In this document: positions 1 through 64,000 of the stretch, one piece after another
Numbering within the stretch: the stretch's first letter is position 1
Layout of the letters: the number at the start of each line of letters is the position of its first letter
From: Bdellovibrionota bacterium
GTDB taxonomy: Bacteria; Bdellovibrionota_C; UBA2361; JAFLCA01
DNA: 64,000 bases
NCBI GenBank assembly: GCA_041907145.1
Contig: JAYRHW010000189.1
Location: 3,624-67,623, forward strand
Direction of reading: 5' to 3'
Made by a program: the position numbers and the translations under genes
Notes under the pieces: model-generated
Database searches by the model: none
What the model saw: the letters and a program-made list of their open reading frames with translations, nothing else
What the model was told of the DNA's origin: nothing

Positions 1-787
1 CCCCATCAGTGAGGGGGCTCGAGTTCCCCGCTGTCAGCGTGCCCTGGGGGCCGCGATCAAATACCGGTTTCAATGTCGAAAGCTTCTCGAGCGTGGTATC
101 CGCTCGAACTATATTGTCCTTATTTACTCCGTCCAGCGCCTCTATCTCGGCGTCCAACTTACCTTCCTTTTGCGCACGAGCGGCATTCTGATGACTCTTG
201 AGGGCGATGCGATCCTGCAGCTCCCGTGCGATGCCGAATTCCTTCGCTGTCATTTCACAGTGCTGCCCCATCGTAAGTCCGGTTGAGGGCTCCTTGGGAC
301 TCGGGGGCTGCGGCAGCAGCAAGCGCGGCCGGAAGGCAGCGAGGATGCTCAGCTTCTCGCCTATGCTCCGAGCTCTAGCCAATTTAAGAAAGAGAGCCTC
401 GCCTTTGGGATGCAATGTCAGCGCCGGACGCGACATAGACTCCGAGCCGCCGGCAATTCCCACCTTTATGCGTCCAGCCTGAATGGACTCGGCGATCATA
501 TTAGCAGCCACGAGCCCGCTGATGCAGTTATTGGAAACAAAGTGGGCAGGCAAGGATTTAGGCAAACCGGCGCGCAAAACCAACTCGCGCGCCGCATTTG
601 GGGTTCGAGGATCGAGCAGCACCGTGCTGAAGACCAGCTCGTCAATGGAATTAGGGTCCAGGCTCAGACGACGCACCAACGAACTTACCGCGTGCACGCC
701 CAGATCGAGGAAGCTCTTCGCAGCAAAAGCGCCAGCGGCCTTAACGAAAGGCGTGCGGCACCCGCCTACAATTGCTACGCGCGTCAT
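1..787 (-). CDS. acetyl-CoA C-acyltransferase (thiolase, FadA/FadI-like), N-terminal ~262 aa; C-terminus lies beyond window start
   Basis: My own minus-strand translation from ATG at ~787: MTRVAIVGGCRTPFVKAAGAFA...DPNSIDELVFSTVL...NAARELVLRAGLPKSLPAHFVSNNCISGLVAANMIAESIQAGRIKVGIAGGSESMS. This is the thiolase N-terminal signature, including the active-site Cys in the N-x-x-C-x-SGL context. GGAG sits 5 nt upstream of the ATG. Not in the ORF track because the stop is outside the window. Confidence 0.6.
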   Translation of the reverse strand, partial: MTRVAIVGGCRTPFVKAAGAFAAKSFLDLGVHAVSSLVRRLSLDPNSIDELVFSTVLLDPRTPNAARELVLRAGLPKSLPAHFVSNNCISGLVAANMIAESIQAGRIKVGIAGGSESMSRPALTLHPKGEALFLKLARARSIGEKLSILAAFRPRLLLPQPPSPKEPSTGLTMGQHCEMTAKEFGIARELQDRIALKSHQNAARAQKEGKLDAEIEALDGVNKDNIVRADTTLEKLSTLKPVFDRGPQGTLTAGNSSPLTDG

Positions 788-1000
788 AGTGGCTCCGTGG
801 ATTGTAACCGCAGTCAGCGTACAATATCAGGCTTCGGAGCACACCCGATCATTTAATCTTAATCGACTGCCATCTCGTTTCCCCAAAAAGGGAGGCTACT
901 GTCATTTGCACCACAAAAACTACGAAGGAAGGAGATAGAGAAATGTACCTTTGTGGTGGACTAACTCCAGTGTTTGCACCGTTCTCAACCTTGGCGCCGC

Positions 1001-1927
1001 TCAAGTGCCGAAGAGCGGAACCTGCTTGCTGAGCAAGGCCTCGCGCTTCGGGATTCGAAGCTTCTCAGGCGCAAGTTTTTCAATTTCGGTGATTACCATG
1101 TTGGCAGTATCGGGACGCAGCCAGTGGAATTTGCGATCCTGAGCCAACTTCTTAGCTAGACTTGTAGTTCTTATTTTTCGCTCCGTTCGTTCCGTCCCGT
1201 CAGTAATCGACCGGACATAAACATAATCACCATGCTCGACCAACATCTCGGCGAAGCGGTGAGCATCGGATCTCCAATCACCGTACGGCAGCACTGGCGA
1301 GGCCTGCAGAGTTACTTCGATTCCGAAGCGTCTAAGGGCGGTCACCGCCTTTAGCCTCTCCTCGATACGCGGCAGCCCCGGCGTGTAACGTCTTACCGAC
1401 TCATCAAGGGTAGTCTCGACTCCAAAGGTTACCGAGCAATTACGGCCCAGCTTTGACAGCACTGGCATGGCGATAACGATTAAGGGCGACCTAGTTTGTA
1501 TGGCCAGGTGCCCGGGGGTGTAGCGTCGGAATAGGTCCAAGAATTTCATGCTGGCGTCAAACTTGTGTTCGAATGGCAAGAATGGATCGGTGGTTGTTCC
1601 AAAGTAGACTATCGAGGAGCGGAGCGTTCCCTGATTGGAAAGCCGCATCAGATGGCGTTCTAGCTCGCAGAATGGGTTTTGCTTGTTTAGGGTATAACGG
1701 CTGCGAAGACGTACCAGTTCGGAATCATCCTCGATTCGAAGGTGATAATGGTCTCTAGGGTCCTCACGGTCCGGGAGCCGGTGCTGTCCAAAGGCTATGC
1801 CGTTGGCGAAGGAATCGACGGTATACGTACTAATTGAAAGCTCTGCGCCGCTATCTGCTTTCACTTCTACTTTCTCGTTCATATGTAAGACCCCTTTATA
1901 TAAAGGGGGCTGCGTTCTGACGAACAA
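1001..1927 (-). CDS. hypothetical protein; C-terminal half loosely resembles SPL/DNA-photolyase-like (COG1533) radical-SAM-type fold but no CxxxCxxC cluster present
   Basis: 308-aa ORF with ordinary composition. Segments such as IVYFGTTTDPFLPFE and GIEVTLQASPVLPYG recall the radical-SAM SPL family, but the ORF holds only a single Cys in its N-terminal half. Confidence 0.45.
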   Translation of the reverse strand: MFVRTQPPLYKGVLHMNEKVEVKADSGAELSISTYTVDSFANGIAFGQHRLPDREDPRDHYHLRIEDDSELVRLRSRYTLNKQNPFCELERHLMRLSNQGTLRSSIVYFGTTTDPFLPFEHKFDASMKFLDLFRRYTPGHLAIQTRSPLIVIAMPVLSKLGRNCSVTFGVETTLDESVRRYTPGLPRIEERLKAVTALRRFGIEVTLQASPVLPYGDWRSDAHRFAEMLVEHGDYVYVRSITDGTERTERKIRTTSLAKKLAQDRKFHWLRPDTANMVITEIEKLAPEKLRIPKREALLSKQVPLFGT

Positions 1928-2308
1928 ACAGCATTACAACCCTGACCAACCTTTGCTCACTTCGAACTTCGGTTGGTTAGCTCCTAAGTGCCCTCTCGAG
2001 GCCTCACTTCTAGGAGCTAAGGAGCCAATGACTCCCCTTCAGAACCAAACCCCGCGAACTTCAACTCGCTTAAACTTTTGACGCAAGATCTCGGCAAAAG
2101 GTTCAAGCCACTTAAAGTATTTATAGGTTATATACGGCGAGGCCTCAGAAGCGGCCCCTACTAGTGCGCAGGTGGTAAAATCTTGAGTGAATCCGATTGC
2201 CCCAACCCTGTTTCAGCTGTTTACAAATCTGCCCTGCTTTATGATAATGCCTGGCCTGGGGCTGCATCCTTCTTACCAAGCAGATTCCCCTGTTCGAGGA
2301 GTCAAGAA

Positions 2309-2635
2309 ATGGCTGGAAACGTTCAAGATATTTCAGACGCAGACTTTGATACAGAGGTCGTAAAATCCGGTATACCGGTTCTTTTGGACTTCTGGGCCCC
2401 GTGGTGCGGACCTTGCAAAAGTATTGCTCCCGTTATCGAGGAACTGGCAAAGGAGTACGCTGGAAAGGTCAAATTCGCCAAAATGAACGTGGACGAGAAT
2501 CCTCGAACCCCCTCCAAGTTCAATGTGCGCGGCATTCCCTACCTTGCTTTTTTCAAGGGCGGCGAAGTAGTTGAGCATATTGTCGGGGCTGTCCCCAAAG
2601 ATCAGCTCACTGCTGCGATTAAACGCGTCCTTTAG
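2309..2635 (+). CDS. trxA: thioredoxin
   Basis: WAPWCGPCK active-site motif. Length 108 aa from the internal ATG at 2309 ([18 protein letters not shown]...), with GGAG 8 nt upstream. The track ORF 2183..2635 starts earlier at an upstream in-frame start. Confidence 0.9.
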
Positions 2636-2775
2636 TTTTTAGCGCTAATTATATCTGCGCTTCCGGCCGGGAATTCCGCCGCCGTTTATTGTGTATCCGG
2701 CGATCCTATCCGAATCTCCATTCACACACGCAACGATAGAGGAATGCGTGTGCCTCAAATACATGGAGGTTCACT

Positions 2776-2940
2776 ATGGTTGATTCAATCAGTCGGGCAT
2801 CAAGCCCCGTCGCGCCAAAATTAGATATTAAGCCCAAAGAAGAGAAAGTACAGCAAGCTTCGCGAAACGAAGAGTCGCGTGATGAAGAGAAAGTCTCTTC
2901 AGACGAACGCGAGGGAAGCCGTAAGCTCGTCGAAGCATAA
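2776..2940 (+). CDS. small highly charged 54-aa protein (MVDSISRASSPVAPKLDIKPKEEKVQQASRNEESRDEEKVSSDEREGSRKLVEA), function unknown
   Basis: Read directly from the sequence. Strong RBS GGAGG 6 nt upstream of the ATG, clean stop TAA. Shorter than the 60-aa track cutoff. Low-complexity, K/E/S-rich. Confidence 0.3.
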   Translation: MVDSISRASSPVAPKLDIKPKEEKVQQASRNEESRDEEKVSSDEREGSRKLVEA

Positions 2941-3131
2941 CGCCCCAACGCTCCACACTCTCTCGGAGCGCGTGGCGAGAGAGCTGCCTGCGCAGAAGAT
3001 TAGGCACCCTTAACAGCCAGGGCGTTCGATCTCCTGCGCAGCGCTATTTTCCATCCTAATCTCAGTAGACGCTCAAAATTCTTTGCGCTAGACTCGCGAT
3101 TCCGATTTCAAATCTCGCGAAAGAGTTTTGC

Positions 3132-4628
3132 ATGCAGCAGCCCGACAATCCGCAGGCATCTTCATTCGAGACCCCTGGCCATCCAGATGCCTCATCACGT
3201 GCGCAATCTGCAAAGCGGCCGGAGATCACCTCTGCTCATAGGTTTAGCGGCACTTCGGTTGGAACAGTGGTAGCGAAGAGACCCTTGGATGTCGAAACTC
3301 AGGACGAATCTCCGGCCAGTCGATACCGAATCCGTCCGGATGAATTCTTGGAAATCACTTCTTCCGACGATCGCGACAGCTTGCGACACCAGCTCATTTC
3401 CGCACTCACCGCGTGTTTGGATAGAGAATCTGCCATTTACCTCGAGGGCCTGGGGATCCTCTTCCCTCATATGGAGGTTAAGCAGCGTACACGAACGCTG
3501 CGCGAAAAGTTCTTGGTTCACAACGATACTGTCCGCTCTGTTCGTTTCGAAAAATGCAGCGAGCTTATCCCCTACCATTGGGAGAAGTTTGGACGCATCG
3601 TCGAAACGAGAGAGCTGGTCCACTCCGTTTATGCCGAGCTTCCCCTGGCTCTCAAAACACGCTGGACTGAAAGCGAATTTCGCTCAATTGTCCGAGGCTA
3701 TCTGAGCCTCGTGCGCAGGGAAATCGTGCGGCGGGGATTTAGTCATGAACTTTCCCCTGTCGTAGACTTCTTCGCCCTGCATAATCGCCAAGGAAGAACG
3801 GAAAACGACTGGTTCGCCGGAGCGGATATCTTCGTGCAACCGCGATACGAACAGACTTTGTTCATTGAGCCGTGTGTTATAAAGCAGCGCCCGTGTCTAG
3901 AAAGTGGCTGGGAGCTCCTGGAGGCTGCCTTTGGCAAGCCCTGCCGAATCATGACCTTGGATTTGGTGCGGGAGCTGTCTAACCTGGGATACGATCCTCG
4001 AGCGCTCGACGACGCTGCGGATGTGAACATGCGGAGCATTCCGGTTGCGGTTTTCGAGCGTCCCGGCACCCCCCATAGTCTCGTGTATTGCACTGATGGC
4101 CTGCGACTGCTGAGCCGCCCTGCCCCCGAGACCAAAGAGGTTCGCCCAGGCAATGAGCTCGTGTTTCAGCTTTCACTTCCACCGGGCGAGGCGAGCTGCA
4201 ATGAGGCGGCGGAGATCCCGGATTGGCCGCTGCGTCCCCTTACTATGGGCTGGATCCTCATGCAAAGCGCGCGTTCTAAGACGATACGTTGCGGAGCAGG
4301 ACTTTCCTGCGACGTGCCTCTGATCCCTGACAGCGACACGGAATTGAGAAGCATTTTTGCGACTAGTTTTTCTTGCGTTCGGCATGAACAGCTCTGCCTT
4401 GATCGCCCCTTCAGTTATGTCAATTTAATTGGGATTACCGCCGACGAGGCGGCCGTTGCTGCTCGATATTCGCCTGAATTTCTATTGCGCTTGCTCGAGC
4501 ACCGCGACCTTGACCAATGCACGAAGCCCGGACGCTCCTCAATAGTAGCAAAGACCGGATTGCTCGACGCTGTACCTGTGGCTGCCGCTGCCAGAACTGA
4601 AAATACGCAGATACTCCCGAACGCCTAG
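3132..4628 (+). CDS. hypothetical 498-aa protein; possible HU/IHF-like segment near N-terminus and SUFU-like C-terminal region (both unverified)
   Basis: Long ORF with normal composition. Segment ISALTACLDRESAIYLEGLGILFPHMEV resembles the HU-fold pattern (..V.L.GFG.F.V). The C-terminal part (HSLVYCTDGLRLL...ELVFQLSLPP) is weakly SUFU-like. Confidence 0.55.
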   Translation: MQQPDNPQASSFETPGHPDASSRAQSAKRPEITSAHRFSGTSVGTVVAKRPLDVETQDESPASRYRIRPDEFLEITSSDDRDSLRHQLISALTACLDRESAIYLEGLGILFPHMEVKQRTRTLREKFLVHNDTVRSVRFEKCSELIPYHWEKFGRIVETRELVHSVYAELPLALKTRWTESEFRSIVRGYLSLVRREIVRRGFSHELSPVVDFFALHNRQGRTENDWFAGADIFVQPRYEQTLFIEPCVIKQRPCLESGWELLEAAFGKPCRIMTLDLVRELSNLGYDPRALDDAADVNMRSIPVAVFERPGTPHSLVYCTDGLRLLSRPAPETKEVRPGNELVFQLSLPPGEASCNEAAEIPDWPLRPLTMGWILMQSARSKTIRCGAGLSCDVPLIPDSDTELRSIFATSFSCVRHEQLCLDRPFSYVNLIGITADEAAVAARYSPEFLLRLLEHRDLDQCTKPGRSSIVAKTGLLDAVPVAAAARTENTQILPNA

Positions 4629-4694
4629 GGTGCTCGCAAACATAGTCACAATAGTTTTGGCGTCTACTGTAGAAACGGCCCAGTGCTGTCGTGA

Positions 4695-5114
4695 TCAGAA
4701 ACGCACATGTTTAATCGCCGCGACCGTGTGCGAAGAAAAAATATCCTCGCCGGAGAGGAAGGAAGCGCGCTGAGAGGGCAAAGCGCTGAGAGAATTATCG
4801 CCGAATACGGCGAATACTGATTGCAACGACTTGCTGCTCCACAATTCCCTAATCGAATCATCGAAAAAGCGGGCGAATGAGAGCCCAGCTCGCGGACTAG
4901 TGGTAGAGATTTGCCGCTCCAAATCAAGACCGAGCCGGTCTGCGGCGCTATTACTTGCGATCCGTCCCCACTTATCATGCGTCGGAAGCTTGGAGGCCTG
5001 GTAGAGATCCTTGGCGTATCTATCGACCGGCGGGCAAAGCAAAACCACCTCGGAATAGATCCAATTTGAAACGAGAAACGATACGAAAAATCGGGCTATC
5101 CAGCCAAACAGCAT
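4695..5114 (-). CDS. hypothetical protein (139 aa), weak call
   Basis: Only plausible ORF in the 680-nt gap between flanking genes. Hydrophobic N-terminus, weak RBS. Could be non-coding. Confidence 0.2.
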   Translation of the reverse strand: MLFGWIARFFVSFLVSNWIYSEVVLLCPPVDRYAKDLYQASKLPTHDKWGRIASNSAADRLGLDLERQISTTSPRAGLSFARFFDDSIRELWSSKSLQSVFAVFGDNSLSALPSQRASFLSGEDIFSSHTVAAIKHVRF

Positions 5115-5312
5115 GCCCTACCCTAACTCCAGAATACGAATTCTTCTTACTATTGTTATTGAGGCAACCAGAAACCGTGCCTACTAGGGCAAAAACATCG
5201 GTAATATTAGAACGTTATATCTTTAGGCTGAACTCAAGAAGCGGATCCTATCGGCCGATACCTAACTAAGAAGAATCACGAGTCGAAGGCTCCGAAATCT
5301 CAGCAGAAATTC

Positions 5313-6062
5313 ATGTCGACGTTCAAGAAATACGATGCGCTTCTGATTGACCCTGATATCGGGTCGCGCATGCGGCTCAAACAGGCCACCACCGCTGTTA
5401 CGAACTTCGGCAAAGTGACTCAAGTAAACGGTCTTCGTGAGGCGGGGGATAAACTAAAGGCAAACGAGCATTGCGACGTGGCCTTTATTTCCTTCAAATG
5501 TGATTTTGCCGAAGCGGGCAATTTTGTAAAATCAGCCAAGAGCTTGCCATCGGCACAGGATGCGGCATTTATTCTTGTCCTTGGCGGAAAGGGTCAGGAT
5601 AGTTCAACGGTTGCGAGTAGCGTGATGTCAGGGTTCGATGGCTGTCTCTTCGAACCCTTCTCTGTAGACATGCTGCTTGAAATTACGGAGATAGCAGCGC
5701 GAGTCCGCAAGGAGCGGTCCCGCGCTCGTGAGGAAGCAGCGCTGCGCTTACTTATTACCGATCTGATGAATCAAATTGACCTAGTCGCCTATCTCAAGCA
5801 GATAAAGAGTGAGAGTGGTCGTGCGATAAAGAAACTTCGCGATACCTGCGCAATCCTAAAGACGCTCTCGCCAGAGTCCTTTCAGCTCTATCAGAGCCTC
5901 GCCCTTGATATGCTCGAACAGGCGCCGCCTCCCAAGAAGATCTTCCAGCGCAAGCAATATTCGGGCGCTAGTTCTCGTATCAAGAAGAAGATGGAAGACA
6001 AGCTGCTGGCCGAGCTAGAAGCTGAATCCTCTAAGGGTCAAGGCGAACCGACCTCCAACTAA
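5313..6062 (+). CDS. pseudo-receiver (degenerate CheY-like REC) domain protein with helical C-terminal region
   Basis: N-terminus reads LLIDPD...CDVAFISF...ILVLGG...GCLFEPF, following the REC beta-alpha pattern. It retains the Asp pair and the phospho-acceptor Asp, but lacks the conserved Thr/Ser and Lys (E in FEPF). The C-terminal ~120 aa is charged and helical. Confidence 0.55.
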   Translation: MSTFKKYDALLIDPDIGSRMRLKQATTAVTNFGKVTQVNGLREAGDKLKANEHCDVAFISFKCDFAEAGNFVKSAKSLPSAQDAAFILVLGGKGQDSSTVASSVMSGFDGCLFEPFSVDMLLEITEIAARVRKERSRAREEAALRLLITDLMNQIDLVAYLKQIKSESGRAIKKLRDTCAILKTLSPESFQLYQSLALDMLEQAPPPKKIFQRKQYSGASSRIKKKMEDKLLAELEAESSKGQGEPTSN

Positions 6063-6104
6063 CCCCGCATAGACCCCCCTTCCCCGCTATGCCATTCTAA
6101 GTCG

Positions 6105-6959
6105 ATGAATTCTGAGGTTACGAAGTCCCAGTGGTGGGAATTACGCCTTTCCGCGACTTATCCTGAGGAGGTCGCGGCTTTATTGGTGAACGCCGGAGCC
6201 GGCGGGGCGCAAATTCTCGATGAACACCACCTTTTAGTTTACCTGCAGGCAACTTCGTCTGGCTTAGAGGAGTTTCTGAAGCAGGCGGCGCAGTGCGGCG
6301 CTACTCTCATCGACACTACACCGGTTATACAGGAGAACTGGACCGCGCAGTGTCCCGAGCTTTGGCGGCCCATTTCAGTCGGCGAGCTCAAAGTCATTCC
6401 CGTTGATGAGCTGAGTCCCTTCACGGAACGAAAGCGACCTACCGCGACTGAGATCCTCATCGTGCCCGGCACAGGCTTCGGCACGGGGCACCATGCTTCC
6501 ACTGCCATGCTGCTCGAGCTCCTGCAGTCCGACCCGGTACGGGCACTCGCTCCAGCCCAAGTTCTGGATATTGGGACGGGGAGCGGAATTCTGGCAATCG
6601 CCTCCCATAAGCTTTTTGGGGCAAGGGTAGTCGCCACTGATATCGATCCACTGGCCCTAGAGAATGCACGGCAAAACGTTTCCCTGAATGAATGCAGTGC
6701 GGCTATTGAAATAGCCGCCAAGGAGTCATCGCTTCTACAGGGTAGTTTCGCCTTGATCGTGGCTAACATCTATGCTGAAGTACTTTGCAGCTTAAGGCCT
6801 GATTTTGAACGACTTTTGGCACCTTCCGGCCTGCTGCTCATGTCCGGGATCATGCTCCCCAAGTTTGCTGGTCTTCTGCAGGATTTCGAGCAGCACGGAT
6901 GGCATTTGAAGTTGCGCTGCGATCGTGATGGCTGGGTCAGCGTGATCATGAGCCGGTAG
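6105..6959 (+). CDS. prmA: ribosomal protein L11 methyltransferase
   Basis: PGTGFGTGHHASTAMLLELL and VLDIGTGSGILAIA (SAM-binding) motifs typical of PrmA. Confidence 0.85.
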   Translation: MNSEVTKSQWWELRLSATYPEEVAALLVNAGAGGAQILDEHHLLVYLQATSSGLEEFLKQAAQCGATLIDTTPVIQENWTAQCPELWRPISVGELKVIPVDELSPFTERKRPTATEILIVPGTGFGTGHHASTAMLLELLQSDPVRALAPAQVLDIGTGSGILAIASHKLFGARVVATDIDPLALENARQNVSLNECSAAIEIAAKESSLLQGSFALIVANIYAEVLCSLRPDFERLLAPSGLLLMSGIMLPKFAGLLQDFEQHGWHLKLRCDRDGWVSVIMSR

Positions 6960-7001
6960 CTCTGATGGTCAAAATGTTCACTTATTGCGGAATGGAATGA
7001 C

Positions 7002-8030
7002 ATGAAAGCGGTATTTTTCGAACAACATGGCGGCATCGAAGTTTTAAAATATGCTGACTTGCCTATGCCGAAGCCGGGACCAGGCGAGGCGCTGATCAAA
7101 GTTCGTGCCGTCGCGCTCAATCATTTGGATATCTGGGTACGCCGCGGCTGGAAAGGTCTCGTGCTTGATATGCCGCATATCACGGGAAGCGATATCGCAG
7201 GTGAAATCGTCGAAGTCAACGCCGAGTCTCAGTGGACGGCGGGTACCCGAGTCATAATTAATCCCGGAATTATCGGGGCTGATGATGAGTGGGTGCGAAA
7301 CGGCGAAGACAGCGTGAGCCCCAGTTACCGGATTATCGGTGAGCAGCTCCGCGGGGGTATGGCAGAATACGTGGTCGTTCCCATCGTCAACGTCTTCAAA
7401 ACCCCCGAGGGGCTCAAAGATGAAGACGCTTGCGCACCACTGTTGGTCGGCACGACCTGCTGGCGCATGTTGTTCAAGCGCGCCGACTTGCGCGCCGGAG
7501 AATCCGTGCTAGTCGTCGGCTCCGGGGGCGGTGTGAACTCTCTTTCCATCCAAATAGCACGTGCAGCCGGCGCCACCGTCTATGTTCTGGCCGGAAGCAA
7601 GGAAAAGGCTAAAAAGGCGCTCGAACTAGGTGCCCACGAAGTAATTAACTATGCGGAGAAATCCAATTGGGCCGTCGAGGTCCTGAAACTCACGAAAGGT
7701 CGAGGCGTTGATGTCGTAGTCGATAACGTCGGTACCAAGACCATGGCATTTTCTGTTCGAGCCGTGGCGCGCGGCGGACGCATCGTTATGGTCGGCAGCA
7801 CGAGCGGCTATGAACTACCGCTGGATGCTCGCCTCTTCTTTACCAAGCAAATTTCGCTCCTGGGTTCGACCATGGGCAACCGTCAAGACTTCGTTGATGC
7901 GCTCCATTTCATGATGACACACGACATCAGGCCTGCAATTGATACCGTCGCCCCTCTTAAGGATGGAATTAAAATGTTGCAGCGACTAGAGACGGGCCAG
8001 CAGTTCGGAAAGATTGTCTTGAAGCCATAG
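7002..8030 (+). CDS. zinc-binding alcohol dehydrogenase / quinone oxidoreductase family (MDR superfamily)
   Basis: MKAVFFEQHGGIEVLKYADLPMPKPGPGEALIKVRAVALNHLD plus a Rossmann GxGxxG (VVGSGGGVNS). Length 342 aa. Confidence 0.8.
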   Translation: MKAVFFEQHGGIEVLKYADLPMPKPGPGEALIKVRAVALNHLDIWVRRGWKGLVLDMPHITGSDIAGEIVEVNAESQWTAGTRVIINPGIIGADDEWVRNGEDSVSPSYRIIGEQLRGGMAEYVVVPIVNVFKTPEGLKDEDACAPLLVGTTCWRMLFKRADLRAGESVLVVGSGGGVNSLSIQIARAAGATVYVLAGSKEKAKKALELGAHEVINYAEKSNWAVEVLKLTKGRGVDVVVDNVGTKTMAFSVRAVARGGRIVMVGSTSGYELPLDARLFFTKQISLLGSTMGNRQDFVDALHFMMTHDIRPAIDTVAPLKDGIKMLQRLETGQQFGKIVLKP

Positions 8031-8044
8031 TTCCTGTTGGCTGA

Positions 8045-17612: not shown

Positions 17613-18611
17613 CTACTTAACAGCTCGCAGAAATGGCTCCCCTTGGATATAGCTCTCCCGCTTTAGCTGCCCAACGAGGCGATCGGCCTGCGGCCTGCCT
17701 TGCTCAGGTCCGACAAGCACGCGGTAATACTCATCACCCCGCACTCGTGCGACTTCAATCATCACCGGGAACCCGGAAGACTTCAGCCGAGCCGCTAGGC
17801 TATTGGCATCTTGAATCTTTCTAGGTGCTGCAACCTGGGCAAACCAGCCAGCTGGAATCTTTTCGCGGATTAAGCTCGAAGGATGCTGCTCCTTCGCCGG
17901 AGCGAGAGGTTCAACCGACTTCTCCTTCTTCGCAACTTCTCCCTGCTTCAGGGCCGGAGTATTGCTCGATAGCGAGGCTGCTGCACCTTGGCTCTTAACT
18001 GTACCCGACTCGGTCTTGTTCGGCTTATCAGCAATCAACGAACCCAAGGTCTTCGTTTGAGTCGGCTTGGCCCCCGATGATGGAGCCCTATCATCTGAAG
18101 TCCCCACGAGAGCGTGCTGGGCACTTCCAGCCTCTTGCTCGGCACGACCGGCAGCCACCTCACGCTCGAGCACCGCTCCCAGACTTTCCTGTCTGCGGCC
18201 AGCAGGGACGCTGCCTTCAGCGAGACTTGTGGTGGATTCCTTCTTAACAACTGGTTGTGGCAGATCCTGAGTCACTGGCGCGGACTCGGCTGACTTAATC
18301 GTGCCCAGAGGAATATCGACTGCTGCCCCGGCCTCCCGCTTAAGCTCAGAGTCCGAGACGACTGGTTGACTTAGCTTGGCATAGACCTCGGATGTGGTTT
18401 CGTCACGGGGACCCATGCCGTCGGAGGCAATCGGAATGCGCGCAACATTTGCAAGGCTGCGCTCCAGCGCCGACTCGAACCCGACCGCGCGCCCCGAGGA
18501 GAATCCAATATAGAAGGCACAGGCCATGGAGCCTGTCACAATGCCCAAAAGTATCACGAGTTGCGTCAGGCCCAGCCTAAGTTCCCACTGCTGGAGGTTT
18601 CTCTTGTTCAT
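17613..18611 (-). CDS. SPOR-domain (peptidoglycan-binding, FtsN/DedD-like) membrane protein
   Basis: N-terminal TM (LGLTQLVILLGIVTGSMACAFYIGF), a long low-complexity linker, and a C-terminal SPOR-like segment GWFAQVAAPRKIQDANSLAARLKSSGFPVMIEVARVRGDEYYRVLVGP. Start taken at the Met preceding the TM; the track ORF runs to 18665. Confidence 0.7.
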   Translation of the reverse strand: MNKRNLQQWELRLGLTQLVILLGIVTGSMACAFYIGFSSGRAVGFESALERSLANVARIPIASDGMGPRDETTSEVYAKLSQPVVSDSELKREAGAAVDIPLGTIKSAESAPVTQDLPQPVVKKESTTSLAEGSVPAGRRQESLGAVLEREVAAGRAEQEAGSAQHALVGTSDDRAPSSGAKPTQTKTLGSLIADKPNKTESGTVKSQGAAASLSSNTPALKQGEVAKKEKSVEPLAPAKEQHPSSLIREKIPAGWFAQVAAPRKIQDANSLAARLKSSGFPVMIEVARVRGDEYYRVLVGPEQGRPQADRLVGQLKRESYIQGEPFLRAVK

Positions 18612-18668
18612 AGTCGCCAAGGGTTTAACGGTAGGTCGGGTACGCGGTCCCGGCATCACTGCCATAAC

Positions 18669-19853
18669 TCAATCCTCTTCGAAGTCACACAGAGTTATAC
18701 TATCCGATAGGCTTTGAACCGCACCAGCTAAAATCTGCTGCTCTGGGCCATGCGGCCCGTCTTTCGACAAGGCAATACGGAAATCAGGGCTGTTCAAAAC
18801 TCTGCTAACTTGCGAGAGCAAATCGCGTAATGCATCGGAACATCTGGTTACCTCTCCAAAGTGTGCCGCCCGTATTAGAAACAAGCGAAGAAACCGGCGA
18901 CGGATTGCTATAGTTCGAAGGCGCGGCGCAAGGGCTTCGATATCCCCTAATGGCTCAAGATTTTGTTTAGGCGGGCCTGGCAGCAGCTTCTCTCCACGTT
19001 CACTGACGGCCTGCCAGTACCAAAAAAGATTGGCATCCTCGGACGATCGCGGCACGAAGAAATCAATCTCCGACCCGGGCAGCGACTCACTCAAATACCA
19101 ACAGAGATTTCTAAGCTCCGCGTCCTTCCATGCTGCAAAATCTTGCGGCAACTCTCGGTGGGTTCGAAACTCGAGCCAGGGACCTGTTGGCGAGTTTACC
19201 CGCAGCCGTTCCGAGTCGGCGCCCAAACTTTGACAGAGCAGGGAGAATTCACTGCGCGCGAGGGTCTGCGGAGGCAGCCAGACCGTCACGAGCTCTCTCG
19301 ACCCCGCGAAGTCTGATTTTACTATCTCCGTAAGGGAGTCTGCCGGCTGCTCCTTTTGCATAGACGTCAACACTTGCCGAACAACTTCGGGCAAGCTGCC
19401 GGTCAGCATTCTTCCTCCAAGCTTAAATCGAACAGGGCAATTAAATGCCCGTGCCAACGCGTACTGAGTGCACGCTACGAGGGCTATGCGCAGGTAGGAA
19501 AGCGGGGGCTGAAAGTTGCTATATGCCGGCAGCACTATGCCAAGGCCGGCTGTCTCCAGAGACTCAGGTTCAATGGTAAAAATATCATTCGGGTGCTCAA
19601 AGCGGACATTTAAATAGCCTCGCAGAATAGAGACTTCCAGGCCGGGAGGAAGGTTCCAAGCGCCGATAATTTCCTTGCAGATTGCATCCGGATGCAGCCC
19701 CGTTTGCGCCGCCAGATCAATTCCAACCGCACAGCCGACATCTCCCAGCGAAAGATCGATAAGCGGCTGAAACTGGGCCTGTCGAACGAATTGCGGCCAA
19801 AGCCCGCGCACTACCTTGGTCAAGGCGGAATCCAGATCTGCGAGTGCAGTCAT
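18669..19853 (-). CDS. hypothetical protein (394 aa)
   Basis: Long ORF that overlaps the upstream CCA-family gene by 4 nt. No recognisable motif. Confidence 0.55.
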   Translation of the reverse strand: MTALADLDSALTKVVRGLWPQFVRQAQFQPLIDLSLGDVGCAVGIDLAAQTGLHPDAICKEIIGAWNLPPGLEVSILRGYLNVRFEHPNDIFTIEPESLETAGLGIVLPAYSNFQPPLSYLRIALVACTQYALARAFNCPVRFKLGGRMLTGSLPEVVRQVLTSMQKEQPADSLTEIVKSDFAGSRELVTVWLPPQTLARSEFSLLCQSLGADSERLRVNSPTGPWLEFRTHRELPQDFAAWKDAELRNLCWYLSESLPGSEIDFFVPRSSEDANLFWYWQAVSERGEKLLPGPPKQNLEPLGDIEALAPRLRTIAIRRRFLRLFLIRAAHFGEVTRCSDALRDLLSQVSRVLNSPDFRIALSKDGPHGPEQQILAGAVQSLSDSITLCDFEED

Positions 19854-20938
19854 AGCACCAGTCCTCGGCGCTTCAGCTCCAAGGCTGCCCAGTCGCCGGC
19901 CTCACAAAGCCCAGCGGCAAGTAGTATTTCATCGGGGTAGGCAGCAACGTCACCCTGCAGCGGCCGGTGCGCTGCGCTGGCCTCCGCCAAATTTTGAAAC
20001 TGCAACGCAAGCTTCTTAGAAAGGCCAAACCCTCGCAGACAGTCAGAGTGCGCCTCAACCGGCTGCAGCGCAGCACAAAGGGCTGGGAACACAGCTGCGC
20101 GCTGCTCAAGTTTCCGATAGTTGGAGGAAGATTGATATCGCGCCCAACAGGAAAGAAATTTTTTTACACAACCGCTTAGCGCATCGACTTGCTCAAGCAC
20201 TCCCCAGACAGCCAGTAGTCGCAAGGACTCAAGTGGATTCGCCTCAAACAGCACCTTCCTCAGTTCATTGAGCTTGCGCTGCTCGGATATGGAGCCGAAT
20301 ACATCCGCACTCACTGCTGCACTGACCAGCTGCGCGGTCTGCGATTCGAGGTTGCCGCCCAGGCGCACCGCATACCGAGCAGCTCGAAAAATTCTGGTCG
20401 GATCGTCAAAAAAGCTTCGCTCGTGCAACACGCGCACGATTTTTGCATCGAGGTCCGCGAGGCCCTGAAATCTGTCCAGGACCTTAAGCCGCAGCGCTGC
20501 GGCCGATATTTGTTGAGGCAAGAGATCTCCGACAGGTATGGCCATCGCGTTAATCGAAAAGTCTCTCCGTTGTAAATCAGCCTCTATCGAGGCCAGCGCT
20601 ACCGTAGGCAACGCGCCGGGCTTGGCATACATTTCAGTTCGAGACGATGCCAAGTCAATTTCGTCGATTACGGCAAAGCGCTCGGGTCTTACTATCTTGG
20701 CAGTGTAGAAGCTATCGAAACGCTTAAGGCTACCGCCGGATAGCTTTTGGAATTCCTCCGCAAACAGAAGCGCATTGCCCTCAATGAGAAAATCAATGTC
20801 CTTGTCGAGCGGGCGCTGTCCAAGAAAAATATCGCGCACCACGCCGCCCACGACATAGGATCGCATGGACAGCTTTTCTGCCTGCGAGGATATCGCCTGA
20901 AAAATGGCGCGCTGCTCGGGCGAAAAAAGTTCAGTCAT
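19850..20938 (-). CDS. CCA-family tRNA nucleotidyltransferase / poly(A) polymerase head-domain protein (short form, no HD domain)
   Basis: GGVVRDIFLG...DKDIDF and RRDFSINAMA motifs of the polymerase-beta-like nucleotidyltransferase head domain. Length 362 aa. Confidence 0.8.
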   Translation of the reverse strand: MTELFSPEQRAIFQAISSQAEKLSMRSYVVGGVVRDIFLGQRPLDKDIDFLIEGNALLFAEEFQKLSGGSLKRFDSFYTAKIVRPERFAVIDEIDLASSRTEMYAKPGALPTVALASIEADLQRRDFSINAMAIPVGDLLPQQISAAALRLKVLDRFQGLADLDAKIVRVLHERSFFDDPTRIFRAARYAVRLGGNLESQTAQLVSAAVSADVFGSISEQRKLNELRKVLFEANPLESLRLLAVWGVLEQVDALSGCVKKFLSCWARYQSSSNYRKLEQRAAVFPALCAALQPVEAHSDCLRGFGLSKKLALQFQNLAEASAAHRPLQGDVAAYPDEILLAAGLCEAGDWAALELKRRGLVL

Positions 20939-22184
20939 GGTGCGCCTTGTAGGCTGTAAGAAACTCGCTTACTCCGTGAAAGAGTCCCTGAGCCACGGCC
21001 TGCCGAAAAGCCTTATTGGACAGCTGCTTAGCGTCAAGCGGATTATCAACAAACATGACCTCGACGAGGATGCAGGGCATATGGGCGCCAACCAGTACAT
21101 AAAAAGGAGCCTTCCGGACTCCTAAACTCTGTACTTTCCAGCGTGAAGCTACAAGCGTTCGAAAAAGCGCCTGATGGACGGTCGCCGCCAGTTTCTTGGA
21201 ATCATCAAGCTTTGCGCTCTGAACCAGATCACTGAGGATGAAATCTAAATCCGAGGCTCCGTCTGAATTTTGAGCATTCTCGCGCTGCGCCAAAAGTTTA
21301 CTCGCCTCATCTCCTGCTGTATCGAGATAGTACGTCTGCAGCCCGGACAACTTTTGCTTTGGGCTCGCATTGCTATGAATACTCAAAAACAACGTGGCGT
21401 CGGAGTCATTGGCAAAGGCAGTGCGATCGGCCAGGGGGACGAAGGTATCGCTTCGGCGGGTCAGCTTTACGTTCACTCTTCCCGTCTCCTGCAATAGGCG
21501 TTCCAGCTCGAACGCGATATCTAGCACGATGTCCTTTTCGTAGAGCCCGCTTATTCCTTCCGCTCCAAAGTCCTCTCCGCCATGCCCAGGATCAACCACA
21601 ATCAAGGGCGCATCCTTGACGGCAAATTCCGAATTCGGACGCTTGCTGGCCTCAGCTACCCCTCCTTCAAGCTGCTCGAGGCGAGCTCGCGCAATCTCGG
21701 TCGCATCCCCCCGAGGATATCGCCGCACGGCTTCAAGATAGGCCAGCTTTGCGGCTTCCACATCCGACCGCCGCGATGCGTGTAGATCGCCGATTCGCAG
21801 CAGTGCGTCATCGGCCAAATTCCCGTTTGGAAAACGTTCCACAACGGCACGAAGTTCTGCCAAACTCATCTGCAGATACGAATCATCATTCAAGGCTTGA
21901 AACAGTCTTTCATGTACAATCGAGGCGTCGATCAGCGCCTTAGGAGAAGATGTTGAAGCAGGATGCGCATCAGCAAAACGCACTAACCCCTCCCCGACGG
22001 TCTTCCACTCGGAAACTTTTGAAACCTCGGTGTCGGTATTTCTCAATTTCAAGTATTGGGCGCGCAAGAGTTCGTAATCCGGACTAGGAGACTCGGCGGC
22101 CGCCGGGCATACCATGACCAGGAACAATACAGCAAAGAGCCCCAAGAAAGAGCAGTGTAAAGACGTGCGGGAGAAAATATGCAT
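20931..22184 (-). CDS. N-acetylmuramoyl-L-alanine amidase (Amidase_3, AmiC-like) with N-terminal TPR-like region and signal peptide
   Basis: LIVVDPGHGGEDFG ... LFLSIHSNA catalytic motifs, plus an N-terminal signal sequence. Confidence 0.85.
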   Translation of the reverse strand: MHIFSRTSLHCSFLGLFAVLFLVMVCPAAAESPSPDYELLRAQYLKLRNTDTEVSKVSEWKTVGEGLVRFADAHPASTSSPKALIDASIVHERLFQALNDDSYLQMSLAELRAVVERFPNGNLADDALLRIGDLHASRRSDVEAAKLAYLEAVRRYPRGDATEIARARLEQLEGGVAEASKRPNSEFAVKDAPLIVVDPGHGGEDFGAEGISGLYEKDIVLDIAFELERLLQETGRVNVKLTRRSDTFVPLADRTAFANDSDATLFLSIHSNASPKQKLSGLQTYYLDTAGDEASKLLAQRENAQNSDGASDLDFILSDLVQSAKLDDSKKLAATVHQALFRTLVASRWKVQSLGVRKAPFYVLVGAHMPCILVEVMFVDNPLDAKQLSNKAFRQAVAQGLFHGVSEFLTAYKAHHD

Positions 22185-22208
22185 CTGTGCTACCTAGGCT
22201 AATGGACC

Positions 22209-24941
22209 TCAGTCGGGACGTTTTCCACCCTTGAGTCCTGCTTGCAGTGAGTGCAAGCGAAGTAAGGCTTCGAGCGGAGAGAGATCATTGATGTCTATCC
22301 GTTCAATCTCCGAACGCAAGCCCTTCAGCTCCTGGTAATCTTCCGGCTCCGCTGTGGGCTGAGCCGCGGGACGCTCGAAAAGTGCTAACTGAGAGCTGCG
22401 AACTTTTCGGGTGTCCGTCTCCTTCTCAATACCCAGAAGCAGTTCACGTGAACGACTTATTAGCGGCGCCGGCAGCCCTGCAAGCTTTGCAACTTCGATG
22501 CCGTACGACCGACTTGCTGGCCCCGGACCTATGACGTGGGTAAACACCACCTCCCCGTCCCGATCAACGGAGCCCACAGAACGGTTGGAAATTTCCGGAT
22601 ATACACTCTCTAACCCGGTCAATTCATGGAAATGCGTGGCGAAAAGCGCCCGGCTCCTGAGCTTCAAGACAATCCATTCCAGTATGGCTTGCGCGATGGC
22701 CAGCCCATCACTGGTCGCTGTTCCGCGCCCAATTTCATCAATGAGAAGTAAAGAACGCTCGCTGGCAGCAGAGAGAATATATGCTGCTTCACGCATCTCT
22801 ACCATGAAGGTTGATTCGCCTTCGGCCAAATTATCGGAGGCTCCGATGCGGGCAAACATTCGGTCGACCACGCCGATACGCGCGGCTCTGGCCGGCACGT
22901 AACAACCTAACTGCGCCATAATGACTATCAAGCCCGCCTGACGAATATAGGTGGACTTTCCCCCCATATTGGGTCCGGTGATAACCAAACAGCTCTGCTT
23001 GCGGGCAGATATCTCGAGCGAATTGGGAATAAAGCTGCCAAGCAATTTGGATGCTAGTACCGGATGCCGCCCCTCCGTAATCACTAACTCATCCGAACAG
23101 TCGACTACAGGACGCACGTAGCCTTCACGAGAACTGACCTCGGCCAAGGCTGATAAAACATCGAGCTGTGCCACGGCCGTAGCGACCGCTCTAAAGATCG
23201 GAGAAAACGGCCGGATGCGCGCCTTCAATTCAGTAAAGAGCTTTCGCTCAAGCTCGAGGATCTTGGCATCAGCGGTGCTGACTTCGCGCTCCCGTTCGAG
23301 GAGGGTCGGCAGCGTGAAGCGTTCTGCGTTGACGGTGGACTGACGGCGGATGTACTCAGGTGGAGTTTTGGCCGCATTAGCCCGCGTGATTTCGATGAAG
23401 AAGCCTAGCACGTTGTTGAATTTAATTTTCAGCGATCCAATGCCGGTGCGAATCCGCTCGGCTGCCTCGAGTTCGAGCATCCAGGCCGCTCCGGTGGCTT
23501 TAATCGCGCGCAAATGATCGAGCTCGCTTGAGAACCCTTCGCGCATGATTCCCGGATCCGCTGACGAAAGCGGCGGATTGTCGGCAAGAGCTGATTGCAA
23601 ATCTGCGAGGGCCGGACAGTCATGCCTCAAGGCCTGAGCCAGCGAGCCAAGCATTGCCGCGCTCTTTGGTTCGAATGTGGAGAGCACCTCAGCCAGCTCG
23701 GTAGCTACTTCCAGCGTGTCACGCAGAGCGGCGAGCTCCTTAGGTGAAGAAATATCCAGTTCGAGCCGCGCCGCCACACGTTCAGCATCCGTCACACGTC
23801 GCAGCAGTGTCTGCAGTCTCTCCCGAGCGGCATGGTGATCCATCAAAGCAGCGAGCGCATTTTGTCTCGCCTCGATGAAATCAACTCGGACGAGCGGGTG
23901 CAAGATCCAGTGGCGCAGGAGCCGTTGTGCACCACTCGTGATGGTACGATCCAAGTGTTCGAGCAATGTACCGGATGTGGAACCATCGCGGGCATTCTTG
24001 ACGAGCTCAAGATTCGTCCTCGTGCTGGCATCAAGCAGCAGCGCGTTCTCGTAACTCTTAAGACTGATTTCCTGGACGACAATCTGTGACCCGATTGTGG
24101 TTTCATCGATATAACCAAGCAGCAGCCGTACGGCCTTCTTCGCCGTGGATCCGAGCGCCGAATAGCCGGGCAGTACGGCAAAGCTCCGCCCACCGGTGGT
24201 CTGTGCATCGAAGTAAGACTCAGGACGGAATTTAAGACCCTGCGCCGGCAGCAGGCGCTCGATTTCTCGAACCCACGGCAATCGCCGATCCACCGGCCGA
24301 CCGGCAATCGAGCGGGGCACAATCAGTTCGGTTGCCTGAGCGCGCTGCAGTTCAGCTCCAAAGGCCGCCAAGGAAAGTCCGTCACGAACAAAAATTTTCC
24401 CCGTCTGCGCGTCTCCGAAGGCCAGGGCACAGTCCGAATCAGAGACGACAATTCCGGCAGCAACAATCGCCTCGACGGCAGGATCGACGTTGGAAGAGCA
24501 AATACGCACTCCAGGCGTGATGATTCGCTCCAGTTTGCGCTGCACCATTCCCTTGGCTGGAAGCGGCCCCTCTACCTGGCTCACGAGCGCAACGGAAAAG
24601 CCTCTAGCAACAAGACGATCAATGTAGTTATCGATGACTGCGATCGGCACTCCACACATCGGTATCGGATCGGGATCATTCTTATCGCGCGTGGTCAGCG
24701 TCAGATTGAGCACGCGAGACACTGTTACAGCATCATCGAAGAAAAGTTCGTAGAAATCGCCGACCTGGAAGAAGAGATGACAATCCGAGTATTGCCTCTT
24801 ATACTCGAGATACTGCGTCAGCATCGGAGGCAAGTCCTTACGCTGATGCCAGCGAGTGGCCGAATGCTCAAGCACCGACTGCTCAAGCACAGCCTGGTCC
24901 CGGATGCCCTCGGCCTCGCGTGATGATGGAAGCGAATTCAT
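22209..24941 (-). CDS. mutS: DNA mismatch repair protein MutS
   Basis: N-terminus TPMLTQYLEYKRQYSDCHLFFQVGDFYELFFDDA, Walker A ITGPNMGGKSTYIRQ, length 910 aa. Confidence 0.9.
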   Translation of the reverse strand: MNSLPSSREAEGIRDQAVLEQSVLEHSATRWHQRKDLPPMLTQYLEYKRQYSDCHLFFQVGDFYELFFDDAVTVSRVLNLTLTTRDKNDPDPIPMCGVPIAVIDNYIDRLVARGFSVALVSQVEGPLPAKGMVQRKLERIITPGVRICSSNVDPAVEAIVAAGIVVSDSDCALAFGDAQTGKIFVRDGLSLAAFGAELQRAQATELIVPRSIAGRPVDRRLPWVREIERLLPAQGLKFRPESYFDAQTTGGRSFAVLPGYSALGSTAKKAVRLLLGYIDETTIGSQIVVQEISLKSYENALLLDASTRTNLELVKNARDGSTSGTLLEHLDRTITSGAQRLLRHWILHPLVRVDFIEARQNALAALMDHHAARERLQTLLRRVTDAERVAARLELDISSPKELAALRDTLEVATELAEVLSTFEPKSAAMLGSLAQALRHDCPALADLQSALADNPPLSSADPGIMREGFSSELDHLRAIKATGAAWMLELEAAERIRTGIGSLKIKFNNVLGFFIEITRANAAKTPPEYIRRQSTVNAERFTLPTLLEREREVSTADAKILELERKLFTELKARIRPFSPIFRAVATAVAQLDVLSALAEVSSREGYVRPVVDCSDELVITEGRHPVLASKLLGSFIPNSLEISARKQSCLVITGPNMGGKSTYIRQAGLIVIMAQLGCYVPARAARIGVVDRMFARIGASDNLAEGESTFMVEMREAAYILSAASERSLLLIDEIGRGTATSDGLAIAQAILEWIVLKLRSRALFATHFHELTGLESVYPEISNRSVGSVDRDGEVVFTHVIGPGPASRSYGIEVAKLAGLPAPLISRSRELLLGIEKETDTRKVRSSQLALFERPAAQPTAEPEDYQELKGLRSEIERIDINDLSPLEALLRLHSLQAGLKGGKRPD

Positions 24942-25066
24942 GCCCTCTTTGTACCGATTCTATAGGGCAAAGTCATTACCGGACTGCAGCCGGCTCCGCT
25001 GGATACATGCTTTCGGATTTGCTCTAGAAGTAGTGTCCGTTTTGAGAATTTAGTGTCCGCTGTCTT

Positions 25067-25465
25067 ATGCAAGCTATCGCCACACCAACCATCCGAGATA
25101 TCGCTCTTATCGACGACGAGCCATCGGTACTCTTCGCACTGAAGCTTCTCCTCGAAGCCCTCGGTTATACCGTTTATGACTTTAACGCACCGGGCGAGGG
25201 CATCGCATTTTTACAGGGCGCGACACCAGTAGATTTATGCCTTTGCGACCTTAAAATGCCGGACACCAGCGGCCTAGGGGTGCTGGAGGCGACTAGAAAG
25301 GTACGCCCCACCCTGCCCTTTGTTCTGATGTCAGGCCACGCAACCACCGAAGAGGTGGATCGCTCTAAGGAACTGGGAGCAACCGGATTCCTATCCAAGC
25401 CGTTTACTCCCGAAGAACTGCGGCAGGTTGTAGAAGCGATTGAAAAAAGAAGTAATCCCAACTGA
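25067..25465 (+). CDS. single-domain response regulator (CheY-like receiver)
   Basis: IDDEPSVL...CLCDLKMPDTSG...VLMSGHAT...SKPF carries all canonical REC residues. Length 132 aa. Confidence 0.8.
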   Translation: MQAIATPTIRDIALIDDEPSVLFALKLLLEALGYTVYDFNAPGEGIAFLQGATPVDLCLCDLKMPDTSGLGVLEATRKVRPTLPFVLMSGHATTEEVDRSKELGATGFLSKPFTPEELRQVVEAIEKRSNPN

Positions 25466-25628
25466 GTAAATCCGCGCCGACGCCACACTTAAGCCCGATA
25501 TAGCGCGGCTTAGGCACAACTCTCGAGACGAGCATGACCTGCTGCCCCCGGCTGCAATCCACCACCCGGCGAACAACGCAGCTCGGAAGGTAGAGGAACG
25601 ACAGATGATGTCAGTGTGTACCCGGATA

Positions 25629-25664
25629 CTAAAAGAGCGGTGTAGACTCGCGCCTACACCGCTC
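25629..25664 (-). terminator. rho-independent terminator of rpsA
   Basis: Perfect 11-bp inverted repeat GAGCGGTGTAG-N8-CTACACCGCTC. On the minus strand it is followed by TTTTAG, ~20 nt past the rpsA stop. Confidence 0.55.
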
Positions 25665-25683
25665 ATTCAGACTGTCTCGGTGA

Positions 25684-27405
25684 TTACTTATCGCCGCCGT
25701 CCATCTTCTGACGGAGCAAGTCCCCGAAGGTAACAGCAGTGCTGGTATCTTCCATGAATTCCGCCATAGCTTCTTTCTCACTGCGACGCTTGATCGCCTT
25801 GATACTGAGGCTGATACGACGCTCCTCGCGATCGATATTGGTAACTTCGCTGTCGATCTTCGAGCCAACCTTGAACATCTCACCGATATTCTCGCCCTTA
25901 TCCACGCCAAGCTGCGAGTTGTGAATGAGTCCCTCGACGCCTTCCTCAATCTCAACGAAGAGACCGAAATCGGTAATGGAGCTGATCGTTCCCTCGACCT
26001 TGGTTCCGACTGGATAACGCTGGGAAATAGTATCCCAGGGATCCTGCGTAAGCTGCTTGACGCCGAGGCTCAAGCGCTCATTCGCAGCATCGATATCGAG
26101 CACTACGGCCTCGACATCGTCACCCTTCTTGAAGAGGTCGTGAATTTCTTTGGGGTCTCGAATGCGCTTCGTCCAGCTGAAGTCTGAAACGTGCACCAAT
26201 CCGTCGATCCCGTCCTCGACTCCGACGAAAATACCGAACTCGGTAATCGAACGAACCTTGCCCTTAACTCGCGATCCAATCGGATGCTTCTCGCGCAGCT
26301 CGTCCCATGGATTCGGCATGAGTTGTTTGAGTCCGAGGCTAATGCGCTGCTGTTCCTGATCGATACCTAGAATGACCGCTTCGACCATGTCGCCAACGTT
26401 GAGCATCTTGGAAGGATTACGAACCTTCTTGGTCCAGCTCATTTCCGAAACATGGATCAAGCCCTCTACACCTTCCTCGAGTTCAACGAACGCGCCGTAG
26501 TCGGTCAGGCTCATCACTTTGCCCTTGATGCGTCCGCCAACCGGGAAGCGCTCATGGACTGTCTGCCATGGATCGGTCTTGAGCTGCTTCATGCCTAAGC
26601 TGACGCGCTCCTTCTCGGCGTCGTACTTGAGCACGACCACTGGAACGTTCTGCCCGATTGAAAGCTTCTCGGAAGGATGATTGATGCGGCCCCAAGAGAT
26701 ATCCGTGATATGCAGGAGACCATCGATACCGCCGAGGTCGATGAAGGCACCGTAGTCGGTGACATTCTTGACAACGCCTTCCATGACCACGCCTTCGGCC
26801 AATACCTTGAGGGTCTCGGCACGCAAGCTATCGCGCTCGGACATCAAGACAGCGCGGCGCGACAATACGATATTACCCTTATCGCGTGTGATCTTGAGAA
26901 CCTTGAAATCAAAGTTCTGATCGATGAACTTGTCGAGATTGCGATGCGGACGGATATCAATCTGCGAGCCAGGCAAGAATGCCGGAATGCCGATATCGAC
27001 CTGCAATCCACCCTTGACCTTCTGCACCACGCGGCCAGAAATAAGCGTGTTCTTCTTGAAAACGTCTTCGACGTGGTTCCAAATCTTCTGCTGATCTGCG
27101 CGCTCTTTCGAGAGCAAGACCTGCCCGGCCTCGTTCTCGAGCGAGATGATATACACGTCGACCTTGTCGCCGACCTTCGCAGTGATCGCGCCTTCGGGGT
27201 TGGTAAACTGGGTTGAAGGAACAACGCCATCGGACTTAAAGCCGATGTCGACCGTGACCATTTCCTTGTTTACGCCGACAACCGTGCCGGAAACTATTTT
27301 GCCGGGCTTGAGTTTGTCGAATTTTTCGTTGAGGAGCCGCTCGAATTCAGAAGCAAAACTGCCTGAAGAGCCGCTGTCGGAGAAACTACCTGCTGCCATT
27401 ACCAT
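25684..27405 (-). CDS. rpsA: 30S ribosomal protein S1
   Basis: 573 aa with six repeated S1 domains (e.g. GKIVSGTVVGV..., GGIDGLLHITDISW...), a typical RpsA layout. Confidence 0.95.
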   Translation of the reverse strand: MVMAAGSFSDSGSSGSFASEFERLLNEKFDKLKPGKIVSGTVVGVNKEMVTVDIGFKSDGVVPSTQFTNPEGAITAKVGDKVDVYIISLENEAGQVLLSKERADQQKIWNHVEDVFKKNTLISGRVVQKVKGGLQVDIGIPAFLPGSQIDIRPHRNLDKFIDQNFDFKVLKITRDKGNIVLSRRAVLMSERDSLRAETLKVLAEGVVMEGVVKNVTDYGAFIDLGGIDGLLHITDISWGRINHPSEKLSIGQNVPVVVLKYDAEKERVSLGMKQLKTDPWQTVHERFPVGGRIKGKVMSLTDYGAFVELEEGVEGLIHVSEMSWTKKVRNPSKMLNVGDMVEAVILGIDQEQQRISLGLKQLMPNPWDELREKHPIGSRVKGKVRSITEFGIFVGVEDGIDGLVHVSDFSWTKRIRDPKEIHDLFKKGDDVEAVVLDIDAANERLSLGVKQLTQDPWDTISQRYPVGTKVEGTISSITDFGLFVEIEEGVEGLIHNSQLGVDKGENIGEMFKVGSKIDSEVTNIDREERRISLSIKAIKRRSEKEAMAEFMEDTSTAVTFGDLLRQKMDGGDK

Positions 27406-27673
27406 ACTTTCAATTTTCCTGTGTCCGATTCCCTCTGCAGGAACCTGACACTCATCGATGTGGGTTATGCTTTGACGGCGAGCACCGATGTTTACTTAGC
27501 CGCAAAGCCGGCGCAACAATTTGCGCCCTTGCCTCTTCCCTTTTAACCTTCGGGAAAGAGGCCAAGTTGTAGCAGATTATGCATGGGAGGTCACGTTTAG
27601 GACCTTCGCCCGCACCCAGCAACAGGCGCCGCTGCAGGAATCGAGAAATACTCGGCGAAATCAGCTAGTTGCC

Positions 27674-29098
27674 CTATGAGCGCAACGCTAGCTGCTCGCG
27701 CTTAGGCCCTACCCCTACGCCCTCGACCTTAGCGCCGCTACGCTGTTCGATCATGTCGATAAGGTCCTGCATGGCGGATGGGAGATCTGCGATAGAACGC
27801 ACTCCGGTAATATCCTCGTTGAAACCAACGCGATGCTCGACAATTGGGCGAGGCGCCGAATCCTCCGAGGTCCCCACGCGATCGTAGTAGGAAGTTACCG
27901 GGATCGTCCCCGCCAGAGTTTCGGAAAAAAGTGTGAGCAGATCGGCCTTGGTGAGATACAAGGCGTCAACTGCATTCATTCGGGAAATTTCTTCCAAGCT
28001 CTCGAGATCGAAGCTCCCCATGCGGCGCGGCCGTCCCGTTGTGGAGCCGTATTCACCGCCCAGCATACGAAGCGCCACACCCACTTCGAACGGATCGCCG
28101 GAGCGCAAAAGCGATCGCGGGTCGGGATAGGTAGACTCTTCATAACTGCGAGTATGCGCCTTCCCATCGCAGTATTCCTCCGAACGCCGACCCCCAAACT
28201 CGGAAACGAACGGGCCGTTTCCGACCCGAGACATGATGAGCTTTGCAACTCCGATGGTTCGTCGATGATACCGCGGAGGTAAATCTCCACCTACAAAGGC
28301 AGCGCCAGCCACGGTCGAACTTGAAGTAACAAATGGGACGGTGCCGGACGTCACATCCAGAAGTGCAGCCTGCGCGCCCTCGAACAAAATTTTGGAACCG
28401 GCATCAGCCTTCTTGACCAAGAAGGTCGGGCTGGGAGTAACAAATTCACGAATTCCATCGCAAGCTTCCCTAAAAGCTCGCATCATTTCCTCCTGGTTAA
28501 TGCCGGGAATGCTGTATCGTGAGATGACTTCGGCAAGACTTGCCCGCGCGGACTCCTGAACTCTACCGGGATTATTCAACAGATCGACCGCCCGAAGGTT
28601 GACAACTTGCCCGTCGAGAGAGGTTCTGCGAGCGCGATCCGCATATGCAGGCCCGATGCCGCTCTTTGTCGTACCTATGGCACCGCCGGTCACTCCATCT
28701 TCGAGAATGTGGCTCGGCTGAATGATGCTGGCGAAAGGAGAAATAGTCAGGCGGCCTCGCACGGAAACACCGACCTTTTCAAGCGAGGAGATCTCCTCCA
28801 GCAGTTTGGCCGGGTTAACGACACAGCCAGAGCCGATATAGAGCTGAACATGATCGTAAATAACACCGGACGGGACTTGGTGCAGCGCGAAGCGTCCCTT
28901 ATGCGTATCGATAGTATGCCCGGCGTTGTTGCCGCCGTTATAGCGAGCAACCACATCATACTGAGCCGCGAGATGATCGACCGCCTTGGCCTTGCCTTCA
29001 TCTCCAAATTGAGTGCCGATAAGCACGTCAGCGAAACCGCTCTGGGCCGTACTTGTATGCATGTCTGACTCCGACTGAACTACCGTGAATGGAACCAC
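27674..29098 (-). CDS. purA: adenylosuccinate synthetase
   Basis: LIGTQFGDEGKAKAVD P-loop (the QWGDEGKGK equivalent) and GTTKSGIGPAYADR motifs. The true start is probably an internal Met near 29062. Confidence 0.9.
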   Translation of the reverse strand: MVPFTVVQSESDMHTSTAQSGFADVLIGTQFGDEGKAKAVDHLAAQYDVVARYNGGNNAGHTIDTHKGRFALHQVPSGVIYDHVQLYIGSGCVVNPAKLLEEISSLEKVGVSVRGRLTISPFASIIQPSHILEDGVTGGAIGTTKSGIGPAYADRARRTSLDGQVVNLRAVDLLNNPGRVQESARASLAEVISRYSIPGINQEEMMRAFREACDGIREFVTPSPTFLVKKADAGSKILFEGAQAALLDVTSGTVPFVTSSSTVAGAAFVGGDLPPRYHRRTIGVAKLIMSRVGNGPFVSEFGGRRSEEYCDGKAHTRSYEESTYPDPRSLLRSGDPFEVGVALRMLGGEYGSTTGRPRRMGSFDLESLEEISRMNAVDALYLTKADLLTLFSETLAGTIPVTSYYDRVGTSEDSAPRPIVEHRVGFNEDITGVRSIADLPSAMQDLIDMIEQRSGAKVEGVGVGPKREQLALRS

Positions 29099-29154
29099 CG
29101 TTGACAGTACTGACCATTCTCATACTGCTGGGAATGGTGGCAGTCAAACAGTCT

Positions 29155-29871
29155 TCATGCGCGCGATTGATCGACCAAGCCGCGTTTACGCGCCTCGGCA
29201 ACCATGCGGGCTAGCACGCTTTGCAAAGATTCGCTGGAATTATCGATAATTACTGCATCCAGTGCCGGCTTGGTGGGAGCAACTGGTCGTTCCGAGTCGC
29301 GTTTATCGCGCTCGCGGATTTCTATGCCGATCTGAGCCGCCAGTCGCTTTCTGGTGGTTTCAGACTTATCGACACTTCCATCCATTAACTGCTTCAGGCG
29401 ACGCTCGATGCGGATTCGCTCATCGGCGACCACAAAAAACTTAAGCGGAGAGTCTGGGAAGACTATGGTACCCATATCTCGGCCCTCAGCCACGATGGCT
29501 TTTCCGGAGTAGGCCTCGCGTTGCATCTGCATCAGCGCCTGTCGAACGATGGAAAACTGTGATGCCTGCGACGTCGCTTCCGACACTTCCGGAGTTTGAA
29601 CTGCCCCCGTGATATCCTCCCCATCCAAGGTTACTTGCGGCCTATGATCTTGCGCCAGCTCGAGCCTTATGCGGTGCTTGGGCAACTCCGCAGACAATGC
29701 AGTTTCGGAGTTTGCATCTATCTTGGCTCTTAGAGCCATCAGACCAACTGCCCGGTACAGCAAGCCCGAATTGAGATGTACGAAGCCCAACTGTTGAGAC
29801 AAGTGGCGGGCGAGCGTGCTCTTTCCGGATCCAGCCAGCCCATCAACCGCTATGACAATTCGCGAAAGCAT
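29155..29871 (-). CDS. cmk: cytidylate kinase
   Basis: IAVDGLAGSGKSTLARHLSQQLG P-loop, 238 aa, lies upstream of rpsA as in many bacteria. Confidence 0.9.
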   Translation of the reverse strand: MLSRIVIAVDGLAGSGKSTLARHLSQQLGFVHLNSGLLYRAVGLMALRAKIDANSETALSAELPKHRIRLELAQDHRPQVTLDGEDITGAVQTPEVSEATSQASQFSIVRQALMQMQREAYSGKAIVAEGRDMGTIVFPDSPLKFFVVADERIRIERRLKQLMDGSVDKSETTRKRLAAQIGIEIRERDKRDSERPVAPTKPALDAVIIDNSSESLQSVLARMVAEARKRGLVDQSRA

Positions 29872-29925
29872 ACCCGGGACTTTAAACTATTCTGAGAATA
29901 GATAAAATCCCGGCTCTGTGCTGGA

Positions 29926-30333
29926 CTAGCCCCCCAAACTTTTATCGTTGAAGAATGTTCCCACGAAGGACCGCAGGGTAAAGGCACCAAGCGCTACAAT
30001 CATCAATCCCAGCGACGAGCGGTACTGGCCGAACGCCGAGCTAATAATTGCTCCAACACCGGCACAAACCATAACCAAGGCCCCAAAGCTGCCTTCTATA
30101 TAGGTAAAGAGTACGTTCACGGCGTTAGCAATGCGCTTTTCGTTGTAATGCTGGGCATAAGCGATGTCCGCAACCGCGAAGGTCAGGACAAGGCAGCCCA
30201 AAATCCCGCATGCCAGAGAGACCTCTCGATGATGGGCCGCAAGGACGGCCCCCAGCCGGCGACCCGCCTCCGTGTACAGGACTCGCCCCTTAAAATCCGC
30301 TGCATGATGAGTGAAAGACATACGAACCTCCAT
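29926..30333 (-). CDS. small polytopic membrane protein, unknown function
   Basis: Three predicted hydrophobic helices in 135 aa. Confidence 0.5.
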   Translation of the reverse strand: MEVRMSFTHHAADFKGRVLYTEAGRRLGAVLAAHHREVSLACGILGCLVLTFAVADIAYAQHYNEKRIANAVNVLFTYIEGSFGALVMVCAGVGAIISSAFGQYRSSLGLMIVALGAFTLRSFVGTFFNDKSLGG

Positions 30334-30488
30334 TTTTTACCTGCCCGGCAAAAGGCCCGAGCTATTGCCAGTATGGGGGTCCGAAGCACCGAATCTCTAG
30401 GCAGGGCTCTGTAAAAACAGGGCTTCCAGGTTTTACAGAACGTTTACATGCAAACGGCTAATAACATTTCTAGAATTCAGAAATGTAA

Positions 30489-31220
30489 GTGATGCGCGTG
30501 GAACACAAAGAAAGCCCGGCAAGACAGTCAATTCTTCTGCTCGAGGACGACGAGGCACTGCGCCGTGGACTCGTCGATCTCTTCATTTTTCATGGTTACG
30601 AAGTCGATGCCGCGGCGACTGTCGAAGCCGCTCGCCGGCTCATCGGAACAAAGGTTTATGATGTGGCGATCTTGGATTGGATGCTGCCAGACGGAGACGG
30701 GGTAAGCGTCGGCAAGCAACTACGCTCGCACGATCCGGAATGCACACTACTGTTTCTTACCGCCCGAAGCGCAGAGGCAGATCGAGTGCAGGGACTTTCT
30801 CTTGGCGCCGATGACTATGTGACTAAGCCCTTCTCCTCGCGCGAGCTGGTGCTGCGGGTGCAAAATATCCTTCGCCGAACTCAGAAAAACCTGACTGCCG
30901 AGAACCTGATTCGCTGCTCGGGAATTGAGATCGATACGCTTCGCCGCATCGTGCATAGGCCCGGAGATGCTGTCTCAACGCAGCTCTCCAAACGGGAGCT
31001 CGAAATACTACTGTATCTGCACTCCTGCGCACCCAGAGCAGTAAGCCGTGGCGACATCCTGCGTAATGTCTGGGGATACAGCCGCAGCATGAAGATAGAA
31101 ACGAGAACCGTGGACATTCACATTGCCAAGCTTCGCAAAAAGGTCGAGCGGGATCCTGGCCACCCTTCCCTAATACTAACCGAACGCGGGGATGGTTATC
31201 GTCTGGAAGTGGAACCATGA
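30489..31220 (+). CDS. OmpR-family two-component response regulator
   Basis: Receiver motifs (LLLEDDE, DVAILDWMLPDGDG, LFLTAR, DDYVTKPF) followed by a winged-helix C-terminal domain. Confidence 0.9.
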   Translation: MMRVEHKESPARQSILLLEDDEALRRGLVDLFIFHGYEVDAAATVEAARRLIGTKVYDVAILDWMLPDGDGVSVGKQLRSHDPECTLLFLTARSAEADRVQGLSLGADDYVTKPFSSRELVLRVQNILRRTQKNLTAENLIRCSGIEIDTLRRIVHRPGDAVSTQLSKRELEILLYLHSCAPRAVSRGDILRNVWGYSRSMKIETRTVDIHIAKLRKKVERDPGHPSLILTERGDGYRLEVEP

Positions 31221-32500
31221 ACGGCAGCCTGCTCAATCAGCGCTACCGCGCGATCGAACAAAAAGTTCGCGCACGACTCTTTATAAGCATCGGACTTTTG
31301 CTGGCCCTGATTGCCCCTCCGCTGTTTTCCCTGCTGATCCAACTCAATGATCAGATGAGGTTCGTCAGCTTGGATCGGCATCGGGCGCGAGCAGAAAGAT
31401 TGGTAAATCTCATCCAATCCGAAAAACTAGACGAGCCTGCACTCAAGGCCCGCCTGTCGGAATTGTTCAGGGATAGCCTGCTGAGCGACAACGGTCGGTT
31501 AATTCTGATGCGCGACGGATCAACCATCGCAGTGTTCGAACCCAAGGCGACGGCATCTAGCGTGCCCTTTTTAGGTGGAAAGTATGAATTAGCACCGGAG
31601 CAGACGTTGGGATTCCCGGGTTCGCTGTTATATGAGCGGCAGATCGACCTATCCGGCCGGCAGTATCGGCTCGTGTTCCTCGCACATTCAATTCCCTACA
31701 GCGCGATCGATCGCCTTACCCGGCTGGACTTGCTGAACTTCGGGTTTTGCCTTCTCTTCGGCTTGGCACTGATATATTGGAGTCATCGTAGTTCACTCAA
31801 CCTTGCCCGGGCCCAAAGTGACCTGGCTCTCAGCATCGCGCATGAAATTCGCACCCCACTTGCCTCCATGCGGCTTTACTCTGAGCTGCTCAGTGACGGG
31901 ATATCGCAGAACCCCGCGCAAACCGCCCACTACCGCGAAGCGCTCCTCAAAGGAACCGAGCGGCTCACGAATATCGTCGAGCGCCTTCTTAATCCCGAGC
32001 AGACACCCGCGCGTGTAGAACTTACGCTGGAGTCCATCTATCAGTCTCTCTCAAAGGAACTGCAAACCTTCTCCCAAGAGCGCGGCCTGCCGCTCGCTAT
32101 TCTCGACGCGCCAACGCCGGGATATCTCAGCTGCTGCGACATCGATGCCCTGACGCAGATCGCTCTCATTTTTGCAGACAACGCGTTCAAGCACGGCAAG
32201 GTGACACCAGAACATCCGCTGCTGTTTGGCTATCGCATACAACGAACTCCCTTTCGCCATCGGGTGGTGCTTTATTTGGCGAATCAAGGATCCAAGTCGC
32301 GCCCACTGGCCACTCGAGGCGCGGGCCTAGGTTTAAAGATCGCTCGCGCGCTGGCGCGCCAGAGCGGCGCGACCATACGATTGAAGAAGACAAGTGTCGG
32401 CTACCAGGCGCAACTTCTCCTGCCTTTGCGTTCGACAAAGCAATTGGCCGCAGACCCCTCAACGAGCCGAGATCTTGTAAATAGTCCCCTCTCCGTATGA
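31217..32500 (+). CDS. sensor histidine kinase (membrane)
   Basis: H-box LSIAHEIRTPLASM, N-terminal TM segments, 4-nt overlap with the upstream regulator, and a GxGLGL ATP lid (RGAGLGLKIA). Confidence 0.85.
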   Translation: MNGSLLNQRYRAIEQKVRARLFISIGLLLALIAPPLFSLLIQLNDQMRFVSLDRHRARAERLVNLIQSEKLDEPALKARLSELFRDSLLSDNGRLILMRDGSTIAVFEPKATASSVPFLGGKYELAPEQTLGFPGSLLYERQIDLSGRQYRLVFLAHSIPYSAIDRLTRLDLLNFGFCLLFGLALIYWSHRSSLNLARAQSDLALSIAHEIRTPLASMRLYSELLSDGISQNPAQTAHYREALLKGTERLTNIVERLLNPEQTPARVELTLESIYQSLSKELQTFSQERGLPLAILDAPTPGYLSCCDIDALTQIALIFADNAFKHGKVTPEHPLLFGYRIQRTPFRHRVVLYLANQGSKSRPLATRGAGLGLKIARALARQSGATIRLKKTSVGYQAQLLLPLRSTKQLAADPSTSRDLVNSPLSV

Positions 32501-34036
32501 GAGAACATAGAGCTCGCCGCTCTCATCACGCCCCAACGAGGAAATCAACAGTCCGGTTTCAGCGAGTTTCTTCTTTATGACGCTAGAGCCATCATAGATC
32601 AAGCCAAAGAGGTTTCCCGAAATGAAGTCGCCGAAGACATACGTGCCAACCAGTGAGGGAATAGAGCTCCCGCGATAAACATAGCCGCCGATGACCGAAG
32701 CTCCGTCGCTCCGTCCATAGTCATAGACGGGCAACGTTAGCCCCGAACGACTGCAGGAACTCCCTGCCGGGTAGCACTGCCTGCCCTCCATGCGATTCCA
32801 TCCATAATTACCTCCGGAGGAGATGATATCGATTTCCTCTCTAGAGTCCTGGCCCACATCCCCGGCCCAGAGCTTGCCCGTAGCGGTATCAAAGCTCATG
32901 CGAAAGGGGTTTCGCAGCCCATAGGCGAAGATCTCCTCTTTAAATCCAAAGCCGTTGCCGACAAATGGATTGCCAGGCGGAATGCTATAGTTATTCGGTG
33001 AAGTGCTAGAATCGACATCGATTCTTAAAATCTTCCCCAGCAATGTGGTACGATCTTGGCCATTCCCCAAAGGATCGCCGCCCGATCCGCCGTCACCAAG
33101 GGCGATGTACAAGAGTCCATCATTTCCAAATTGCAAATCACCGCCGTTGTGATTCGTAAACGGCTGATTGATAACCAGAAGTCTTTCTTCCGTGGCAGCA
33201 TCGGCATTGGGCGATGAGGGGCTGGGCAGCGTGAAACGCGAAATCACCGTTCGATAGTTCGAAGGATCTGAGGGACGCTCTTCGGTATAATTTAAAAAGA
33301 ATTGTCCGTTGCTGGCAAAGGATGGATGAAACGCCAGGCCTAGAAGTCCTAGCTCCGAATCTGTCGCAATCCGGGAACTTATATCCAAAAACTGCACGGT
33401 TGAGGTAACTGAACTGCTGTTCTCGAAAGAAAATATCTTGCCGCCCTTTTCGACAACAAAGAGCCGATTACTGCTATCCGGCGAAGCTACCAGGGCCAGA
33501 GGCGAGGAAAAAATCAATGACGGAAAGGCTGGAGTGAGCCGAATCTTACTCTCCGACAGTTTTGCGCCGAGGTAGGTAAGCCAATCCGCAAGCGGACCTA
33601 AGCCCGCCCGAGCCTTCGGGCGAACTAAAACTCGTTGAATAGACGTCAAAGCAGCGCCGCTCTCACATCGAATACGCGCACGAAAAAAAAGGGCTCGACG
33701 TCGCATGCTGCGGTCACGCAGAGGTTTGAGATTCGACAGCTCTCGTGAGGAGACACCGGCAGCTGCGGCGAGACGAGCTATTCTGAACTGAGATATTCGA
33801 GACCGTCCTAGCTGTATGCGGGAGGCCGCTGCGTATACTGAATATGAACAACCTGCCGCCGAAGATGAAGGCGTAAGACTCAGGGAAACGGAGCGTCCAG
33901 AGTCGGCTATCGCGACAGCCAGATCCACGCTTGGCGCATCAGCATGCACCGGCAAGGCAACGGTGAGGGCAAAGAGCCAACAAATTTTAACCAATTTCAT
34001 AATGTTAACAAAACAAATAATACATGGAACTAACAC
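32459..34036 (-). CDS. PQQ-dependent soluble sugar (glucose/sorbosone) dehydrogenase-like beta-propeller protein with N-terminal extension
   Basis: LGLAFHPSF...NHNGGDLQFGNDGLLYIALGDGG...YGLRNPFRMSFD...GWNRMEG motifs of the GSDH family, with a signal peptide near the N-terminus. Confidence 0.75.
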   Translation of the reverse strand: MLVPCIICFVNIMKLVKICWLFALTVALPVHADAPSVDLAVAIADSGRSVSLSLTPSSSAAGCSYSVYAAASRIQLGRSRISQFRIARLAAAAGVSSRELSNLKPLRDRSMRRRALFFRARIRCESGAALTSIQRVLVRPKARAGLGPLADWLTYLGAKLSESKIRLTPAFPSLIFSSPLALVASPDSSNRLFVVEKGGKIFSFENSSSVTSTVQFLDISSRIATDSELGLLGLAFHPSFASNGQFFLNYTEERPSDPSNYRTVISRFTLPSPSSPNADAATEERLLVINQPFTNHNGGDLQFGNDGLLYIALGDGGSGGDPLGNGQDRTTLLGKILRIDVDSSTSPNNYSIPPGNPFVGNGFGFKEEIFAYGLRNPFRMSFDTATGKLWAGDVGQDSREEIDIISSGGNYGWNRMEGRQCYPAGSSCSRSGLTLPVYDYGRSDGASVIGGYVYRGSSIPSLVGTYVFGDFISGNLFGLIYDGSSVIKKKLAETGLLISSLGRDESGELYVLSYGEGTIYKISAR

Positions 34037-34191
34037 GAAGTCCGGCTGAATCTATAACATTTCCTAGCCCTCGTAGGGATCAAGGGATTCGGTACTTTTT
34101 GTACTTTCATGTGAGCCGCTCTGCGCATACACTCTAAGCAATTTAGATCCGTTGCTATTCTCACTGTACCTTCGAGTTCGAAGCGTTACTG

Positions 34192-35373
34192 ATGGAAGTT
34201 AAGCAGTCCGCGACAGATCACTTTGAGCTGGTCACGACACCGGAAATTCCAGTTCTTCCGCTCGATGCTCCTCCTGCTCTACCACCCATCGCGGATATTT
34301 TTTCCGCCCGGCTCGCCAAGAGCTGGGCTCGCGCGCTGCAGATTCCTCCTGAAGCAGTCGAGGCACTCCGAACCTCTCCGGCATTCGAGCACCTAGAGCC
34401 GTTCTTTGCCATAGGTCGAGACCTGAAACTTGTCGGTGGCGCCGTAGAGTTCGCGGTTGATGATTCCGGGCGATTCGTTCGCTACGTACTCTCGGATTGG
34501 GCGGACTATCTCGACGCTAATCGAACCCGCGAGCGCCTAGTCGAATCACTCGTTGGCAGCATTCCACAGGAAAGCCTATCATCGGCCTTCTTCGATTACG
34601 ATCGCATTCCAAGAGATCATTCCCGGTTTAGCGAAGTGCACCTGCGCCGGGAGGTGCTGCGAGCCATTCGTGACGAGCTGTTCCCCACTACCGTATCGGC
34701 GATGCTCGGACACCTAGGATCCCCGCTCGGGCGCGGCGAGGCCGGGTTTGATATCAGCTGCATACGAAGCAAGAGTGCTCAGCAGGACCAAATTATCGAG
34801 CAAGTGCAGGTCAAAATTCTGCGCGATGATTCTCCGATTCTCAACCTACACTCGCTCAAAGGATTGCGTCAGTTTTGGAAGCTCGTTACGACGCTGCGTG
34901 AACCCGCCAACGAGCGCACTATGCCGAAGGCCTTAATCCTTGAACAAAACGTAAGCGACGAAAAGGTCGCGCAGCTCGAGTCACGGCTGGTAGCCGAGGG
35001 AATCGATCCAGGGCAGATAATAGTCCTGGGTGAAGCAGACTTGCGGGCTTGCGGCTTTCAAATCAAGGAAGTGCGCTCGGATGACGGCAATTTGTATCCC
35101 TTACGAATTCGCGTCGAACTCCAAGCATTTATGCGCGCGTGCTGTGCAACAGAATTTTTGGGACGTAACAGCAGCATCTTTAAAACTCCCGATGTCGACG
35201 CGCTGGCAGCCGCTCTGCATGATTCCTTCGGCGCCGAGACAGCGCGAACAATGGCGGAATCTGTTGCGAGCCGTGGACCACTTGAGTATCAGCTGCTGCT
35301 TTCATACGGCGTATGGCCGCTTAAATTGCTGCTTGAAACGAGTCGGATCTTTCCGAAGCAAAGTGCCGCGTAG
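34192..35373 (+). CDS. hypothetical protein (393 aa)
   Basis: Long ORF of normal composition with no recognisable motif. Confidence 0.55.
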   Translation: MEVKQSATDHFELVTTPEIPVLPLDAPPALPPIADIFSARLAKSWARALQIPPEAVEALRTSPAFEHLEPFFAIGRDLKLVGGAVEFAVDDSGRFVRYVLSDWADYLDANRTRERLVESLVGSIPQESLSSAFFDYDRIPRDHSRFSEVHLRREVLRAIRDELFPTTVSAMLGHLGSPLGRGEAGFDISCIRSKSAQQDQIIEQVQVKILRDDSPILNLHSLKGLRQFWKLVTTLREPANERTMPKALILEQNVSDEKVAQLESRLVAEGIDPGQIIVLGEADLRACGFQIKEVRSDDGNLYPLRIRVELQAFMRACCATEFLGRNSSIFKTPDVDALAAALHDSFGAETARTMAESVASRGPLEYQLLLSYGVWPLKLLLETSRIFPKQSAA

Positions 35374-35411
35374 GATCCCTGTCGCTCCAATCGCAGTCAG
35401 CGATTACCGCG

Positions 35412-37253
35412 CTAGCGCTCAAAGTCCCTCACGAACAATTCTTGACGCAAGTAGACGAAGCGCGGAGTAATCGGGGGAAGATTTGCCGCGTTGTTAAACG
35501 AAGTTTCATAGCTCCATACGCGATTCGGCGCGTTATAATACATACCGCCGTACACCCAAGGACCATTCTGATGCCGCGGCCGATTCAAACTCACGAAGGA
35601 GCCTCTGTAGGTGAACGTAATCCCGGTCCAGTTCTCGTGAAAACGGGGATAGTTCTCCAGCCCCCCATTGTAGGCCCCGCCTTGGCCCCCCGCTCCCTCG
35701 ATGCCTCCTGTGGTATCCGTTCCGGCAAGAAACGCGGTATTGATCGTCGTATTGGTCGCCGTGCGATTTGAAAGCGGGCGGGGTGCCCCGTTCCAACTAT
35801 TTGCATCATTCCAGTTATTGGAAAGCACGTTTACCGTGTCTCCCATGAAGGCCGCCGGCTTTCGATTCAGGGAGTTGAAGTCTCCCATGACATACATCGG
35901 TTGATCGGACACGATGGTGAGTCCCTTCACCACGGGAGCGGCTGCCACGCTCGACTTTATTTCTTGACCGTTGCGCACGCGAATGCCGTAGTTATTGGCG
36001 GCTAGGTTTGATTGCGGGCCTTTTACCGTCAGATGAAAAACCAACCCGCCATCAGTTGAGTCGTCTATGCGCTTGCCGGTATTGAACCAGTTGGTGCGAT
36101 GCAGACAATTGAGCAGGGCCAGCAAATCCACATCCAACATGCGAATTAACTTGCCTTCCCGATTATTATACATCGTGTAAGTCGTGCCCACGCTGCGTCC
36201 CGATATCGAGCCCGGACAATTCACCATATCCGTGTCGAGCTTATTGGTGGCCGTCGTATTTACCGTGTCGTTCGCATTTCGGACCTCAACCCCCGTAAGC
36301 GAGCTGCTTGTATCGGGATTGTTGGAGGCATTCAAATGCAATACGAGCCGCAAATCCGCGTGGTCCCAGTACACCTTGCCTGCCACCGGGTCGAATACTT
36401 CCGGAGCTGGAACTTCCACCGAAGCTACGTTCGTCTGGATCATATTATTGAAGGGCGCAAGCATACTGGCGTTCACCTGCGTACGCGCGGGACAGGAAGG
36501 AACAAGGGCACGAGCAGTAAGAGGATCGTAGATTTTAACGGGATTGCTCATGCAGCTAGAATCATTCTTACGTCCACGGTAGAGATTCCCCGCAGTAGTC
36601 ACCTGTCCCTGAATAGTGAGGCCGGGGCTGCTGTTGTCTGTGTTGAGATACAAATCCCCGTTGGTATGCACCGGCCCATTGAGCGTCATCGTCGGACCAG
36701 GAAGAATCTCAAGATCCTTGTTATAAAATGCAGCGAACTGGAACAAGGGAACCAAGCGGCTTTTGAAGCGCAGTTCCAGCATGGCAGTCGTTCGGTCGAA
36801 TACGTTTTCAGTTTGAGAAAGCGCCGTGTAGCGGTACTCCTGCGCGTTAAGGTTCTGATACCTCTCCCCGGGCGGGATGGTGATAATGACCGGATTGCTT
36901 GGGTTCTCGGTGATGTACGTCTTGTCGGTTTGCTTGTTGAGCGCGAATGTGCGGCAGATATAATCGCCGCTTCCTTGATTGCCGCCGACACAGGCATTCG
37001 TAGCGGCAGGACTGACGCCTGCCGGGCGATTGAATCCAACGAAAGTCTGCCGAATTGTTTCAGCACGAATATTGAGACCGGCCTCAGCAGCGAAAAATCC
37101 ATTGATGCTGTCCTTGGTCATCCTACCCGTTCCGATTTCGATGCTGGTGGTGAAGAAATAGGCACTGAGCAGTGTAAGCAGCACTGCGATCATCAGCATC
37201 GTAGTTATGAGAACGAAACCGGAATGAGGATAGGGTCTATTACTCTTCTTCAT
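35412..37253 (-). CDS. large PilX N-terminal domain protein (type IV pilus minor pilin/tip-associated)
   Basis: The N-terminus GFVLITTMLMIAVLLTLLSAYFFTTSIEIG...FFAAEAGLN matches the PilX_N pattern. The 613-aa body is rich in N/T/G and likely beta. Confidence 0.7.
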   Translation of the reverse strand: MKKSNRPYPHSGFVLITTMLMIAVLLTLLSAYFFTTSIEIGTGRMTKDSINGFFAAEAGLNIRAETIRQTFVGFNRPAGVSPAATNACVGGNQGSGDYICRTFALNKQTDKTYITENPSNPVIITIPPGERYQNLNAQEYRYTALSQTENVFDRTTAMLELRFKSRLVPLFQFAAFYNKDLEILPGPTMTLNGPVHTNGDLYLNTDNSSPGLTIQGQVTTAGNLYRGRKNDSSCMSNPVKIYDPLTARALVPSCPARTQVNASMLAPFNNMIQTNVASVEVPAPEVFDPVAGKVYWDHADLRLVLHLNASNNPDTSSSLTGVEVRNANDTVNTTATNKLDTDMVNCPGSISGRSVGTTYTMYNNREGKLIRMLDVDLLALLNCLHRTNWFNTGKRIDDSTDGGLVFHLTVKGPQSNLAANNYGIRVRNGQEIKSSVAAAPVVKGLTIVSDQPMYVMGDFNSLNRKPAAFMGDTVNVLSNNWNDANSWNGAPRPLSNRTATNTTINTAFLAGTDTTGGIEGAGGQGGAYNGGLENYPRFHENWTGITFTYRGSFVSLNRPRHQNGPWVYGGMYYNAPNRVWSYETSFNNAANLPPITPRFVYLRQELFVRDFER

Positions 37254-37261
37254 ACAGCTAT

Positions 37262-38176
37262 TTAGTTTGAGAGGATATTCCGTGGGAGAAAATCGGCGCT
37301 GAGCGTGCGAACGAGGGCTTCCCCCAACGCCGTATCCTGTCCGTTAATGCTTATTCTGATTGCCTTGATTTTTGACCAGTCATCGCCTGGGATAAATGAC
37401 GTACGCGTAGTGCCGTCTTGCATCAGAGCCTGGACCTGAAAGTCGTTGATGCCATCGACGACATTCAGCGGATTCGCATTGTCCTGATTAACGATGATTT
37501 GCAGCACTCCGTTCTGCACGCGGTATCGCCACTCCTCAAGAATGTAGAGTGAAGAAGATCCGACATTATAGGTATTCTGCCACGACCCCCCGCTCCGCGT
37601 CAGGAGATACTGAGAACCCGTAGAACTTTCAGCCGAGTAATTAAAATATTCTCCTAGTTTAGTAGAACGATTGTAGGCAAAAATCCTCAAGACATGTGCG
37701 GCATCCGCGAGTCGCGTCGCGCTCCATTTATTGTAGCTCGTCGTATTTGAGGTTTTGTCGCAGCCGGATTGCGCTTGAGCGTTGTCCGCCACGATAACCG
37801 TCGTGTTCCCACTGCCGGCGCTTATCGACTGACAGAAATTGAAGACCTCGTCTACCGTGTTACGGCGAATGACGAGCTGATCGGGGGCGCCTGCGCCACC
37901 ATCCGTAATTTCAATGGCGGGAAAAGTCGAAAATAGGTTCTCACCCGCCTGACGAATGTCCATTCCCATAATGTCGAGGGCGCTGCGTAGGTTTTGGTTA
38001 ATGCGTGTGCGAACGAGATCATATTTGTACAGTCGGCGGTTGGAGGTGGTGGCGCTCAGCGTGAGCGCAAGCAAGAGCAGCCCGAGAAACGAGGTGACGA
38101 GGAGCTCGATGAGAGTGAAGCCCCTAGCGGAGACGAGTGTAGACCGTCTCCGTTTGAAATACGATGCCACCTGCAT
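37262..38176 (-). CDS. pilW: PilW-like type IV minor pilin (prepilin N-terminal methylation domain)
   Basis: ARG/FTLIELLVTSFLG prepilin cleavage site with a hydrophobic helix. Start placed at the internal Met (the track ORF extends to 38257), which overlaps the pilV end by ~50 nt. Confidence 0.65.
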   Translation of the reverse strand: MQVASYFKRRRSTLVSARGFTLIELLVTSFLGLLLLALTLSATTSNRRLYKYDLVRTRINQNLRSALDIMGMDIRQAGENLFSTFPAIEITDGGAGAPDQLVIRRNTVDEVFNFCQSISAGSGNTTVIVADNAQAQSGCDKTSNTTSYNKWSATRLADAAHVLRIFAYNRSTKLGEYFNYSAESSTGSQYLLTRSGGSWQNTYNVGSSSLYILEEWRYRVQNGVLQIIVNQDNANPLNVVDGINDFQVQALMQDGTTRTSFIPGDDWSKIKAIRISINGQDTALGEALVRTLSADFLPRNILSN

Positions 38177-38504
38177 ACAAAACTCGGATAGCAAGATGTC
38201 GATTATTTGAAGAACTGCAAAGGCTGAGATTTTCACAATAACTTGTCTGCACCACATAATTCCGGCCGCCTGCGCTTTGATTGCTAGACGTAGTTCCCGA
38301 CGCCGGCATGGTCGGCGGATCGACTAGTCTCAGCTCGTCCAACCTGCGCTGCGCCAGCGCGGCGGCTCCCGAGCGCACTTCAGTATCAGTGTTGCGCTTC
38401 AAATGACTGACAAACGTGCTCGCCATAGTCGCCGACACAATCAAGAACAGCAGCATCGACACCATGACTTCGAGTAAGGTAAAACCAGAGGCTCCCTTCA
38501 TCAA
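38124..38504 (-). CDS. pilV: PilV-like type IV pilus minor pilin
   Basis: MMKGASG/FTLLEVMVSMLL prepilin signal. The ATG at ~38501 overlaps the upstream gene's stop as ATGA. Confidence 0.75.
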   Translation of the reverse strand: MMKGASGFTLLEVMVSMLLFLIVSATMASTFVSHLKRNTDTEVRSGAAALAQRRLDELRLVDPPTMPASGTTSSNQSAGGRNYVVQTSYCENLSLCSSSNNRHLAIRVLYAGGIVFQTETVYTRLR

Positions 38505-38953
38505 ACCCCCTGAAATCGGACACCGCCGCCGAGAAGAATCTCCACGGTACGGGAGCCACTTTGATTGTCGTTGATAGTTACTTCGGTATTACTGTCGGAC
38601 AGCCCGCGAGCGGTAAAGCATACCGCCCAACCGATACTGGCAAGCGACGCGCCGGTAGGCAGCGCCAAAGTCAACGAGGTATCAGGGACAGGTGCCGCAT
38701 CGCTGCAATTCATTCCTGCGCGAGTGATAACTGAGGATGTCGAAGTGGGGACGATGATGTATGCCGAAGTCGAGGAGATGGCTCGCGCGCGTGCCTGCTT
38801 CAAGAATCCAAGCAGCTGCGCCGCTCCATTCTCGGCGGGACTGCTCAGCGCCTTGAGATTCATCAAGGCGATGCCGGACAGAACCCCGATCAAGACAAGC
38901 ACGACCAGAATTTCTATGACGGTAAATCCACCAGCAAGACGACACCGACCCAC
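38501..38953 (-). CDS. FimT/GspH-like pseudopilin (GTG start)
   Basis: RLAGG/FTVIEILVVLVLIGVLSGIA prepilin-type N-terminus. Length 150 aa. Confidence 0.7.
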   Translation of the reverse strand: MGRCRLAGGFTVIEILVVLVLIGVLSGIALMNLKALSSPAENGAAQLLGFLKQARARAISSTSAYIIVPTSTSSVITRAGMNCSDAAPVPDTSLTLALPTGASLASIGWAVCFTARGLSDSNTEVTINDNQSGSRTVEILLGGGVRFQGV

Positions 38954-39361
38954 GATTCACCCCTTCCAGAGGTGGCCGCCCTATACGAGGCCTTGGCCAC
39001 TGACCAGCTACCCACTAACCCTTGCACCCACAAACCACGAGGGGCTGCAAGTTGGCGACCAGATGCGAATAAAGCCAGCGGCCTAGTAATTTCAGACCAT
39101 TAACCCTATGATTTCAGCGCTCGCAGAGATTCATTGCCTCTCTGCGTACCCATGGCTCTTCAAAACATGCGTAGGTAACGAATTGCCCAAAGTACGGAAG
39201 TTAAATACCCATTCTGGCTCAGCAATCGGGAAATTTATCGAATGCATCCTTATGGTGAGGGATAGGCATATAGCCCCAGTTAATTCCTGAAGGCCCGGCT
39301 TTATTAAGTATTTTGTTAACTTGCCGATATTACTAGGTAGACCGAATAATTAAGGACTGCG

Positions 39362-40549
39362 ATGAGAAGGCGTCCGCAAGATCCCGATAAGCGAGCAATT
39401 GAGCTCCCTAAGAGCTTACTAACCCCCGCTGGAGACATCGGCATAGTGTTGTCTGGAGGCGGAGCCAGGGCGGCCTATCAGGTCGGCGCTATGCGAGCCT
39501 TAGTTCCCTACTTCGAAAAGTCACAGGACCAGATATCAGTCGTCATCGGAAGCAGCATCGGCGCAATCAATGGCTTAGTGCTGGGTGCGGGACTAAAGAG
39601 CGGTGTTGATGCCGTCGTGGCTCAGCTTGAGTCCATGTGGCGCGAGCGCACGTTCAGAAACACTTTTCACGGCACGCCCTCCGGCGCATTCTTGCGCGCA
39701 ATTAAGCTGGCCTTCTTGCAGTACCGCGCGCCTGGCCCTAATGCGAGCTCAACCGCCGTCTTCGATCCGACTCCGCTGATGCAGCGGGTCGACGAAGCCA
39801 TTAACGGATTCGGCGGTCTCTCCCCCGAAGTGCGTCACCCCGGATTGAAGGCCGTGGGGGTCATGACCACCATGGAGGGTGCCGAACGAAAACCAATGCT
39901 ATTTTTGAGTTCGCACAAGCGCCTCGATACCGCCCTCCTAGAAGGCGCCTCATTTGAAATTTGCTACGTAGATAGTTTAAGTGCAAAGCACGGGTTTGCC
40001 TCAGCAGCGCTGCCCTCGGTGCTTCCTCCCGTAGAACTCGATACCGACCACGGCAAGGTACGCCTTGTTGACGGCGGAATTTCACAGAACATTCCGGTCG
40101 ATCCAGCGGTCCGACTGGGCGCCCAACGCGTAATAGTCATCGATATTTCGGGGCGCAGCTGGTGGCTTGACCAATACGGGGAAGCGCACGACACACGCCC
40201 GACTTGGGAGGTCCCTGCGGGTTTGAAGACCTTTTGTATGCGGCCTCCCGATACATTCGTGATTAAGCCTAACGGCGCGCTGGGCCCACTCCTTAAGAGC
40301 GCGGTTAGTTCCTCGACCCGCAAATTTATCGCAGCTGTCGGCCCCGTCTGGCCGGTGTTTCAGTTACTCAAGAAAAAGCTGGGCGAAGACGTAGCTTTCG
40401 AAGTTATGTCGTACGTCGCCCTCGACTCGGATTATCTTGGCGCACTGATTGAGGCGGGTTACAACGAGACACTGCAGCATTTAAAAAACCGCACCCAAGT
40501 CGAATTCAAACATCAAGATTCCTACGAAAAATGGGCTCAGGCGCTCTGA
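39362..40549 (+). CDS. patatin-like phospholipase with extended C-terminal region
   Basis: GIVLSGGGARAAYQVGAMRAL oxyanion motif, GSSIG nucleophile elbow, and DGG near the catalytic Asp. Confidence 0.85.
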   Translation: MRRRPQDPDKRAIELPKSLLTPAGDIGIVLSGGGARAAYQVGAMRALVPYFEKSQDQISVVIGSSIGAINGLVLGAGLKSGVDAVVAQLESMWRERTFRNTFHGTPSGAFLRAIKLAFLQYRAPGPNASSTAVFDPTPLMQRVDEAINGFGGLSPEVRHPGLKAVGVMTTMEGAERKPMLFLSSHKRLDTALLEGASFEICYVDSLSAKHGFASAALPSVLPPVELDTDHGKVRLVDGGISQNIPVDPAVRLGAQRVIVIDISGRSWWLDQYGEAHDTRPTWEVPAGLKTFCMRPPDTFVIKPNGALGPLLKSAVSSSTRKFIAAVGPVWPVFQLLKKKLGEDVAFEVMSYVALDSDYLGALIEAGYNETLQHLKNRTQVEFKHQDSYEKWAQAL

Positions 40550-41220
40550 GCCTCATTCCCTCGCGCTAGGTTTTTCTGCGGGCAACGCGCCGGCACATCT
40601 TGAAATTGTATGATGGCATGCGCCAGTTCCTCGGCCTGACTAGGCCCTGAAGTTTTGAGGTGCCAGCTCGTCGGCAAGCGCTTCTCGAGGCGCACTGCCT
40701 CCTGTTGAATGAAGTCGCCAGCCTGATCGGTGGTTGCTAAGAGGACTGGACAACGAATCCGCTGAACATAAGGCTTGGAATCGAATCCGGGATCGCGATG
40801 CCGAAAGGGCAGCCCAAGGGGCAAGAACTTTTCCGCCGCATCAATCAGGCGAGAGTAGATCGTAGGATGCGCGCGCGAGGTAGCATCAACCAGCGCTAGC
40901 GTTCTAACGAGTTTCAATTCGGTGAGACAGAGATTCTGAACCAGAGCACCCGCAGCTCCGAACGCAACGAACGATGCCTGACGAATGTTCTTTGCGCGAA
41001 GCACCGTCAGCAACTCTGCACTAAGTATCTGCCAATTTTCAGCCGTAATTGGCGCGCACGCAAGTACCAGCACCTTCGACTTAGCGCTCATTCGCTGCGC
41101 TACGTCACTGGATAAGAGCTCATATGCGCTCTGCTCGCGAATAAGAACAAATGCACGCCCTGTGCCGACTTCAGAGACGGCAACAATAGAAGGAGAATTT
41201 GTAGATTCGTTAACTGCCAC
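40537..41220 (-). CDS. hypothetical protein, possibly degenerate alpha/beta-hydrolase fold
   Basis: 227-aa ORF convergent with the patatin gene. No clear nucleophile motif. Confidence 0.4.
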   Translation of the reverse strand: MAVNESTNSPSIVAVSEVGTGRAFVLIREQSAYELLSSDVAQRMSAKSKVLVLACAPITAENWQILSAELLTVLRAKNIRQASFVAFGAAGALVQNLCLTELKLVRTLALVDATSRAHPTIYSRLIDAAEKFLPLGLPFRHRDPGFDSKPYVQRIRCPVLLATTDQAGDFIQQEAVRLEKRLPTSWHLKTSGPSQAEELAHAIIQFQDVPARCPQKNLARGNEAQSA

Positions 41221-41447
41221 AGCAATTCCGCGCGGTATTAATAGCTCTCCGATGCACTAAGGCCGAACATTGAGACCACCGCAACTGCCCTTTGTCAATA
41301 GCACTAACTCGTGTGAATGGTGATTCTAATACTGTCGATTTGATAGCCAATTTCTTGCTTCCCCGTATTTGATCTAGGTTTTGAATTATGTAAAGTTAGT
41401 GGAAAGCGGCGAGGACTAGATTGTCCTTCGCCTCGAGTTGGAACCCC

Positions 41448-41777
41448 ATGATCGGAAAGCCGGGTCCTTTTCAAATTGTCGAAAGCGAAGGTTGCGGTCT
41501 CGTCGATGCCCCGATGAACGCCCCGCGCCGAAGATATTGTTGTTCAAATTACGCCACCTGTTTAGACCTAGCCGCTGCCCTCAATTGGGACAACTTCACC
41601 TGCCGCGGTTGCAGCGGAGAAATTGAAGAGACGCTCTACTGGAGAGCTCATCAGGCTAGCAAAAAAGATAATGTTGCTCGTACTATCTGCGATCTGCCCG
41701 GCATCAAGTACGTGGCCCCGGAGCCCTCAGGTACCTCCGTCGCGATGGAGCCCCTCAAGTTGGTGGTTAAGCGTTAG
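41448..41777 (+). CDS. small Cys-rich hypothetical protein
   Basis: Eight Cys in ~110 aa (CGLVD...RYCCSNYATCLD...FTCRGCSG). The track ORF starts at TTG 41421. An imperfect hairpin GGCGAGGAC-N6-GTCCTTCGCC sits immediately upstream of and overlapping the TTG. Confidence 0.4.
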   Translation: MIGKPGPFQIVESEGCGLVDAPMNAPRRRYCCSNYATCLDLAAALNWDNFTCRGCSGEIEETLYWRAHQASKKDNVARTICDLPGIKYVAPEPSGTSVAMEPLKLVVKR

Positions 41778-41791
41778 CCCAAGGCTTACCG

Positions 41792-43768
41792 TTAATTCAC
41801 TTGCCGAGCTGCAATAAATAGCCGTTCCACATTGCCGTAAATCACGCCTTCAAGCTGCGGCACATTAATCACATAACTGTTCAGTGTTGCAGTGACGCTA
41901 TACGAATTGCCGTAGTCGACCGTAAAATTGGCTCGGCCTTGGGAATCGGTCATCGCCGTCTCCCCGGTTCCTAGTAATATCGCCGCATACGGCATCGGAT
42001 TTCCTAAAGTATCCCGAACCGAGACGGTCAGCGTGTATTGCTTCGGCGCAACCTGGAAATTCACAGAGGTATCGCCGCTAGCGTAGCCGGACATCTGACG
42101 GAACACCAAGCCGCTGGCCTCGGCCCTCAAGCTATACTGACTAGGTCCTGGAAGGTTCTTGAGCTGGTACCGCCCGTCGGGGCCGGTGAATGCCGTGTAC
42201 TGACCCTTCTCGAGCGACAAGGTCAGTTTGGCGCCCGATACCGGCTGCCCGGCTGATCCGGTAACCATACCCGACATCACGAAGGAAATCGGGGATGGAA
42301 TCGGCGTTGGTGTAGCCGTTGGCGCAGGTGTCGGCGTTAGAGTTGGAACTGGAGTCGGCGTTGGTATTGATGGCGTCGGTGTGGGGGCCGGAACAGAGAC
42401 GGCCGAAAGCAACATGTTATACGCATCGACGTAGCGGCTGTTTATCACTCTACCGGTGAGCGACGGGATCGAACGCGCCGAGTCTAGAAGAGTCTTTTTT
42501 AGTTCAGTGGCGTGTAAACTTGGGCGGAACGACTTAAGCAGCGCTATGGCGCCAGTTATATGCGGACACGCCATCGAGGTGCCCTGCAGGTACACGTATT
42601 TGTTGCCTGGGTATGTGCTGGCAATTGAAACACCAGGTGCCGCAATCATGACGCTGCTTCCACCGTAATTGGAGAATGAGGCCAGGTCACCGTTGGAGTC
42701 TACTGCAGCGACTGAAATCACATTAGACAAAGGATAGCTGGCCGGATACTGAGGCGAGCTGTCCATATTGATGGATGAGTTGCCGGCCGCCGCGATGAAG
42801 AGAATATCAAGATCACGCGAAGCGGCAATCGCAGCCTCAAGTTCCGGAATTCGACCGCCGCCGCCCCAGGAATTGTTGGTAGCAACGATGTTCACTCCGC
42901 TCTTCTTGAGGTTGTTTACATAGTCCAGAGCCCTAATTGCATCGTATAGTTGGCCACTGCCCTGAGAGTTCAAGAACTTTACCGGGATTATTTGTACCTT
43001 CCCTGCGATGCCGGCAACGCCCAGATTGTTGTCAAAGGATGCACCGATAGTTCCACTGACATGCGTGCCGTGCCCATTATCGTCAAAAGGGTTGCCGTTG
43101 CTGCTGACCGCGTTGAATCCATGAATGTCGTCGACTATGCCGTTCCCATCATCGTCTCGATTGTTGCCAGCAATTTCTCGCGGATTGGTCCAGATGACAT
43201 CGGCGAGATCGGGATGGGTGTAGTCGGCACCCGTGTCAATGACTGCCACTATCGTGTCCGGAGAGCCGGTACACATGTCCCAGGCCTGCGTCATTTTCAT
43301 CGACGATACCGCCCATTGGTAGGCCAAATAGGTATCTCCCGGGCTCTTGAGCGCATTGAATACGACGTTCAGACTGCAAGAGAAACCGCGATTCACCGTA
43401 TGCTGATGGACATTGATGCGGCCCGCCAAACCAGCACGACGAACTTTCAAAACTTCTGCACGATTTCTCGCTTTGAGAGCGGCGCAGGGATTCCAGCGGG
43501 TCACCGATGCTAAGTCAGAGGCCTGAGGCTCACCATCAAGGGGCGTATCGGCCTCGACCACCAGTGTCGCATGGTCCGTTTCATCCGCGATAAAGAGCTC
43601 GCGGGGAGAGGCCTCCTCTAACGCATCGAGAGCCTTTTGTTGAAGCGGCGCAGCAAGCTCCCGCTTCATGACATACTGGCCCTTGACGTAGGTATCAGTG
43701 ACCTCGACCTCCTGAGCAAAAGCCGATCCGGCAGCAAGCAACAGTGAAAGTAGCGCGATACGTTTCAT
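41792..43768 (-). CDS. secreted subtilisin-family (S8) serine protease with Pro/Thr linker and two C-terminal carboxypeptidase-regulatory-like domains
   Basis: Signal peptide MKRIALLSLLLAAGSAFA; catalytic triad motifs AVIDTGADYTHPDL, HGTHVSGTIGA, GTSMACPHITG; linker PAPTPTPSIPTPTPVPTLTPTPAPTATPTPIPSP. Strong GAGGAGG RBS. Confidence 0.9.
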   Translation of the reverse strand: MKRIALLSLLLAAGSAFAQEVEVTDTYVKGQYVMKRELAAPLQQKALDALEEASPRELFIADETDHATLVVEADTPLDGEPQASDLASVTRWNPCAALKARNRAEVLKVRRAGLAGRINVHQHTVNRGFSCSLNVVFNALKSPGDTYLAYQWAVSSMKMTQAWDMCTGSPDTIVAVIDTGADYTHPDLADVIWTNPREIAGNNRDDDGNGIVDDIHGFNAVSSNGNPFDDNGHGTHVSGTIGASFDNNLGVAGIAGKVQIIPVKFLNSQGSGQLYDAIRALDYVNNLKKSGVNIVATNNSWGGGGRIPELEAAIAASRDLDILFIAAAGNSSINMDSSPQYPASYPLSNVISVAAVDSNGDLASFSNYGGSSVMIAAPGVSIASTYPGNKYVYLQGTSMACPHITGAIALLKSFRPSLHATELKKTLLDSARSIPSLTGRVINSRYVDAYNMLLSAVSVPAPTPTPSIPTPTPVPTLTPTPAPTATPTPIPSPISFVMSGMVTGSAGQPVSGAKLTLSLEKGQYTAFTGPDGRYQLKNLPGPSQYSLRAEASGLVFRQMSGYASGDTSVNFQVAPKQYTLTVSVRDTLGNPMPYAAILLGTGETAMTDSQGRANFTVDYGNSYSVTATLNSYVINVPQLEGVIYGNVERLFIAARQVN

Positions 43769-43774
43769 CTCTTG

Positions 43775-46700
43775 CTACCTCCTCGCTGCTCTAGACTTCG
43801 GTTTGGGGGTCGGCGCGACCTTCTTCTTGGATCCAGTACTCGAACTTCCGGACGAAGAATTGGGACGAACGCGGACCGCAAAGTGCAACCCACCGAGATC
43901 GGATTCCTTCTTGTCAAGATCCTCGGTCCATCCCACGTACGATACCGGCACCGAGGTTACTTCCAAGCGCCCGGTGGCTGATTCGCCAGAGAGCTCGATG
44001 CGGCAATAGTCGTCAGGGAGGATGCCGTTCCAGCGGAAGTTGCTATCAATACCGAAGGAGTAGCGGCCCATGGTCGCGCAGTTGGCGATGATCTTTATAT
44101 CGAAAGTCTTCAGTTGGCTCTTCTCGCTGGCCGACAGTTTACGTCCATTTTGGCTGCTCTTGAGTTCTCCGCCCATAAGGAAGGCCATCGGGGTCGGGGT
44201 AGCGCTCGGAATCGGACTCGGAGTCCAGGTCGGCGTGGCGGTTGGGGTATCGGTAGGATCCGGAGTTTCGCCAGGTTTTGGAGTCGCTGTCGAGGTCGGA
44301 GTTGCCGAAGGCGTCGCCGTTGCAGTTGGCTGCACGCACTGAGTTAAGCCTGATGCCTTGGTGTCATGGAGGCTGCCGAAGGCGTAAATGCGTACCGTAT
44401 TGGCACTATTGAAGTCGCGCGGAGTCTCAAAGGTAGTATCGCTATTTGCCGCAGCCACGAAGCTGCCACGGAAGTTAGTGGCGTACATATCCCAATCGAC
44501 CTGCACATTTGAATTGTTCGAATTACGGACGCGCCACATGAGCTTGGAACTTGGATCGTCGGAACATAGGGACGTCAAGCGCAAGAGGGCCGGCGAGGTC
44601 GGAGTCGCAGTCGGAGTTACTGTAGGTGTCCTTGTCGGAGTAGCAGTAGCCGTCGCAGTCGGAGTTCTGGTCGGAGTCGCCGAATTAGTAGCCGTTGGCG
44701 TACTCGTCGGAGTAAAGGTTGGTGACGGAGTTCTTGTCGGGGTCGCAGTGTTCGTCGGCATCGGCGTGCTCGTTGCCGTCGGAGAATTGGTTGCTGTCGG
44801 CGTACTTGTCGGGGCTACCGTCGGAGTAACGCAAGGACCCTCGTAGTCATACGGATGCTTGTCGAGGTGCTGCTCATGAGCTTTGCCCTTCGACATGCTC
44901 ATCGTTTGCGTGGATTCCGGATTACCGGGCGCTACGTGACAGAAGACTATCTCCCCGTCGTTCGTAGGTGTAGCGCTGGCGGTGGCTGTTACGGTCGGGG
45001 TGGTCGTAACCACCGGCGTCTTGGTCGGAGATGGTGTTACGGTAGGAGTTGCCGTATTTGTAGCCGTTGGGGTTCTCGTAGCCGTAGCAGTCGAAGTCGC
45101 CGTCGGAGTAATAGTCGCCGTCGCCGTGAATGTTGCTGTCGGCAAGGGCGTAGCAGTACTAGTAGCTGTCGGGGTTATCGTCGAAGTCGGAGTTCTCGTC
45201 GGAGTGGCAGTTACCGTAGCCGTATTTGTTGGGGTGGCGGTCCTCGTTGCCGTCGGAGTTACCGTTGAAGTCGACGTCACGGTCGGAGTTGGCGTCGCAG
45301 TACGAGTCGGCGTCGCAGTCGGGGTGTTCGTTGCTGTCGGAGTTGATGTCGGTGTTGGACCAACCTGAGCACTGGAACGGAAATTGAGATAGTAGAGGTC
45401 GCGTGCCGCAGTTCCAGTGTATTGGTCCGGCGTCATGGACGAATCCTGGTATTCAGCCGTAACGATGTACTCCGAGCCCTCCGGAACCGTGATGGAGTAG
45501 ATACCCTGCTCGTTCGTTTCAGTGCTGCGGGTCCGCTCGTCATAATTGAGAGTTATCTTGGCGCCTGGAATTTGATAGCCCCAGAAATCGAGCACCGTTC
45601 CGGATAACACGAAGCTGCGCACGTTTATTTCGCGGAAATCTATGTCGGGAGTGTCGCAGCGAATGTTCGGGATGGAAACCGCAGCCGGATCAAAATAGCG
45701 ATCATTATACTCAACTGACACCCAGTTATTTGCAATGGCAGGTGAAGTAAACTGATAGTGCCCCTGCTCATCCGTGTAGGTAACAACATCATGATTGTTG
45801 AGGATTGCCGCTTGTGAAATCGGCTGACCAGACTGATCGATCACTCGCCCGCTGACGACGTAGGAGTCCTGGACCGGGCAAATGGAACCCCGGGTCGGCA
45901 GCCGTGTTGATGGCACCGGCAAAACAGCGCGGAAATTGACTCCGGCGTATGCGCGCATCACGTCGACGAACGAAATTTGCAGCGGATCAAAAACCATATT
46001 GCCCGAAGCGACTCGTAGCGAATAGCTGCCGCCTTCATTAACGCTGAGGACGTATTCTCCGCGGGAATTCGTGGTGCCAACATTTACTTCGTTAAGATAG
46101 ACGGCAGCGCCGGGCTGAGGAAAGCCATCAGGGTTATAGACAACGCCGCTAATGCCCTGCTTCGGGGTTCCAGACTGTCCAGCTCGCGCGATGAATTCAC
46201 CGCTCGAGGCACTACTCGTGGCGCAAAAGCGGAAAGGTGTGGTGCTCACGTGATCAAGGGTGTAGCCAGACAGAGCACCGATCACGGGAACATAGTCATC
46301 TCGCTTGCCGCTGTTGTCGTCATTACAGAAAGTCTGCTGCTCGGCCGGAAAGTAAATCTTTCCGCTTTGATCCGTGATTTGCGATAGAGTCGGACCATCT
46401 TCGTACAAATCCGGTACGGTAATGCGAGCACCGCTCATGGGATCCGAGTTAGCGTCTAAGACCTGCCAAGCGACTGCGTTCTGCTTCACTCCGTTAGTGA
46501 CGGCATGAAATAGGATCTTGGTAGTGGGGCCTGTAGGTGTAAGCGCGATGCGCGGGGGCGAGAACTGAAAGTTTCCCTTCGGGACAAGATTGATAATGGT
46601 GTTCGGGGCGACGCCAAGCTGTGCGGTGGTAATCCTGAGATTTCCGCTGCCGTCAGTACTGCGGGCGGACTTCGTCAGCGCAGCCACTCCGGAATCTCCC

Positions 46701-47491
46701 AGGAACTCAACTCCCGCCACGCCCGCTCCCGTCGAACTCTCGACCCGGATTTGATAGGTAACCGACGAGCCGACTGACTGCGGTGCGACCGGTGCGCATG
46801 CGGCAGTAACATATCCGTTCACGACATTAGCGTTAGGACATACTTGATTGGCTGGAGTCGAGCGCGATGTGAAGATGCAATCTTGATTGCTCGGACTAAC
46901 TGCAAATGCAGTTACATAGTTGTTATCAAGATCGGCATCGCGATCGTTACAGACTGTCGCAAGACGAGGGACGGAGAAGAAAACAGCACCGTCCCGGTCG
47001 GTCACTCGTTGCGAAGGACCAAGCGCGTTCGGGCTAGTCACTGGAATGCCTTCCAATCCCCGACCAGTCGAATTCGCGACCACCCAGCGCACTACCGACG
47101 ATTGATTTCCGCTAAGCACTCTGACGTCGCAGTTGAATTGCGGACAATTTTCGCGACTTACGCGGAGTTCAGGGGGATCGAATGAGACATTTCTGGAAGG
47201 ATGATAGTAGGTCACCGTGGGGGTGGCCGAATCGAGATTCTCCGTGATAATTGACACCAGACCTGAACTGGAGCTGAACATAGCGGGCTGGCGGCTCACA
47301 CCGTAGTTACCGGTTACCGATATCCCGTCGAGCGGAAGGTCGGCATCTGAGTAAAAGCGGATTTTAAAGGTATCAGCGTGCGCAGGCTTTATGACGAGCA
47401 GCACAGCAACCGTAGCCAGCAAAAATGCACTGACGAACCGCGCAAGACGCAGGAGCTGACCGAGTGATGTACCGTGGGACTGTGACTGCAC
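43775..47491 (-). CDS. giant secreted/surface protein: N-terminal signal/anchor, multiple carboxypeptidase-regulatory-like (CarbopepD_reg-type) domains, >300 aa of Thr/Pro/Ala tandem repeats, basic C-terminal tail
   Basis: 1238 aa. Repeated G(V/R)V(I/Y).xxGxPxxGAxV...TDxxGxYxF-type units, then three TP-rich blocks (e.g. [57 protein letters not shown]...), and a C-terminal [17 protein letters not shown] tail. GTG start. Confidence 0.8.
44185..45365. repeat. coding low-complexity tandem repeat region (ACN/CCN codon repeats encoding Thr/Pro/Ala linker blocks)
   Basis: Visible degenerate periodic DNA (gtcggagt.gc.gt.. units) in three blocks. It produces spurious GV-rich ORFs on the opposite strand. 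Confidence 0.7.
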
Positions 47492-47741
47492 GCTGCTTTG
47501 TTCAAACTGCCGGGAGGCCTATTCCTCTCCGGTCACCCCAAGCCTTTCGTGCAATTTGCGCAAACCGTTGAGGTTCTGCGCCAGAAAATCTTGCCCCTTC
47601 AATAAGTTACGAAACTCCCCTACGCACTCCACCTAGGGCCGTACTACCAGTGCGATTGCCTCGGCTATATTGGCGTATATCCCTTAGTCCCGGCGCAGCC
47701 ACATTGGGGAGAAGAATCGGACTGGACCCGCCTGATTACGA

Positions 47742-50429
47742 CTAAGACCGAGGAGGCCCGCCTGTGGTGGCCTGATAGAGAGTATGGTGCAGGATTTCAA
47801 AGAGGCCCTTGGAGATATGAGGCGTCGAAATCAGTCGAGAAAGCGCTTGCTCCATGGCGGAGCGGCGAACGGGGTCCAATCGCATGAACCAGTGGAACGA
47901 CTTTGCCAACCCGGCCGCCACATTCGGATTGAATGCATCGACCTGCAAAATACGATCAGCGAAGAACGTGTACCCCTCACCCGATAATCGATGAAACTGC
48001 GGTAAATTGCCCGCAAACGTTCCATACAGGGAGCTTATCTTATTGGGATTCTTGGAATCGATGGCGGGGTTGCGTTCAAGCAACTTCACCACCTCAATCG
48101 CATCACCCGTGGGCACGGCCACTTGTGCATTTACCCACATGTCCATCACCACGGAATCCGCTCGCCACCGGTCATAGAAATGGGACAACGCCTGCCCTCT
48201 CTCCGGCCCGTCACCAAGAGCCAGGCACCTCAGTGCGGCGTAGGAGTCGGTCATATTATCCGCCGATCTGTATTGTTCAAATGCAGCCGCCACTGCCTCC
48301 GACTTCTCCTCGGAGACCAAATACCCCAAACAGACGTTCTTCAAAGACCTCCACCCCATTGAGTTCGAGTCCCGGCGATATATCCCGCCTAATCTCTTGC
48401 TTATGTCGCGATAGCTCCCCCAGAAGACTTCACGATTTCTACTCGTCAATGTCTGCAGGAAAAATCGTCGGGCAGCGAAGGCCGCGTCAAAGTCCGGGGT
48501 TTCAAGACTCATACACAATGAAAGCAAGCTCGGCATCATCAGGGCTTGAGCCCTCAATGCCGCATCAAATTTCTCATCCACCAACAGTCGCGCGAGAGCC
48601 TCGGAAACAGTAGTCGACACCTGAGGATCTCTTCCCTGCTTTATCGCGCTGTAAGCTTGCTGCAAACATCGAAGCCCCAGCCGCTGCCCGGCCTCATACC
48701 GATTGAAAGGATCACTGTCATGCGCAAGCAGAAACGCTAAGTCATCATCGCTGTAATCAAATTCAATCTTTACCGGAGCAGAAAAATTACGCAGCAGCGA
48801 TGGAACCGGCCTCTCCTTCAAACCCCTACACTCGACCGCAGCAGATTCGGCCCGCAGGTCGACATAGCTGCCTCGCTCGCTGAACTTTAGCCCTGGCACG
48901 GCATCAAGTTTTACATCCCGCCCCGCTGCATCGAGCAGTCCAATCCGTATCGGAATGACAAACGGCTTCACCTGCGCCTGGCCCTGTATCAACGGAGAAG
49001 ACTGAGAAAATTCCAGCCGATACCTGCCTGAAGCCGCGTCGAAAACTTCCCGAACCTTAACCACCGGAGTCCCAGCTTGAGAATACCAGAGTGCAAACTG
49101 CGAAAGGTCCTCTCCGCTCACGTCCTGCATGACCTGCAAGAAATCCTCGGTGCGTACAGCTTGTCCGTCAAAGCGGCGCAAATACTCTCGCACGGCCCGA
49201 TTGAAGACGCCTTCGCCGAGCAGTGTTTTCAACATTCCGATGACTTCGGCTCCCTTGCGATATACCGTCGAGGTATAGAAATTGTCGATTTCGATATACG
49301 ATTCGGGGCGAATCGGATGCGCATTGGGGCCCGCGTCCTCGAGAAATTGGCGCTCCCGCACAATTCGCACGTTCTTAATGCGCTCCACCGCGGCCGAATT
49401 CATGTCAGCCGAGAAATCCTGCTCACGGAGCACCGTAAGTCCTTCCTTGAGCGTAAGTTGAAACCAATTTCGCAGCGTAACCCTGTTGCCCGTATAGTTA
49501 TGGAAATACTCGTGGGCGATGACCGCTTCGATTTCAATATAGTCCTCATCACGAGCCGAGCTGGGGTCGGCCAAGACATACATGGCGTTAAAAATGTTCA
49601 ACCCCTTGTTCTCCATGGCGCCGGCATTGAAGTCATCGACAACAACAACGACATAAGTATCTAGGTCATACTCCAGTCCATAAACATCCTCGTCCCAGCG
49701 CATGGCTTTCTGCAGGGACTCCATGGCAAATCTGCAGCGCTCTTCATTGCCATGGCTGCAGTAAATCTGAAGCAGGATGGATCTCCCACTCTTGGTCACA
49801 AAACGATCTTCGATGACGCCCAAATCTCCAGCTACCAACGCAAACAAATAGCAAGGTTTTAGGAAGGGATCCTTGAACGTTGCTTCGTGCCTGCCGCCGG
49901 CCAGCACTCGCTGCGAGGTCTTGTTTCCGTTGCACAAAAGCACCGGATACTGTTTCTTGTCCGCCTCGATGGTAACCTCATAGGCCGTCATCACGTCCGG
50001 ACGATCAGGGAAGTAGGTCAAACATCGAAACCCCTCGGCCTCCATTTGGGTGCAAAGGATCCCCTTTGACTCGTAGAGGCCCAATCCCGATTTATTGTCT
50101 CGCGGCTTAATCGCCGTGACTATCGAGAGTTCTGCAGACTCGCCGATGTCCGGAATACTCAGCGATTCACGGCTCAGCACAAATTCTGTCTCGCGAAGCA
50201 GCCTGCCATTAACCGCGATGCTTCGAAGTTCGAGATTGCGGCCGTCGAGGCGCAGAGCTTCCCCGGACATTGCTGTGCCTCGCTTCAAGCTTAATGTCGA
50301 AGTTACGACCGTCTCTGCGGCTCGAATATCGACCTGCAGACGGATCGCCGGCACGAGATAGGCCGGTGGACGATAGTCACTCAGCAGTACTTGTTTTGGG
50401 GATTCCTGGTCCGAACTCATCGCAATCAT
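47742..50429 (-). CDS. pepN: aminopeptidase N (M1 family)
   Basis: GAMENKGLNIFN and HEYFHNYTGNRVT...E zinc-binding motifs. Start placed at the internal Met (MIAMSSDQ... / LLSDYRPPAY matches the PepN N-terminus). The track ORF extends to 50984. Confidence 0.9.
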   Translation of the reverse strand: MIAMSSDQESPKQVLLSDYRPPAYLVPAIRLQVDIRAAETVVTSTLSLKRGTAMSGEALRLDGRNLELRSIAVNGRLLRETEFVLSRESLSIPDIGESAELSIVTAIKPRDNKSGLGLYESKGILCTQMEAEGFRCLTYFPDRPDVMTAYEVTIEADKKQYPVLLCNGNKTSQRVLAGGRHEATFKDPFLKPCYLFALVAGDLGVIEDRFVTKSGRSILLQIYCSHGNEERCRFAMESLQKAMRWDEDVYGLEYDLDTYVVVVVDDFNAGAMENKGLNIFNAMYVLADPSSARDEDYIEIEAVIAHEYFHNYTGNRVTLRNWFQLTLKEGLTVLREQDFSADMNSAAVERIKNVRIVRERQFLEDAGPNAHPIRPESYIEIDNFYTSTVYRKGAEVIGMLKTLLGEGVFNRAVREYLRRFDGQAVRTEDFLQVMQDVSGEDLSQFALWYSQAGTPVVKVREVFDAASGRYRLEFSQSSPLIQGQAQVKPFVIPIRIGLLDAAGRDVKLDAVPGLKFSERGSYVDLRAESAAVECRGLKERPVPSLLRNFSAPVKIEFDYSDDDLAFLLAHDSDPFNRYEAGQRLGLRCLQQAYSAIKQGRDPQVSTTVSEALARLLVDEKFDAALRAQALMMPSLLSLCMSLETPDFDAAFAARRFFLQTLTSRNREVFWGSYRDISKRLGGIYRRDSNSMGWRSLKNVCLGYLVSEEKSEAVAAAFEQYRSADNMTDSYAALRCLALGDGPERGQALSHFYDRWRADSVVMDMWVNAQVAVPTGDAIEVVKLLERNPAIDSKNPNKISSLYGTFAGNLPQFHRLSGEGYTFFADRILQVDAFNPNVAAGLAKSFHWFMRLDPVRRSAMEQALSRLISTPHISKGLFEILHHTLYQATTGGPPRS

Positions 50430-50449
50430 GAATTGTATCGCTGTCTGGG

Positions 50450-51370
50450 CTATTTCGGATTTTCGCCTTTCATGCGCAGCCACACAAGGCCGCCGAGCAC
50501 GGCAAGAACGTAGGACTTGGCTCGCAATACTACGGCCACCCCAAGAGCTTGGGCCGGAGTTGCACCGATTCCATGCAAGAAGAAGTAGAACGCCCCCTCC
50601 TGAATACCCAGCCCATTCGGCGTAGCAGGAATCGACCCCACCAGTAAAATGATCGGCAGGACCACGAACAAATCCCAAACAGGAGGATGTTCCCACCCCA
50701 CTGCCTGGGCAGCAACTACGGTATTTACCACGGTGAGAGAGTGATAGAGAAAGGACAGTATCAGCGTTGTTCCCAAGAGACGAACATTCCCTCGCGCTAG
50801 CCGAAACCCGGATTGAACTTTGTGCATGCCCACGAGCACGGGCCGCAAAATGGCAAAACGCTCGAGAAGATGGGCCGGACGATCTGCCAAGGCAAGTACG
50901 GTGATAATGCCCAGACCCACGCCGACCAAGGCGATAGCAATACGTATCTCCACCGTCACATTGTCCACAAACCACATGAAGCACAAAGCCAAGAGCACCA
51001 TGGCCAAGAGGCCGGTGTAACGTTCAAGAATAGTCGCGGCCAGCGCCTCGTGTTGCCCAACTTTCTTGCCGATGTACCAACTGCGGACGATGTCTCCCCC
51101 GACATAGGACGGCATAAGCAAGTTCACGAAATAGCCGACCAGATATAAACCAAAGAGACGCACGAGCGAGACCGGCGCCTTGAGAAACTCGATGAACAAC
51201 TTCCACTTCAGCGCACTAACATAAATAAGGGCGATAGATAGCAAGGCCAGGCGCCCGATATCCCGCATCGAAAGGTCCTCAAGCGCGACAAGCAGCTCCT
51301 GGGGACTGACTAGATAGACAAGCCCAACCAAGATCGCCAGCGCAAATAACGTGCGAAGAACCTTCTTCAC
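50450..51370 (-). CDS. polytopic membrane protein, flippase-like / LPG-synthase-TM (UPF0104)-like candidate
   Basis: 306 aa with ~8 hydrophobic helices. 4-nt overlap with the upstream GT-C gene. Family assignment is by gestalt only. Confidence 0.55.
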   Translation of the reverse strand: MKKVLRTLFALAILVGLVYLVSPQELLVALEDLSMRDIGRLALLSIALIYVSALKWKLFIEFLKAPVSLVRLFGLYLVGYFVNLLMPSYVGGDIVRSWYIGKKVGQHEALAATILERYTGLLAMVLLALCFMWFVDNVTVEIRIAIALVGVGLGIITVLALADRPAHLLERFAILRPVLVGMHKVQSGFRLARGNVRLLGTTLILSFLYHSLTVVNTVVAAQAVGWEHPPVWDLFVVLPIILLVGSIPATPNGLGIQEGAFYFFLHGIGATPAQALGVAVVLRAKSYVLAVLGGLVWLRMKGENPK

Positions 51371-53394
51371 TTGAGCACCTCAACCTCTGCTATCGACCAG
51401 TCGAAAATCGGCTGCGTTCCCATTTGTCTCAAAATGATGCGCTGAATATCCGCCGATGCGAAGGTGAACAGCATGGACGTCGCATCGTCCCGAGCGTAGC
51501 GGACCGCTTCCCAGTCGTCGGGATCAAGGAGTACGCGCTTGTTCCCGTTCCGCAGCACGAGATCTATCCCTAAGTCCCGCGGCTGATCATGCACCCAAGT
51601 GCCCAGCTCATACCGGACGCCGCGAATCGTCTCGCCAGCAGCGATATCGATACGATACTCCATGCCAGGACGCTGTGGAGCCGCCGAACCCCAGCGAGTG
51701 CCTGGATTACCGTCCACCCCGAGCAGGACGGCGGTCTGTCCATCTGTCGCTGACGGGGTAAGCAACTTGCTCTCGAGGGGAACAAGAGACAACTCGCTGG
51801 GATGCAGGTCATAGAGCACTTCATAATTGGAAACCAATACGGATTGGTACCGCAGGCCCTCTAGGTCGAAGGCCCGTCTCACGACTCTAGCCTGCGATGG
51901 AACCAATACTAACGGTAAATAGCTCTTGCCTCGAATTCCCGCATCGCGCTCATAGTCGCGAATGCGAACGTCCTTGGGCTCATGAAAAATCGCGAATCGC
52001 ACTCGCTCCTTTGTCTCGAACGCCAGCCGATACCCGATCCAATAGTTAGTTCGCACAAAATCGATTCCAGCCTTCTCGAGAAAGCCAATCAACTCACGGT
52101 GATCTTTGGAAACCCTTTCCCCTTCATAAATGAATGGCTCTCCCGGCAGGGCCCTGCCGCCCAAGTACCAAGACGAGACATTCAATAGCAGAACTCCGCA
52201 AGTCAAAGCCCCAGCTAGAATTCGACTACGCAAGGCGAGCAACGAGATTGCACAGGCACTAAGCACGAAAATAGAGACATAAGCCGGCAGCAAGTACCGC
52301 GGAGACTGTACGAGCGAGCCAAAGGAGCTGGTGACAAATACTGCGACGATAGTCATGAGCAAGAGCATGAAGAGCTCTACCGGATCACGGCGGCTAATCT
52401 GAAAGGCACACAAGGCCTTGAGCCCAAATCGCCGCTTCCATAACAAATACACGAGAAGAAGGCCGTACAGTCCAAACGCGGCCTGGGAAGCTCCGGGGAA
52501 AACATCTTCCTTGTGCCACTGACGCCGTGCTCCGAGGAGCATCGGCAAAGAGGTGCTCAGTAATCCCTCCGTATGCTCGGAAACTGCAGAAACATCCGAG
52601 GCTTTGACAATCTCGAACGAAACAAAATGATGTCGAAGATTATAGATCCAAAACGGTGCGCCGCCGATGAGAAATGCAACTGCTGCTGCCAGAGAATGGC
52701 GAAGCAAAGACTTGAACAAATCCGGGAGCGAATGTCTGTTCGCTGAGTACAACGATGTCGCTATACAAAAGGCAGAAGGCAAAATGAAATACAGAATTTG
52801 ATTGTTTACCCACCAGCCGAGGCCCAAAAACGCGGCGATCGCGGCAGTTTGCAACTCCGTGGGTCGCGAGGTGCGGAGCCAGCGCAGCAGGAGTACGATC
52901 GAGAAGCCGCCGATACACAGGATTTCCATGTACCCTCCGCGCGCCATCGAGCTCCACAGCACCAGAAGCTGGGGAGGCAAAGCTGCAAACAAAGCTGCCA
53001 GCCTTGCAACGCCTCTGCTGCCCAGCTCCAGACCTATCTGATAGAGCAGCACGACAAACAGCAACGAACACACAAGCGGGACGACCTTAAGCGCCACCGA
53101 GGAAATTCCCACGACGGCAAATAGGCCTGCCGCGAAGAAGGCTTCAAGGCTGCCCATGTAGTGCTGCCCGTAATAGAAAATCGGGAAATCCCTGCCTTCG
53201 AGAATATGCTTGGCCATGAGGCCGACGATGGCCTCATCGGAGTCTATAACGAAGCGGTTAGCGAATAGGAAATCCAGCCGCAGCAGCAGTCCTGCCAGCA
53301 GAATCAGCGTCAGAAATATTCGATCATGCTTTAGCAAGAAATTCGGTAGCACAACGAGAGCTGCTTCAGAGGATGATTTGCTGCCTGACGGCAT
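51367..53394 (-). CDS. GT-C fold membrane glycosyltransferase (GT39/GT83 PMT_2/ArnT-like) with C-terminal discoidin (F5/8 type C) domain
   Basis: The N-terminal first-loop motif VIDSDEAIVGLMAKHILEG...FYYGQHYMGSLEAF is followed by ~11 TM helices. The C-terminus LLGVDGNPGTRWGSAAPQRPGMEYRIDIAAGETIRGVRYELGTW matches the discoidin DGxxxTxW...W.vDLG pattern. Confidence 0.65.
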   Translation of the reverse strand: MPSGSKSSSEAALVVLPNFLLKHDRIFLTLILLAGLLLRLDFLFANRFVIDSDEAIVGLMAKHILEGRDFPIFYYGQHYMGSLEAFFAAGLFAVVGISSVALKVVPLVCSLLFVVLLYQIGLELGSRGVARLAALFAALPPQLLVLWSSMARGGYMEILCIGGFSIVLLLRWLRTSRPTELQTAAIAAFLGLGWWVNNQILYFILPSAFCIATSLYSANRHSLPDLFKSLLRHSLAAAVAFLIGGAPFWIYNLRHHFVSFEIVKASDVSAVSEHTEGLLSTSLPMLLGARRQWHKEDVFPGASQAAFGLYGLLLVYLLWKRRFGLKALCAFQISRRDPVELFMLLLMTIVAVFVTSSFGSLVQSPRYLLPAYVSIFVLSACAISLLALRSRILAGALTCGVLLLNVSSWYLGGRALPGEPFIYEGERVSKDHRELIGFLEKAGIDFVRTNYWIGYRLAFETKERVRFAIFHEPKDVRIRDYERDAGIRGKSYLPLVLVPSQARVVRRAFDLEGLRYQSVLVSNYEVLYDLHPSELSLVPLESKLLTPSATDGQTAVLLGVDGNPGTRWGSAAPQRPGMEYRIDIAAGETIRGVRYELGTWVHDQPRDLGIDLVLRNGNKRVLLDPDDWEAVRYARDDATSMLFTFASADIQRIILRQMGTQPIFDWSIAEVEVLK

Positions 53395-53396
53395 CG

Positions 53397-54584
53397 CTAC
53401 GCTCCCTGCGCTTGGGCCGCAAGGCGTTCGTAGGCGGCGAGCGTTTGCTCGCCGGTCTTACTCCAGGTGAAAAGCTTCGCTTGCTCAGGGCCCCGTGATT
53501 TCAATCGCTGAGAGAGCTCCGAAGTATGCAGAACGGCAAACAATTCACGCGCAGCCTGTTCAAAGTCATTCGGATCCACCATGAGTGCCGCATCACCCAG
53601 GACCTCCGGCATACTCGAAGTCCCAGAACTTACGACCGGGGCTCCGGCCGCCATCGCTTCGAGAGGTGGCAGTCCGAACCCCTCATACAAGCTCGGGAAG
53701 AAAAACACCGCACAAGTAGCATAAAGCTGCAAAAGGTCCGAATCGTCTACGAATCCCGGAGTCACCACATCCGCTTCCAAGCCGAGTACCTTTATCAGGT
53801 GCTCGACCTTAGTATACTGGGCATCGGATTGAATGTTGCCGGCCATGAGCAGTACAGGAGCGATTTGCCCCTGCTCGATGCTCATGCACTTTAGAATACT
53901 AAACGTGTGCAATAATCCAGCCGCATTTTTACGCTGATCAATTCCTCCGACGTACAGAACCAGGGGCCGGCCTGATGGAATCCGATACCGGGATAACAAT
54001 GGCTGCAAATCGCGCGGCGCCTGGGCGTCGAAAAACTTCCGGTCAACGCCCAAGTGTGTGACGACTATTCTGTCTTCCGGCACCCCCAACATTCTGTGCA
54101 CATCGCGTGCGGTGTTATGGCTGATTGCAACGATGAGCGAAGCATTCTTGATCGCCTGCATCTCCAAGAATCTGGCGAACGCAAAACGCCAGGTAGGCTT
54201 GTCGGCTTTATAGAGATCTTTGAGCACCAGGGGAATAAGATCGAGCACCGTTAGAATGTAGCGCTTTGGACTCCAAGCCGGCGCATCCATATGCGCCGGA
54301 AAGTGCACCGCATCAAATTGGCTTAGCGCCCCCTTCCTGAGCCGCAATGGATACAAGATTTGCTGGCTTAAGGTGCGTTTGCCGGCCGGAAGCGCATCAA
54401 TACACCGCAGTGCGAGAGAAGGCTCCTTGAAGGCAGTTTGATCGAAGGACCCCACTTGCAAGCCGGCCCCGGAGTACCCCTTCAGGTAGCGGTGCAGCTC
54501 TTGCACGTAGCGTCCGATTCCGCGCAATGCGTGATTCTTAAAGCTCGTGTCGAGCGCGCTGGTGTCCAGTCCGATCGAGTACAT
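53397..54584 (-). CDS. glycosyltransferase family 4 (GT-B)
   Basis: E-x7-E motif region [27 protein letters not shown]. Confidence 0.85.
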
Positions 54585-54591
54585 AGAATAT

Positions 54592-55689
54592 TTAACTACC
54601 CGTGGCGGATTTTGCCGACCGGCGCCGAATAGATTGCGCGAGGAGACCTTGCACCTGCTCCGAGAATTTCTCGACCGACAGCTCTGACGCTCGCTGCTTG
54701 CCTGCCTCGATCATTCGGGTACGCAGCTTAGCATCTGAGTACACTCGAAACATCAATTCCGCAATCTCAGGGTGCTTCTTCTCCTTTACGAGTATGCCGC
54801 CAGCTCCAATCGTCTGAGGCAGAGCTGACGAAGCGAACGAAATAACGGGAAGTCCGAAGTGCATGGCCTCGATGACCGGCAAGCAGAAGCCCTCATGCTC
54901 GCTCATACACAGATACATGCTGGCAGCCTGATACAGGGATTTCAATTCGCTATCGTCGCGTTGACCTATAAAATGCACGCTCTCGTCGATGCCAAGCTGC
55001 TGAACGAGTCGCTTAAGTCCGAATGAATACACCTCGGTATCGATGTCAATGCCTACCAGCCATAATTTCGAGGTCTGGTGAATATGTTTCTGCAGAAAGT
55101 AGAAGCACTTGATTATATCCTCGACGCACTTATTTGGCGCGAATCGTCCGACATGCAGCACATGCAACGAAGGATCGCTCTGCAGCAGCGATAATATACC
55201 CGGATTAGCCGGCACTGACCATTTCTCTGAGTCGATGGGGAGCTCGAGCACACTGGCATCGAATCCCAACGTTTTATGTTCTCCCGCATTGAATGCCGAG
55301 TCAGCGATAAGTAAGTCGCTAAGTCTGCAGAGTTCGGGCAATTCCCGCAGTCCCCGCTCGATGTCGGCCGCGATGCGAGGATTAGTCGAGCGAAACCAGT
55401 GTGCAGGGGTCAAGTTATGATATATCAACGCTCGACCAACGGTACTAAGACCACGATAGAGATCATTGAGCGGGGAGCCCAGCGAGTAATGGAGAATCAC
55501 CTCACCCGAAAAGGCCTGCGGAAAGTCACGCACATCTCGCGCTTGTGACTTGTACTTAGGGTGAACGTTAATTGCGAAAATCTCCGAACTGATCCCCATC
55601 TGCTGGAGGCAGCGGCGCAGCGCCAGCACCTCGCCTGAAATGGCGTCCCCGTAACTGAGTGTATGTACCAGCTGGTGAACTTCTCGCAT
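54592..55689 (-). CDS. glycosyltransferase family 4 (GT-B)
   Basis: MSEHEGFCLPVIEAMHFGLPVISFASSALPQTIG motif region. Confidence 0.85.
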   Translation of the reverse strand: MREVHQLVHTLSYGDAISGEVLALRRCLQQMGISSEIFAINVHPKYKSQARDVRDFPQAFSGEVILHYSLGSPLNDLYRGLSTVGRALIYHNLTPAHWFRSTNPRIAADIERGLRELPELCRLSDLLIADSAFNAGEHKTLGFDASVLELPIDSEKWSVPANPGILSLLQSDPSLHVLHVGRFAPNKCVEDIIKCFYFLQKHIHQTSKLWLVGIDIDTEVYSFGLKRLVQQLGIDESVHFIGQRDDSELKSLYQAASMYLCMSEHEGFCLPVIEAMHFGLPVISFASSALPQTIGAGGILVKEKKHPEIAELMFRVYSDAKLRTRMIEAGKQRASELSVEKFSEQVQGLLAQSIRRRSAKSATGS

Positions 55690-55698
55690 GGCCGAACG

Positions 55699-56478
55699 TT
55701 ATAACAACTCTGCAAAGCTGTCGCGGAACCGGCTGTACACCATGTTCCCGAGCACCAGGGCTACCCCGGCCCAGGCCATCAGATACGCCCAGGAATAGAA
55801 GGCAGGCACCACCCCATCCAGAACAAGGCTATGGTACATCATGAGCAACCCCGCGAAAGGGTTAATATCGAGAGTAAATCGAAAGGCTTGCGGCACGTTA
55901 CTGGCGGGATACACGACTGGGCAGAGGAAAAACAGCAGAGTTAGAAAATTACCCAGAATATGCTGCACGTCTCGGAACTGCACGTTGAGCGCCGAAAGAC
56001 AGAGTCCGGCGCCATAGAGCAGCAGCGCCTGCAGCACTATGCAGAACGGCAGCAGCAGTAGACTGGAATGAAACGGCATATGCGCGGCATACATGAAGAC
56101 AGCCAACAGGGGTAGTGACAACAAAAAATTTACCATGGTCGTGATGACAGCAACGAAGGGCAGTATATGCGCCGGAAACATCGATTTGGTAATGAGATGT
56201 CCGCTCGATACGATCGACGAGGTAGACTCCGAAAGTCCGCTCGTGGTCCATATCCAGGGTAGCAGTCCGCAAAAAAGAAAAATGGTGTAGTTCTCGACGC
56301 TGTTGAAGCGAAGGTAGAATTGAAAGACCAGGGTGTACACGAGCATCAAGCAGAGCGGGTTCAAGAACGACCATAAAAATCCCAGCGCCGAACCGCGGTA
56401 GCGCATGGCCAGATGCCGACCAACGAGCGCGCCAATCAGCGCACGAAATTTCCAGAGTTCACGTATGCTCTCAAGCAC
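55699..56478 (-). CDS. wzm: ABC-2 type polysaccharide export permease (Wzm-like)
   Basis: ELWKFRALIGALVGRHLAMRYRGSALGFLWSFLNP is the Wzm N-terminal signature, with six TM helices. Likely start is GTG at 56478 (GGGAGAG RBS, 4 nt after the wzt stop). The track ORF extends to 56640, overlapping wzt. Confidence 0.8.
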   Translation of the reverse strand: MLESIRELWKFRALIGALVGRHLAMRYRGSALGFLWSFLNPLCLMLVYTLVFQFYLRFNSVENYTIFLFCGLLPWIWTTSGLSESTSSIVSSGHLITKSMFPAHILPFVAVITTMVNFLLSLPLLAVFMYAAHMPFHSSLLLLPFCIVLQALLLYGAGLCLSALNVQFRDVQHILGNFLTLLFFLCPVVYPASNVPQAFRFTLDINPFAGLLMMYHSLVLDGVVPAFYSWAYLMAWAGVALVLGNMVYSRFRDSFAELL

Positions 56479-56482
56479 AATA

Positions 56483-57814
56483 TTACTCTCCCGCCTTGAG
56501 CTGCAAAATCTTTCCGTCGAGCAGCCACTGATGCGCTGGTGCGAATACGCCGATATCCTTATGCGTGGACCGCACGACAAAGGACACCGCTGCCTTGTGG
56601 TAGTCAAAGGGATATCCATCGTCCCGGTGCACCGCCACATCCAGCGTGTAGGATCCTTCCAAAAGGCCTATTCGTGGGAGCTTGATGGTAAGCCGCCCTG
56701 ATTTTTCCAACCGCGGCAAGCTTAGGCGCTCGAGATCGGTATTCGTCCCGTACACGACCAGTCCATCGGCGCGATTAATGGCGATGCCAAATACGCAGCT
56801 GGGAACCTGCTCGTTTACCAAATATCGGAGCTCGATCCCGCAAGCATCTTCGGTGTGGAACAGGTGCCGGGCCTCGCCCTTCTCATCCACCAAGCTCACC
56901 GAATCGATAACTACCTCTCGGCTTCCCCAACGCGCTGCCTCTGTCTTGGGCTCGGATTCGGCTATCGGATGGCTCTGTGCTTCATGACGTTCAAGTTCGG
57001 CTTCCTCTCCTCGCTCGATGAACTGCCGGTAATGATCGATGACACGCCGCGGGTCGCCGCGATCTCTAACAATTCCCTCATGCAGCCATACGGCTTCATC
57101 GCACCAGCGCTCAACGGCATCGAGGTCATGCGTCACCAATAGAAGAGTTTTCCCCTCCTTGCGGAGCCGCGCGATGCGCTCCTTGCACTTGCTGACGAAC
57201 GCGGCATCGCCGACAGCCAGCACTTCATCGACGATCAAGACATCGGGATCGGTATGAACGGCCAAACTAAAGCCGAGCCTCATGAACATACCCGAAGAAT
57301 AGGTCCGCACCGGATCGTCTATTACCGCTTCCAGTTCAGCGAAGGAGACTATTTCATCAAATCGCTCATCAATTTGCGCACGCGTGAGCCCGTGCATGAC
57401 GCCGCCCAGGTATAAGTTCTCCCTCCCCGTAAAATCGGGATGAAAACCGGCACCCAATTCGATCAACGCTGCCACCCTGCCGTGAAGCTGCACCCGGCCG
57501 GCGTCCGGCTTGTAAATGCCGCTGATGAGTTTGAGCAGCGTGGATTTACCGGAGCCGTTGCGGCCGATGATTCCTACGGAAGCTCCCTGGGGGATACGAA
57601 TGGTGAGATCTTGAATCGCTCTCGTGATATTGCCTTCTGGCGCAGCCTTGGGGAAAGCAAACCGGAGCAGAGACGATTTGAGCGTCGTGTACCCGCCCTT
57701 GAGAGTCTGGCGACGAAAGGACTTGCTTAGGTCAACTATCTCCAGCGCGTAGCGTATTCCCTCAGCCTTTGCCGACGGCGATTGAACTACTGCTGCGGCT
57801 GTCGCGGTCTGCAC
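56483..57814 (-). CDS. wzt: ABC transporter ATP-binding protein Wzt-like with C-terminal carbohydrate-binding extension
   Basis: Walker A GRNGSGKSTLLKLISG, signature YSSGMFMRLGF, Walker B LIVDEVLAVGD, plus a ~180-aa C-terminal beta-rich domain. Confidence 0.85.
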   Translation of the reverse strand: MQTATAAAVVQSPSAKAEGIRYALEIVDLSKSFRRQTLKGGYTTLKSSLLRFAFPKAAPEGNITRAIQDLTIRIPQGASVGIIGRNGSGKSTLLKLISGIYKPDAGRVQLHGRVAALIELGAGFHPDFTGRENLYLGGVMHGLTRAQIDERFDEIVSFAELEAVIDDPVRTYSSGMFMRLGFSLAVHTDPDVLIVDEVLAVGDAAFVSKCKERIARLRKEGKTLLLVTHDLDAVERWCDEAVWLHEGIVRDRGDPRRVIDHYRQFIERGEEAELERHEAQSHPIAESEPKTEAARWGSREVVIDSVSLVDEKGEARHLFHTEDACGIELRYLVNEQVPSCVFGIAINRADGLVVYGTNTDLERLSLPRLEKSGRLTIKLPRIGLLEGSYTLDVAVHRDDGYPFDYHKAAVSFVVRSTHKDIGVFAPAHQWLLDGKILQLKAGE

Positions 57815-57817
57815 GTA

Positions 57818-58366
57818 TTAGCTCTGTTGAATAATGTAAATGGAAGGGAGATTACGCCAACGATTACAATCTTCCATGCCATATCCGACCATCCACTCGG
57901 GTCCCTTATACTCGAAGGCTGCCCATTCAGGATTGAAGGTCTCCTCTTCGAGGACGCGCTTTATCAATACAGCCGAGCGAACCTTGAGCGCGCCTGCGTC
58001 ATAAAATGCCTTCGTAAGCAGCTTCAGTGTCTTGCCGGAATCACAGATGTCATCCACGAGCAGCACGGAACGGCCACGCACGTGCACATCCTCCATACTT
58101 ACCCGCGCCTCGGTTCGCTGCACGTTGTTATCACCGCTTTCATAGACCCAGGTACGCACCGGGGCGATCTCTACGGAAGACTGAATCTGTCGAACGAGAT
58201 CAGCGAAGAAGAAAATCCCGCCTCTAAGCACTGGAATGGTTACCAGGTCGGTATGCGAATCCTGCCAGACGGCATTCGCCCAGGCGCTAATATCCTCGCC
58301 TAGCCGCTTCACCTGCGATTCGATTTGCTGAGGGGTATATTGCAGCTTGAAGTTCGAAGGAATCAT
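57818..58366 (-). CDS. hpt: hypoxanthine-guanine phosphoribosyltransferase
   Basis: PRPP-binding motif VLLVDDICDSGKTL. Length 182 aa. Confidence 0.85.
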   Translation of the reverse strand: MIPSNFKLQYTPQQIESQVKRLGEDISAWANAVWQDSHTDLVTIPVLRGGIFFFADLVRQIQSSVEIAPVRTWVYESGDNNVQRTEARVSMEDVHVRGRSVLLVDDICDSGKTLKLLTKAFYDAGALKVRSAVLIKRVLEEETFNPEWAAFEYKGPEWMVGYGMEDCNRWRNLPSIYIIQQS

Positions 58367-58553
58367 AGTGAGCGACGCCCCTAACCTATTGTAATAACGA
58401 GAATTTACACGCTTTAGGAGGCTGCATCGTACTATAGGGGAGTCGAATAATCAAAGATTCAGACATGCTACACTTAAGGCAAAGGTTCTGGTTTTGTGCA
58501 GGCCGGAAATACAGGATAAGTGTTGATAAGCGGTGGGTGGAGAGGAAAGAAAC

Positions 58554-58946
58554 ATGCGCATCGGGAAACTCTTGGTAATTGGCGGACTGCTGCTGGAACT
58601 GTCCGGGTGCGGCTCCGGTGATGGGCGCGAGCCTGGCATTATCCGTGACATCAAGCATTTTTTTCGCAGCACGAGTAATACCATAGAGGGATACACTCCT
58701 AGTCGCGACCAGATCTCGGCAACCGCGACAAAGCAATTTCAGGATATGTTTACATTCGAGTACCGAGTAGTAGAGGTTGACAATGCTGTGACTGCGGAGC
58801 AACTGGAGCGAAAGCTCGCCGAGCTTGGGCAGGATCGCTGGGAATGCACGCAACTTCTCGAGCGCGGATCCTCTTATATGATTCCTTGCCGGCGCCGTCC
58901 CATAAGTCTGCTCCGATATGCGCTTAGATTTTTGCCGATCCCATAA
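58554..58946 (+). CDS. lipoprotein, DUF4177-like
   Basis: Lipobox LLELSGC after a signal sequence, and a C-terminal EYRVVEVD...LERKLAELGQDRWECTQLL pattern. GGAGAGGAAAGA RBS. Its stop overlaps the next gene's ATG as TAATG. Confidence 0.55.
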   Translation: MRIGKLLVIGGLLLELSGCGSGDGREPGIIRDIKHFFRSTSNTIEGYTPSRDQISATATKQFQDMFTFEYRVVEVDNAVTAEQLERKLAELGQDRWECTQLLERGSSYMIPCRRRPISLLRYALRFLPIP

Positions 58947-60013
58947 TGCGATATCTGTTGTTCACTTTTCTCCTGACTCTGTCGGCCTGCGCGTCGCAGC
59001 GCCCGTTGCTGCCTCCCGGGGAAGTGCCCGAGCAAACTGAAGTCGCCTCGGATGATGAGCAGTACGGACAAGCGGTCTTGAATCAACTCATGGATCGCTA
59101 CGAGCTGGACACCGATGATACTCGCATCAATAGAGTGCGCGATATAGCTCAGCGACTGACGGAGACAAAGAACCCCAACAGCAATCCTTGGCATATTTAC
59201 GTGCTAAAGGATCCGGATTTCAAGAATGCCGCGGCTACCCGCGGCAATTATATTTTCGTCTGGACCGGGATCCTAGAGACCGTCAGAGATGATGATGAAC
59301 TCGCGACGATCTTGGCTCATGAAATTGGCCACGTCCTTGCAGGTCACACCTTGCCCGATCCTTCGGAGGAAGTGAGCAGCATGATAGCCGGCATCGCCGG
59401 AACGGCCACCGGGCAGGTGCTTTCAGCTCAGGGCGCCGTAGGCATTTTAGCCAGCCTCGCGGATTCCTTAGTTCGCTCGACGATGGAAGCGGTGTTGGTT
59501 AATCCCGACTTAAAGCGAAAAGAGCTGGAAGCCGATCAGGTGGGGCTCTTCTTAATGGCTGAAGCGGGATTCGATCCCGAAAGAGCAGTGAGTTTTTGGG
59601 AACGCATAAAGGATGACCCCGATTTCGGAGGATTTCCGATTGCATTTCTTTCTTCGCACCCCTCCTCCGAGGATCGCTTCCTCAGGCTCCAACAGCTTTT
59701 GCCTGAAGCTGAAGAAGTTTATCACGGTAAACGCAAGGACTCGCGCTTCATTGCAGACCCAGGGCGCAGCGATTTCGTTCTATCACAGCGGGAGGTCTCT
59801 GCGCGTAAAGAAACCTGGGTTGTGCTGGAACCCACGGCTGCGGTGATGGACGCGCCCAAAGCCGAAGCTAAGCGCGTTGGGACTTTGAAAGTTGGGGCCA
59901 AGGTAACCGTGGTCGGCCACCGCGGACCCTGGCTAGAAATTTCCGAGCCCTCGCAAGGCTTCGTCAAGGGAACTGACCTTGCTCCATTTAAGACCGATAG
60001 TTTTGCGCGTTAG
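58946..60013 (+). CDS. M48-family zinc metalloprotease lipoprotein with C-terminal SH3b-like domain
   Basis: Lipobox LTLSAC; HEIGHVLAGH zinc motif; C-terminus VGTLKVGAKVTVVGHRGPWLEISEPSQGFVKGTDL is SH3_3-like. Confidence 0.8.
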   Translation: MRYLLFTFLLTLSACASQRPLLPPGEVPEQTEVASDDEQYGQAVLNQLMDRYELDTDDTRINRVRDIAQRLTETKNPNSNPWHIYVLKDPDFKNAAATRGNYIFVWTGILETVRDDDELATILAHEIGHVLAGHTLPDPSEEVSSMIAGIAGTATGQVLSAQGAVGILASLADSLVRSTMEAVLVNPDLKRKELEADQVGLFLMAEAGFDPERAVSFWERIKDDPDFGGFPIAFLSSHPSSEDRFLRLQQLLPEAEEVYHGKRKDSRFIADPGRSDFVLSQREVSARKETWVVLEPTAAVMDAPKAEAKRVGTLKVGAKVTVVGHRGPWLEISEPSQGFVKGTDLAPFKTDSFAR

Positions 60014-60093
60014 TGGTCCATTTTATTTCGACTCTCGCTACCGCGTGGACAATTTTCTCAATCTAAACCTTACACAACCTACAAGGTCGTCTT

Positions 60094-63000
60094 CTAAGGT
60101 ACCGTGAAAAGCTTACCCGCGGCGTTTAGATAGAGCTTTTCCATCTCGGCAGCGTTAAATGGCCGGGAGCCGATTCTCCCGAAGATACTGACCTGATGCC
60201 CAGTTTCATCAACGGCGCGGTCGCGGTCCAGCGGCTTCGAAATATAGAGAGCCGGGCCATGCGTGGCACGATGGGCAATCACCAGCGGCTTTACTTCGGG
60301 GGAAAATCCATAAAAGGTTGGTACACGCTCCGGATCGGTTAACTGGAGGACCTTGAATCCGTTCTTACCATCCGCAAGATAGCCAAAGAGCGAGGCATTC
60401 GTAGTGGCCACTTTTACATCATTCAGATCATCGATTTTTCCTCCATCATTGAAGACCTGATAGACTTTGGGCTGTTCAGGCCGTTCAATATCCACGATGA
60501 CTAAACCTTGCGAGCCCCCCGCTACATAGGCATAGGTACGCGCCACATAAAGCCCACGAGCGTCAGGGAGGGCGATATGCGCATGCACGATTTCGTGCGC
60601 CTTATCTATATGCGTGATGTCTACGACGTGAAAGCCATCCGCTGCGGTGACAAAGGCGTAGCGAAACTGCACGGCGATGCCTGTGGGGTGGTTCATCGGC
60701 ACAGTCGCCAGCACTTTTGGCTGGAGCGGTTCATCAAGATCGATGATTACCAGCGAATTTGTGGTTGCAATGAATGCCCGAGCACCTGCCAACGTAATGG
60801 CTCGTGCCCCAGTCAAAATTCCCCCTTCGTTCCAGGTAAGCGCACGACTTAGAAAGTTGTTGCTTGGTTCGCGATCAGCCAGCGTGTCGACATTGACGGC
60901 AATTAAACCCTCCTCGCTATCGGTAATATATGCGTAGTGGTAGATCGGATGCATGGGTTGTTCGAGATTCTCCTCGAGCGGCTTTCTAAACGGGGCTATC
61001 GGCATAGTGGTGGGGAATGCGAACGAAGTGGCATTCGTGGTTGGTACATGCAAATCCTGTCCAAGCGGAGAGACCGGTGAGGTCGTGATTCGTTCCGAAA
61101 AGCCCTTGTTCCCGACGTTTGCGATATCATAGCAGCGGAAGCCTCCGGTACCCGCGGTCGTGCAGGCATATTCGCCTCGAGCCTGGATAGTATTCGTGAC
61201 CCCACCGGCACCATGATGAGTCTGAGATTCCAGCAGTTCCTGTCCCCGATCTTGATGCGCCTTGAAGTTATCGGGGTAGGCAAATCGTTGCAAATAACTG
61301 CCGATGACTGCTTGAGGCTCGCTCCACTCGGTGACTTGCACAGCCTCGAGGCCGGCACTGCCGGTTGCTACGTAGCTGTGGTAGCCCATGAAGTTGACGA
61401 AGTTAGTTCCCAAAAGCAAAAGCTGCGCCATGATTGCGTTGTTGTCATTCGCCTTCGAGACGTGACAGTCATTACAACCCTTCGTTTCGACCGTGCGCAC
61501 GGTATGCGGGAAATGCGGCGCAAAAGCCTGCGAGCTAAACCCGGCCGCCGATATCGGCGGCTGCTGTACGTAGATCTTCTGCCGGTTGATATCAGTAGAG
61601 CTAAGTATGAGCGCGCTTGAAGATCGCACCGGCACGATTTTGTTTCCCTTCGCCGGTCCGTGCAGGCCAATCTGATACATTTCATCACGGGCAACCTGAG
61701 GATTGTAACTGGCCCAATTGCGAGTGAGCTTGCCGTCATAGTGGTTCGATGTCTTCATCCAGTTTGCCTGAATCGGCAAGTGGCAGCCCGCACACCCGGT
61801 AATCCACGAGCTATGGCAGGTGAAACAAGCCATTTTATCATTCGAGTGTGCAAGCAGTTTAACTTGGTCCGCTGCCGCATCGACCTGCTTCAAACTGACC
61901 GAGCTGGGCGTGGTTTGCTCAGCGGTCAGCCGAGCTGTAAGTTTCGCCTTGGCGGACTTGGCGTTGAAGTCGGGACTGTTTGGATCGACCGAGTCCCTGA
62001 CCTGCCTGACCTTCCACTCAAGCCCCTGCGTAAGAGTCGAACGTTGATAAAGCTCACTCCCCTTCCATAGGAAGCGCAGATCGCCGAAGGGGGTGCGCAT
62101 GGTACTTAGATCTCGACCGCCCGGAGGCGCTGCGGGACCGGATGTCTTGAGCGTGGCACGCGCCGCCACTGAACCGTGGCAATCCTCGCAGCCAATCTCA
62201 ACCGCCTGGGCGACTTCGCCGTACATATTGCCGTCGCCATGCGCATCCTGGTCAAAGTGACAATCAACACAGTGCATGCCCTTGTCGACATGAATGTCGG
62301 CCATATGCACGGCCTTTTTGAATTTATCGGGGTCGCTGGCAGAAACTAGCCGTCCCTTGGCATCTAGAAGATTACCCTTTCGATCACGCTTGAAAATGGC
62401 TCTAAAATTCCAACCATGACCGTGGTAATCGGCGAACTGAGTATCCTTGAGTGTAGAATTCAGGTCGATGACGTTCTTCAAGAACTGGTTATCGGTCCAA
62501 AGCCCGCGAGCCGCGGCCTCTTCGGGATTGTGCTCCAAAGACTGATGCAATTCTTCATCGGTGGGGTTCCGTTGCTGCTTTGGCCACATCGACGGAGCAT
62601 CCGACTCATAATCCCACATCGTATAACCAAGAAATGAGTTCACGAACATATTGGGCTGATGCATATGGCAAACCATGCACTGGCTTGTGGGAATGGCGCG
62701 TGAGAACTCGTGGCGCAGCGGGTGTCCCTCTTCATCCTTCGGAATGGTCGGATCGACGGTCTGTGTTTTGCCATCATTGCCAAATTTGGCGTAAGGACCG
62801 GAGTGTGAGGGATCCCTATCGTTAGCATAGACGACATGGCACCCTGTGCAGCCGCTGCTGCGGTAATCACCCGGATGATCGTTAGTTCCGAGAAACGACA
62901 AGTGCGGATCGTTGAGACGCGTCTTATGAATATTGAGCACCGGAATTGCTACTCGTGACCCGGTTCCCAGACCGCGGTTCGAAGCGCGAATATCAGGCTT

Positions 63001-63777
63001 GCCGGATTCTTCCAAAGGATTTGGCAGCCCAATTTCCGCAAAGCTGCTCTTAATGAACTGCCCGCCCCGCTCAAAGACACGAAAATTATCACCCGGCTGG
63101 ACTACCTCCCACTGCGGCAGTGGAATGAGCTTCTCGAGCGCTCCTCTCGCGATTAGCTCTGGAGTAGGCGGCTGAGTGGCATGAATCTCACGCGCCAATC
63201 CGTTTCTGTCATAGCTTTCTCCCAAAACATACTTCTTGTAGGGAAGAATGTTGTTGTTGTACGAAGCACCTCCCCAAAGCATGGCCGACGTTGTCATGAG
63301 ACTTCGTTCAGCTGCGTGTACTTCCTTGGCGTGACAACCGCCGCACGTCTCACGAGCCACGCGTAGATCTCCGGGATTGACGAAGCGCACAAACTCGGGC
63401 GGTTCTTTCAACAAATCAGTGTAGCTGTGCTTCGGATTGGCCGAACTGGGCCAGTTCTCCGGACTTCGGGGTAGCACATGCGCAGACTGCTTTGCATGCT
63501 CGTAGGCAGCTGTACCGGGGGAAAGGTCCGCGGCCCGCACCGCCGAATTTCCGCCATGGCAATCCGTGCAGCCGATAACTACCGCCGGGTTCTTATGCAT
63601 GGTCAGCGTATCAGACTTGCTGTGACAGTCCTTGCACCCCAGGCTGTTGCTCCCCATTTGGCTGACACTGATGTTGAAGTTCAGCGGCGCAGGCTTTTCA
63701 TCCTCGGCATAGACCAGCCCCACGCCCGTCAGGGCAACGAGCAGAAGAGAACCGATATGGAGAAGAGCGGTTCGCAT
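60094..63777 (-). CDS. decaheme c-type cytochrome fused to C-terminal LVIVD-repeat beta-propeller (1227 aa, signal peptide)
   Basis: Ten CxxCH motifs counted: CKDCH, CTDCH, CGGCH, CTGCH, CMVCH, CVDCH, CEDCH, CFTCH, CAGCH, CNDCH. Signal peptide MRTALLHIGSLLLVALTGVGLVYA. C-terminal repeats SLVIIDLDEPLQPKV, GFHVVDITHIDKAHEIV, GLVIVDIERPEQPKVYQVF, GFKVLQLTDPERVP. Confidence 0.8.
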   Translation of the reverse strand: MRTALLHIGSLLLVALTGVGLVYAEDEKPAPLNFNISVSQMGSNSLGCKDCHSKSDTLTMHKNPAVVIGCTDCHGGNSAVRAADLSPGTAAYEHAKQSAHVLPRSPENWPSSANPKHSYTDLLKEPPEFVRFVNPGDLRVARETCGGCHAKEVHAAERSLMTTSAMLWGGASYNNNILPYKKYVLGESYDRNGLAREIHATQPPTPELIARGALEKLIPLPQWEVVQPGDNFRVFERGGQFIKSSFAEIGLPNPLEESGKPDIRASNRGLGTGSRVAIPVLNIHKTRLNDPHLSFLGTNDHPGDYRSSGCTGCHVVYANDRDPSHSGPYAKFGNDGKTQTVDPTIPKDEEGHPLRHEFSRAIPTSQCMVCHMHQPNMFVNSFLGYTMWDYESDAPSMWPKQQRNPTDEELHQSLEHNPEEAAARGLWTDNQFLKNVIDLNSTLKDTQFADYHGHGWNFRAIFKRDRKGNLLDAKGRLVSASDPDKFKKAVHMADIHVDKGMHCVDCHFDQDAHGDGNMYGEVAQAVEIGCEDCHGSVAARATLKTSGPAAPPGGRDLSTMRTPFGDLRFLWKGSELYQRSTLTQGLEWKVRQVRDSVDPNSPDFNAKSAKAKLTARLTAEQTTPSSVSLKQVDAAADQVKLLAHSNDKMACFTCHSSWITGCAGCHLPIQANWMKTSNHYDGKLTRNWASYNPQVARDEMYQIGLHGPAKGNKIVPVRSSSALILSSTDINRQKIYVQQPPISAAGFSSQAFAPHFPHTVRTVETKGCNDCHVSKANDNNAIMAQLLLLGTNFVNFMGYHSYVATGSAGLEAVQVTEWSEPQAVIGSYLQRFAYPDNFKAHQDRGQELLESQTHHGAGGVTNTIQARGEYACTTAGTGGFRCYDIANVGNKGFSERITTSPVSPLGQDLHVPTTNATSFAFPTTMPIAPFRKPLEENLEQPMHPIYHYAYITDSEEGLIAVNVDTLADREPSNNFLSRALTWNEGGILTGARAITLAGARAFIATTNSLVIIDLDEPLQPKVLATVPMNHPTGIAVQFRYAFVTAADGFHVVDITHIDKAHEIVHAHIALPDARGLYVARTYAYVAGGSQGLVIVDIERPEQPKVYQVFNDGGKIDDLNDVKVATTNASLFGYLADGKNGFKVLQLTDPERVPTFYGFSPEVKPLVIAHRATHGPALYISKPLDRDRAVDETGHQVSIFGRIGSRPFNAAEMEKLYLNAAGKLFTVP

Positions 63778-64000
63778 TAGTACTGAAGAATTACATTACC
63801 GAAAACATCATACAAAGTTCGATCGCCAAATAGATTTTCAAACCCGTTATTCGTGACCAAAGCTGAGGTACCTACTCGCAGAATGACATTGTTATTGAGA
63901 AAGGGCCGGTACAATAGACCAGTCGAGAAATCGAAGCCGATGCCTCTCGGGATTGAACCGTCCTGGCGCAGCGTCTCAAGAACCGAAGTATCATCAAACT
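63777..64000 (-). CDS. C-terminal fragment of upstream gene (possible beta-rich/outer-membrane protein), translationally coupled to cytochrome gene
   Basis: My translation of the minus strand gives ...FDDTSVLETLRQDGSIPRGIGFDFSTGLLYRPFLNNNVILRVGTSALVTNNGFENLFGDRTLYDVFGNVILQY*. The frame is open to the window edge. The stop TAA overlaps the cytochrome ATG as TAATG. Confidence 0.5.
   Translation of the reverse strand, partial: FDDTSVLETLRQDGSIPRGIGFDFSTGLLYRPFLNNNVILRVGTSALVTNNGFENLFGDRTLYDVFGNVILQY

Follow-up and report, generated by a model that had tools for sequence, protein, structure and literature searches.

The window, as the whole stretch of DNA that was analysed (64,000 nucleotides) is called here, contains two adjacent genes on its minus strand, on which all features described below also lie. 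The upstream, large gene (43775..47491), which the first-pass annotation called giant, encodes a protein of 1238 aa and has a GTG start and a TAG stop, and the downstream partner gene (41792..43768) has an ATG start and encodes a protein of 658 aa, which is assigned by Pfam as an S8 protease. The close linkage of two ORFs claimed by that annotation is borne out by the ORF listing, in which 6 nt separate them. The junction of the large gene and the protease gene is ...GCGAGGAGG TAG caagag ATG; given this 6-nt spacer, the ATG starts at the 7th base after the stop, in agreement with the earlier "7 nt later". The strong RBS previously assigned to the protease gene is present as GAGGAGG (43778..43784) within the last codons of the large gene, 9 nt from the ATG, and the description of the RBS of the large gene as weak is right as well, no Shine-Dalgarno-like sequence being found before its GTG. 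A terminator between the two genes had been named as a finding that would argue against their co-transcription; no terminator-like site is found there. Both genes have many full-length relatives and are paired at every locus examined, indicating that they are real genes rather than chance ORFs.

The 250-nt intergenic leader between pepN and the large gene (47492..47741) probably contains the promoter and 5' leader of the large gene, and has short conserved islands in common with the closest relative (L001). No consensus sigma-70 site is found within 47492..47741, and a weak terminator-like hairpin is located at 47730-47718. An RNA element in this leader was considered and dropped, as no Rfam match is obtained. 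A sigma-28-like promoter upstream of the large genes was also dropped, because a regex search found none, and an enrichment of CGATA/TCGATA upstream of these genes was lost after correction for post-hoc motif choice. Glycosyltransferase genes are located a few kb upstream of the gene pair. A functional link to the nearby pseudopilin, PepN, patatin and glycosyltransferase genes was dropped, because none of them is kept beside the pair elsewhere. The presence of flagellar hook, pseudopilin and AsmA/YhdP-type genes in the carrier organisms suggests that their envelope is Gram-negative.

Architecture and family of the large protein

The large protein starts with a signal peptide (aa 1-39, 47375..47491), which is recognised from the sequence and has a putative cleavage site. 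The mature N-terminus thus defined coincides with the start of homology in all relatives (aa ~25-60 of each match). It is followed by four beta-sandwich domains, N1-N4 (aa 40-445, 46157..47374), which have no Pfam match and are arranged as a duplicated two-domain unit, with N1 similar to N3 (E 1e-6) and N2 similar to N4 (E 5e-6). The AF2 model of N1-N4 has a pLDDT of 94.4 and a pTM of 0.89, suggesting that these domains form a fixed rod. Foldseek matches this model to tandem sandwiches of the CnaB/pilin type with a probability of 1.00 (6fwv, 3e-11; 1d2p, 6e-9; 3kpt, 5e-8), although these matches are generic, with identities of 7-12% and low TM-scores over the whole chain. The Pfam matches of the large protein to SdrD_B and SpaA are under their cut-offs. 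The cysteines of N1-N4 are conserved in the family alignments. The rod is followed by three CarboxypepD_reg (transthyretin-like) domains (aa 446-705, 45377..46156), which are detected by Pfam in three stretches (PF13620, 64.9 bits with a cut-off of 32.3; PF13715, 60.2 bits) and are mutually similar (E 2e-8 to 2e-5).

These assignments agree with the first-pass annotation in that its repeats belong to CarboxypepD_reg according to Pfam and have a Cna B-type fold according to Foldseek. Its description of the protein as adhesin-like is likewise consistent with the stalk-type fold predicted by the model and with the similarity that Foldseek finds to Cna B repeats, pilins and SdrD. MSCRAMM adhesins and pilins (Cna, SdrD, BcpA and B. 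anthracis TIE) have a tandem CnaB/prealbumin-like rod as well, but the rod of the large protein is N-terminal and is the most conserved part of the protein, and its conserved cysteines are of the disulfide type. N1-N4 have the CnaB fold of sortase-anchored adhesins, whereas the LPXTG motif and the hydrophobic helix that precede the basic stop-transfer in those proteins are not found.

The region downstream of the CarboxypepD_reg domains consists of small domains separated by linkers, which are defined by a composition scan. Pro/Thr linker 1 (aa 708-844, 44960..45370) is weakly repetitive at the DNA level; a recent DNA repeat expansion in the linkers was considered and dropped, because only weak, short arrays are found. 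A small Cys/His motif domain (aa 846-887, 44831..44956), recognised from the sequence and without a Pfam match, contains the motif ICHxPPGNPxNxxT...AHxxHGDxxGxC, of which relatives have 0-3 copies. Pro/Thr linker 2 (aa 888-961, 44609..44830; 886-971 in the composition scan) leads to D2 (aa 962-1052, 44336..44608), a conserved Ig-like beta-sandwich with two invariant cysteines and the motif LTSxCSxxP..LxWRVxN..V.WD.YG (alignments A2 and A4), and Pro/Thr linker 3 (aa 1053-1101, 44189..44335; 1054-1103 in the composition scan) leads to D3 (aa 1102-1205, 43877..44188), a conserved C-terminal beta-sandwich with the motif G.LKG.NGR.L ... VTSRP..Y ... GLHFAVR (family alignments). The AF2 per-block pLDDT values are 95-97 for D2 and ~91-96 for D3. 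Foldseek gives no PDB match under E 1e-3 for D2 and no specific fold match for D3. No catalytic domain is recognisable in the large protein.

The protein ends in a tail that is Ser-rich and then polybasic (aa 1206-1238, 43778..43876, from the sequence). Most relatives likewise end in a basic tail, of widely differing length (10-60 aa), but P0054 and P0056 have none. The basic tail noticed in the first-pass annotation is therefore present, but it does not correspond to a known sorting signal: the large protein has neither LPXTG nor a C-terminal membrane helix or hydrophobic stretch, and neither protein of the pair matches a T9SS C-terminal-domain model in the NCBIfam scan (E<=1). A type IX secretion cargo is not indicated by the taxonomy either, since the named relatives are of the Bdellovibrionota type, not Bacteroidota. 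No recognised outer-membrane secretion or anchoring signal is found in the Pfam and NCBIfam scans.

The family of the large protein was found by an exhaustive HMMER search, which gives 61 matches at E<=1e-30. About 55 of these, each representing a cluster, align over the whole ~660-aa (666-aa) N-module, in which N1-N4 and the three CarboxypepD_reg domains directly follow the signal peptide. The family layout is an invariant N-terminal rod of seven beta-sandwiches, a variable middle, Ig-like domains that are conserved at the C-terminus and, in most members, a basic tail; the window protein, which was the query, has the signal peptide, the full N-module, D2 and D3 that define the family. The hypervariable middle of the relatives contains propeller-like inserts, Ca-binding TSP3-like repeats and Cys/His motifs, and Pfam searches of six diverse members singly give CarboxypepD_reg-type matches only. 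The named members are from Bdellovibrionota, Bdellovibrionales or "Deltaproteobacteria" MAGs, every one of them is annotated as "hypothetical protein", and no description of the family was found in the literature. The window itself is assigned to this group through these relatives. Queried with the complete large protein, a word-index homology search gives only the protein itself and two weak Pro/Thr-biased matches, and that with the linker-free N-module gives no match, the query's own entry included. These results are ascribed to a limitation of the tool, because the exhaustive HMMER search recovered the family. A search of genome contigs with the N-module of the window gives no match, that with the relative P0011 finds its own genome alone, from which its taxon is known, and metagenome contig searches with alignments A5 and A6 give no confirmed relative.

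The protease partner

The protease has a signal peptide (aa 1-18, MKRIALLSLLLAAGSAFA then QEV, 43715..43768) with a putative cleavage site. The following region (aa 19-150, 43319..43714), which precedes the region aligning to mature MCP-01, is poorly conserved among the partners (14-33% identity) and may function as a propeptide, by analogy with other subtilases. The subtilase catalytic domain (aa 151-455, 42404..43318) matches Peptidase_S8 (PF00082) at aa 171-431 with 187.7 bits, as compared with a cut-off of 21.8. Its triad residues are present in the Asp-His-Ser order as D178 (VIDTG), H233 (NGHGT) and S398 (GTSMA) and are conserved in 8/8 partner proteases, so that the protease is predicted to be catalytically intact and an active enzyme. 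A Pro/Thr linker (aa 456-497, 42278..42403, composition scan) connects this domain to a C-terminal tandem beta-sandwich module (aa 498-658, 41795..42277), which is the constant element of the partner gene. CarboxypepD_reg matches this module in two stretches (aa 498-630, 62.3 bits with a cut-off of 32.3), Big_1 matches it with 28.5 bits, which is under its cut-off, and MG4 is also weak; the module ends in EG.xYG[ND]VER[LV]FI. The presence of CarboxypepD_reg domains and Pro/Thr linkers in both proteins, noticed in the first-pass annotation, is thus confirmed by Pfam and the composition scan. About 95 clusters have the architecture of this protease in common, and the named members are annotated as "S8 family serine peptidase".

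The closest solved catalytic domain is that of deseasin MCP-01 from Pseudoalteromonas sp. SM9913 (PDB 3vv3; E 6e-87 over 300 residues, aa 157-457), the second-best solved subtilase giving E 6e-46. Roughly half of the residues of the catalytic domain are identical by a hand count of the alignment, and the DTG, HGTH and GTSMA motifs are present in both enzymes. MCP-01 is a secreted collagenolytic protease with C-terminal P-proprotein and PKD domains (PMC11294657). [quoted passage not shown] In the window protease, in contrast, a Pro/Thr linker and two CarboxypepD_reg-type domains replace the P-proprotein and PKD domains, neither of which is detected by Pfam at E<=1. In addition, the gene for a protease of the window type always has a large scaffold-like gene directly upstream, an arrangement that is not described for MCP-01.

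Other models of S8 proteases match less well. The mycosin model of type VII secretion (TIGR03921) gives 141 bits, as compared with 278.75, and no ESX genes are found among the neighbours. The dentilisin PrtP model (NF033595) matches the protease partially (E 7.7e-28) with 97.5 bits, which is below its 300-bit cut-off. In the prcB-prcA-prtP operon of Treponema denticola, the gene for an S8 protease directly follows that for an accessory protein; the two proteins assemble into one surface complex, and the protease cleaves the accessory protein. However, the lipoprotein PrcA has no relationship to the beta-sandwich rod, and an equivalent of PrcB is absent here.

The match to the model of the Kustd1514 S-layer glycoprotein (NF052345) bears on the possibility that the large protein is an S-layer or cell-envelope lattice protein encoded with a dedicated processing enzyme. 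This weak, partial match (E 1.6e-14) is consistent with such a protein, as are the glycosyltransferase genes upstream and the fact that the large protein is secreted, Thr/Ser/Pro-rich and built of Ig-like domains. However, it amounts to 52.3 bits with a cut-off of 1400 and covers only aa 434-613 of the protease, in its linker and beta-sandwich region, while the large protein itself gives no match to this model. Furthermore, a hypervariable middle with inserted cargo domains is unlike lattice-forming proteins, and the glycosyltransferase genes are not kept beside the pair at other loci. The term S-layer-like of the first-pass annotation is therefore not upheld, and an S-layer function is very improbable.

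Conservation of the gene pair and its possible function

The partner gene immediately follows the large gene in the same orientation, at a distance of -4 to +48 nt, at 10/10 independent loci (the window, L001, L002, L003, L005, L008, L009, L010, L011 and L012), and the flanking genes other than the pair are different at all ten. The pairing is recovered whether the large protein or the protease is used as the starting point, and is kept across divergence down to ~25% identity. In addition, a 674-aa gene overlaps the large gene by 4 nt at the P0043 locus, and for 6 further large-protein/protease pairs both members are on contigs of identical size. The constant adjacency at 10/10 loci with changing neighbours supports a dedicated two-gene unit, as the first-pass annotation had proposed. 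The region is thus a two-gene cassette that uncultured, Bdellovibrio-like (predatory) bacteria of the Bdellovibrionota type have kept together.

The partner is a protease at eight of the ten loci and the C-terminal tandem beta-sandwich alone (170-175 aa) at the other two, both of which (L008 and L010) belong to one deep branch. The small partners are made up solely of a signal peptide and a pair of CarboxypepD_reg-like domains, without a protease domain. They align collinearly with the C-terminal ~160 aa of the window protease, through to its end (E 7e-16 for L010 and E 3e-11 for L008) and have its terminal G.x.G..R[VL].I motif, whereas their similarity to the CarboxypepD_reg domains of the large protein is E 2e-4 or worse. 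This result indicates that the constant element of the partner is the tandem beta-sandwich, not the protease. It speaks against the earlier proposal of a cognate maturation protease as the core function, and gives indirect support to the proposal that the partner may dock on the large protein through shared domains.

It is rather unlikely, but deserves consideration, that the large protein is a precursor which the subtilase cuts in the Pro/Thr linkers or the basic tail, so as to free or mature its domains. PrtP cleaves PrcA in the Treponema dentilisin complex, which provides a parallel, and strict adjacency and translational coupling would fit a processing enzyme. At P1, MCP-01 prefers Pro or basic residues, though not strictly (PMC11294657), and these are the residues of the linkers and the tail. 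Moreover, the large proteins with a protease partner contain 118-273 Pro/Thr-rich residues, and the two with protease-less partners contain none. However, this correlation compares 8 with 2 loci and is confounded by lineage and by base composition, P0050 being from a visibly AT-rich genome, and the protease has a Pro/Thr linker of its own. The partner gene also persists without a protease domain in L008 and L010, indicating that its conserved function is not proteolysis.

The two products may instead be independent secreted proteins that are only co-regulated, namely a degradative exoprotease with a substrate-binding module and an adhesin-like protein. CarboxypepD_reg is a common, promiscuous module, and in the HMMER search aa 400-665 of the large protein match multi-domain proteins that are otherwise unrelated, by the hundred. 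The protease looks autonomous, with its own signal peptide and putative propeptide region, and enzymes of the MCP-01 type work alone on insoluble substrates (PMC11294657). Nevertheless, independence is an unlikely explanation of an adjacency that is kept at 10/10 loci, even where identity has fallen to ~25% and none of the other neighbours is retained. The start and stop codons frequently overlap by 4 nt, which points to selection for co-expression in a fixed proportion, and the about 95 protease clusters of exactly this architecture are of the same order as the large-protein family.

The favoured reading, put forward tentatively and with somewhat less than even confidence, is that the large protein serves as a scaffold on which the partner docks and that both act together outside the cytoplasm. 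The large protein is a Sec-exported protein resembling beads on a string, with the rod, Pro/Thr linkers carrying small domains, the Ig-like C-terminus and the polybasic tail, and the second gene, which is translationally coupled to the first, encodes a secreted deseasin-like subtilase that likewise has a Sec signal peptide. The long protein would form an extended stalk on a surface or substrate, its variable middle may determine target specificity, and its basic tail may retain it by charge on an anionic surface, for example LPS. Through its tandem beta-sandwich, the partner would bind either the scaffold or the target of the scaffold, and the protease would thereby be positioned. The signal peptides of both proteins and the conserved cysteines indicate an extracytoplasmic location, whereas export beyond the periplasm, physical docking, a function of the tail and an involvement in predation are inferred. 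[quoted passage not shown]

The scaffold with its docked partner resembles the scaffoldin/dockerin pair of the cellulosome by analogy only, in that a linker-rich non-catalytic scaffold is encoded beside an enzyme with a small conserved non-catalytic module. Pro/Thr linkers are typical of cellulosome-like extracellular systems. However, one partner per scaffold is found here, not many, and no cohesin or dockerin domains are detected by Pfam or NCBIfam. A bolder and distinctly improbable extension is that the cassette represents an unrecognised modular display system of predatory Bdellovibrionota, scaffoldin/dockerin-like but beta-sandwich-based, in which the rod and an anchor of D3 and the basic tail flank hypervariable cargo for contact with prey or substrates. 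The docking partner would plug into this system by its tandem beta-sandwich, with the protease fused to the partner in most lineages.

The about 400 well-folded residues of N1-N4 and three smaller domains are without a Pfam model, and could extend domain libraries and the annotation of metagenomes. Should the linkers prove to be its substrate, the protease would be a linker-specific subtilase that might find practical use. Many hydrolases are secreted by Bdellovibrio-like predators, and little is known about how these are positioned on predator or prey. For an apparatus of enzyme display or adhesion in Bdellovibrionota, the cassette is a concrete candidate that can be tested.

Layout of the gene pair in the window

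The gene for the large protein (1238 aa, GTG start) is located at 43775..47491 on the minus strand and that for its partner protease (658 aa, ATG start) at 41792..43768 on the same strand, as determined from the ORF listing and translation. The two ORFs and the GTG start agree with the first-pass annotation. The junction reads GAGGAGG-TAG-caagag-ATG, in which a 6-nt spacer separates the two genes and the Shine-Dalgarno sequence GAGGAGG lies inside the 3' end of the large-protein gene, 9 nt ahead of the protease ATG. The claim of a protease gene that follows after about 7 nt with a strong GAGGAGG site therefore holds, as does that of a weak site at the GTG, ahead of which no comparable ribosome binding site is found. 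A consensus scan detects no terminator-like site between the two genes, and nothing beyond shuffled expectation in the cassette region.

The cassette is separated by 250 nt from the upstream pepN gene (47742-50984, minus), which encodes a 1080-aa aminopeptidase N with Peptidase_M1 and DUF3458 domains; its first ~300 residues have no Pfam match and form an unusually long N-terminal extension. The region upstream of the large gene has no Rfam match. When it is compared between the two closest relatives (window 47492-47741 and locus L001, 880-1158), short conserved islands are seen (CTAAGG.ATACGCC, CCTAGG...TAACTTA.TG and GC.CGAAAG..TTGGG), which may be promoter or operator elements. At its other end, the cassette is closed by a convergent ORF (41421-41777, plus) ending 15 nt from the protease stop, which encodes a Cys-rich protein of 118 aa (CC..C......C..C) without a Pfam match.

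The window genes include those for flagellin, pseudopilin, MutS, S1 and PurA, and the window therefore looks like ordinary chromosome. The relatives of the large protein suggest that the window comes from Bdellovibrionota. Two pseudopilin-type genes (37262-38953, minus; N_methyl, one GspH-like) are located ~3 kb downstream of the cassette and are not kept beside it in other loci. An LPG_synthase_TM-domain gene, which adjoins glycosyltransferases, is located no more than a few kb from the cassette in the window (50450-51370, minus) and in a relative's locus (L011, 10864-11898), and may represent either residual synteny or an envelope-modification link. A 1227-aa protein with multihaem cytochrome c motifs (Cytochrome_C7, c3) and LVIVD repeats is encoded at 60094-63777 (minus). 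The GC skew shows a local peak of +0.159 at 44001-46000 against a mostly negative background. This is where the Pro/Thr linkers are encoded on the minus strand, and the peak therefore most likely reflects codon composition rather than replication.

Architecture and family of the large protein

Pfam recognises three CarboxypepD_reg domains in the large protein (C1-C3, aa ~446-705; 64.9 bits against a cut-off of 32.3) and no other domain, and two CarboxypepD_reg/Big-like domains in the protease (62.3 bits). Pro/Thr-rich linkers are located at aa 708-844, 886-971 and 1054-1103 of the large protein and at aa 456-497 of the protease, and are compositional at the DNA level rather than recent tandem repeats. 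Thus, both proteins carry the repeats and linkers ascribed to them earlier. No catalytic domain is recognisable in the large protein. Its self-comparison indicates that C1-C3 are mutually similar and that aa 40-445 represent a duplicated two-domain unit, in which N1 resembles N3 and N2 resembles N4. The AlphaFold2 model of N1-N4, built from a 53-sequence alignment, is all-beta (mean pLDDT 94.4, pTM 0.89). Its Foldseek matches in the PDB are tandem CnaB/pilin-type sandwiches (B. anthracis TIE protein, Cna B1B2, BcpA and SdrD; E 3e-11 to 1e-7), with sequence identities of 7-12% and low TM-scores over the whole chain. By fold class, N1-N4 are therefore adhesin-stalk-like, without a sequence relationship to the matched proteins.

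When aa 40-705 are used as the query, an exhaustive HMMER search gives 312 matches, 61 of them at E<=1e-30. About 55 representatives (900-2160 aa) span the whole 666-residue N-module with 25-48% identity, and in all of them the homology starts directly after the signal peptide. In the plan common to them, the signal peptide leads into an invariant N-module, in which cysteines are conserved. The middle that follows is highly variable, and after it come the conserved domains D2 (~85 aa, one or more copies) and D3 (~105 aa, C-terminal), usually with a basic tail at the end. D2 and D3 are modelled as Ig-like sandwiches (mean pLDDT 87.9, 91-97 inside the domains) with no PDB match below E 1e-3. The middle contains Pro/Thr linkers, TSP3-like CGCG/Asp repeats, a Cys/His motif, and a ~450-aa SHYxRxGxLRF insert that has no Pfam match and is common to several members (middle regions of P0005, P0021, P0022, P0023, P0032, P0041 and P0044), while LamG-like or DUF3466-like inserts are found in others; the variable middle thus behaves like a cargo slot. 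The Cys/His motif domain (ICHxPPGNPxNxxT...AHxxHGDxxGxC, ~40 residues) lies between Pro/Thr linkers at aa 846-887 (window 44831-44956, minus) and is present in 0-3 copies per member (P0007, P0011, P0015, P0020, P0033 and others). It has no Pfam model, and may bind a metal or be a disulfide knot.

For six diverse members, Pfam gives nothing except the three CarboxypepD_reg domains. All named members are "hypothetical protein" from MAGs labelled Bdellovibrionota, Bdellovibrionales or Deltaproteobacteria, and no description of the family was found in the literature that was searched. NCBIfam gives only sub-threshold matches for the two window proteins (mycosin, dentilisin PrtP and an anammox S-layer model). 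In its fold, the large protein resembles the stalk of a CnaB-type adhesin, and it lacks the features of sortase-anchored adhesins, T9SS cargo, and the dentilisin PrtP and S-layer models. The S-layer-like scaffold suggested earlier is not borne out, and an S-layer role, which has no specific support, is highly improbable.

Conservation of the pair and the role of the partner

The pairing survey starts from seven large-protein homologues and, in the reverse direction, from three protease homologues. In every surveyed locus with DNA, the gene pair is adjacent and in the same orientation, with the partner gene second and a gap of -4 to +48 nt, and the remaining neighbours all differ between loci. 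In L011 and L012, the gene upstream of the protease is a member of the large-protein family (E 1e-116 and 1e-95). Ten independent loci, including the window, are paired, and six further pairs are implied by contigs of identical length. About 95 protease clusters share the S8 and CarboxypepD_reg architecture (640-685 aa), whereas in the next-best clade the C-terminal module is missing and the length is different. At the P0043 locus, the partner gene overlaps and encodes 674 aa with no Pfam match on record. These data show that an extracytoplasmic protein pair is retained together and co-expressed across deep divergence. That the two are exoproteins acting independently and merely co-regulated is consistent with the promiscuity of these domains, but is unlikely and leaves the strict, translationally coupled pairing unexplained.

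The partner in the window is an S8 protease, as annotated at first pass (Peptidase_S8, 187.7 bits). A signal peptide and a pro-region of ~130 aa precede its catalytic domain, which carries the triad D178/H233/S398 and closely resembles that of the solved deseasin MCP-01 (E 6e-87, about half of the residues identical by hand count on the printed alignment). The protease lacks the P-proprotein and PKD domains that define deseasins. In L008 and L010, which belong to the deep branch where the large proteins have TSP3-like repeats, the partner (10203-10730 and 7139-7651, respectively) is a secreted protein of 170-175 aa with two CarboxypepD_reg-like domains and no protease domain. Both small partners are collinear with the window protease over its final ~160 residues, as far as the C-terminus (E 7e-16 and 3e-11), have the terminal motif EG.x.G[DN][VI]ER[VL][FL]I in common with it, and are much poorer matches to the CarboxypepD_reg domains of the large protein itself (best E 2e-4). 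Within the partner, these data show the tandem beta-sandwich, not the protease, to be under constant selection.

The main rival reading, in which the large protein is a substrate that the protease processes, is somewhat unlikely. It has a precedent in the dentilisin complex, in which the protease processes its companion protein. Pro/Thr linkers are present in 8/8 protease-type loci (118-273 Pro/Thr-rich residues) and 0/2 protease-less loci (0 residues in L008 and L010), although these loci are few and lineage is a confounder. In addition, the nearest solved enzyme, MCP-01, accepts Pro or basic residues in the P1 position (PMC11294657). However, the partner persists without a protease domain. 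A scaffold with a docked partner is tentatively favoured. The rod-and-linker protein would form an extended stalk on a surface or substrate, its variable middle would provide target specificity, and its basic tail may keep the stalk on an anionic surface. The partner would use its tandem sandwich for binding, and in most lineages it would bring a deseasin-type protease with it. The gene-pair finding is solid and readily testable. The combination of a secreted, modular beta-sandwich protein and an accessory subtilase is a known theme, and the cassette represents a lineage-restricted variant of it that is uncharacterised.

Follow-up and report, generated by a model that had tools for sequence, protein, structure and literature searches.

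The question raised by this locus is what kind of glycan its genes make and where that glycan is finished. In the window (the whole 64,000-nucleotide stretch of DNA analysed), seven minus-strand genes had been described in the initial annotation as a compact glycan-assembly operon, comprising a Wzm/Wzt exporter with a carbohydrate-binding module (CBM), two GT4 enzymes, a GT-C enzyme with a discoidin/CBM32 domain and a flippase-like protein, and had been proposed to glycosylate Thr/Pro-rich proteins encoded nearby. The description of the operon stands: all seven open reading frames were confirmed (Table 1), and gene-by-gene profile searches agree with it, the GT-C protein lacking a Pfam model of its own. 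The proposed function finds no support. The reading preferred here, tentative and given not quite an even chance, is that the operon has been inherited vertically and makes a conserved cell-envelope glycan through an ABC-transporter-dependent pathway that is completed outside the cytoplasm.

Table 1. Features of the operon and of its downstream neighbourhood, in window positions.
Feature	Coordinates	Strand	Assignment
hpt	57818..58366	(-)	Hypoxanthine/guanine phosphoribosyltransferase-like, first gene of the operon; Pribosyltran E 8.6e-16
wzt	56483..57814	(-)	ABC ATPase with C-terminal Wzt_C carbohydrate-binding domain (residues ~293-424); ABC_tran E 2e-20, Wzt_C E 9e-29
wzm	55699..56478	(-)	ABC-2 type permease; ABC2_membrane E 6.7e-16
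GT4a	54592..55689	(-)	GT-B fold, GT4-type; Glycos_transf_1 E 5e-30; Pfam recognises the C-terminal domain alone
GT4b	53397..54584	(-)	GT-B fold, GT4-type, both Rossmann domains recognised; Glycos_transf_1 E 1.6e-29, Glyco_transf_4 E 4.5e-12
GT-C membrane glycosyltransferase, 675 aa	51367..53394	(-)	Predicted GT-C fold with C-terminal CBM32/discoidin
MprF-flippase-domain protein	50450..51370	(-)	LPG_synthase_TM / UPF0104 / "PplT"; PF03706 E 1.5e-42
pepN/TP-repeat/S8 block	41792..50429	(-)	Peptidase_M1, CarboxypepD_reg and Peptidase_S8 matches
pepN	about 47742-50429	(-)	Start most likely 20 nt past the flippase stop
TP-repeat protein, 1238 aa	43775-47491	(-)	
S8 protease	41792-43768	(-)	
Small Cys-rich ORF	41421-41777		Past the S8 protease
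227-aa protein gene	40537-41220		Past the S8 protease
Patatin gene	39362-40549		Past the S8 protease

The genes are as tightly spaced as had been claimed, with intergenic gaps of 3, 4, 9, 7 and 2 nt in order from hpt to the GT-C gene; the "several" 4-nt overlaps reduce to a single one, between the GT-C and flippase genes. The listed wzm frame was too long at its 5' end. Its corrected start is the GTG at 56478, 4 nt past the wzt stop and preceded by a GGAGAG ribosome-binding site, and it is here that the wzm tblastn matches start in 54 loci. Promoter- and terminator-like sites were no commoner in the scanned stretch than in shuffled sequence. The G+C content of the locus (0.54-0.55) equals that of the window, so the locus carries no island signature.

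Gene order was counted in those species-level Bdellovibrionota genomes, 50 in all, whose upstream flank was long enough. The order hpt-wzt-wzm-GT4a-GT4b-GTC is kept in 37 of the 50 loci, and the order from wzt to the GT-C gene in 44. Median identities of the operon proteins across loci are 41-60% (wzt, 60% in 53 loci; GT4a, 54% in 59 loci), and GT4b was found in 65 loci. An arrangement that recurs in dozens of species-level genomes is far beyond chance, and the operon is nearly unchanged across this uncultured branch of predatory-type bacteria. Neighbours of unrelated function, an M48 peptidase and the patatin, are likewise syntenic across the lineage; conserved order alone consequently overstates functional coupling. 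Judging from gene order and composition, this core operon for an envelope glycan was inherited vertically and is not a variable O-antigen island. Such conservation as an envelope-glycan cluster is what the initial annotation had itself named beforehand as speaking against its proposal.

The first gene, hpt, precedes wzt in 37 of 44 wzt-bearing loci. Its product scores 92.8 bits against the HGPRTase model TIGR01203, under the cut-off of 150, but can be aligned from end to end with solved HPRTs (8cag, 1g9s) and retains the PRPP motif LLVDDICDSGKTL as well as MVGYG...RNLP. It probably serves purine salvage, not glycan assembly, and is most likely a co-transcribed passenger. The wzt translation shows a Walker A motif (GRNGSGKST), a signature motif (YSSGM) and a Walker B motif (LIVDE), and the C-terminal carbohydrate-binding extension noted earlier is borne out by the Wzt_C match. 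The best NCBIfam matches of wzt are teichoic-acid and galactan exporter ATPases, every one under its cut-off; those of wzm are weak Wzm/RfbD and KpsM matches. The closest solved sequences are MshA/BshA-type GT4 enzymes for GT4a, and MshA, GlgM and PimA for GT4b. GT4b also weakly matches the models for GlcNAc-PG synthase (E 1e-12) and the LTA-anchor GT4 (E 1e-9), far under their cut-offs.

The 675-aa protein belongs to a distinct GT-C subfamily of at least 893 homologues; searched against Pfam up to E<=10, it returns nothing except a faint F5/8-C match. About 11 transmembrane helices span residues 20-410, followed by a small alpha/beta domain in the periplasm (420-532) and, at the C-terminus, a CBM32/discoidin domain (545-675). 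The GT-C/discoidin call was correct: PMT_2 is matched by 23 of 40 homologues and F5_F8_type_C by 30 of 40, and the family profile matches CBM32 structures (E 2e-7). With the AF2 model (pLDDT 91, pTM 0.86), Foldseek retrieves STT3, PglB, AglB, ArnT, AftD, Pmt4 and Emb at E ~1e-6, and CBM32 modules at TMt ~0.7. The first extracytoplasmic loop contains three invariant acidic residues, D51, D53 and E54. The N-terminus weakly matches TIGR03663 (Agl23; E 1.8e-5, 24 bits against a cut-off of 126). The PMT-like specificity suggested earlier finds no support, as the PMT (PF02366) and PMT_4TMC models are matched by no family member (the 675-aa protein and 40 homologues) and the model resembles OST, ArnT, AftD, Pmt4 and Emb about equally.

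The flippase-like protein exceeds the cut-off of TIGR00374 "flippase-like" (75 against 43.2 bits). Among the 57 loci whose downstream flank is long enough, its gene adjoins the GT-C gene in 33, and in 5 others an acyltransferase gene is inserted between the two, giving 38 of 57 loci in which the pair is adjacent or nearly so. UPF0104/MprF-like proteins have been predicted to flip lipid-linked sugars on the basis of archaeal PMT/STT3-like neighbourhoods (PMC5898192). Experimental support for the family is limited to glycerolipids (MprF) and a genetic association with glycolipids (gpgSDF; PMC12713373), with none for polyprenyl-phosphate sugars.

In the preferred reading, a lipid carrier would be primed by an enzyme encoded outside the operon, and the glycan would be built at the cytoplasmic face from nucleotide sugars by the two GT4-type enzymes, a role suggested by their family membership. 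Wzm/Wzt would then export the lipid-linked glycan, and the C-terminal domain of Wzt may bind the glycan and gate export, by analogy with E. coli O9a-type systems. In the periplasm, the CBM32 module would hold the exported glycan while the GT-C enzyme, as its fold and conserved residues suggest, adds a sugar from a lipid-phosphate-linked donor via D51/D53/E54. Either this donor or a lipid acceptor may reach the outer leaflet by means of the MprF-type protein. Several observations count against this scheme: the operon genes include neither a WbdD-like chain terminator nor an initiating transferase, the window contains no polyprenyl-phosphate sugar synthase (GT2), and a PlsC/AGPAT-type acyltransferase gene adjoins the GT-C gene in six related loci, which hints at a glycerolipid substrate. 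A tblastn search with a GT2 (ArnC) query gave just 1 match in 1.33 Mb of related neighbourhoods.

Export followed by GT-C modification is established for streptococcal rhamnose polysaccharides. The claim that the combination may not have been described finds no support, since ABC-dependent polymers finished by a periplasmic CBM-bearing GT-C with a flippase are already known. One example is the O-polysaccharide of Citrobacter youngae O1/O2, whose pathway has a Wzm/Wzt-CBM exporter and GT4 adaptor enzymes and in which a GT-C modifies the polymer once it has been exported (Kelly et al. 2024, PNAS, PMC11127046). The GT-C in question, ORF12, is the founding member of GT136 and part of a three-component pentofuranose side-chain system; its C-terminal CBM binds the unmodified polymer, and its donor arrives via a dedicated flippase (PMC11127046). 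Both loci have a CBM-bearing Wzt, monofunctional GT4 enzymes, and a GT-C of ~650 aa with ~11 TM helices and a C-terminal beta-rich CBM, which in Citrobacter binds the exported polymer, its gene adjoined by that of a known or predicted dedicated membrane flippase; the comparison with ORF12/GT136 is by description. However, the Citrobacter locus encodes its donor synthase, a UbiA-type polyprenyl-phosphoribose synthase that includes a HAD phosphatase domain, as well as a WbdD-like terminator, and neither is present here; its flippase is MATE-type rather than MprF/UPF0104-type, and it is a serotype-specific O-antigen cluster, in contrast to the lineage-wide conservation found here. Mycobacterial arabinogalactan and LAM follow a similar route: a Wzm/Wzt galactan exporter, an ABC-2 transporter, moves a polymer made in the cytoplasm, and CBM-bearing GT-C arabinosyl- and mannosyltransferases such as EmbA/B/C and AftD elaborate it outside. 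There too the envelope glycan is conserved and characteristic of its lineage, and the fold matches include AftD and Emb. The mycobacterial GT-Cs, however, are far larger and carry several CBMs, the pathway to their donor (DPA) is known and in part linked, the envelope is Gram-positive-type, and an MprF-type flippase takes no part. The archaeal AglD/MprF-like/PMT-STT3-like neighbourhood (Makarova et al. 2015, PMC5898192) and Haloarcula Agl22/Agl23 likewise pair UPF0104/MprF with a GT-C-like protein, but the archaeal module has a GT2 of its own, a dolichol-phosphate hexose synthase, and acts in protein N-glycosylation, whereas the present locus lacks a GT2 and combines the pair with Wzm/Wzt and GT4 enzymes. 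The present setting differs from the described systems in its GT-C subfamily, its flippase type and its lack of a linked donor synthase.

Among the alternatives, the best survivor, though unlikely, is a conserved lipid-anchored surface glycan, that is, a lipoglycan on a glycerolipid anchor following PIM/LM/LAM- or group-2-capsule-like logic. The GT4 enzymes would glycosylate a glycerolipid, the MprF-type protein would flip the glycolipid, and the GT-C would extend it or attach the Wzm/Wzt-exported polymer to it. Two operons, gpgSDF of P. aeruginosa and hexSDF of C. difficile, encode a GT4 enzyme alongside a UPF0104 flippase-like protein and produce glycolipids, but they include a deacetylase, lack an exporter and a GT-C, and yield a monoglycosylated membrane lipid rather than a polymer (PMC12713373). 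The weak GT4b matches to glycerolipid-related models, the acyltransferase genes in six loci, the lack of a linked polyprenyl-phosphate sugar synthase and the weakly KpsM-like wzm point the same way. However, the GT4 matches are generic, none reaching a family cut-off, the acyltransferase is missing from the window and from most loci, Wzt_C-bearing exporters are typical of undecaprenyl-PP-linked O-polysaccharides, and the operon has no lipid-synthesis gene such as a CDP-alcohol phosphatidyltransferase.

It is rather improbable that the GT-C acts en bloc, as a ligase or oligosaccharyltransferase-like enzyme that moves the exported lipid-PP-linked polymer, held by CBM32, to its final acceptor, which could be lipid A-core, another lipid, peptidoglycan or a protein. 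The top Foldseek E-values do go to the oligosaccharyltransferases STT3, PglB and AglB, no monosaccharide-donor synthase is linked, and the operon would be self-sufficient save for an initiating enzyme. However, the TM-scores of the oligosaccharyltransferases (0.38-0.47) are not above those of ArnT and Pmt4 (query 0.43-0.47, target 0.55-0.58), the signature WWDYG occurs in 0 of 40 homologues, the periplasmic domain is far smaller than in PglB/AglB, and the flippase-like protein is left without a clear role.

The function originally proposed, O-glycosylation by a PMT-like enzyme of the Thr/Pro-rich linkers of the neighbouring 1238-aa protein and S8 protease, is very doubtful. Like protein O-mannosyltransferases (GT39, PMT), the enzyme has a GT-C fold, an acidic D-E pair in loop 1 and a Pmt4 fold match, and in this genome TP-rich genes follow pepN on the same strand. 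The 1238-aa protein and the S8 linker (~44 aa) are present as claimed, but the TP-rich stretches of the former total ~279 aa instead of more than 300. Of 81 loci, 5 have TP-rich ORFs no farther than 10 kb from the GT-C gene, a raw count that, lacking a genome-wide baseline, does not establish enrichment. Against this, the GT-C matches neither PMT model, lacks a MIR domain and carries a glycan-binding-type C-terminal CBM32, and its genomic partners are GT4 enzymes and a polysaccharide exporter, to which it is tied in 44 of 50 genomes. The supposed functional link between the operon and the TP-rich proteins also finds no support in the wider comparison. The small Cys-rich ORF and the 227-aa protein gene come next after the flippase gene, within 0.6-0.8 kb, in some 30 related genomes; in the window these usual neighbours are displaced past the S8 protease, which marks the pepN/TP/S8 block as an insertion. 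Among related loci, pepN lies downstream of the operon just in L004 and L005, and a TP-repeat protein homologue just in the nearest relative, L004. As far as gene order indicates, the block is a recent, lineage-specific local insertion outside the conserved system, and its TP-rich proteins are probably unrelated to the operon. The "3 kb" separating the locus from the TP-repeat protein is pepN.

ArnT-like single-sugar modification of lipid A or LPS core, as exemplified by the mannose substitution reported for Bdellovibrio lipid A, has only a slight chance of being correct, because the best target-normalised TM-scores (ArnT, 0.55-0.58), the membership of ArnT-like enzymes in PMT_2 and probable LPS synthesis in the lineage are set against no ArnT match in NCBIfam, absent arn-type donor genes, and a CBM32 and a strict association with Wzm/Wzt and the pair of GT4 genes that suggest a polymer acceptor. 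That the lineage probably makes LPS is indicated by one related locus, L073, which is adjoined by kdsB.

Seven co-directional ORFs occupy the minus strand of the window between 50450 and 58366, and six of them are assigned to families by Pfam and NCBIfam, the exception being the 675-aa product of the GT-C gene. The wzm ORF as listed is over-long; a GTG at 56478, located behind GGAGAG and 4 nt past the wzt stop, is the corrected start. With this correction, the gaps between the genes are 3, 4, 9, 7, and 2 nt, together with a single 4-nt overlap. The genes for the ABC-2 permease and its cognate ATPase (Wzm/Wzt) are adjacent, 4 nt apart. The flippase-gene product scores well above the cut-offs of both of its models (PF03706, 146.5 bits vs 33.4; TIGR00374, 75.1 bits vs 43.2) and, judged by its predicted domains, is not MprF itself, as it contains no aminoacyl-PG synthase domain. 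No gene for a chain terminator of the WbdD-like or Kdo-transferase type occurs in the operon or the window, although Wzt_C is present and such a gene may lie elsewhere in the genome, and neither an initiating phosphoglycosyltransferase (WecA/WbaP type) nor a final ligase (WaaL) is encoded in the 64-kb window. Promoter and terminator scans returned sites no commoner than in shuffled sequence. The window was also scanned for tRNAs and Rfam families, with no match.

Coordinates and assignments of features in the window and in loci of related Bdellovibrionota genomes (prefix L)
Feature	Position	Strand	Description
hpt	57818-58366	-	Pribosyltran, HGPRT-like
wzt		-	ABC_tran, E 2e-20; Wzt_C, E 9e-29 (residues 293-424)
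wzm		-	ABC2_membrane, E 6.7e-16
GT4a and GT4b		-	Two GT4-type Glycos_transf_1 genes, directly 3' of wzm
GT-C gene	51367-53394	-	675-aa protein
Flippase gene	50450-51370	-	LPG_synthase_TM (PF03706), E 1.5e-42; TIGR00374, 'flippase-like'
pepN, TP-repeat and S8 protease block	41792-50429	-	
Small Cys-rich ORF	41421-41777	+	Motif ...RRYxCxNYxTCLDLAAALNW..FTC..C...
227-aa protein	40537-41220	-	
Patatin-like lipase	39362-40549	+	
Small lipoprotein gene	58554-58946	+	MRIGKLLVIGGLLLELSGC...
M48 peptidase gene	58946-60013	+	C-terminal SH3 domain
Multihaem cytochrome	60094-63777	-	1227 aa, secreted
Flagellin-like protein	8045-9952	-	635 aa
Two minor-pilin / PilX-PilY-like proteins	35412-38257	-	331 aa (prepilin-type N-terminus) and 613 aa
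Acyltransferase gene (related loci)	L009:5917-7173, L062:8498-9754, L012:11851-13146, L021:9747-11018, L015:3470-4993, L052:11890-13062		
MgtE-like transporter gene (related loci)	L021:6264-7523, L065:5021-6370		

A one-genome-per-species scan returned 114 relatives, from which 80 loci were kept, all from uncultured Bdellovibrionota-type MAGs, and the seven window proteins were placed on these loci by tblastn. Upstream flanks of 5.6 kb or more are available for 50 loci, and 37 of these maintain the order hpt-wzt-wzm-GT4a-GT4b-GTC on one strand; among the remaining 13, seven are without hpt alone, two keep the GT4 genes only, and four have the GT-C gene alone. The two GT4-type genes, which belong to the cytoplasmic Leloir type, are tied to wzm in 44/50 loci. 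For the 57 loci whose downstream flank reaches 3 kb or more, the flippase gene directly neighbours the GT-C gene in 33, and in the other 24 it follows one inserted gene (5), lies farther off (3), or is absent (16). Median identity ranges from 41% (GT-C) to 60% (Wzt), and the locus and the window have the same G+C content. The operon belongs to the vertically inherited core, in contrast to O-antigen and capsule islands, which are hypervariable. An MgtE-like magnesium transporter gene, recognized by eye from a CBS-domain-like part and a TM region, is found inside the operon in two loci, at two different positions and as independent insertions. A solitary GT-C homologue (38-45% identity) is present in the loci L006 (= L001), L039, L041, and L053, where wzt, wzm, the GT4 genes, and the flippase gene are all missing from the 10 kb around it; the operon may be split in these genomes, or their GT-C genes may be paralogues.

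The GT-C protein of the window is itself without a Pfam match, even with the threshold relaxed to E ≤ 10, and matches TIGR03663/Agl23 weakly; a single-sequence search against PDB sequences gave spurious matches only and no relative. Looked up by its exact sequence, it matched no contig; it has at least 893 homologues. Those reported are the top matches listed (120-150), all taken up by in-lineage orthologues, and the best 120 are full-length and 41-59% identical; they derive from MAGs and metagenomes labelled Bdellovibrionota/Oligoflexia. When 40 homologues were aligned, about 70 positions proved invariant in addition to D51, D53, and E54 of the first loop. The generic GT-C model PMT_2 is matched by 23 of these 40 at E ≤ 0.01, and F5_F8_type_C by 30. 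Searched against the PDB, the family profile found CBM32/F5-8C structures (E 2e-7) and no GT-C chain, with no ArnT chain at E ≤ 10. In the AlphaFold2 model (pLDDT 91, pTM 0.86), a membrane domain of helices runs as far as residue ~410; a small alpha/beta domain comes next, and residues 545-675 form a beta-sandwich. Using Foldseek against the PDB, this model was matched to STT3, PglB, AglB, ArnT, AftD, Pmt4, and EmbA/B/C at E 1e-6 to 1e-4, with query TM-scores of 0.31-0.47 and the best target-normalised scores for ArnT (0.55-0.58) and Pmt4 (0.57), while its C-terminal module was matched by galactose-binding CBM32 modules (TMt ~0.7). On this modelled structure, the 675-aa protein is a GT-C fold transferase. 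The initial annotation had listed the same seven genes, which needed minor corrections only, and had described the 675-aa protein as a GT-C enzyme with a discoidin module, an assignment with which the AlphaFold2 fold matches and the CBM32 profile matches agree.

The best-supported reading, tentative but with a real chance of being right, is the three-stage synthesis of an ABC-exported envelope glycan, including a GT-C step and a flipped lipid-phosphate donor. In the first stage, a glycan linked to a presumed carrier lipid would be assembled in the cytoplasm by the GT4 enzymes. It would then be exported by Wzm/Wzt, with Wzt_C putatively binding the glycan. In the third stage, the GT-C enzyme, gripping its putative acceptor glycan via CBM32, would add a sugar from the predicted lipid-phosphate donor, which the MprF-type protein would flip. 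Direct support from the analysis covers the domains, the fold, the invariant acidic residues of the first loop, the operon architecture, and the conservation; the donor, acceptor, and carrier lipid and the parts played by CBM32, Wzt_C, and the flippase are deduced. If this model holds, the operon's product is an envelope glycan conserved in a Bdellovibrionota lineage that is uncultured and widespread in freshwater and wastewater, and such a glycan, if real, could be a lineage marker or a phage/prey-recognition determinant. To the repertoire of extracytoplasmic glycosylation, the model would also add a GT-C subfamily barely detected by current Pfam and NCBIfam models, as well as an MprF-type flippase as a bacterial GT-C partner.

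A precedent is provided by Citrobacter youngae O1/O2, for which Kelly et al. (2024, PMC11127046) describe an O-polysaccharide whose synthesis involves Wzm/Wzt-CBM and GT4 adaptor enzymes. In that system, the GT-C protein ORF12 (652 aa, 11 TM) modifies the exported polymer, its C-terminal CBM binds unmodified polymer, and the donor comes from a polyprenyl-phosphoribose synthase and is delivered by a MATE flippase (PMC11127046). Kelly et al. see parallels in mycobacterial arabinan assembly and in Gtr-type systems (PMC11127046). The catalytic residues of ORF12, a GT136 enzyme, are D31/E34/H106/R349 (PMC11127046); this enzyme and the GT-C protein of the window are likened by description. The combination of components, which had been thought possibly undescribed when the window was first annotated, is known in outline from C. 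youngae O1/O2 (PMC11127046). The system is best read as a pathway for an envelope glycan that depends on an ABC transporter and includes a GT-C step outside the cytoplasm, and the general logic of the pathway is already established. Its distinctive features are the lineage-wide conservation, the unclassified CBM32-bearing GT-C subfamily (likened to GT136 by description only), the MprF-type flippase partner, and the lack of a linked donor synthase.

Gtr- and GT136-type three-component systems also contain a GT-C transferase. In those systems, however, the donor synthase is encoded with the GT-C enzyme, whereas no linked synthase occurs here, and the flippase belongs to the GtrA, SMR, Wzx, or MATE family rather than to LPG_synthase_TM/UPF0104. 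The LPG_synthase_TM/UPF0104 protein may play the same role, though it belongs to another family. The window encodes no polyprenyl-phosphate sugar synthase (GT2 GtrB/ArnC/Ppm1 or UbiA-type PPPRS). A tblastn search directed at the GT2 type, with one ArnC sequence as query, gave no match in the window and one match, 9 kb from a GT-C gene, in the 80 related loci (1.33 Mb). The pairing of an MprF-type flippase with a GT-C enzyme, predicted from archaeal genomes in 2015, is to our knowledge still undemonstrated. For archaea, Makarova et al. (2015, PMC5898192) predicted that UPF0104/MprF-like proteins act as flippases and have AglD-type GT2 enzymes and PMT/STT3-like proteins as partners. Operons that combine GT4 and UPF0104 genes produce flipped glycolipids in P. 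aeruginosa and C. difficile (PMC12713373), and the UPF0104 family is widespread and fused to assorted lipid enzymes (bioRxiv 10.1101/2022.03.11.483950).

A pathway producing a glycerolipid-anchored lipoglycan is a possible but rather unlikely alternative. The supported substrates of the MprF-type flippase family are glycerolipids. In addition, a gene for a PlsC/AGPAT-type acyltransferase (PF01553, ~390-510 aa, C-terminal TM helices) directly follows the GT-C gene in six related genomes, one of which is complete (L052, CP129486.1), and in five of the six it lies between the GT-C and flippase genes. The window lacks this acyltransferase, whose presence elsewhere hints at a glycerolipid as a possible substrate of the pathway. 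It is quite improbable that the GT-C protein acts as an en-bloc ligase or an OST-like enzyme; the motif WW[DE][YWF]G (WWDYG) is absent from 40/40 homologues, and the OST (GT66) signature is thus missing. Both alternatives retain some weight because there is no linked donor synthase and no terminator or initiating enzyme in the operon, and because of the glycerolipid substrates and the acyltransferase neighbour. A hybrid route to an invariant, lineage-defining surface lipoglycan or 'common antigen' of this uncultured clade is conceivable, if unlikely: the GT4 enzymes would build the chain in the cytoplasm, Wzm/Wzt would export it, and the CBM32-bearing GT-C enzyme, of a family so far unclassified and fed by the MprF-type flippase, would elongate or ligate it in the periplasm. 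If true, this route would represent a Gram-negative counterpart of the mycobacterial arabinogalactan/LAM logic and the first bacterial MprF-type flippase serving a GT-C enzyme.

PMT-like O-mannosylation of the TP-rich proteins encoded next to the operon is very unlikely. The acidic D-E pair (D53-E54, plus D51) in the first periplasmic loop is a PMT-type feature, which does not discriminate for PMT because ArnT-type enzymes have D-E too. PMT (PF02366) and PMT_4TMC (PF16192) gave no match to the window protein at E ≤ 10 or to the 40 homologues at E ≤ 0.01. The pepN gene most likely begins 20 nt past the flippase stop and is followed on the same strand by the genes for the 1238-aa CarboxypepD_reg/TP-repeat protein and the S8 protease. 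Among the related loci, none but L004 and L005 has pepN downstream of the operon, and L004, which is the closest relative, is alone in also having the TP-repeat protein there; a steady pairing with Ser/Thr/Pro-rich acceptors, of the kind expected for a PMT, is not observed. The usual order, seen in ~30 other loci, is the flippase gene and then, 0.6-0.8 kb on, the Cys-rich ORF (on the other strand), the 227-aa protein, and the patatin-like gene. In the window, these three stand beyond the S8 gene, shifted by 8.6 kb, which identifies the 8.6-kb pepN/TP/S8 block as an insertion in a conserved neighbourhood. In 5/81 loci, TP-rich ORFs lie no more than 10 kb away, a count with no genome-wide baseline and so not readable as enrichment. 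The glycan-assembly operon proposed in the initial annotation stands; the proposal that it serves to O-glycosylate the TP-rich proteins is not supported. ArnT-like lipid A modification is likewise very unlikely. The GT-C protein resembles ArnT (GT83) only in fold, with no ArnT NCBIfam match and no arn genes near the locus.

In 37/44 genomes, the operon opens with hpt, which lies 3 nt ahead of wzt. The hpt product scores 92.8 bits against TIGR01203, under the equivalog cut-off of 150, and aligns end to end with solved HPRTs, with the PRPP loop and the C-terminal GYG...R.LP motif intact. A function as a PRPP-dependent ribosyl donor enzyme (cf. PRPP-based ribofuranose pathways) was dropped as the leading view because of this full-length match and the motifs of true HPRTs, and because unrelated neighbours, namely the upstream M48 peptidase gene (~34 loci) and the patatin gene, are equally syntenic in the lineage, which weakens a functional reading of hpt conservation. 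The apparent 580-bp gap between hpt and the M48 gene, which is divergent from hpt, contains a small lipoprotein gene whose stop overlaps the M48 start; the conservation of this gene is visible in a six-locus DNA alignment only.

Several other genes of the window are of note. The secreted multihaem cytochrome has many CxxCH motifs, Cytochrome_C7/c3 matches, and C-terminal LVIVD beta-propeller repeats, an unusual fusion. The flagellin-like protein has, by eye, flagellin-like termini and a Ser/Thr/Gly-rich centre of ~400 aa ('giant flagellin'). Two type IV pilus minor-pilin / PilX-PilY-like proteins were also recognized by eye; L033 and L012 carry homologues of them on the downstream side of the GT-C gene.

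Follow-up and report, generated by a model that had tools for sequence, protein, structure and literature searches.

Described systems related to the locus

Periplasmic carbohydrate-binding modules (CBMs) on GT-C glycosyltransferases have been documented in EmbA/B/C, AftD and Citrobacter youngae ORF12 (PMC11127046; bioRxiv 10.1101/2019.12.22.885152). The last of these, from C. youngae O1 and the founder of GT136, carries a C-terminal CBM which binds the unmodified O-polysaccharide backbone, and is encoded in a Wzm/Wzt(CBM) locus where it is supplied by a synthase and a flippase (PMC11127046). In AftD and EmbA/B/C (~1,050–1,400 aa), the GT-C(A) core leads into a periplasmic alpha/beta domain and at least one CBM, which binds the glycan acceptor; these enzymes use decaprenyl-phosphate arabinose in an actinobacterial cell-wall pathway. 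ArnT (GT83), the undecaprenyl-phosphate-L-Ara4N:lipid A transferase, contains 13 transmembrane (TM) helices and a periplasmic alpha/beta domain. Archaeal Agl23 (TIGR03663; arCOG00563), a PMT/STT3-like protein, is paired with a UPF0104/LPG_synthase_TM gene (PMC5898192, PMC11182771); rather than a transferase, it has been reported to be a translocator, its cargo being Dol-P-hexose or lipid-linked oligosaccharide (PMC11182771).

The gene described here comes from an uncultured member of the Bdellovibrionota and lies in a 64-kb window (the whole stretch of DNA that was analysed, 64,000 nucleotides). Its product has three parts, namely an 11-helix GT-C core, an ArnT-like alpha/beta domain and a C-terminal discoidin/CBM32 beta-sandwich. 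With ORF12, compared by description only, it shares the GT-C fold, a candidate catalytic aspartate after TM1, a C-terminal beta-sandwich CBM, and a setting in an ABC-transporter-dependent glycan locus with a CBM-bearing Wzt and an adjoining putative flippase gene. The host of ORF12 belongs to the Enterobacteriaceae, its CBM is described as immunoglobulin-like and its flippase is of the MATE type, whereas those found here are of the discoidin/CBM32 and UPF0104 types; the ORF12 locus also holds a donor synthase (polyprenyl-phosphoribose synthase), and none is linked here. AftD and EmbA/B/C show the same order of core, alpha/beta domain and CBM, but are much larger, have additional TM helices and several CBMs, and lack a Wzt/UPF0104 operon. 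ArnT gives the best overall superposition (5ezm, 5f15) and agrees in the size of the TM core and in its alpha/beta domain, but differs in its helix number, its lack of a CBM and its genomic context. Agl23 shares the UPF0104 pairing; its model comprises 435 positions and is without the CBM32 tail.

Gene structure and genome organization

The GT-C gene (51367..53394, minus strand) is an open reading frame of 675 codons which fills its span exactly, from an ATG start with a Shine-Dalgarno-like AGGGAG 7 nt to its 5' side to a stop codon at 51367..51369. Because at least 893 full-length homologues of the 675 aa product were found, 378 clusters at 50% identity match it at E ≤ 1e-30, and an alignment of 55 homologues (41–59% identical to it) contains 66 invariant columns, the reading frame is real, far beyond chance.

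The gene is part of an operon on the minus strand with the order hpt-like, wzt, wzm, GT4, GT4, GT-C and UPF0104 flippase-like, the spacing between genes ranging from -4 to 9 nt. The packed block opens with an hpt-like type I phosphoribosyltransferase gene (57818..58366; PF00156, 8.6e-16), situated 3 nt before wzt and syntenic in 39 of 52 loci. It scores 92.8 bits against HGPRTase (TIGR01203), below the cut-off of 150, and is at most a putative functional partner. There follow a Wzt-type ABC ATPase with a C-terminal glycan-binding Wzt_C domain (56483..57814; ABC_tran 2.1e-20, Wzt_C 9e-29; syntenic in 42/52 loci), which has TagH/Wzt-like NCBIfam matches, and a Wzm-type ABC-2 permease (55699..56478; PF01061, 6.7e-16; 43/52 loci) with Wzm/KpsM-like NCBIfam matches and a probable GTG start at 56478, 4 nt past the wzt stop. 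Two GT4 glycosyltransferases come next, both syntenic in 45 of 52 loci. GT4b (53397..54584; Glycos_transf_1 1.6e-29, Glyco_transf_4 4.5e-12), whose PDB relatives are generic retaining GT4 enzymes, lies just upstream of the GT-C gene and its stop codon is separated from the latter by a 2-nt gap; the second, GT4a (54592..55689; Glycos_transf_1 5.4e-30), likewise has GT4 enzymes as its PDB relatives. Of 52 loci, 42–45 keep the wzt-wzm-GT4-GT4 block, at identities as low as about 38%. This conserved Wzt/Wzm and double-GT4 operon around the GT-C gene is the strongest clue from context, and was absent from the initial annotation.

On the downstream side is a gene for a 306 aa UPF0104/LPG_synthase_TM (MprF-flippase-like, "PplT") protein (50450..51370, minus strand; PF03706 1.5e-42, TIGR00374 6.4e-21), with a GTG start and a Shine-Dalgarno-like GAGGTG at the junction. 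The initial annotation had reported a 4-nt overlap between the start of the GT-C gene and the flippase-like gene. The overlap (GTGA, 51367..51370) is real, and it lies at the low-coordinate, 3' end of the GT-C gene, joining its stop codon to the GTG start of the flippase-like gene. Translational coupling of the two is plausible here; the "stoichiometric coupling" claimed earlier was an over-reading, since just 36 of 65 loci have the flippase-like gene as the immediate neighbour and another 8 have it within 9 kb.

No polyprenyl-phosphate sugar synthase of the GT2 or UbiA type was found in the operon, nor among the scanned ORFs of at least 230 aa in the 64-kb window. Downstream in the window, at 4–10 kb, are the genes of two large secreted proteins whose long linkers are rich in Thr and Pro.

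In a genome scan this GT-C family was seen only in uncultured Bdellovibrionota, and the CBM is nearly always kept across it. The gene set is a lineage-wide trait located amid housekeeping genes. Lone GT-C copies apart from Wzm/Wzt genes occur as well (L009, L044, L084 and L086), and the UPF0104 partner is met again, in an arrangement independent of the first, beside the lone paralogues L046, L058 and L065. L044 adjoins a GT2 gene whose product has C-terminal TM helices, and is the sole lone paralogue with such a neighbour. This is the architecture of a polyprenyl-phosphate sugar synthase and offers a hint as to the donor.

Membrane core and topology

AlphaFold secondary structure (pLDDT 92.4, pTM 0.88 for the whole protein) combined with hydropathy places 11 TM helices in residues 1–410 (52165..53394, minus strand), which bears out the approximately 11 counted initially. 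The GT-C(A) fold was judged by 7–13 TM helices, one or more acidic residues in the first extracytoplasmic loop after TM1, structural similarity and an extracytoplasmic soluble domain. The protein falls within this helix range, has acidic residues after TM1, resembles solved GT-C enzymes and has a soluble domain predicted to be extracytoplasmic. Over the 55 aligned sequences, the density of K+R is 0.20 in the assigned cytoplasmic loops and 0.064 in the periplasmic ones, approximately a three-fold difference. Based upon this positive-inside bias, the odd number of helices and a cytoplasmic N-terminus, residues 411–675, and the discoidin tail with them, are predicted to be periplasmic, in line with the initial annotation. 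To our knowledge, the soluble domain is extracytoplasmic in all solved GT-C enzymes.

The first periplasmic loop begins with DSDEA (residues 51–55; 53230..53244, minus strand), in which D51, D53 and E54, located 6–9 residues past TM1, are invariant in the 55 homologues. Clusters of invariant residues are also present in every assigned periplasmic loop. Since the catalytic aspartate of GT-C enzymes is described just after TM1 (PMC11127046), D51-x-D53-E54 is, by analogy, a candidate catalytic motif.

For the core, Foldseek returned only GT-C(A) enzymes. ArnT (5ezm, 5f15) gave target-normalised TM-scores of 0.57–0.59, the best obtained, and STT3, AglB, PglB, AftD and EmbA/B/C were further neighbours. 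The whole-chain alignments to ArnT comprise 614–618 columns, enough to extend beyond the membrane core. Following the core, residues 411–540 (51775..52164, minus strand) form a highly conserved, ArnT-like periplasmic alpha/beta domain in which strands alternate with helices (pLDDT > 90 in the AlphaFold model) and P420, R427, Y451, W452, G454, Y455, E460, E463 and R477 are invariant; Pfam gave nothing for this region even at E ≤ 10.

The likeness to ArnT, together with the JGI annotation of homologues as ArnT-like, could point to an ArnT/RgtD-like enzyme whose target is lipid A or the LPS core, to which it might add a neutral sugar, and not the exported polymer. In Bdellovibrio, lipid A contains mannose in place of phosphate, and a lineage-wide gene set embedded in housekeeping genes would also fit such a role. 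Nevertheless, the NCBIfam ArnT models gave no significant match to the protein, ArnT has no CBM, arn- or rgt-type donor genes were not found nearby, and the GT-C gene keeps tight synteny with Wzm/Wzt and GT4 genes instead of lipid A genes. We consider a lipid A modifier quite improbable.

Of the curated sequence families, TIGR03663 ("flippase activity-associated protein Agl23") comes closest, being matched over residues 28–212 only (E = 1.8e-5) with 24 bits, far under the NCBIfam cut-off of 126.25 bits. It is also weakly matched by 34 of the 55 homologues (best 2.9e-11). Purified Agl23 moved lipid-linked oligosaccharide in liposomes (PMC11182771), and the protein might by this token be a non-transferase which helps the UPF0104 protein to translocate lipid-linked sugars. 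A pure translocator is hard to reconcile with the invariant DxDE, with the conservation of the periplasmic loops and with a CBM-containing periplasmic region of 265 residues, and this, with the low family score, makes such a function highly improbable in our opinion.

As to the Pfam families proposed initially for the core, PF13231 (PMT_2) is matched by 32 of the 55 homologues at E ≤ 0.01 (best 27–32 bits), and by the GT-C protein alone with 7.8 bits (E = 4.8), below the gathering threshold of 26.1. PF02366 (PMT, the GT39 protein O-mannosyltransferases) gave no match to the protein at E ≤ 10 and is absent from the families reported for the 55 homologues. These results bear on whether the enzyme is a PMT/GT39-like O-glycosyltransferase of Ser/Thr-rich secreted proteins, with its lectin-like domain as the counterpart of the MIR domain in eukaryotic PMTs. 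The PMT_2 matches, the NCBI name of one homologue ("glycosyltransferase family 39 protein") and the two downstream proteins with Thr/Pro-rich linkers would all agree with this. Against it stand the PF02366 result and gene order, a Thr/Pro-rich protein being syntenic only in the closest relative (L007), as opposed to Wzm/Wzt/GT4 in 42–45 of 52 loci. Protein O-glycosylation is consequently a very improbable function.

C-terminal discoidin/CBM32 domain

Residues 541–675 (51370..51774, minus strand) are predicted to form a discoidin (F5/8 type C)/CBM32 beta-sandwich, on the evidence of profiles, Foldseek and the Pfam matches of homologues. The initial annotation held that a discoidin match below the HMM threshold would refute its reading, and as a single sequence the tail does score below it (PF00754, 15.4 bits, E = 0.021; gathering threshold 28.2). 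The assignment stands because evidence from homologues, profiles and structure is more sensitive. PF00754 is matched by 40 of the 55 homologues at E ≤ 0.01 (best 28.5–28.7 bits). Among PDB sequences, a profile of the tail gave 30 matches at E ≤ 1, 29 of them F5/8 type C or CBM32-type, the best being 7jnb (E = 1.7e-7); Paenibacillus CBM32 (2rva/4zz5) was matched at ~3e-5 over the full domain. The structural neighbours of the tail include the NanJ CBM32 (2v72; target-normalised TM-score 0.77, rmsd 3.0 Å), 7blg (0.76) and CpGH89 CBM32-5 (4a44; 0.72), to which series 4A45 presumably also belongs. 4A45 is among the ligand-bound homologues cited for the Ca2+-binding CBM1 and CBM3 of AftD (bioRxiv 10.1101/2019.12.22.885152).

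The motifs quoted in the initial annotation are all present: in addition to DSDEA, the tail contains DGNPGTRW at residues 561–568 (51691..51714, minus strand) and YRIDIAAGETIRGVRYELGTW at residues 580–600. DGNPGTRW is a discoidin signature with D-x4-T spacing, in which D561, R567 and W568 do not vary among the 55 homologues and T566 reaches at least 90% conservation. The spacing of D561 and T566 equals that of D209 and T214 in AlyQ, which mark a conserved structural Ca2+ site of CBM32 (PMC5651945); this is a sequence analogy only. The strong conservation of the CBM32 could equally stem from an interdomain interface rather than from putative sugar binding. With GT-C enzymes as neighbours of the core and CBM32 domains as neighbours of the tail in one and the same model, and with the profiles and homologue Pfam matches in agreement, the original description as a GT-C membrane glycosyltransferase with a C-terminal discoidin domain is upheld. 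The fusion is real and, in view of EmbA/B/C, AftD and ORF12/GT136, which are published precedents of the design, less unusual than was implied.

The CBM brings up a further possibility, namely that the enzyme builds chains. A short glycolipid primer would be assembled on a membrane lipid by the GT4 enzymes and flipped by the UPF0104 protein, and the GT-C enzyme would extend it processively in the periplasm with the CBM32 gripping the growing chain, in the manner of Emb, AftD and Mpt with mycobacterial arabinan and mannan. The Foldseek neighbours include AftD and EmbA/B/C, the CBMs of AftD/Emb grip polymeric acceptors (bioRxiv 10.1101/2019.12.22.885152; PMC11127046), and one family member matches the Pfam model of the third CBM of AftD. 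Moreover, GT4b is weakly similar to PimA and GlcNAc-PG synthase, and the GT4 plus UPF0104 operons gpgSDF and hexSDF make, and probably flip, glycolipids (PMC12713373). A Wzt with a Wzt_C domain, on the other hand, implies that the polymer is already complete and carries a terminal mark when exported from the cytoplasm (PMC11127046), which leaves little need for periplasmic polymerisation. Given also that each operon has a single GT-C gene and no linked donor synthase, we believe that chain building is unlikely.

Proposed function

Building upon the fold, the domain order, the conserved motifs, the topology from the positive-inside rule and the conservation of the operon, we infer an activity, a donor, an acceptor, sugar binding by the CBM32 and a flippase substrate which, on balance, lead us to favour the GT-C enzyme as the step that takes place in the periplasm in a conserved glycan pathway dependent on an ABC transporter. 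In the cytoplasm, the two GT4 enzymes would build a lipid-linked glycan, which would be exported by Wzm/Wzt under the gating of the C-terminal glycan-binding domain of Wzt. At the periplasmic face, the GT-C enzyme would then add a sugar to the exported glycan, drawing on a donor linked to a lipid phosphate (probably a polyprenyl-phosphate monosaccharide), while the CBM32 may keep the glycan acceptor or product near the active site. The co-translated UPF0104/PplT-type protein would be the likely flippase, bringing the lipid-linked donor to the outer leaflet.

Among the parts of a three-component system of the GtrA/B/C or ORF12-15 type, the GT-C gene in a glycan locus is present, and so is a flippase-like gene, which belongs to UPF0104/PF03706 and not to the GtrA/SMR or MATE types. 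The scheme is incomplete here since the operon and the scanned ORFs of the window contain no polyprenyl-phosphate sugar synthase. UPF0104 proteins are predicted flippases and neighbours of PMT/STT3-like proteins in archaea (PMC5898192). Those with experimental backing are tied to the flipping of phospholipids or glycolipids (MprF; GpgF, predicted), not of polyprenyl-phosphate sugars (PMC12713373), and this counts against the proposed periplasmic step, as do the limited adjacency of the flippase-like gene, the lone copies away from Wzm/Wzt genes and the report of the nearest curated family, Agl23, as a translocator (PMC11182771).

We suggest, more tentatively and with some doubt, that the seven-gene block might be a self-contained, undescribed envelope-glycan pathway typical of a large clade of uncultured Bdellovibrionota, in which a stand-alone flippase of the UPF0104/PplT family, whose experimental links have so far been to aminoacyl-phospholipid flipping only, feeds a CBM32-tethered GT-C enzyme in place of GtrA/SMR/MATE proteins, and that the GT-C family could found a new CAZy family.

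In practical terms the gain is modest, namely a candidate for a new CAZy family together with a CBM32 module. If the proposed function is correct, this would be the third independent GT-C lineage with its own acceptor-binding lectin module, after mycobacterial Emb/AftD and enterobacterial GT136, and would strengthen polymer tethering as a general solution in periplasmic glycan tailoring. In addition, a bacterial stand-alone UPF0104/PplT protein, of a kind whose function is little understood, would gain a testable role in a glycan pathway. For the Bdellovibrionota, a little-known phylum of predatory bacteria, the analysis points out a conserved operon for a surface glycan.

Domain organization

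The 675-codon ORF encoding the GT-C protein, which possesses an ATG start, spans exactly 51367..53394 (-) in the ORF list and in the translation of the window, and a Shine-Dalgarno-like AGGGAG is located 7 nt upstream of its start. The strings quoted in the initial annotation were all found in its product, namely DSDEA (residues 51-55), DGNPGTRW (561-568) and YRIDIAAGETIRGVRYELGTW (580-600). The flippase-like gene does share 4 nt (GTGA) with the GT-C gene, but at the end of the latter rather than, as first noted, at its start: the GT-C stop overlaps the downstream GTG start, and the true 5' end of the GT-C gene is separated from the upstream GT4 stop codon by 2 nt.

A Pfam scan of the whole protein gave no match at E <= 0.1, and a single-sequence search of the PDB yielded chance-level matches alone. 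DUF6122 and an adiponectin receptor, the sole single-sequence Pfam/PDB matches, were rejected as being at chance level. Of the Pfam families originally suggested, PF00754 reached 15.4 bits with the isolated tail (gathering score 28.2), PF13231 reached 7.8 bits with the membrane part (gathering score 26.1), and PF02366 was absent. The first search recovered at least 893 homologues, all approximately 640-810 aa long and aligning over their full length; when 55 of these, 41-59% identical to the target, were aligned, 66 columns were invariant. Scanned singly at E <= 0.01, 40 of the 55 matched PF00754 and 32 matched PF13231, with the best barely exceeding the gathering scores. Positions 525-662 of the 664-position whole-family profile (the last ~140) match solved F5/8 type C and CBM32 domains. 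When the profile covered the tail only, there were 30 PDB matches at E <= 1, 29 of them to F5/8 type C or CBM32-type domains (best 1.7e-7), and Paenibacillus chitosan-binding CBM32 modules align with it over the full domain (~3e-5). Both domains are detectable only at the family or profile level, and the original identification of a GT-C with a discoidin domain is correct, solely on profile and structural evidence.

By curated thresholds the target is not demonstrably a member of PMT_2, PMT/GT39, ArnT or Agl23. Agl23 is the nearest curated family (PMC11182771), which would favour an Agl23-like role in translocation; against this, the target scores far below the Agl23 cut-off, and we place this role last among four alternatives to glycan decoration.

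An AlphaFold2 model built from the 55-sequence alignment had a mean pLDDT of 92.4 and a pTM of 0.88. When compared with the PDB using Foldseek, the body matched GT-C(A) enzymes only: STT3 (in OST complexes), AglB, ArnT, PglB, AftD and EmbA/B/C, with ArnT giving the best target-normalised TM-scores (0.57-0.59). Two further alternatives correspond to enzymes in this list, namely Emb/AftD-like chain extension on a flipped glycolipid, which we rate first of the four, and ArnT-like modification of lipid A or core, which we rate second. The tail matched the CBM32 of NanJ (2v72; TM-score 0.77, rmsd 3.0 A) as well as CpGH89 CBM32-5 and domain 1 of galactose oxidase. The model and these matches thus divide the target into three: a membrane core (residues 1-410); a conserved alpha/beta domain (411-540) that has no Pfam match and is the probable counterpart of the periplasmic domain in ArnT-like enzymes; and a CBM32 beta-sandwich (about 541-675). 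Within the last, D561 and T566 are spaced as D-x4-T, like the Asp and Thr of the structural Ca2+ site shared by CBM32 modules (PMC5651945).

Membrane topology

Based upon the model helices and the hydropathy profile, the target was assigned 11 TM helices and a cytoplasmic N-terminus. Across the 55 sequences, K+R per residue is 0.20 in the assigned cytoplasmic loops and 0.064 in the periplasmic ones. The candidate catalytic DxDE motif lies on the periplasmic side, and so do all the clusters of invariant residues in the loops (R152-G153-G154; G191/G193/W195/N197/Q199; P365-R366-Y367). Residues 411-675 are therefore predicted to be periplasmic, as in every solved GT-C, in agreement with the side first proposed for the discoidin domain.

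Constancy of the fusion

Residues 1-540, omitting the CBM, were searched against 1.84 billion cluster representatives, giving 378 matches at E <= 1e-30 and 2,859 at E <= 1e-10. Essentially all full-length matches are 625-740 aa long and continue for ~120-150 residues past the matched region, which argues that the CBM32 is an ancestral, nearly universal part of the GT-C family rather than a one-off fusion. Most of the short matches start or stop within the matched region, as expected of fragments, but the cluster representatives P0188 (572 aa) and P0252 (510 aa) may be either truncated or devoid of the CBM. No paper on the GT-C/discoidin fusion of this family turned up in a literature search.

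Gene neighbourhood

The GT-C gene is the sixth of seven in a tightly packed minus-strand block with intergenic gaps of -4 to 9 nt. The block opens with an hpt-like phosphoribosyltransferase gene (57818..58366 (-)), separated by 3 nt from wzt, which encodes an ABC ATPase that carries a glycan-binding Wzt_C domain. The ABC-2 permease gene wzm comes next, followed by a pair of GT4 glycosyltransferase genes, GT-C, and a gene for a 306-aa UPF0104/LPG_synthase_TM protein. A promoter and terminator scan of 50000..59200 returned fewer sites than shuffled controls, with no sign of internal signals, and did not inform the operon boundaries. The mechanically listed Wzm ORF (55699..56640 (-), 313 aa) starts at an ATG at 56640 and overlaps wzt by 158 nt. 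Its homologues are 259 aa long, and translation likely begins instead at a GTG at 56478, which follows GGGAGAG and lies 4 nt past the wzt stop. The listed aminopeptidase N ORF (47742..50984 (-)) carries a spurious 5' extension of ~196 codons overlapping the flippase-like gene; conserved PepN sequence starts near 50396, ~55 nt past the flippase-like stop.

When one genome per GTDB species was scanned, 157 loci encoding a relative were identified, of which 80 were kept, all from uncultured organisms. Their labels are mostly Bdellovibrionota, Bdellovibrionales, Oligoflexia or 'Deltaproteobacteria'; the remaining minority have different or purely generic ones (Candidatus Dadabacteria, Proteobacteria/Pseudomonadota, 'bacterium'). 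Among loci with enough flanking DNA, both GT4 genes are directly upstream of GT-C in 45/52, while Wzm, Wzt and the hpt-like gene are near it in 43, 42 and 39 of the 52, respectively. The UPF0104 gene is directly downstream in 36/65 and non-adjacent within 9 kb in 8 more. Gene calls on five independent contigs agree with this neighbourhood. The hpt-like protein scores 92.8 bits with the HGPRTase model (cut-off 150) and its gene may be a housekeeping hitch-hiker or be functionally linked to the glycan operon. PRPP-dependent lipid-linked pentose donors, made by UbiA-type enzymes, occur in other three-component systems. PDB searches with both GT4 proteins revealed generic retaining GT4 enzymes only, giving no indication of the sugar. 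In two related loci, flagellin genes (L004:11213-12073, L005:17043-17980), one with FG-GAP repeats, occur at most a few kb from the GT-C operon.

The remainder of the window consists of housekeeping genes. It also holds an unusually long flagellin (635 aa, 8045..9952 (-)) and a 1,227-aa protein (60094..63777 (-)), rich in CxxCH motifs and signal-like at its N-terminus, that resembles a large multihaem cytochrome ending in a repeat region. A 1,238-aa secreted protein (43775..47491 (-)) and an S8 subtilase-like protein (41792..43768 (-)) contain very long Thr/Pro-rich linkers (TPTATPT repeats), possible O-glycosylation targets were the GT-C a PMT-like protein O-glycosyltransferase. This role we rank third of the four alternatives. 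As conserved neighbours driving it, these downstream proteins were rejected because their synteny, that of the large 1,238-aa protein included, is confined to the closest relative, L007.

In some genomes lone GT-C/CBM32 paralogues are found away from the operon. Three of them (L046:6629-8614 (-), L058:6742-8796 (-) and L065:3-1223 (-)) adjoin a different UPF0104 protein of 661-684 aa, in which LPG_synthase_TM is fused to PD40 beta-propeller repeats. Pfam scans of L046 and L058 confirmed the PD40 match and showed a GDSL lipase as a further neighbour, L065 being matched by tblastn only. This arrangement is a second, independent GT-C/UPF0104 association. In L044 another lone paralogue adjoins a divergently oriented 323-aa GT2 gene (L044:8757-9728 (-)) whose product has C-terminal TM helices and a GtrB/ArnC-like architecture, that of polyprenyl-phosphate sugar synthases. 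It was seen in L044 only; no counterpart was found in the other loci of L007-L086, nor any donor synthase in the window.

Proposed function

Periplasmic decoration of an ABC-exported glycan is the best-supported reading. The two cytoplasmic GT4 enzymes would build a lipid-linked glycan for export by Wzm/Wzt; the GT-C would then add, at the periplasmic face, a sugar from a lipid-phosphate-linked donor flipped by the UPF0104 protein, with the CBM32 tethering the enzyme to the glycan. The same logic has been demonstrated in Citrobacter youngae O1, where a synthase makes the donor, a flippase moves it, and ORF12, a GT-C whose C-terminal CBM binds the unmodified backbone, uses it to decorate an O-polysaccharide exported by an ABC transporter (PMC11127046). 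Archaeal UPF0104 genes neighbour PMT/STT3-like genes (PMC5898192), which fits the proposal. It is weakened by the lack of a linked donor synthase, by the UPF0104 gene being adjacent in no more than roughly half the loci, and by the putative nature of donor flipping by this protein; those UPF0104 relatives that have been better studied act on phospholipids or glycolipids (bioRxiv 10.1101/2022.03.11.483950; PMC12713373).

The target would work like known GT-C enzymes with periplasmic CBMs, namely EmbA/B/C, AftD and ORF12/GT136. Of the solved structures related to the AftD modules, we take 4A45 to be a CBM32. Together with 1UYY, it is cited as a solved homologue of the Ca2+-binding CBM1 and CBM3 of AftD (bioRxiv 10.1101/2019.12.22.885152). 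The fusion, at first put forward as worth characterising, has clear precedents; the locus is a reasonable target for such work, though not an urgent one. Compared with the known CBM-bearing GT-Cs, this family differs in that its CBM, fixed in all members, is a discoidin/CBM32 module, its flippase-like partner comes from the UPF0104 family, and its host range is an uncultured Bdellovibrionota clade.

Follow-up and report, generated by a model that had tools for sequence, protein, structure and literature searches.

A decaheme cytochrome fused to an LVIVD beta-propeller and its predicted outer-membrane barrel belong to a conserved seven-gene module that may carry electrons across the cell envelope

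In this study, two adjacent genes at the end of the window (the whole 64,000-nucleotide stretch of Bdellovibrionota DNA that was analysed) were found to be part of a conserved seven-gene module, with members A, B, C, G, D, E and F, which was recognized in 81 loci of at least 5 phyla. Gene F encodes a decaheme c-type cytochrome with a C-terminal LVIVD beta-propeller and gene E a predicted outer-membrane barrel. In our estimate the chances are about even that F and E constitute the outer-membrane end of an electron-transfer module that leads from the cytoplasm to the outer membrane and bypasses the quinone pool. The first-pass annotation had taken them for a two-gene redox module, but they are the distal part of a larger one. 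Its combination of a cNMP-regulated flavo-Fe-S protein, a b561-like protein, an FHA-anchored decaheme cytochrome, a DUF336 lipoprotein, an AlgE-like barrel and a propeller-fused decaheme cytochrome is not previously described, and no description of F or of D-E-F was found in the literature. The features of the pair within the window are as follows:

60094..63777, minus strand: gene F, ORF of 1227 aa (stop codon included), decaheme c-type cytochrome with C-terminal LVIVD beta-propeller
63706..63777, minus strand: signal peptide of F, residues 1-24, cleavage after VYA, non-lipoprotein signal, read from the sequence
61462..63636, minus strand: heme region of F, residues 48-772, ten CxxCH motifs
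60097..61389, minus strand: seven-bladed beta-propeller of F, about residues 797-1227
60337..60756, minus strand: four consecutive LVIVD repeats, motifs at residues 1008, 1048, 1091 and 1140 (motif scan)
63777..64000, minus strand: 3' end of gene E, last 73 codons and stop; the TAA shares one base with the ATG of F (TAATG)

The product of F (RefSeq name "multiheme c-type cytochrome"; identical database copy P0001) is Sec-exported by a predicted SPase-I signal peptide, behind which the ten CxxCH motifs were confirmed, against 0.02 expected from shuffled sequences. A Pfam search matched LVIVD, Cytochrome_C7 and c3_2. Full-length homologs share 66-82% identity with F, the nearest named ones pointing to Bdellovibrionota/Oligoflexia, and the ten motifs are kept in 77 of 81 orthologs. 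When 82 sequences from Bdellovibrionota, Alpha-, Beta- and Gammaproteobacteria, Acidobacteriota, Myxococcota and Binatia were compared, 327 of the 1227 positions proved to be at least 97% identical across phyla, and so were 14 His residues outside the motifs (positions 61, 100, 352, 356, 373, 452, 454, 491, 496, 513, 644, 755, 758 and 841). With these additional histidines, all ten hemes could find both axial ligands and be six-coordinate, as in an electron wire. A motif scan of the window protein revealed no CxxCK, CX3CH or CX4CH. In the AF2 model, pLDDT was below 50 across most of residues 190-500 and 630-770 of the heme region, and the C-terminal propeller was modelled with confidence as seven blades. 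The LVIVD propeller, earlier proposed from its four repeats, was also supported by PF08309 (E=1.7e-12, above the gathering threshold; best stretch 1072-1100). H841 and H943 are its only invariant His, with no invariant Cys or Met, and a catalytic Cu or Fe site in the propeller was therefore judged unlikely.

No lipobox or surface-sorting signal was found in the window F, which, having no lipid anchor or secretion signal, may be wholly periplasmic. A lipoprotein assignment was considered and rejected for the window clade, as the lipobox-like Cys residues of some orthologs sit inside SPase-I signal peptides. The divergent relatives P0248, P0252 and P0255 are lipoproteins, and in P0250 a further 18 hemes are fused at the N-terminus of F; judged by sequence, these variants would be consistent with an outer-membrane association of F and with electron entry at its N-terminus. 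The earlier proposal of a surface-exposed F found no support in the window protein, which lacks such signals and whose propeller has no conserved redox-metal site, and the idea that F is an oxidoreductase of the cell surface that binds minerals by its propeller is speculation.

F did not match any of the well-known reductase families. The nearest curated NCBIfam family to its heme region was ExtM (NF040943), with 86.2 bits over four stretches against an equivalog cutoff of 800, and the NrfB family scored 18.5 bits against 184. Family HMMs of NrfA, HAO, MccA and OTR-type proteins gave no match, nor did that of MtrA/DmsE (TIGR03508), and MtrC domain II/IV (PF22113) reached 12.6 bits, below its cutoff of 30. 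In the NCBIfam scan, which covered A, B, C, D, E and F and left G outside, no family reached its cutoff. No sequence relative of F was found in the PDB, and a search for a curated family, solved structure or paper describing F returned none. Rfam, promoter and terminator scans showed nothing relevant.

The suggestion that the upstream gene encodes an outer-membrane protein was supported when E was recovered in full length as P0161, an exact match encoded on Logan contig L082 (99.94% identical to the window where the two overlap). The protein of 577 aa is predicted to be not a cytoplasmic enzyme but an 18-stranded, AlgE/OprD-like monomeric barrel, as is AlgE itself, with an invariant C-terminal aromatic residue. 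PF13372 (Alginate_exp) did not match P0161, and 8 of 39 E homologs matched it weakly (best E=1.3e-05). Most invariant residues of E are polar or charged ones that point into the lumen, among them 7 Arg, 5 Asp, 4 Glu, 3 His and 6 Asn. E lies directly upstream of F in 80 of the 81 loci, and the remaining locus ends at a contig edge. The overlap of the E stop with the F start, already seen in the first pass, was confirmed; the same one-base overlap occurs in the Sphingobium RefSeq annotation, and by ORF calls the end of E falls on the start of F in L002 and L053. The idea of a porin-cytochrome pair therefore stands in part: a redox module with a predicted outer-membrane barrel is present, but E does not qualify as an MtrB-type sheath (PF11854, ~26 strands). 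With 18 strands, E would probably leave too little room inside for a multiheme domain of the kind that MtrB surrounds in MtrCAB.

Among the 81 loci, A was found in 58, B in 57, C in 61, G in 48, D in 72 and E in 80, and most absences fall in loci with short flanks; B-C-D-E of the window organism were recovered on L082. Protein A, for which no signal peptide was found, is an NAD(P)H-type flavoprotein that also carries two cNMP domains and, in accord with its 16 invariant Cys residues, four predicted [4Fe-4S] clusters. It resembles TrxR, YpdA and TrxR-type FNR, PKA/PKG cNMP domains and HycB ferredoxins, and its flavoprotein part has no CxxC in 52 of 53 orthologs. B is a cytochrome b561-like membrane protein of five helices, in which the invariant pairs H82/H96 and H249/H263 (both H-x13-H) imply two stacked b-hemes, a putative arrangement read from the residue spacing. 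PF01292 (prokaryotic cytochrome b561/Ni-hydrogenase cytochrome b) matched 25 of 26 B members weakly (best E=1.5e-07; 7.3 bits against a cutoff of 30.1 in member L001), so that no Pfam threshold was reached, and a PDB sequence search with B gave nothing meaningful. C is a decaheme cytochrome with a predicted cytoplasmic FHA domain and one predicted transmembrane anchor, and 51 of 52 orthologs have ten CxxCH; the weak DmsE/MtrA family hit in the module is that of C (27 bits against a cutoff of 192). G is a pentaheme cytochrome with four CxxCH and an invariant CX4CH. D is a DUF336/HbpS-like lipoprotein (GlcG/HbpS/DUF336 domains; lipobox in 43 of 63) without invariant His or CxxCH, and its closest solved relative is the formaldehyde sensor EfgA. 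The cluster holds no conserved quinone-interacting subunit beyond these members, and the parts of the module suggest a way for electrons to pass from NAD(P)H to the outer membrane independently of the quinone pool.

A search of species-representative genomes, with the F query trimmed of its signal peptide, gave at least 592 confirmed F-family stretches. F identity across the phyla sampled was 55-82%, and between phyla it was 55-60% over 1200 residues; conservation this high is seen more often in enzymes than in the outer-membrane cytochromes that are known. The hosts are mainly ordinary aerobic heterotrophs from freshwater, marine and soil habitats and uncultured Bdellovibrionota, and one copy is carried on a conjugative Sphingobium megaplasmid. 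The cultured hosts, among them Sphingobium herbicidovorans MH and Limnobacter alexandrii, are presumably aerobes with no obvious need to export electrons. The conduits so far known to take electrons to the outer membrane (Mtr, Pio/Mto, Geobacter Pcc/Ext and Cyc2) belong mostly to metal-respiring or iron-oxidising specialists, and the F family is set apart from them by its abundance, its unusual conservation and its ordinary aerobic heterotroph hosts.

From gene content, conservation, cofactor motifs and predicted folds we infer a direction of electron flow, the contacts between the proteins, a location for F and the nature of the acceptor. Cytoplasmic A, whose FAD/NAD(P)H flavoprotein part is of TrxR type but has no redox disulfide, would draw electrons from NAD(P)H, B would move them over the inner membrane, and C together with soluble pentaheme G would pass them through the periplasm to the ten-heme chain of F, which would take them up at the outer membrane. 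F would be held there by barrel E and lipoprotein D, with its propeller serving as a docking or binding module and not as a catalytic metal site. The acceptor may either pass through E or touch the D-E-F assembly, and the cNMP and FHA domains could put the whole chain under regulation. If this is true, extracellular or periplasmic electron transfer is extended to a large bacterial group not considered electroactive, and there is a new structural answer to the question of how hemes meet an outer-membrane barrel. A bolder version, which we hold to be unlikely, makes the module an NAD(P)H oxidase that works across the envelope of aerobic heterotrophs, NOX-like and under regulation, in which ~27 hemes would lead past the quinone pool to the exterior, where O2 would be reduced to superoxide or Fe(III), Mn(III/IV) or humic acceptors reduced, with the LVIVD propeller docked on the AlgE-like barrel, unlike in known porin-cytochrome complexes. 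Extracellular superoxide production by bacteria of oxic waters and soils is widespread and genetically unexplained; were the NOX-like version correct, it would give a molecular basis for this production and for metal reduction by the same bacteria.

It is possible, if somewhat unlikely, that F is instead a periplasmic multiheme oxidoreductase, i.e. a terminal reductase or oxidase acting on a small, probably anionic solute, with E as its dedicated channel for substrate or product and A-B-C-G supplying or removing electrons. The mostly charged and polar invariant lining of the E lumen, the lack of a lipobox or surface-sorting signal in F and its enzyme-like conservation would fit such a role, as would the Geobacter porin-like ExtI, which is encoded in the same cluster as ExtM and implicated in selenite and tellurite reduction (PMC5877670). 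What argues for a wire over an enzyme is that F bears no sign of a catalytic heme and no CxxCK or atypical motif, that its invariant His and Met suffice for ten six-coordinate hemes, that its propeller is an unlikely seat for a Cu or Fe centre and that the NrfA, HAO, MccA and OTR-type families leave it unmatched. Electrons might also run inwards to the cytoplasmic flavoprotein, from a donor outside the cell or in the periplasm that D-E-F would oxidise, such as Fe(II), Mn(II) or a reduced sulfur or organic compound; this we regard as decidedly unlikely. TrxR-type FNR enzymes are reversible, and this reversibility, like the absence of a terminal oxidase from the module, would permit such a flow. 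In the Fe(II) oxidiser Ferrigenium straubiae a trio of an FHA-multiheme protein, a 5-TM protein and a [4Fe-4S] protein, similar to A-B-C by description, is expressed and has been proposed as an inward carrier; this 2026 preprint, in which the trio is called novel and of unknown function, was the only mention found (bioRxiv 10.64898/2026.01.22.701106). Reduction of NAD(P)+ from c-type hemes is, however, uphill, and the module has no conserved subunit for coupling to the proton-motive force. Its hosts, moreover, are mainly what we take to be organoheterotrophs.

A device mainly for redox sensing or signalling, as opposed to a bulk electron route, is very improbable. The two cNMP-binding domains of A and the FHA domain of C would suit it, the HbpS family includes a component of a redox-stress sensor, and the closest solved relative of D is EfgA; yet ~25 c-hemes, two putative b-hemes, four Fe-S clusters and a flavin would be a very large investment for a sensor, and the cluster has no conserved transcription factor or histidine kinase. 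Membership of F and E in one of the classical porin-cytochrome families (MtrCAB, PioAB or Geobacter Pcc) can practically be dismissed. There is a superficial parallel in that a decaheme cytochrome is encoded next to a barrel and a lipoprotein, and the weak MtrC domain II/IV match of F could be added to it; that match is far under its cutoff, the DmsE/MtrA match belongs to C and not to F, and F is not a lipoprotein, so that membership is refuted at the family level by HMM scores and signal-peptide type.

The preferred reading, an electron-exporting module ending in E and F, shares with MtrCAB, PioAB and MtoAB (Shewanella, Rhodopseudomonas, Sideroxydans) a decaheme gene adjoining barrel and lipoprotein genes and a presumed electron movement to or across the outer membrane. 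The differences are (i) a barrel of 18 strands, AlgE/OprD-like, against 26 in MtrB, (ii) an F of 1227 aa with a propeller and without a lipid anchor, (iii) a lipoprotein D that is DUF336/HbpS-like and lacks CxxCH, (iv) an input through a cytoplasmic flavo-Fe-S protein and not through a quinol dehydrogenase such as CymA, and (v) that no family HMM of these conduits is satisfied. The logic inferred for A-B-C is that of Fre-MsrQ, the NOX-type ferric reductase domains and Tmc/Hmc of sulfate reducers, in which a cytoplasmic flavin or Fe-S donor is combined with a membrane-spanning di-heme b protein, its His residues paired on two helices, and with a heme acceptor in the periplasm, but none of these has the fusion of a TrxR-like FNR with two cNMP domains and four [4Fe-4S] clusters, or an FHA-anchored decaheme cytochrome. 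The Geobacter extHIJKLMNOPQS cluster offers the same kind of mix (PMC5877670), in which a smaller porin-like protein goes with a number of multiheme cytochromes, with an Fe-S protein and with a b-type cytochrome; it contains a Rieske/cytochrome b (bc-type) module in place of the flavoprotein and cytochrome b561 found here, and its 12-heme ExtM, itself uncharacterised and with a family cutoff of which F falls far short, has no propeller.

Foldseek matches include cd1 NiR and BtuG. In Bacteroides BtuG-BtuB a seven-bladed propeller accompanies an outer-membrane barrel, as for F and E, and NHL propellers are associated with outer-membrane cytochromes in clusters of Desulfovibrio ferrophilus and Tenderia (Tenderiales preprint); these are separate proteins of other repeat families, not fused to a cytochrome, and their likeness to F is at the level of fold only. 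A c-type heme domain covalently joined to a beta-propeller, as in F, is known from cytochrome cd1 nitrite reductase and the alpha subunit of hydrazine synthase, HZS-alpha (PMC12758564), which have one or two hemes against ten in F. Their propellers differ from the C-terminal seven-bladed LVIVD propeller of F, being eight-bladed in cd1 and six-bladed and N-terminal in HZS-alpha, and the active site lies at heme d1 in the cd1 propeller and in the adjoining heme domain of HZS-alpha, whereas the F propeller has no conserved metal-ligand cluster. As for the barrel, E, unlike AlgE of alginate export, is always encoded with multiheme cytochromes and has no conserved polysaccharide genes nearby, and it differs from AlgE and OprD/Occ in two conserved segments, ~75 aa that extend the N-terminus and a loop of 70 aa at residues 408-478.

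The first-pass annotation had described ten CxxCH motifs, a signal peptide and LVIVD repeats within a single reading frame, and motif counting, shuffling and Pfam searches confirmed this combination. The gene concerned is:

60094-63777, minus strand: intact ORF of 1227 aa (ORF call), encoding a decaheme cytochrome with an LVIVD propeller (protein F).

Protein F carries exactly ten CxxCH motifs (residues 48, 70, 145, 310, 367, 503, 530, 651, 662 and 768), against a mean of 0.02 in shuffled versions of the protein, and starts with a Sec signal peptide (ending in …LVYA, followed by EDE). It matches the Pfam family LVIVD (PF08309) with 46.9 bits (cutoff 20.2, E=1.7e-12), gives short matches to cytochrome c7/c3 families, and shows four LVIVD motifs in a motif scan (at 1008, 1048, 1091 and 1140). 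The only cysteines outside the heme motifs are 872 and 882, neither of which is conserved. The hemes had been considered much more widely spaced than those of MtrC, which was overstated: MtrC holds 10 hemes within about 670 aa, a spacing not very different from that of F. Among 82 sequences, 327 of the 1227 positions are at least 97% identical, including all heme sites and 14 further histidines. Since invariant His and Met residues suffice for six-coordination of all ten hemes, the sequence suggests that the heme chain acts as a wire. The propeller contains only two invariant His and no invariant Cys or Met, which disfavours a redox-metal site and argues for a docking or binding role of this domain.

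The surroundings of F were analysed in two ways, i.e. by comparing its neighbours in one locus (L001) with 81 loci (tblastn) and by independent clustering of all ORFs. Both approaches revealed the same seven conserved genes, A, B, C, G, D, E and F, and the ORF clustering found no further conserved gene in the 81 loci. The idea of a redox module that includes a barrel of the outer membrane was retained, but in these loci the module comprises seven genes rather than two. Protein A (about 780-800 aa, lacking a signal peptide) consists of a flavoprotein part similar to TrxR, YpdA and TrxR-type FNR (52 of 53 orthologs lack the redox CxxC); behind it lie two cNMP-binding domains and a domain like HycB/HydN, whose 16 invariant Cys would fit four [4Fe-4S] clusters. 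Five hydrophobic helices and two invariant histidine pairs, H82/H96 and H249/H263, each spaced as H-x13-H, characterise protein B (about 270 aa), of which 25 of 26 members match prokaryotic cytochrome b561 weakly (best E=1.5e-07). Protein C (about 560 aa) has its FHA domain in the cytoplasm, is anchored by a single hydrophobic segment and carries 10 CxxCH motifs in 51 of 52 orthologs. Protein G (about 445-475 aa) is secreted and has a cytochrome c554-type domain, with four CxxCH and an invariant CX4CH, while D is a lipoprotein of about 650 aa with HbpS/GlcG/DUF336 domains, four invariant Cys and no invariant His, its closest solved relative being EfgA. In Sphingobium (RefSeq annotation), the stops and starts of G-D-E-F overlap or nearly abut, and A-B-C form a convergent operon.

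Gene E directly precedes F in 80 of the 81 loci, and the remaining locus ends at a contig edge. In the window this ORF runs beyond the edge, and its TAA and the ATG of F have one base in common (TAATG), as already read from the sequence. An overlapping Logan contig of the same organism (L082), 99.94% identical to window positions 62342-64000 over 1659 bp, covered the remaining locus, from an incomplete B through C, D and E to F. The part of E inside the window, its 73 C-terminal residues, matches the end of the full-length product, P0161 (577 aa), without any difference, and P0161 comes from a contig as long as that encoding the exact F protein. The C-terminal aromatic residue of E is invariant, and a crude parity assignment places 45 of the invariant residues in its strands towards the lumen, most of them charged or polar, and 14 towards the lipid. 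E is therefore predicted to be an outer-membrane barrel of the 18-strand substrate-channel class and not of the 26-strand sheath class. The suspicion that the upstream gene might encode an outer-membrane protein was borne out at the level of this prediction (C-terminal aromatic residue, strand pattern and barrel class). The porin-cytochrome reading fared less evenly: a predicted barrel partner is present, but it is not of the sheath class, and surface exposure of F was not supported.

Divergent relatives of F were informative in this respect. In P0250, which possesses 28 CxxCH motifs, a fused c7-like extension with 18 hemes precedes the 10-heme core and the propeller. Signal peptides of the lipoprotein type occur in P0248, P0252, P0255 and possibly P0247, and P0249 ends with a hydrophobic stretch followed by RRKSRRRNK, resembling a C-terminal sorting signal. 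The additional N-terminal hemes, the lipoproteins and this tail support outer-membrane association of the putative electron carriers of the F family and electron entry at their N-terminus. In the 9-CxxCH variants examined (P0243, P0249 and P0252), the site of heme 3 is CX4CH in place of CxxCH.

From sequences and predicted structures, from which we infer everything stated here on function, the module would be a trans-envelope multiheme electron-transfer system, a known kind of system composed of parts not previously described together. Its cofactors can be ordered from cytoplasmic flavin and Fe-S clusters, through two putative membrane b-hemes and 10+5 periplasmic c-hemes, to 10 c-hemes accompanied by the barrel. 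Because this inventory proceeds from cytoplasm to membrane, periplasm and outer-membrane barrel, it reads most simply as an export chain, which would take electrons from NAD(P)H and deliver them to the outer membrane, bypassing the quinone pool; no further quinone-interacting subunit was found in the module across the 81 loci. The proposed A-B-C logic resembles that of Fre-MsrQ, NOX and Tmc/Hmc. Outward electron flow is favoured by thermodynamics and by the absence of an energy-coupling subunit in the module, and the chain may be under regulation, judging by the cNMP domains of A and the FHA domain of C. In the main competing explanation, F would be an oxidoreductase of the periplasm, with E as the passage for its solute. 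The fold of E and its polar lumen would agree with this, as would the enzyme-like conservation of F; however, a catalytic heme signature was looked for in F and not found.

Turning from the export chain to described systems, in family tests F did not qualify as an MtrC, E as an MtrB or C as an MtrA, and a PDB sequence search found no relative of F. The closest curated family of F is Geobacter ExtM (86 bits against a cutoff of 800), an uncharacterised 12-heme protein whose cluster also encodes the porin-like ExtI (PMC5877670). Heme-propeller fusions also occur in cd1 nitrite reductase and in the hydrazine synthase alpha subunit (PMC12758564), but both are unlike F in blade number, domain order and heme count. 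A preprint on Ferrigenium straubiae (bioRxiv 10.64898/2026.01.22.701106, 2026) describes three proteins that it regards as novel and whose function it calls unknown, namely an FHA-nonaheme cytochrome, a 5-TM protein and a [4Fe-4S] protein; it presents FHA-multiheme fusions as previously unreported and mentions no D-E-F partners. This trio is likely homologous to A-B-C. A-B-C may be an independent unit for moving electrons from cytoplasm to periplasm that can be reused. Our literature search found no other trace of the module; the sole mention found of LVIVD near cytochromes, in a Tenderiales preprint, concerns a separate putative attachment protein.

The module is widespread, unusually conserved and uncharacterised. 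Database relatives of F number in the thousands; the best 120 are full-length (66-82% identity), and those few with an assigned taxon are Bdellovibrionota/Oligoflexia MAGs. Species-representative genomes contain at least 592 confirmed F stretches. Among the matches listed, identity is 66-71% within Bdellovibrionota and 55-61% across the whole length in Alpha-, Beta- and Gammaproteobacteria, Acidobacteriota, Myxococcales and Binatia, the cultured hosts being Limnobacter alexandrii, Sphingoaurantiacus capsulatus, Fontimonas and Hyphococcus. After clustering at 50% identity, a protein library retains about 15 full-length representatives of the family (42-58% identity), all of which span both the heme region and the propeller, and thus the fusion is fixed. 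Megaplasmids of Sphingobium and Sphingopyxis, thirteen in all, also encode F. The copy of S. herbicidovorans MH resides on a conjugative replicon, under the RefSeq name "multiheme c-type cytochrome" only:

NZ_CP020539.1, 793330-823154: whole module (L083) on the conjugative, 959-kb plasmid pMSHV of Sphingobium herbicidovorans MH.

The location on a conjugative megaplasmid and the 55-60% inter-phylum identity of F suggest horizontal spread of the module. Its flanks on pMSHV contain ShlB/FhaC two-partner-secretion genes, a gene for a 2092-aa hypothetical protein and two metallophosphoesterase genes. Two giant proteins of the clustered library, P0309 with 4937 aa and P0327 with 6013 aa, have only LVIVD propeller repeats in common with F (22 and 16 matched stretches, respectively), and therefore this repeat type also serves very large, presumably surface, proteins.

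The remaining window holds ordinary chromosomal genes, including those for MutS, flagellin, a Wzm/Wzt exporter and secreted peptidases, and no Rfam family at the gathering threshold. The convergent gene beside F is not conserved there in the other loci (81 loci):

58946-60013, plus strand: lipoprotein-like M48 peptidase with a C-terminal SH3_3 domain, convergent with F (80-bp gap).

The FHA domain of C would require a kinase/phosphatase phospho-signalling pair, and candidate genes of this kind are:

15008-17233 of the window, minus strand: PP2C-domain Ser/Thr phosphatase, 741 aa.
23340-23711 of L001: Ser/Thr protein kinase gene, about 9.6 kb downstream of F.

Other features of the window, all on the minus strand, are:

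51367-53394 and 35412-37253: two long ORFs (675 and 613 aa), with no Pfam match at E<=1e-5.
41792-50984: block of large genes of the secreted-peptidase type.
8045-9952: unusually long flagellin, 635 aa.

The products of the peptidase block are an S8 subtilase (658 aa) that includes a CarboxypepD_reg domain, a protein of CarboxypepD_reg repeats (1238 aa) and an M1 aminopeptidase (1080 aa) extended at its N-terminus by ~300 aa. In the flagellin, a big central region separates the conserved N- and C-terminal helical domains.
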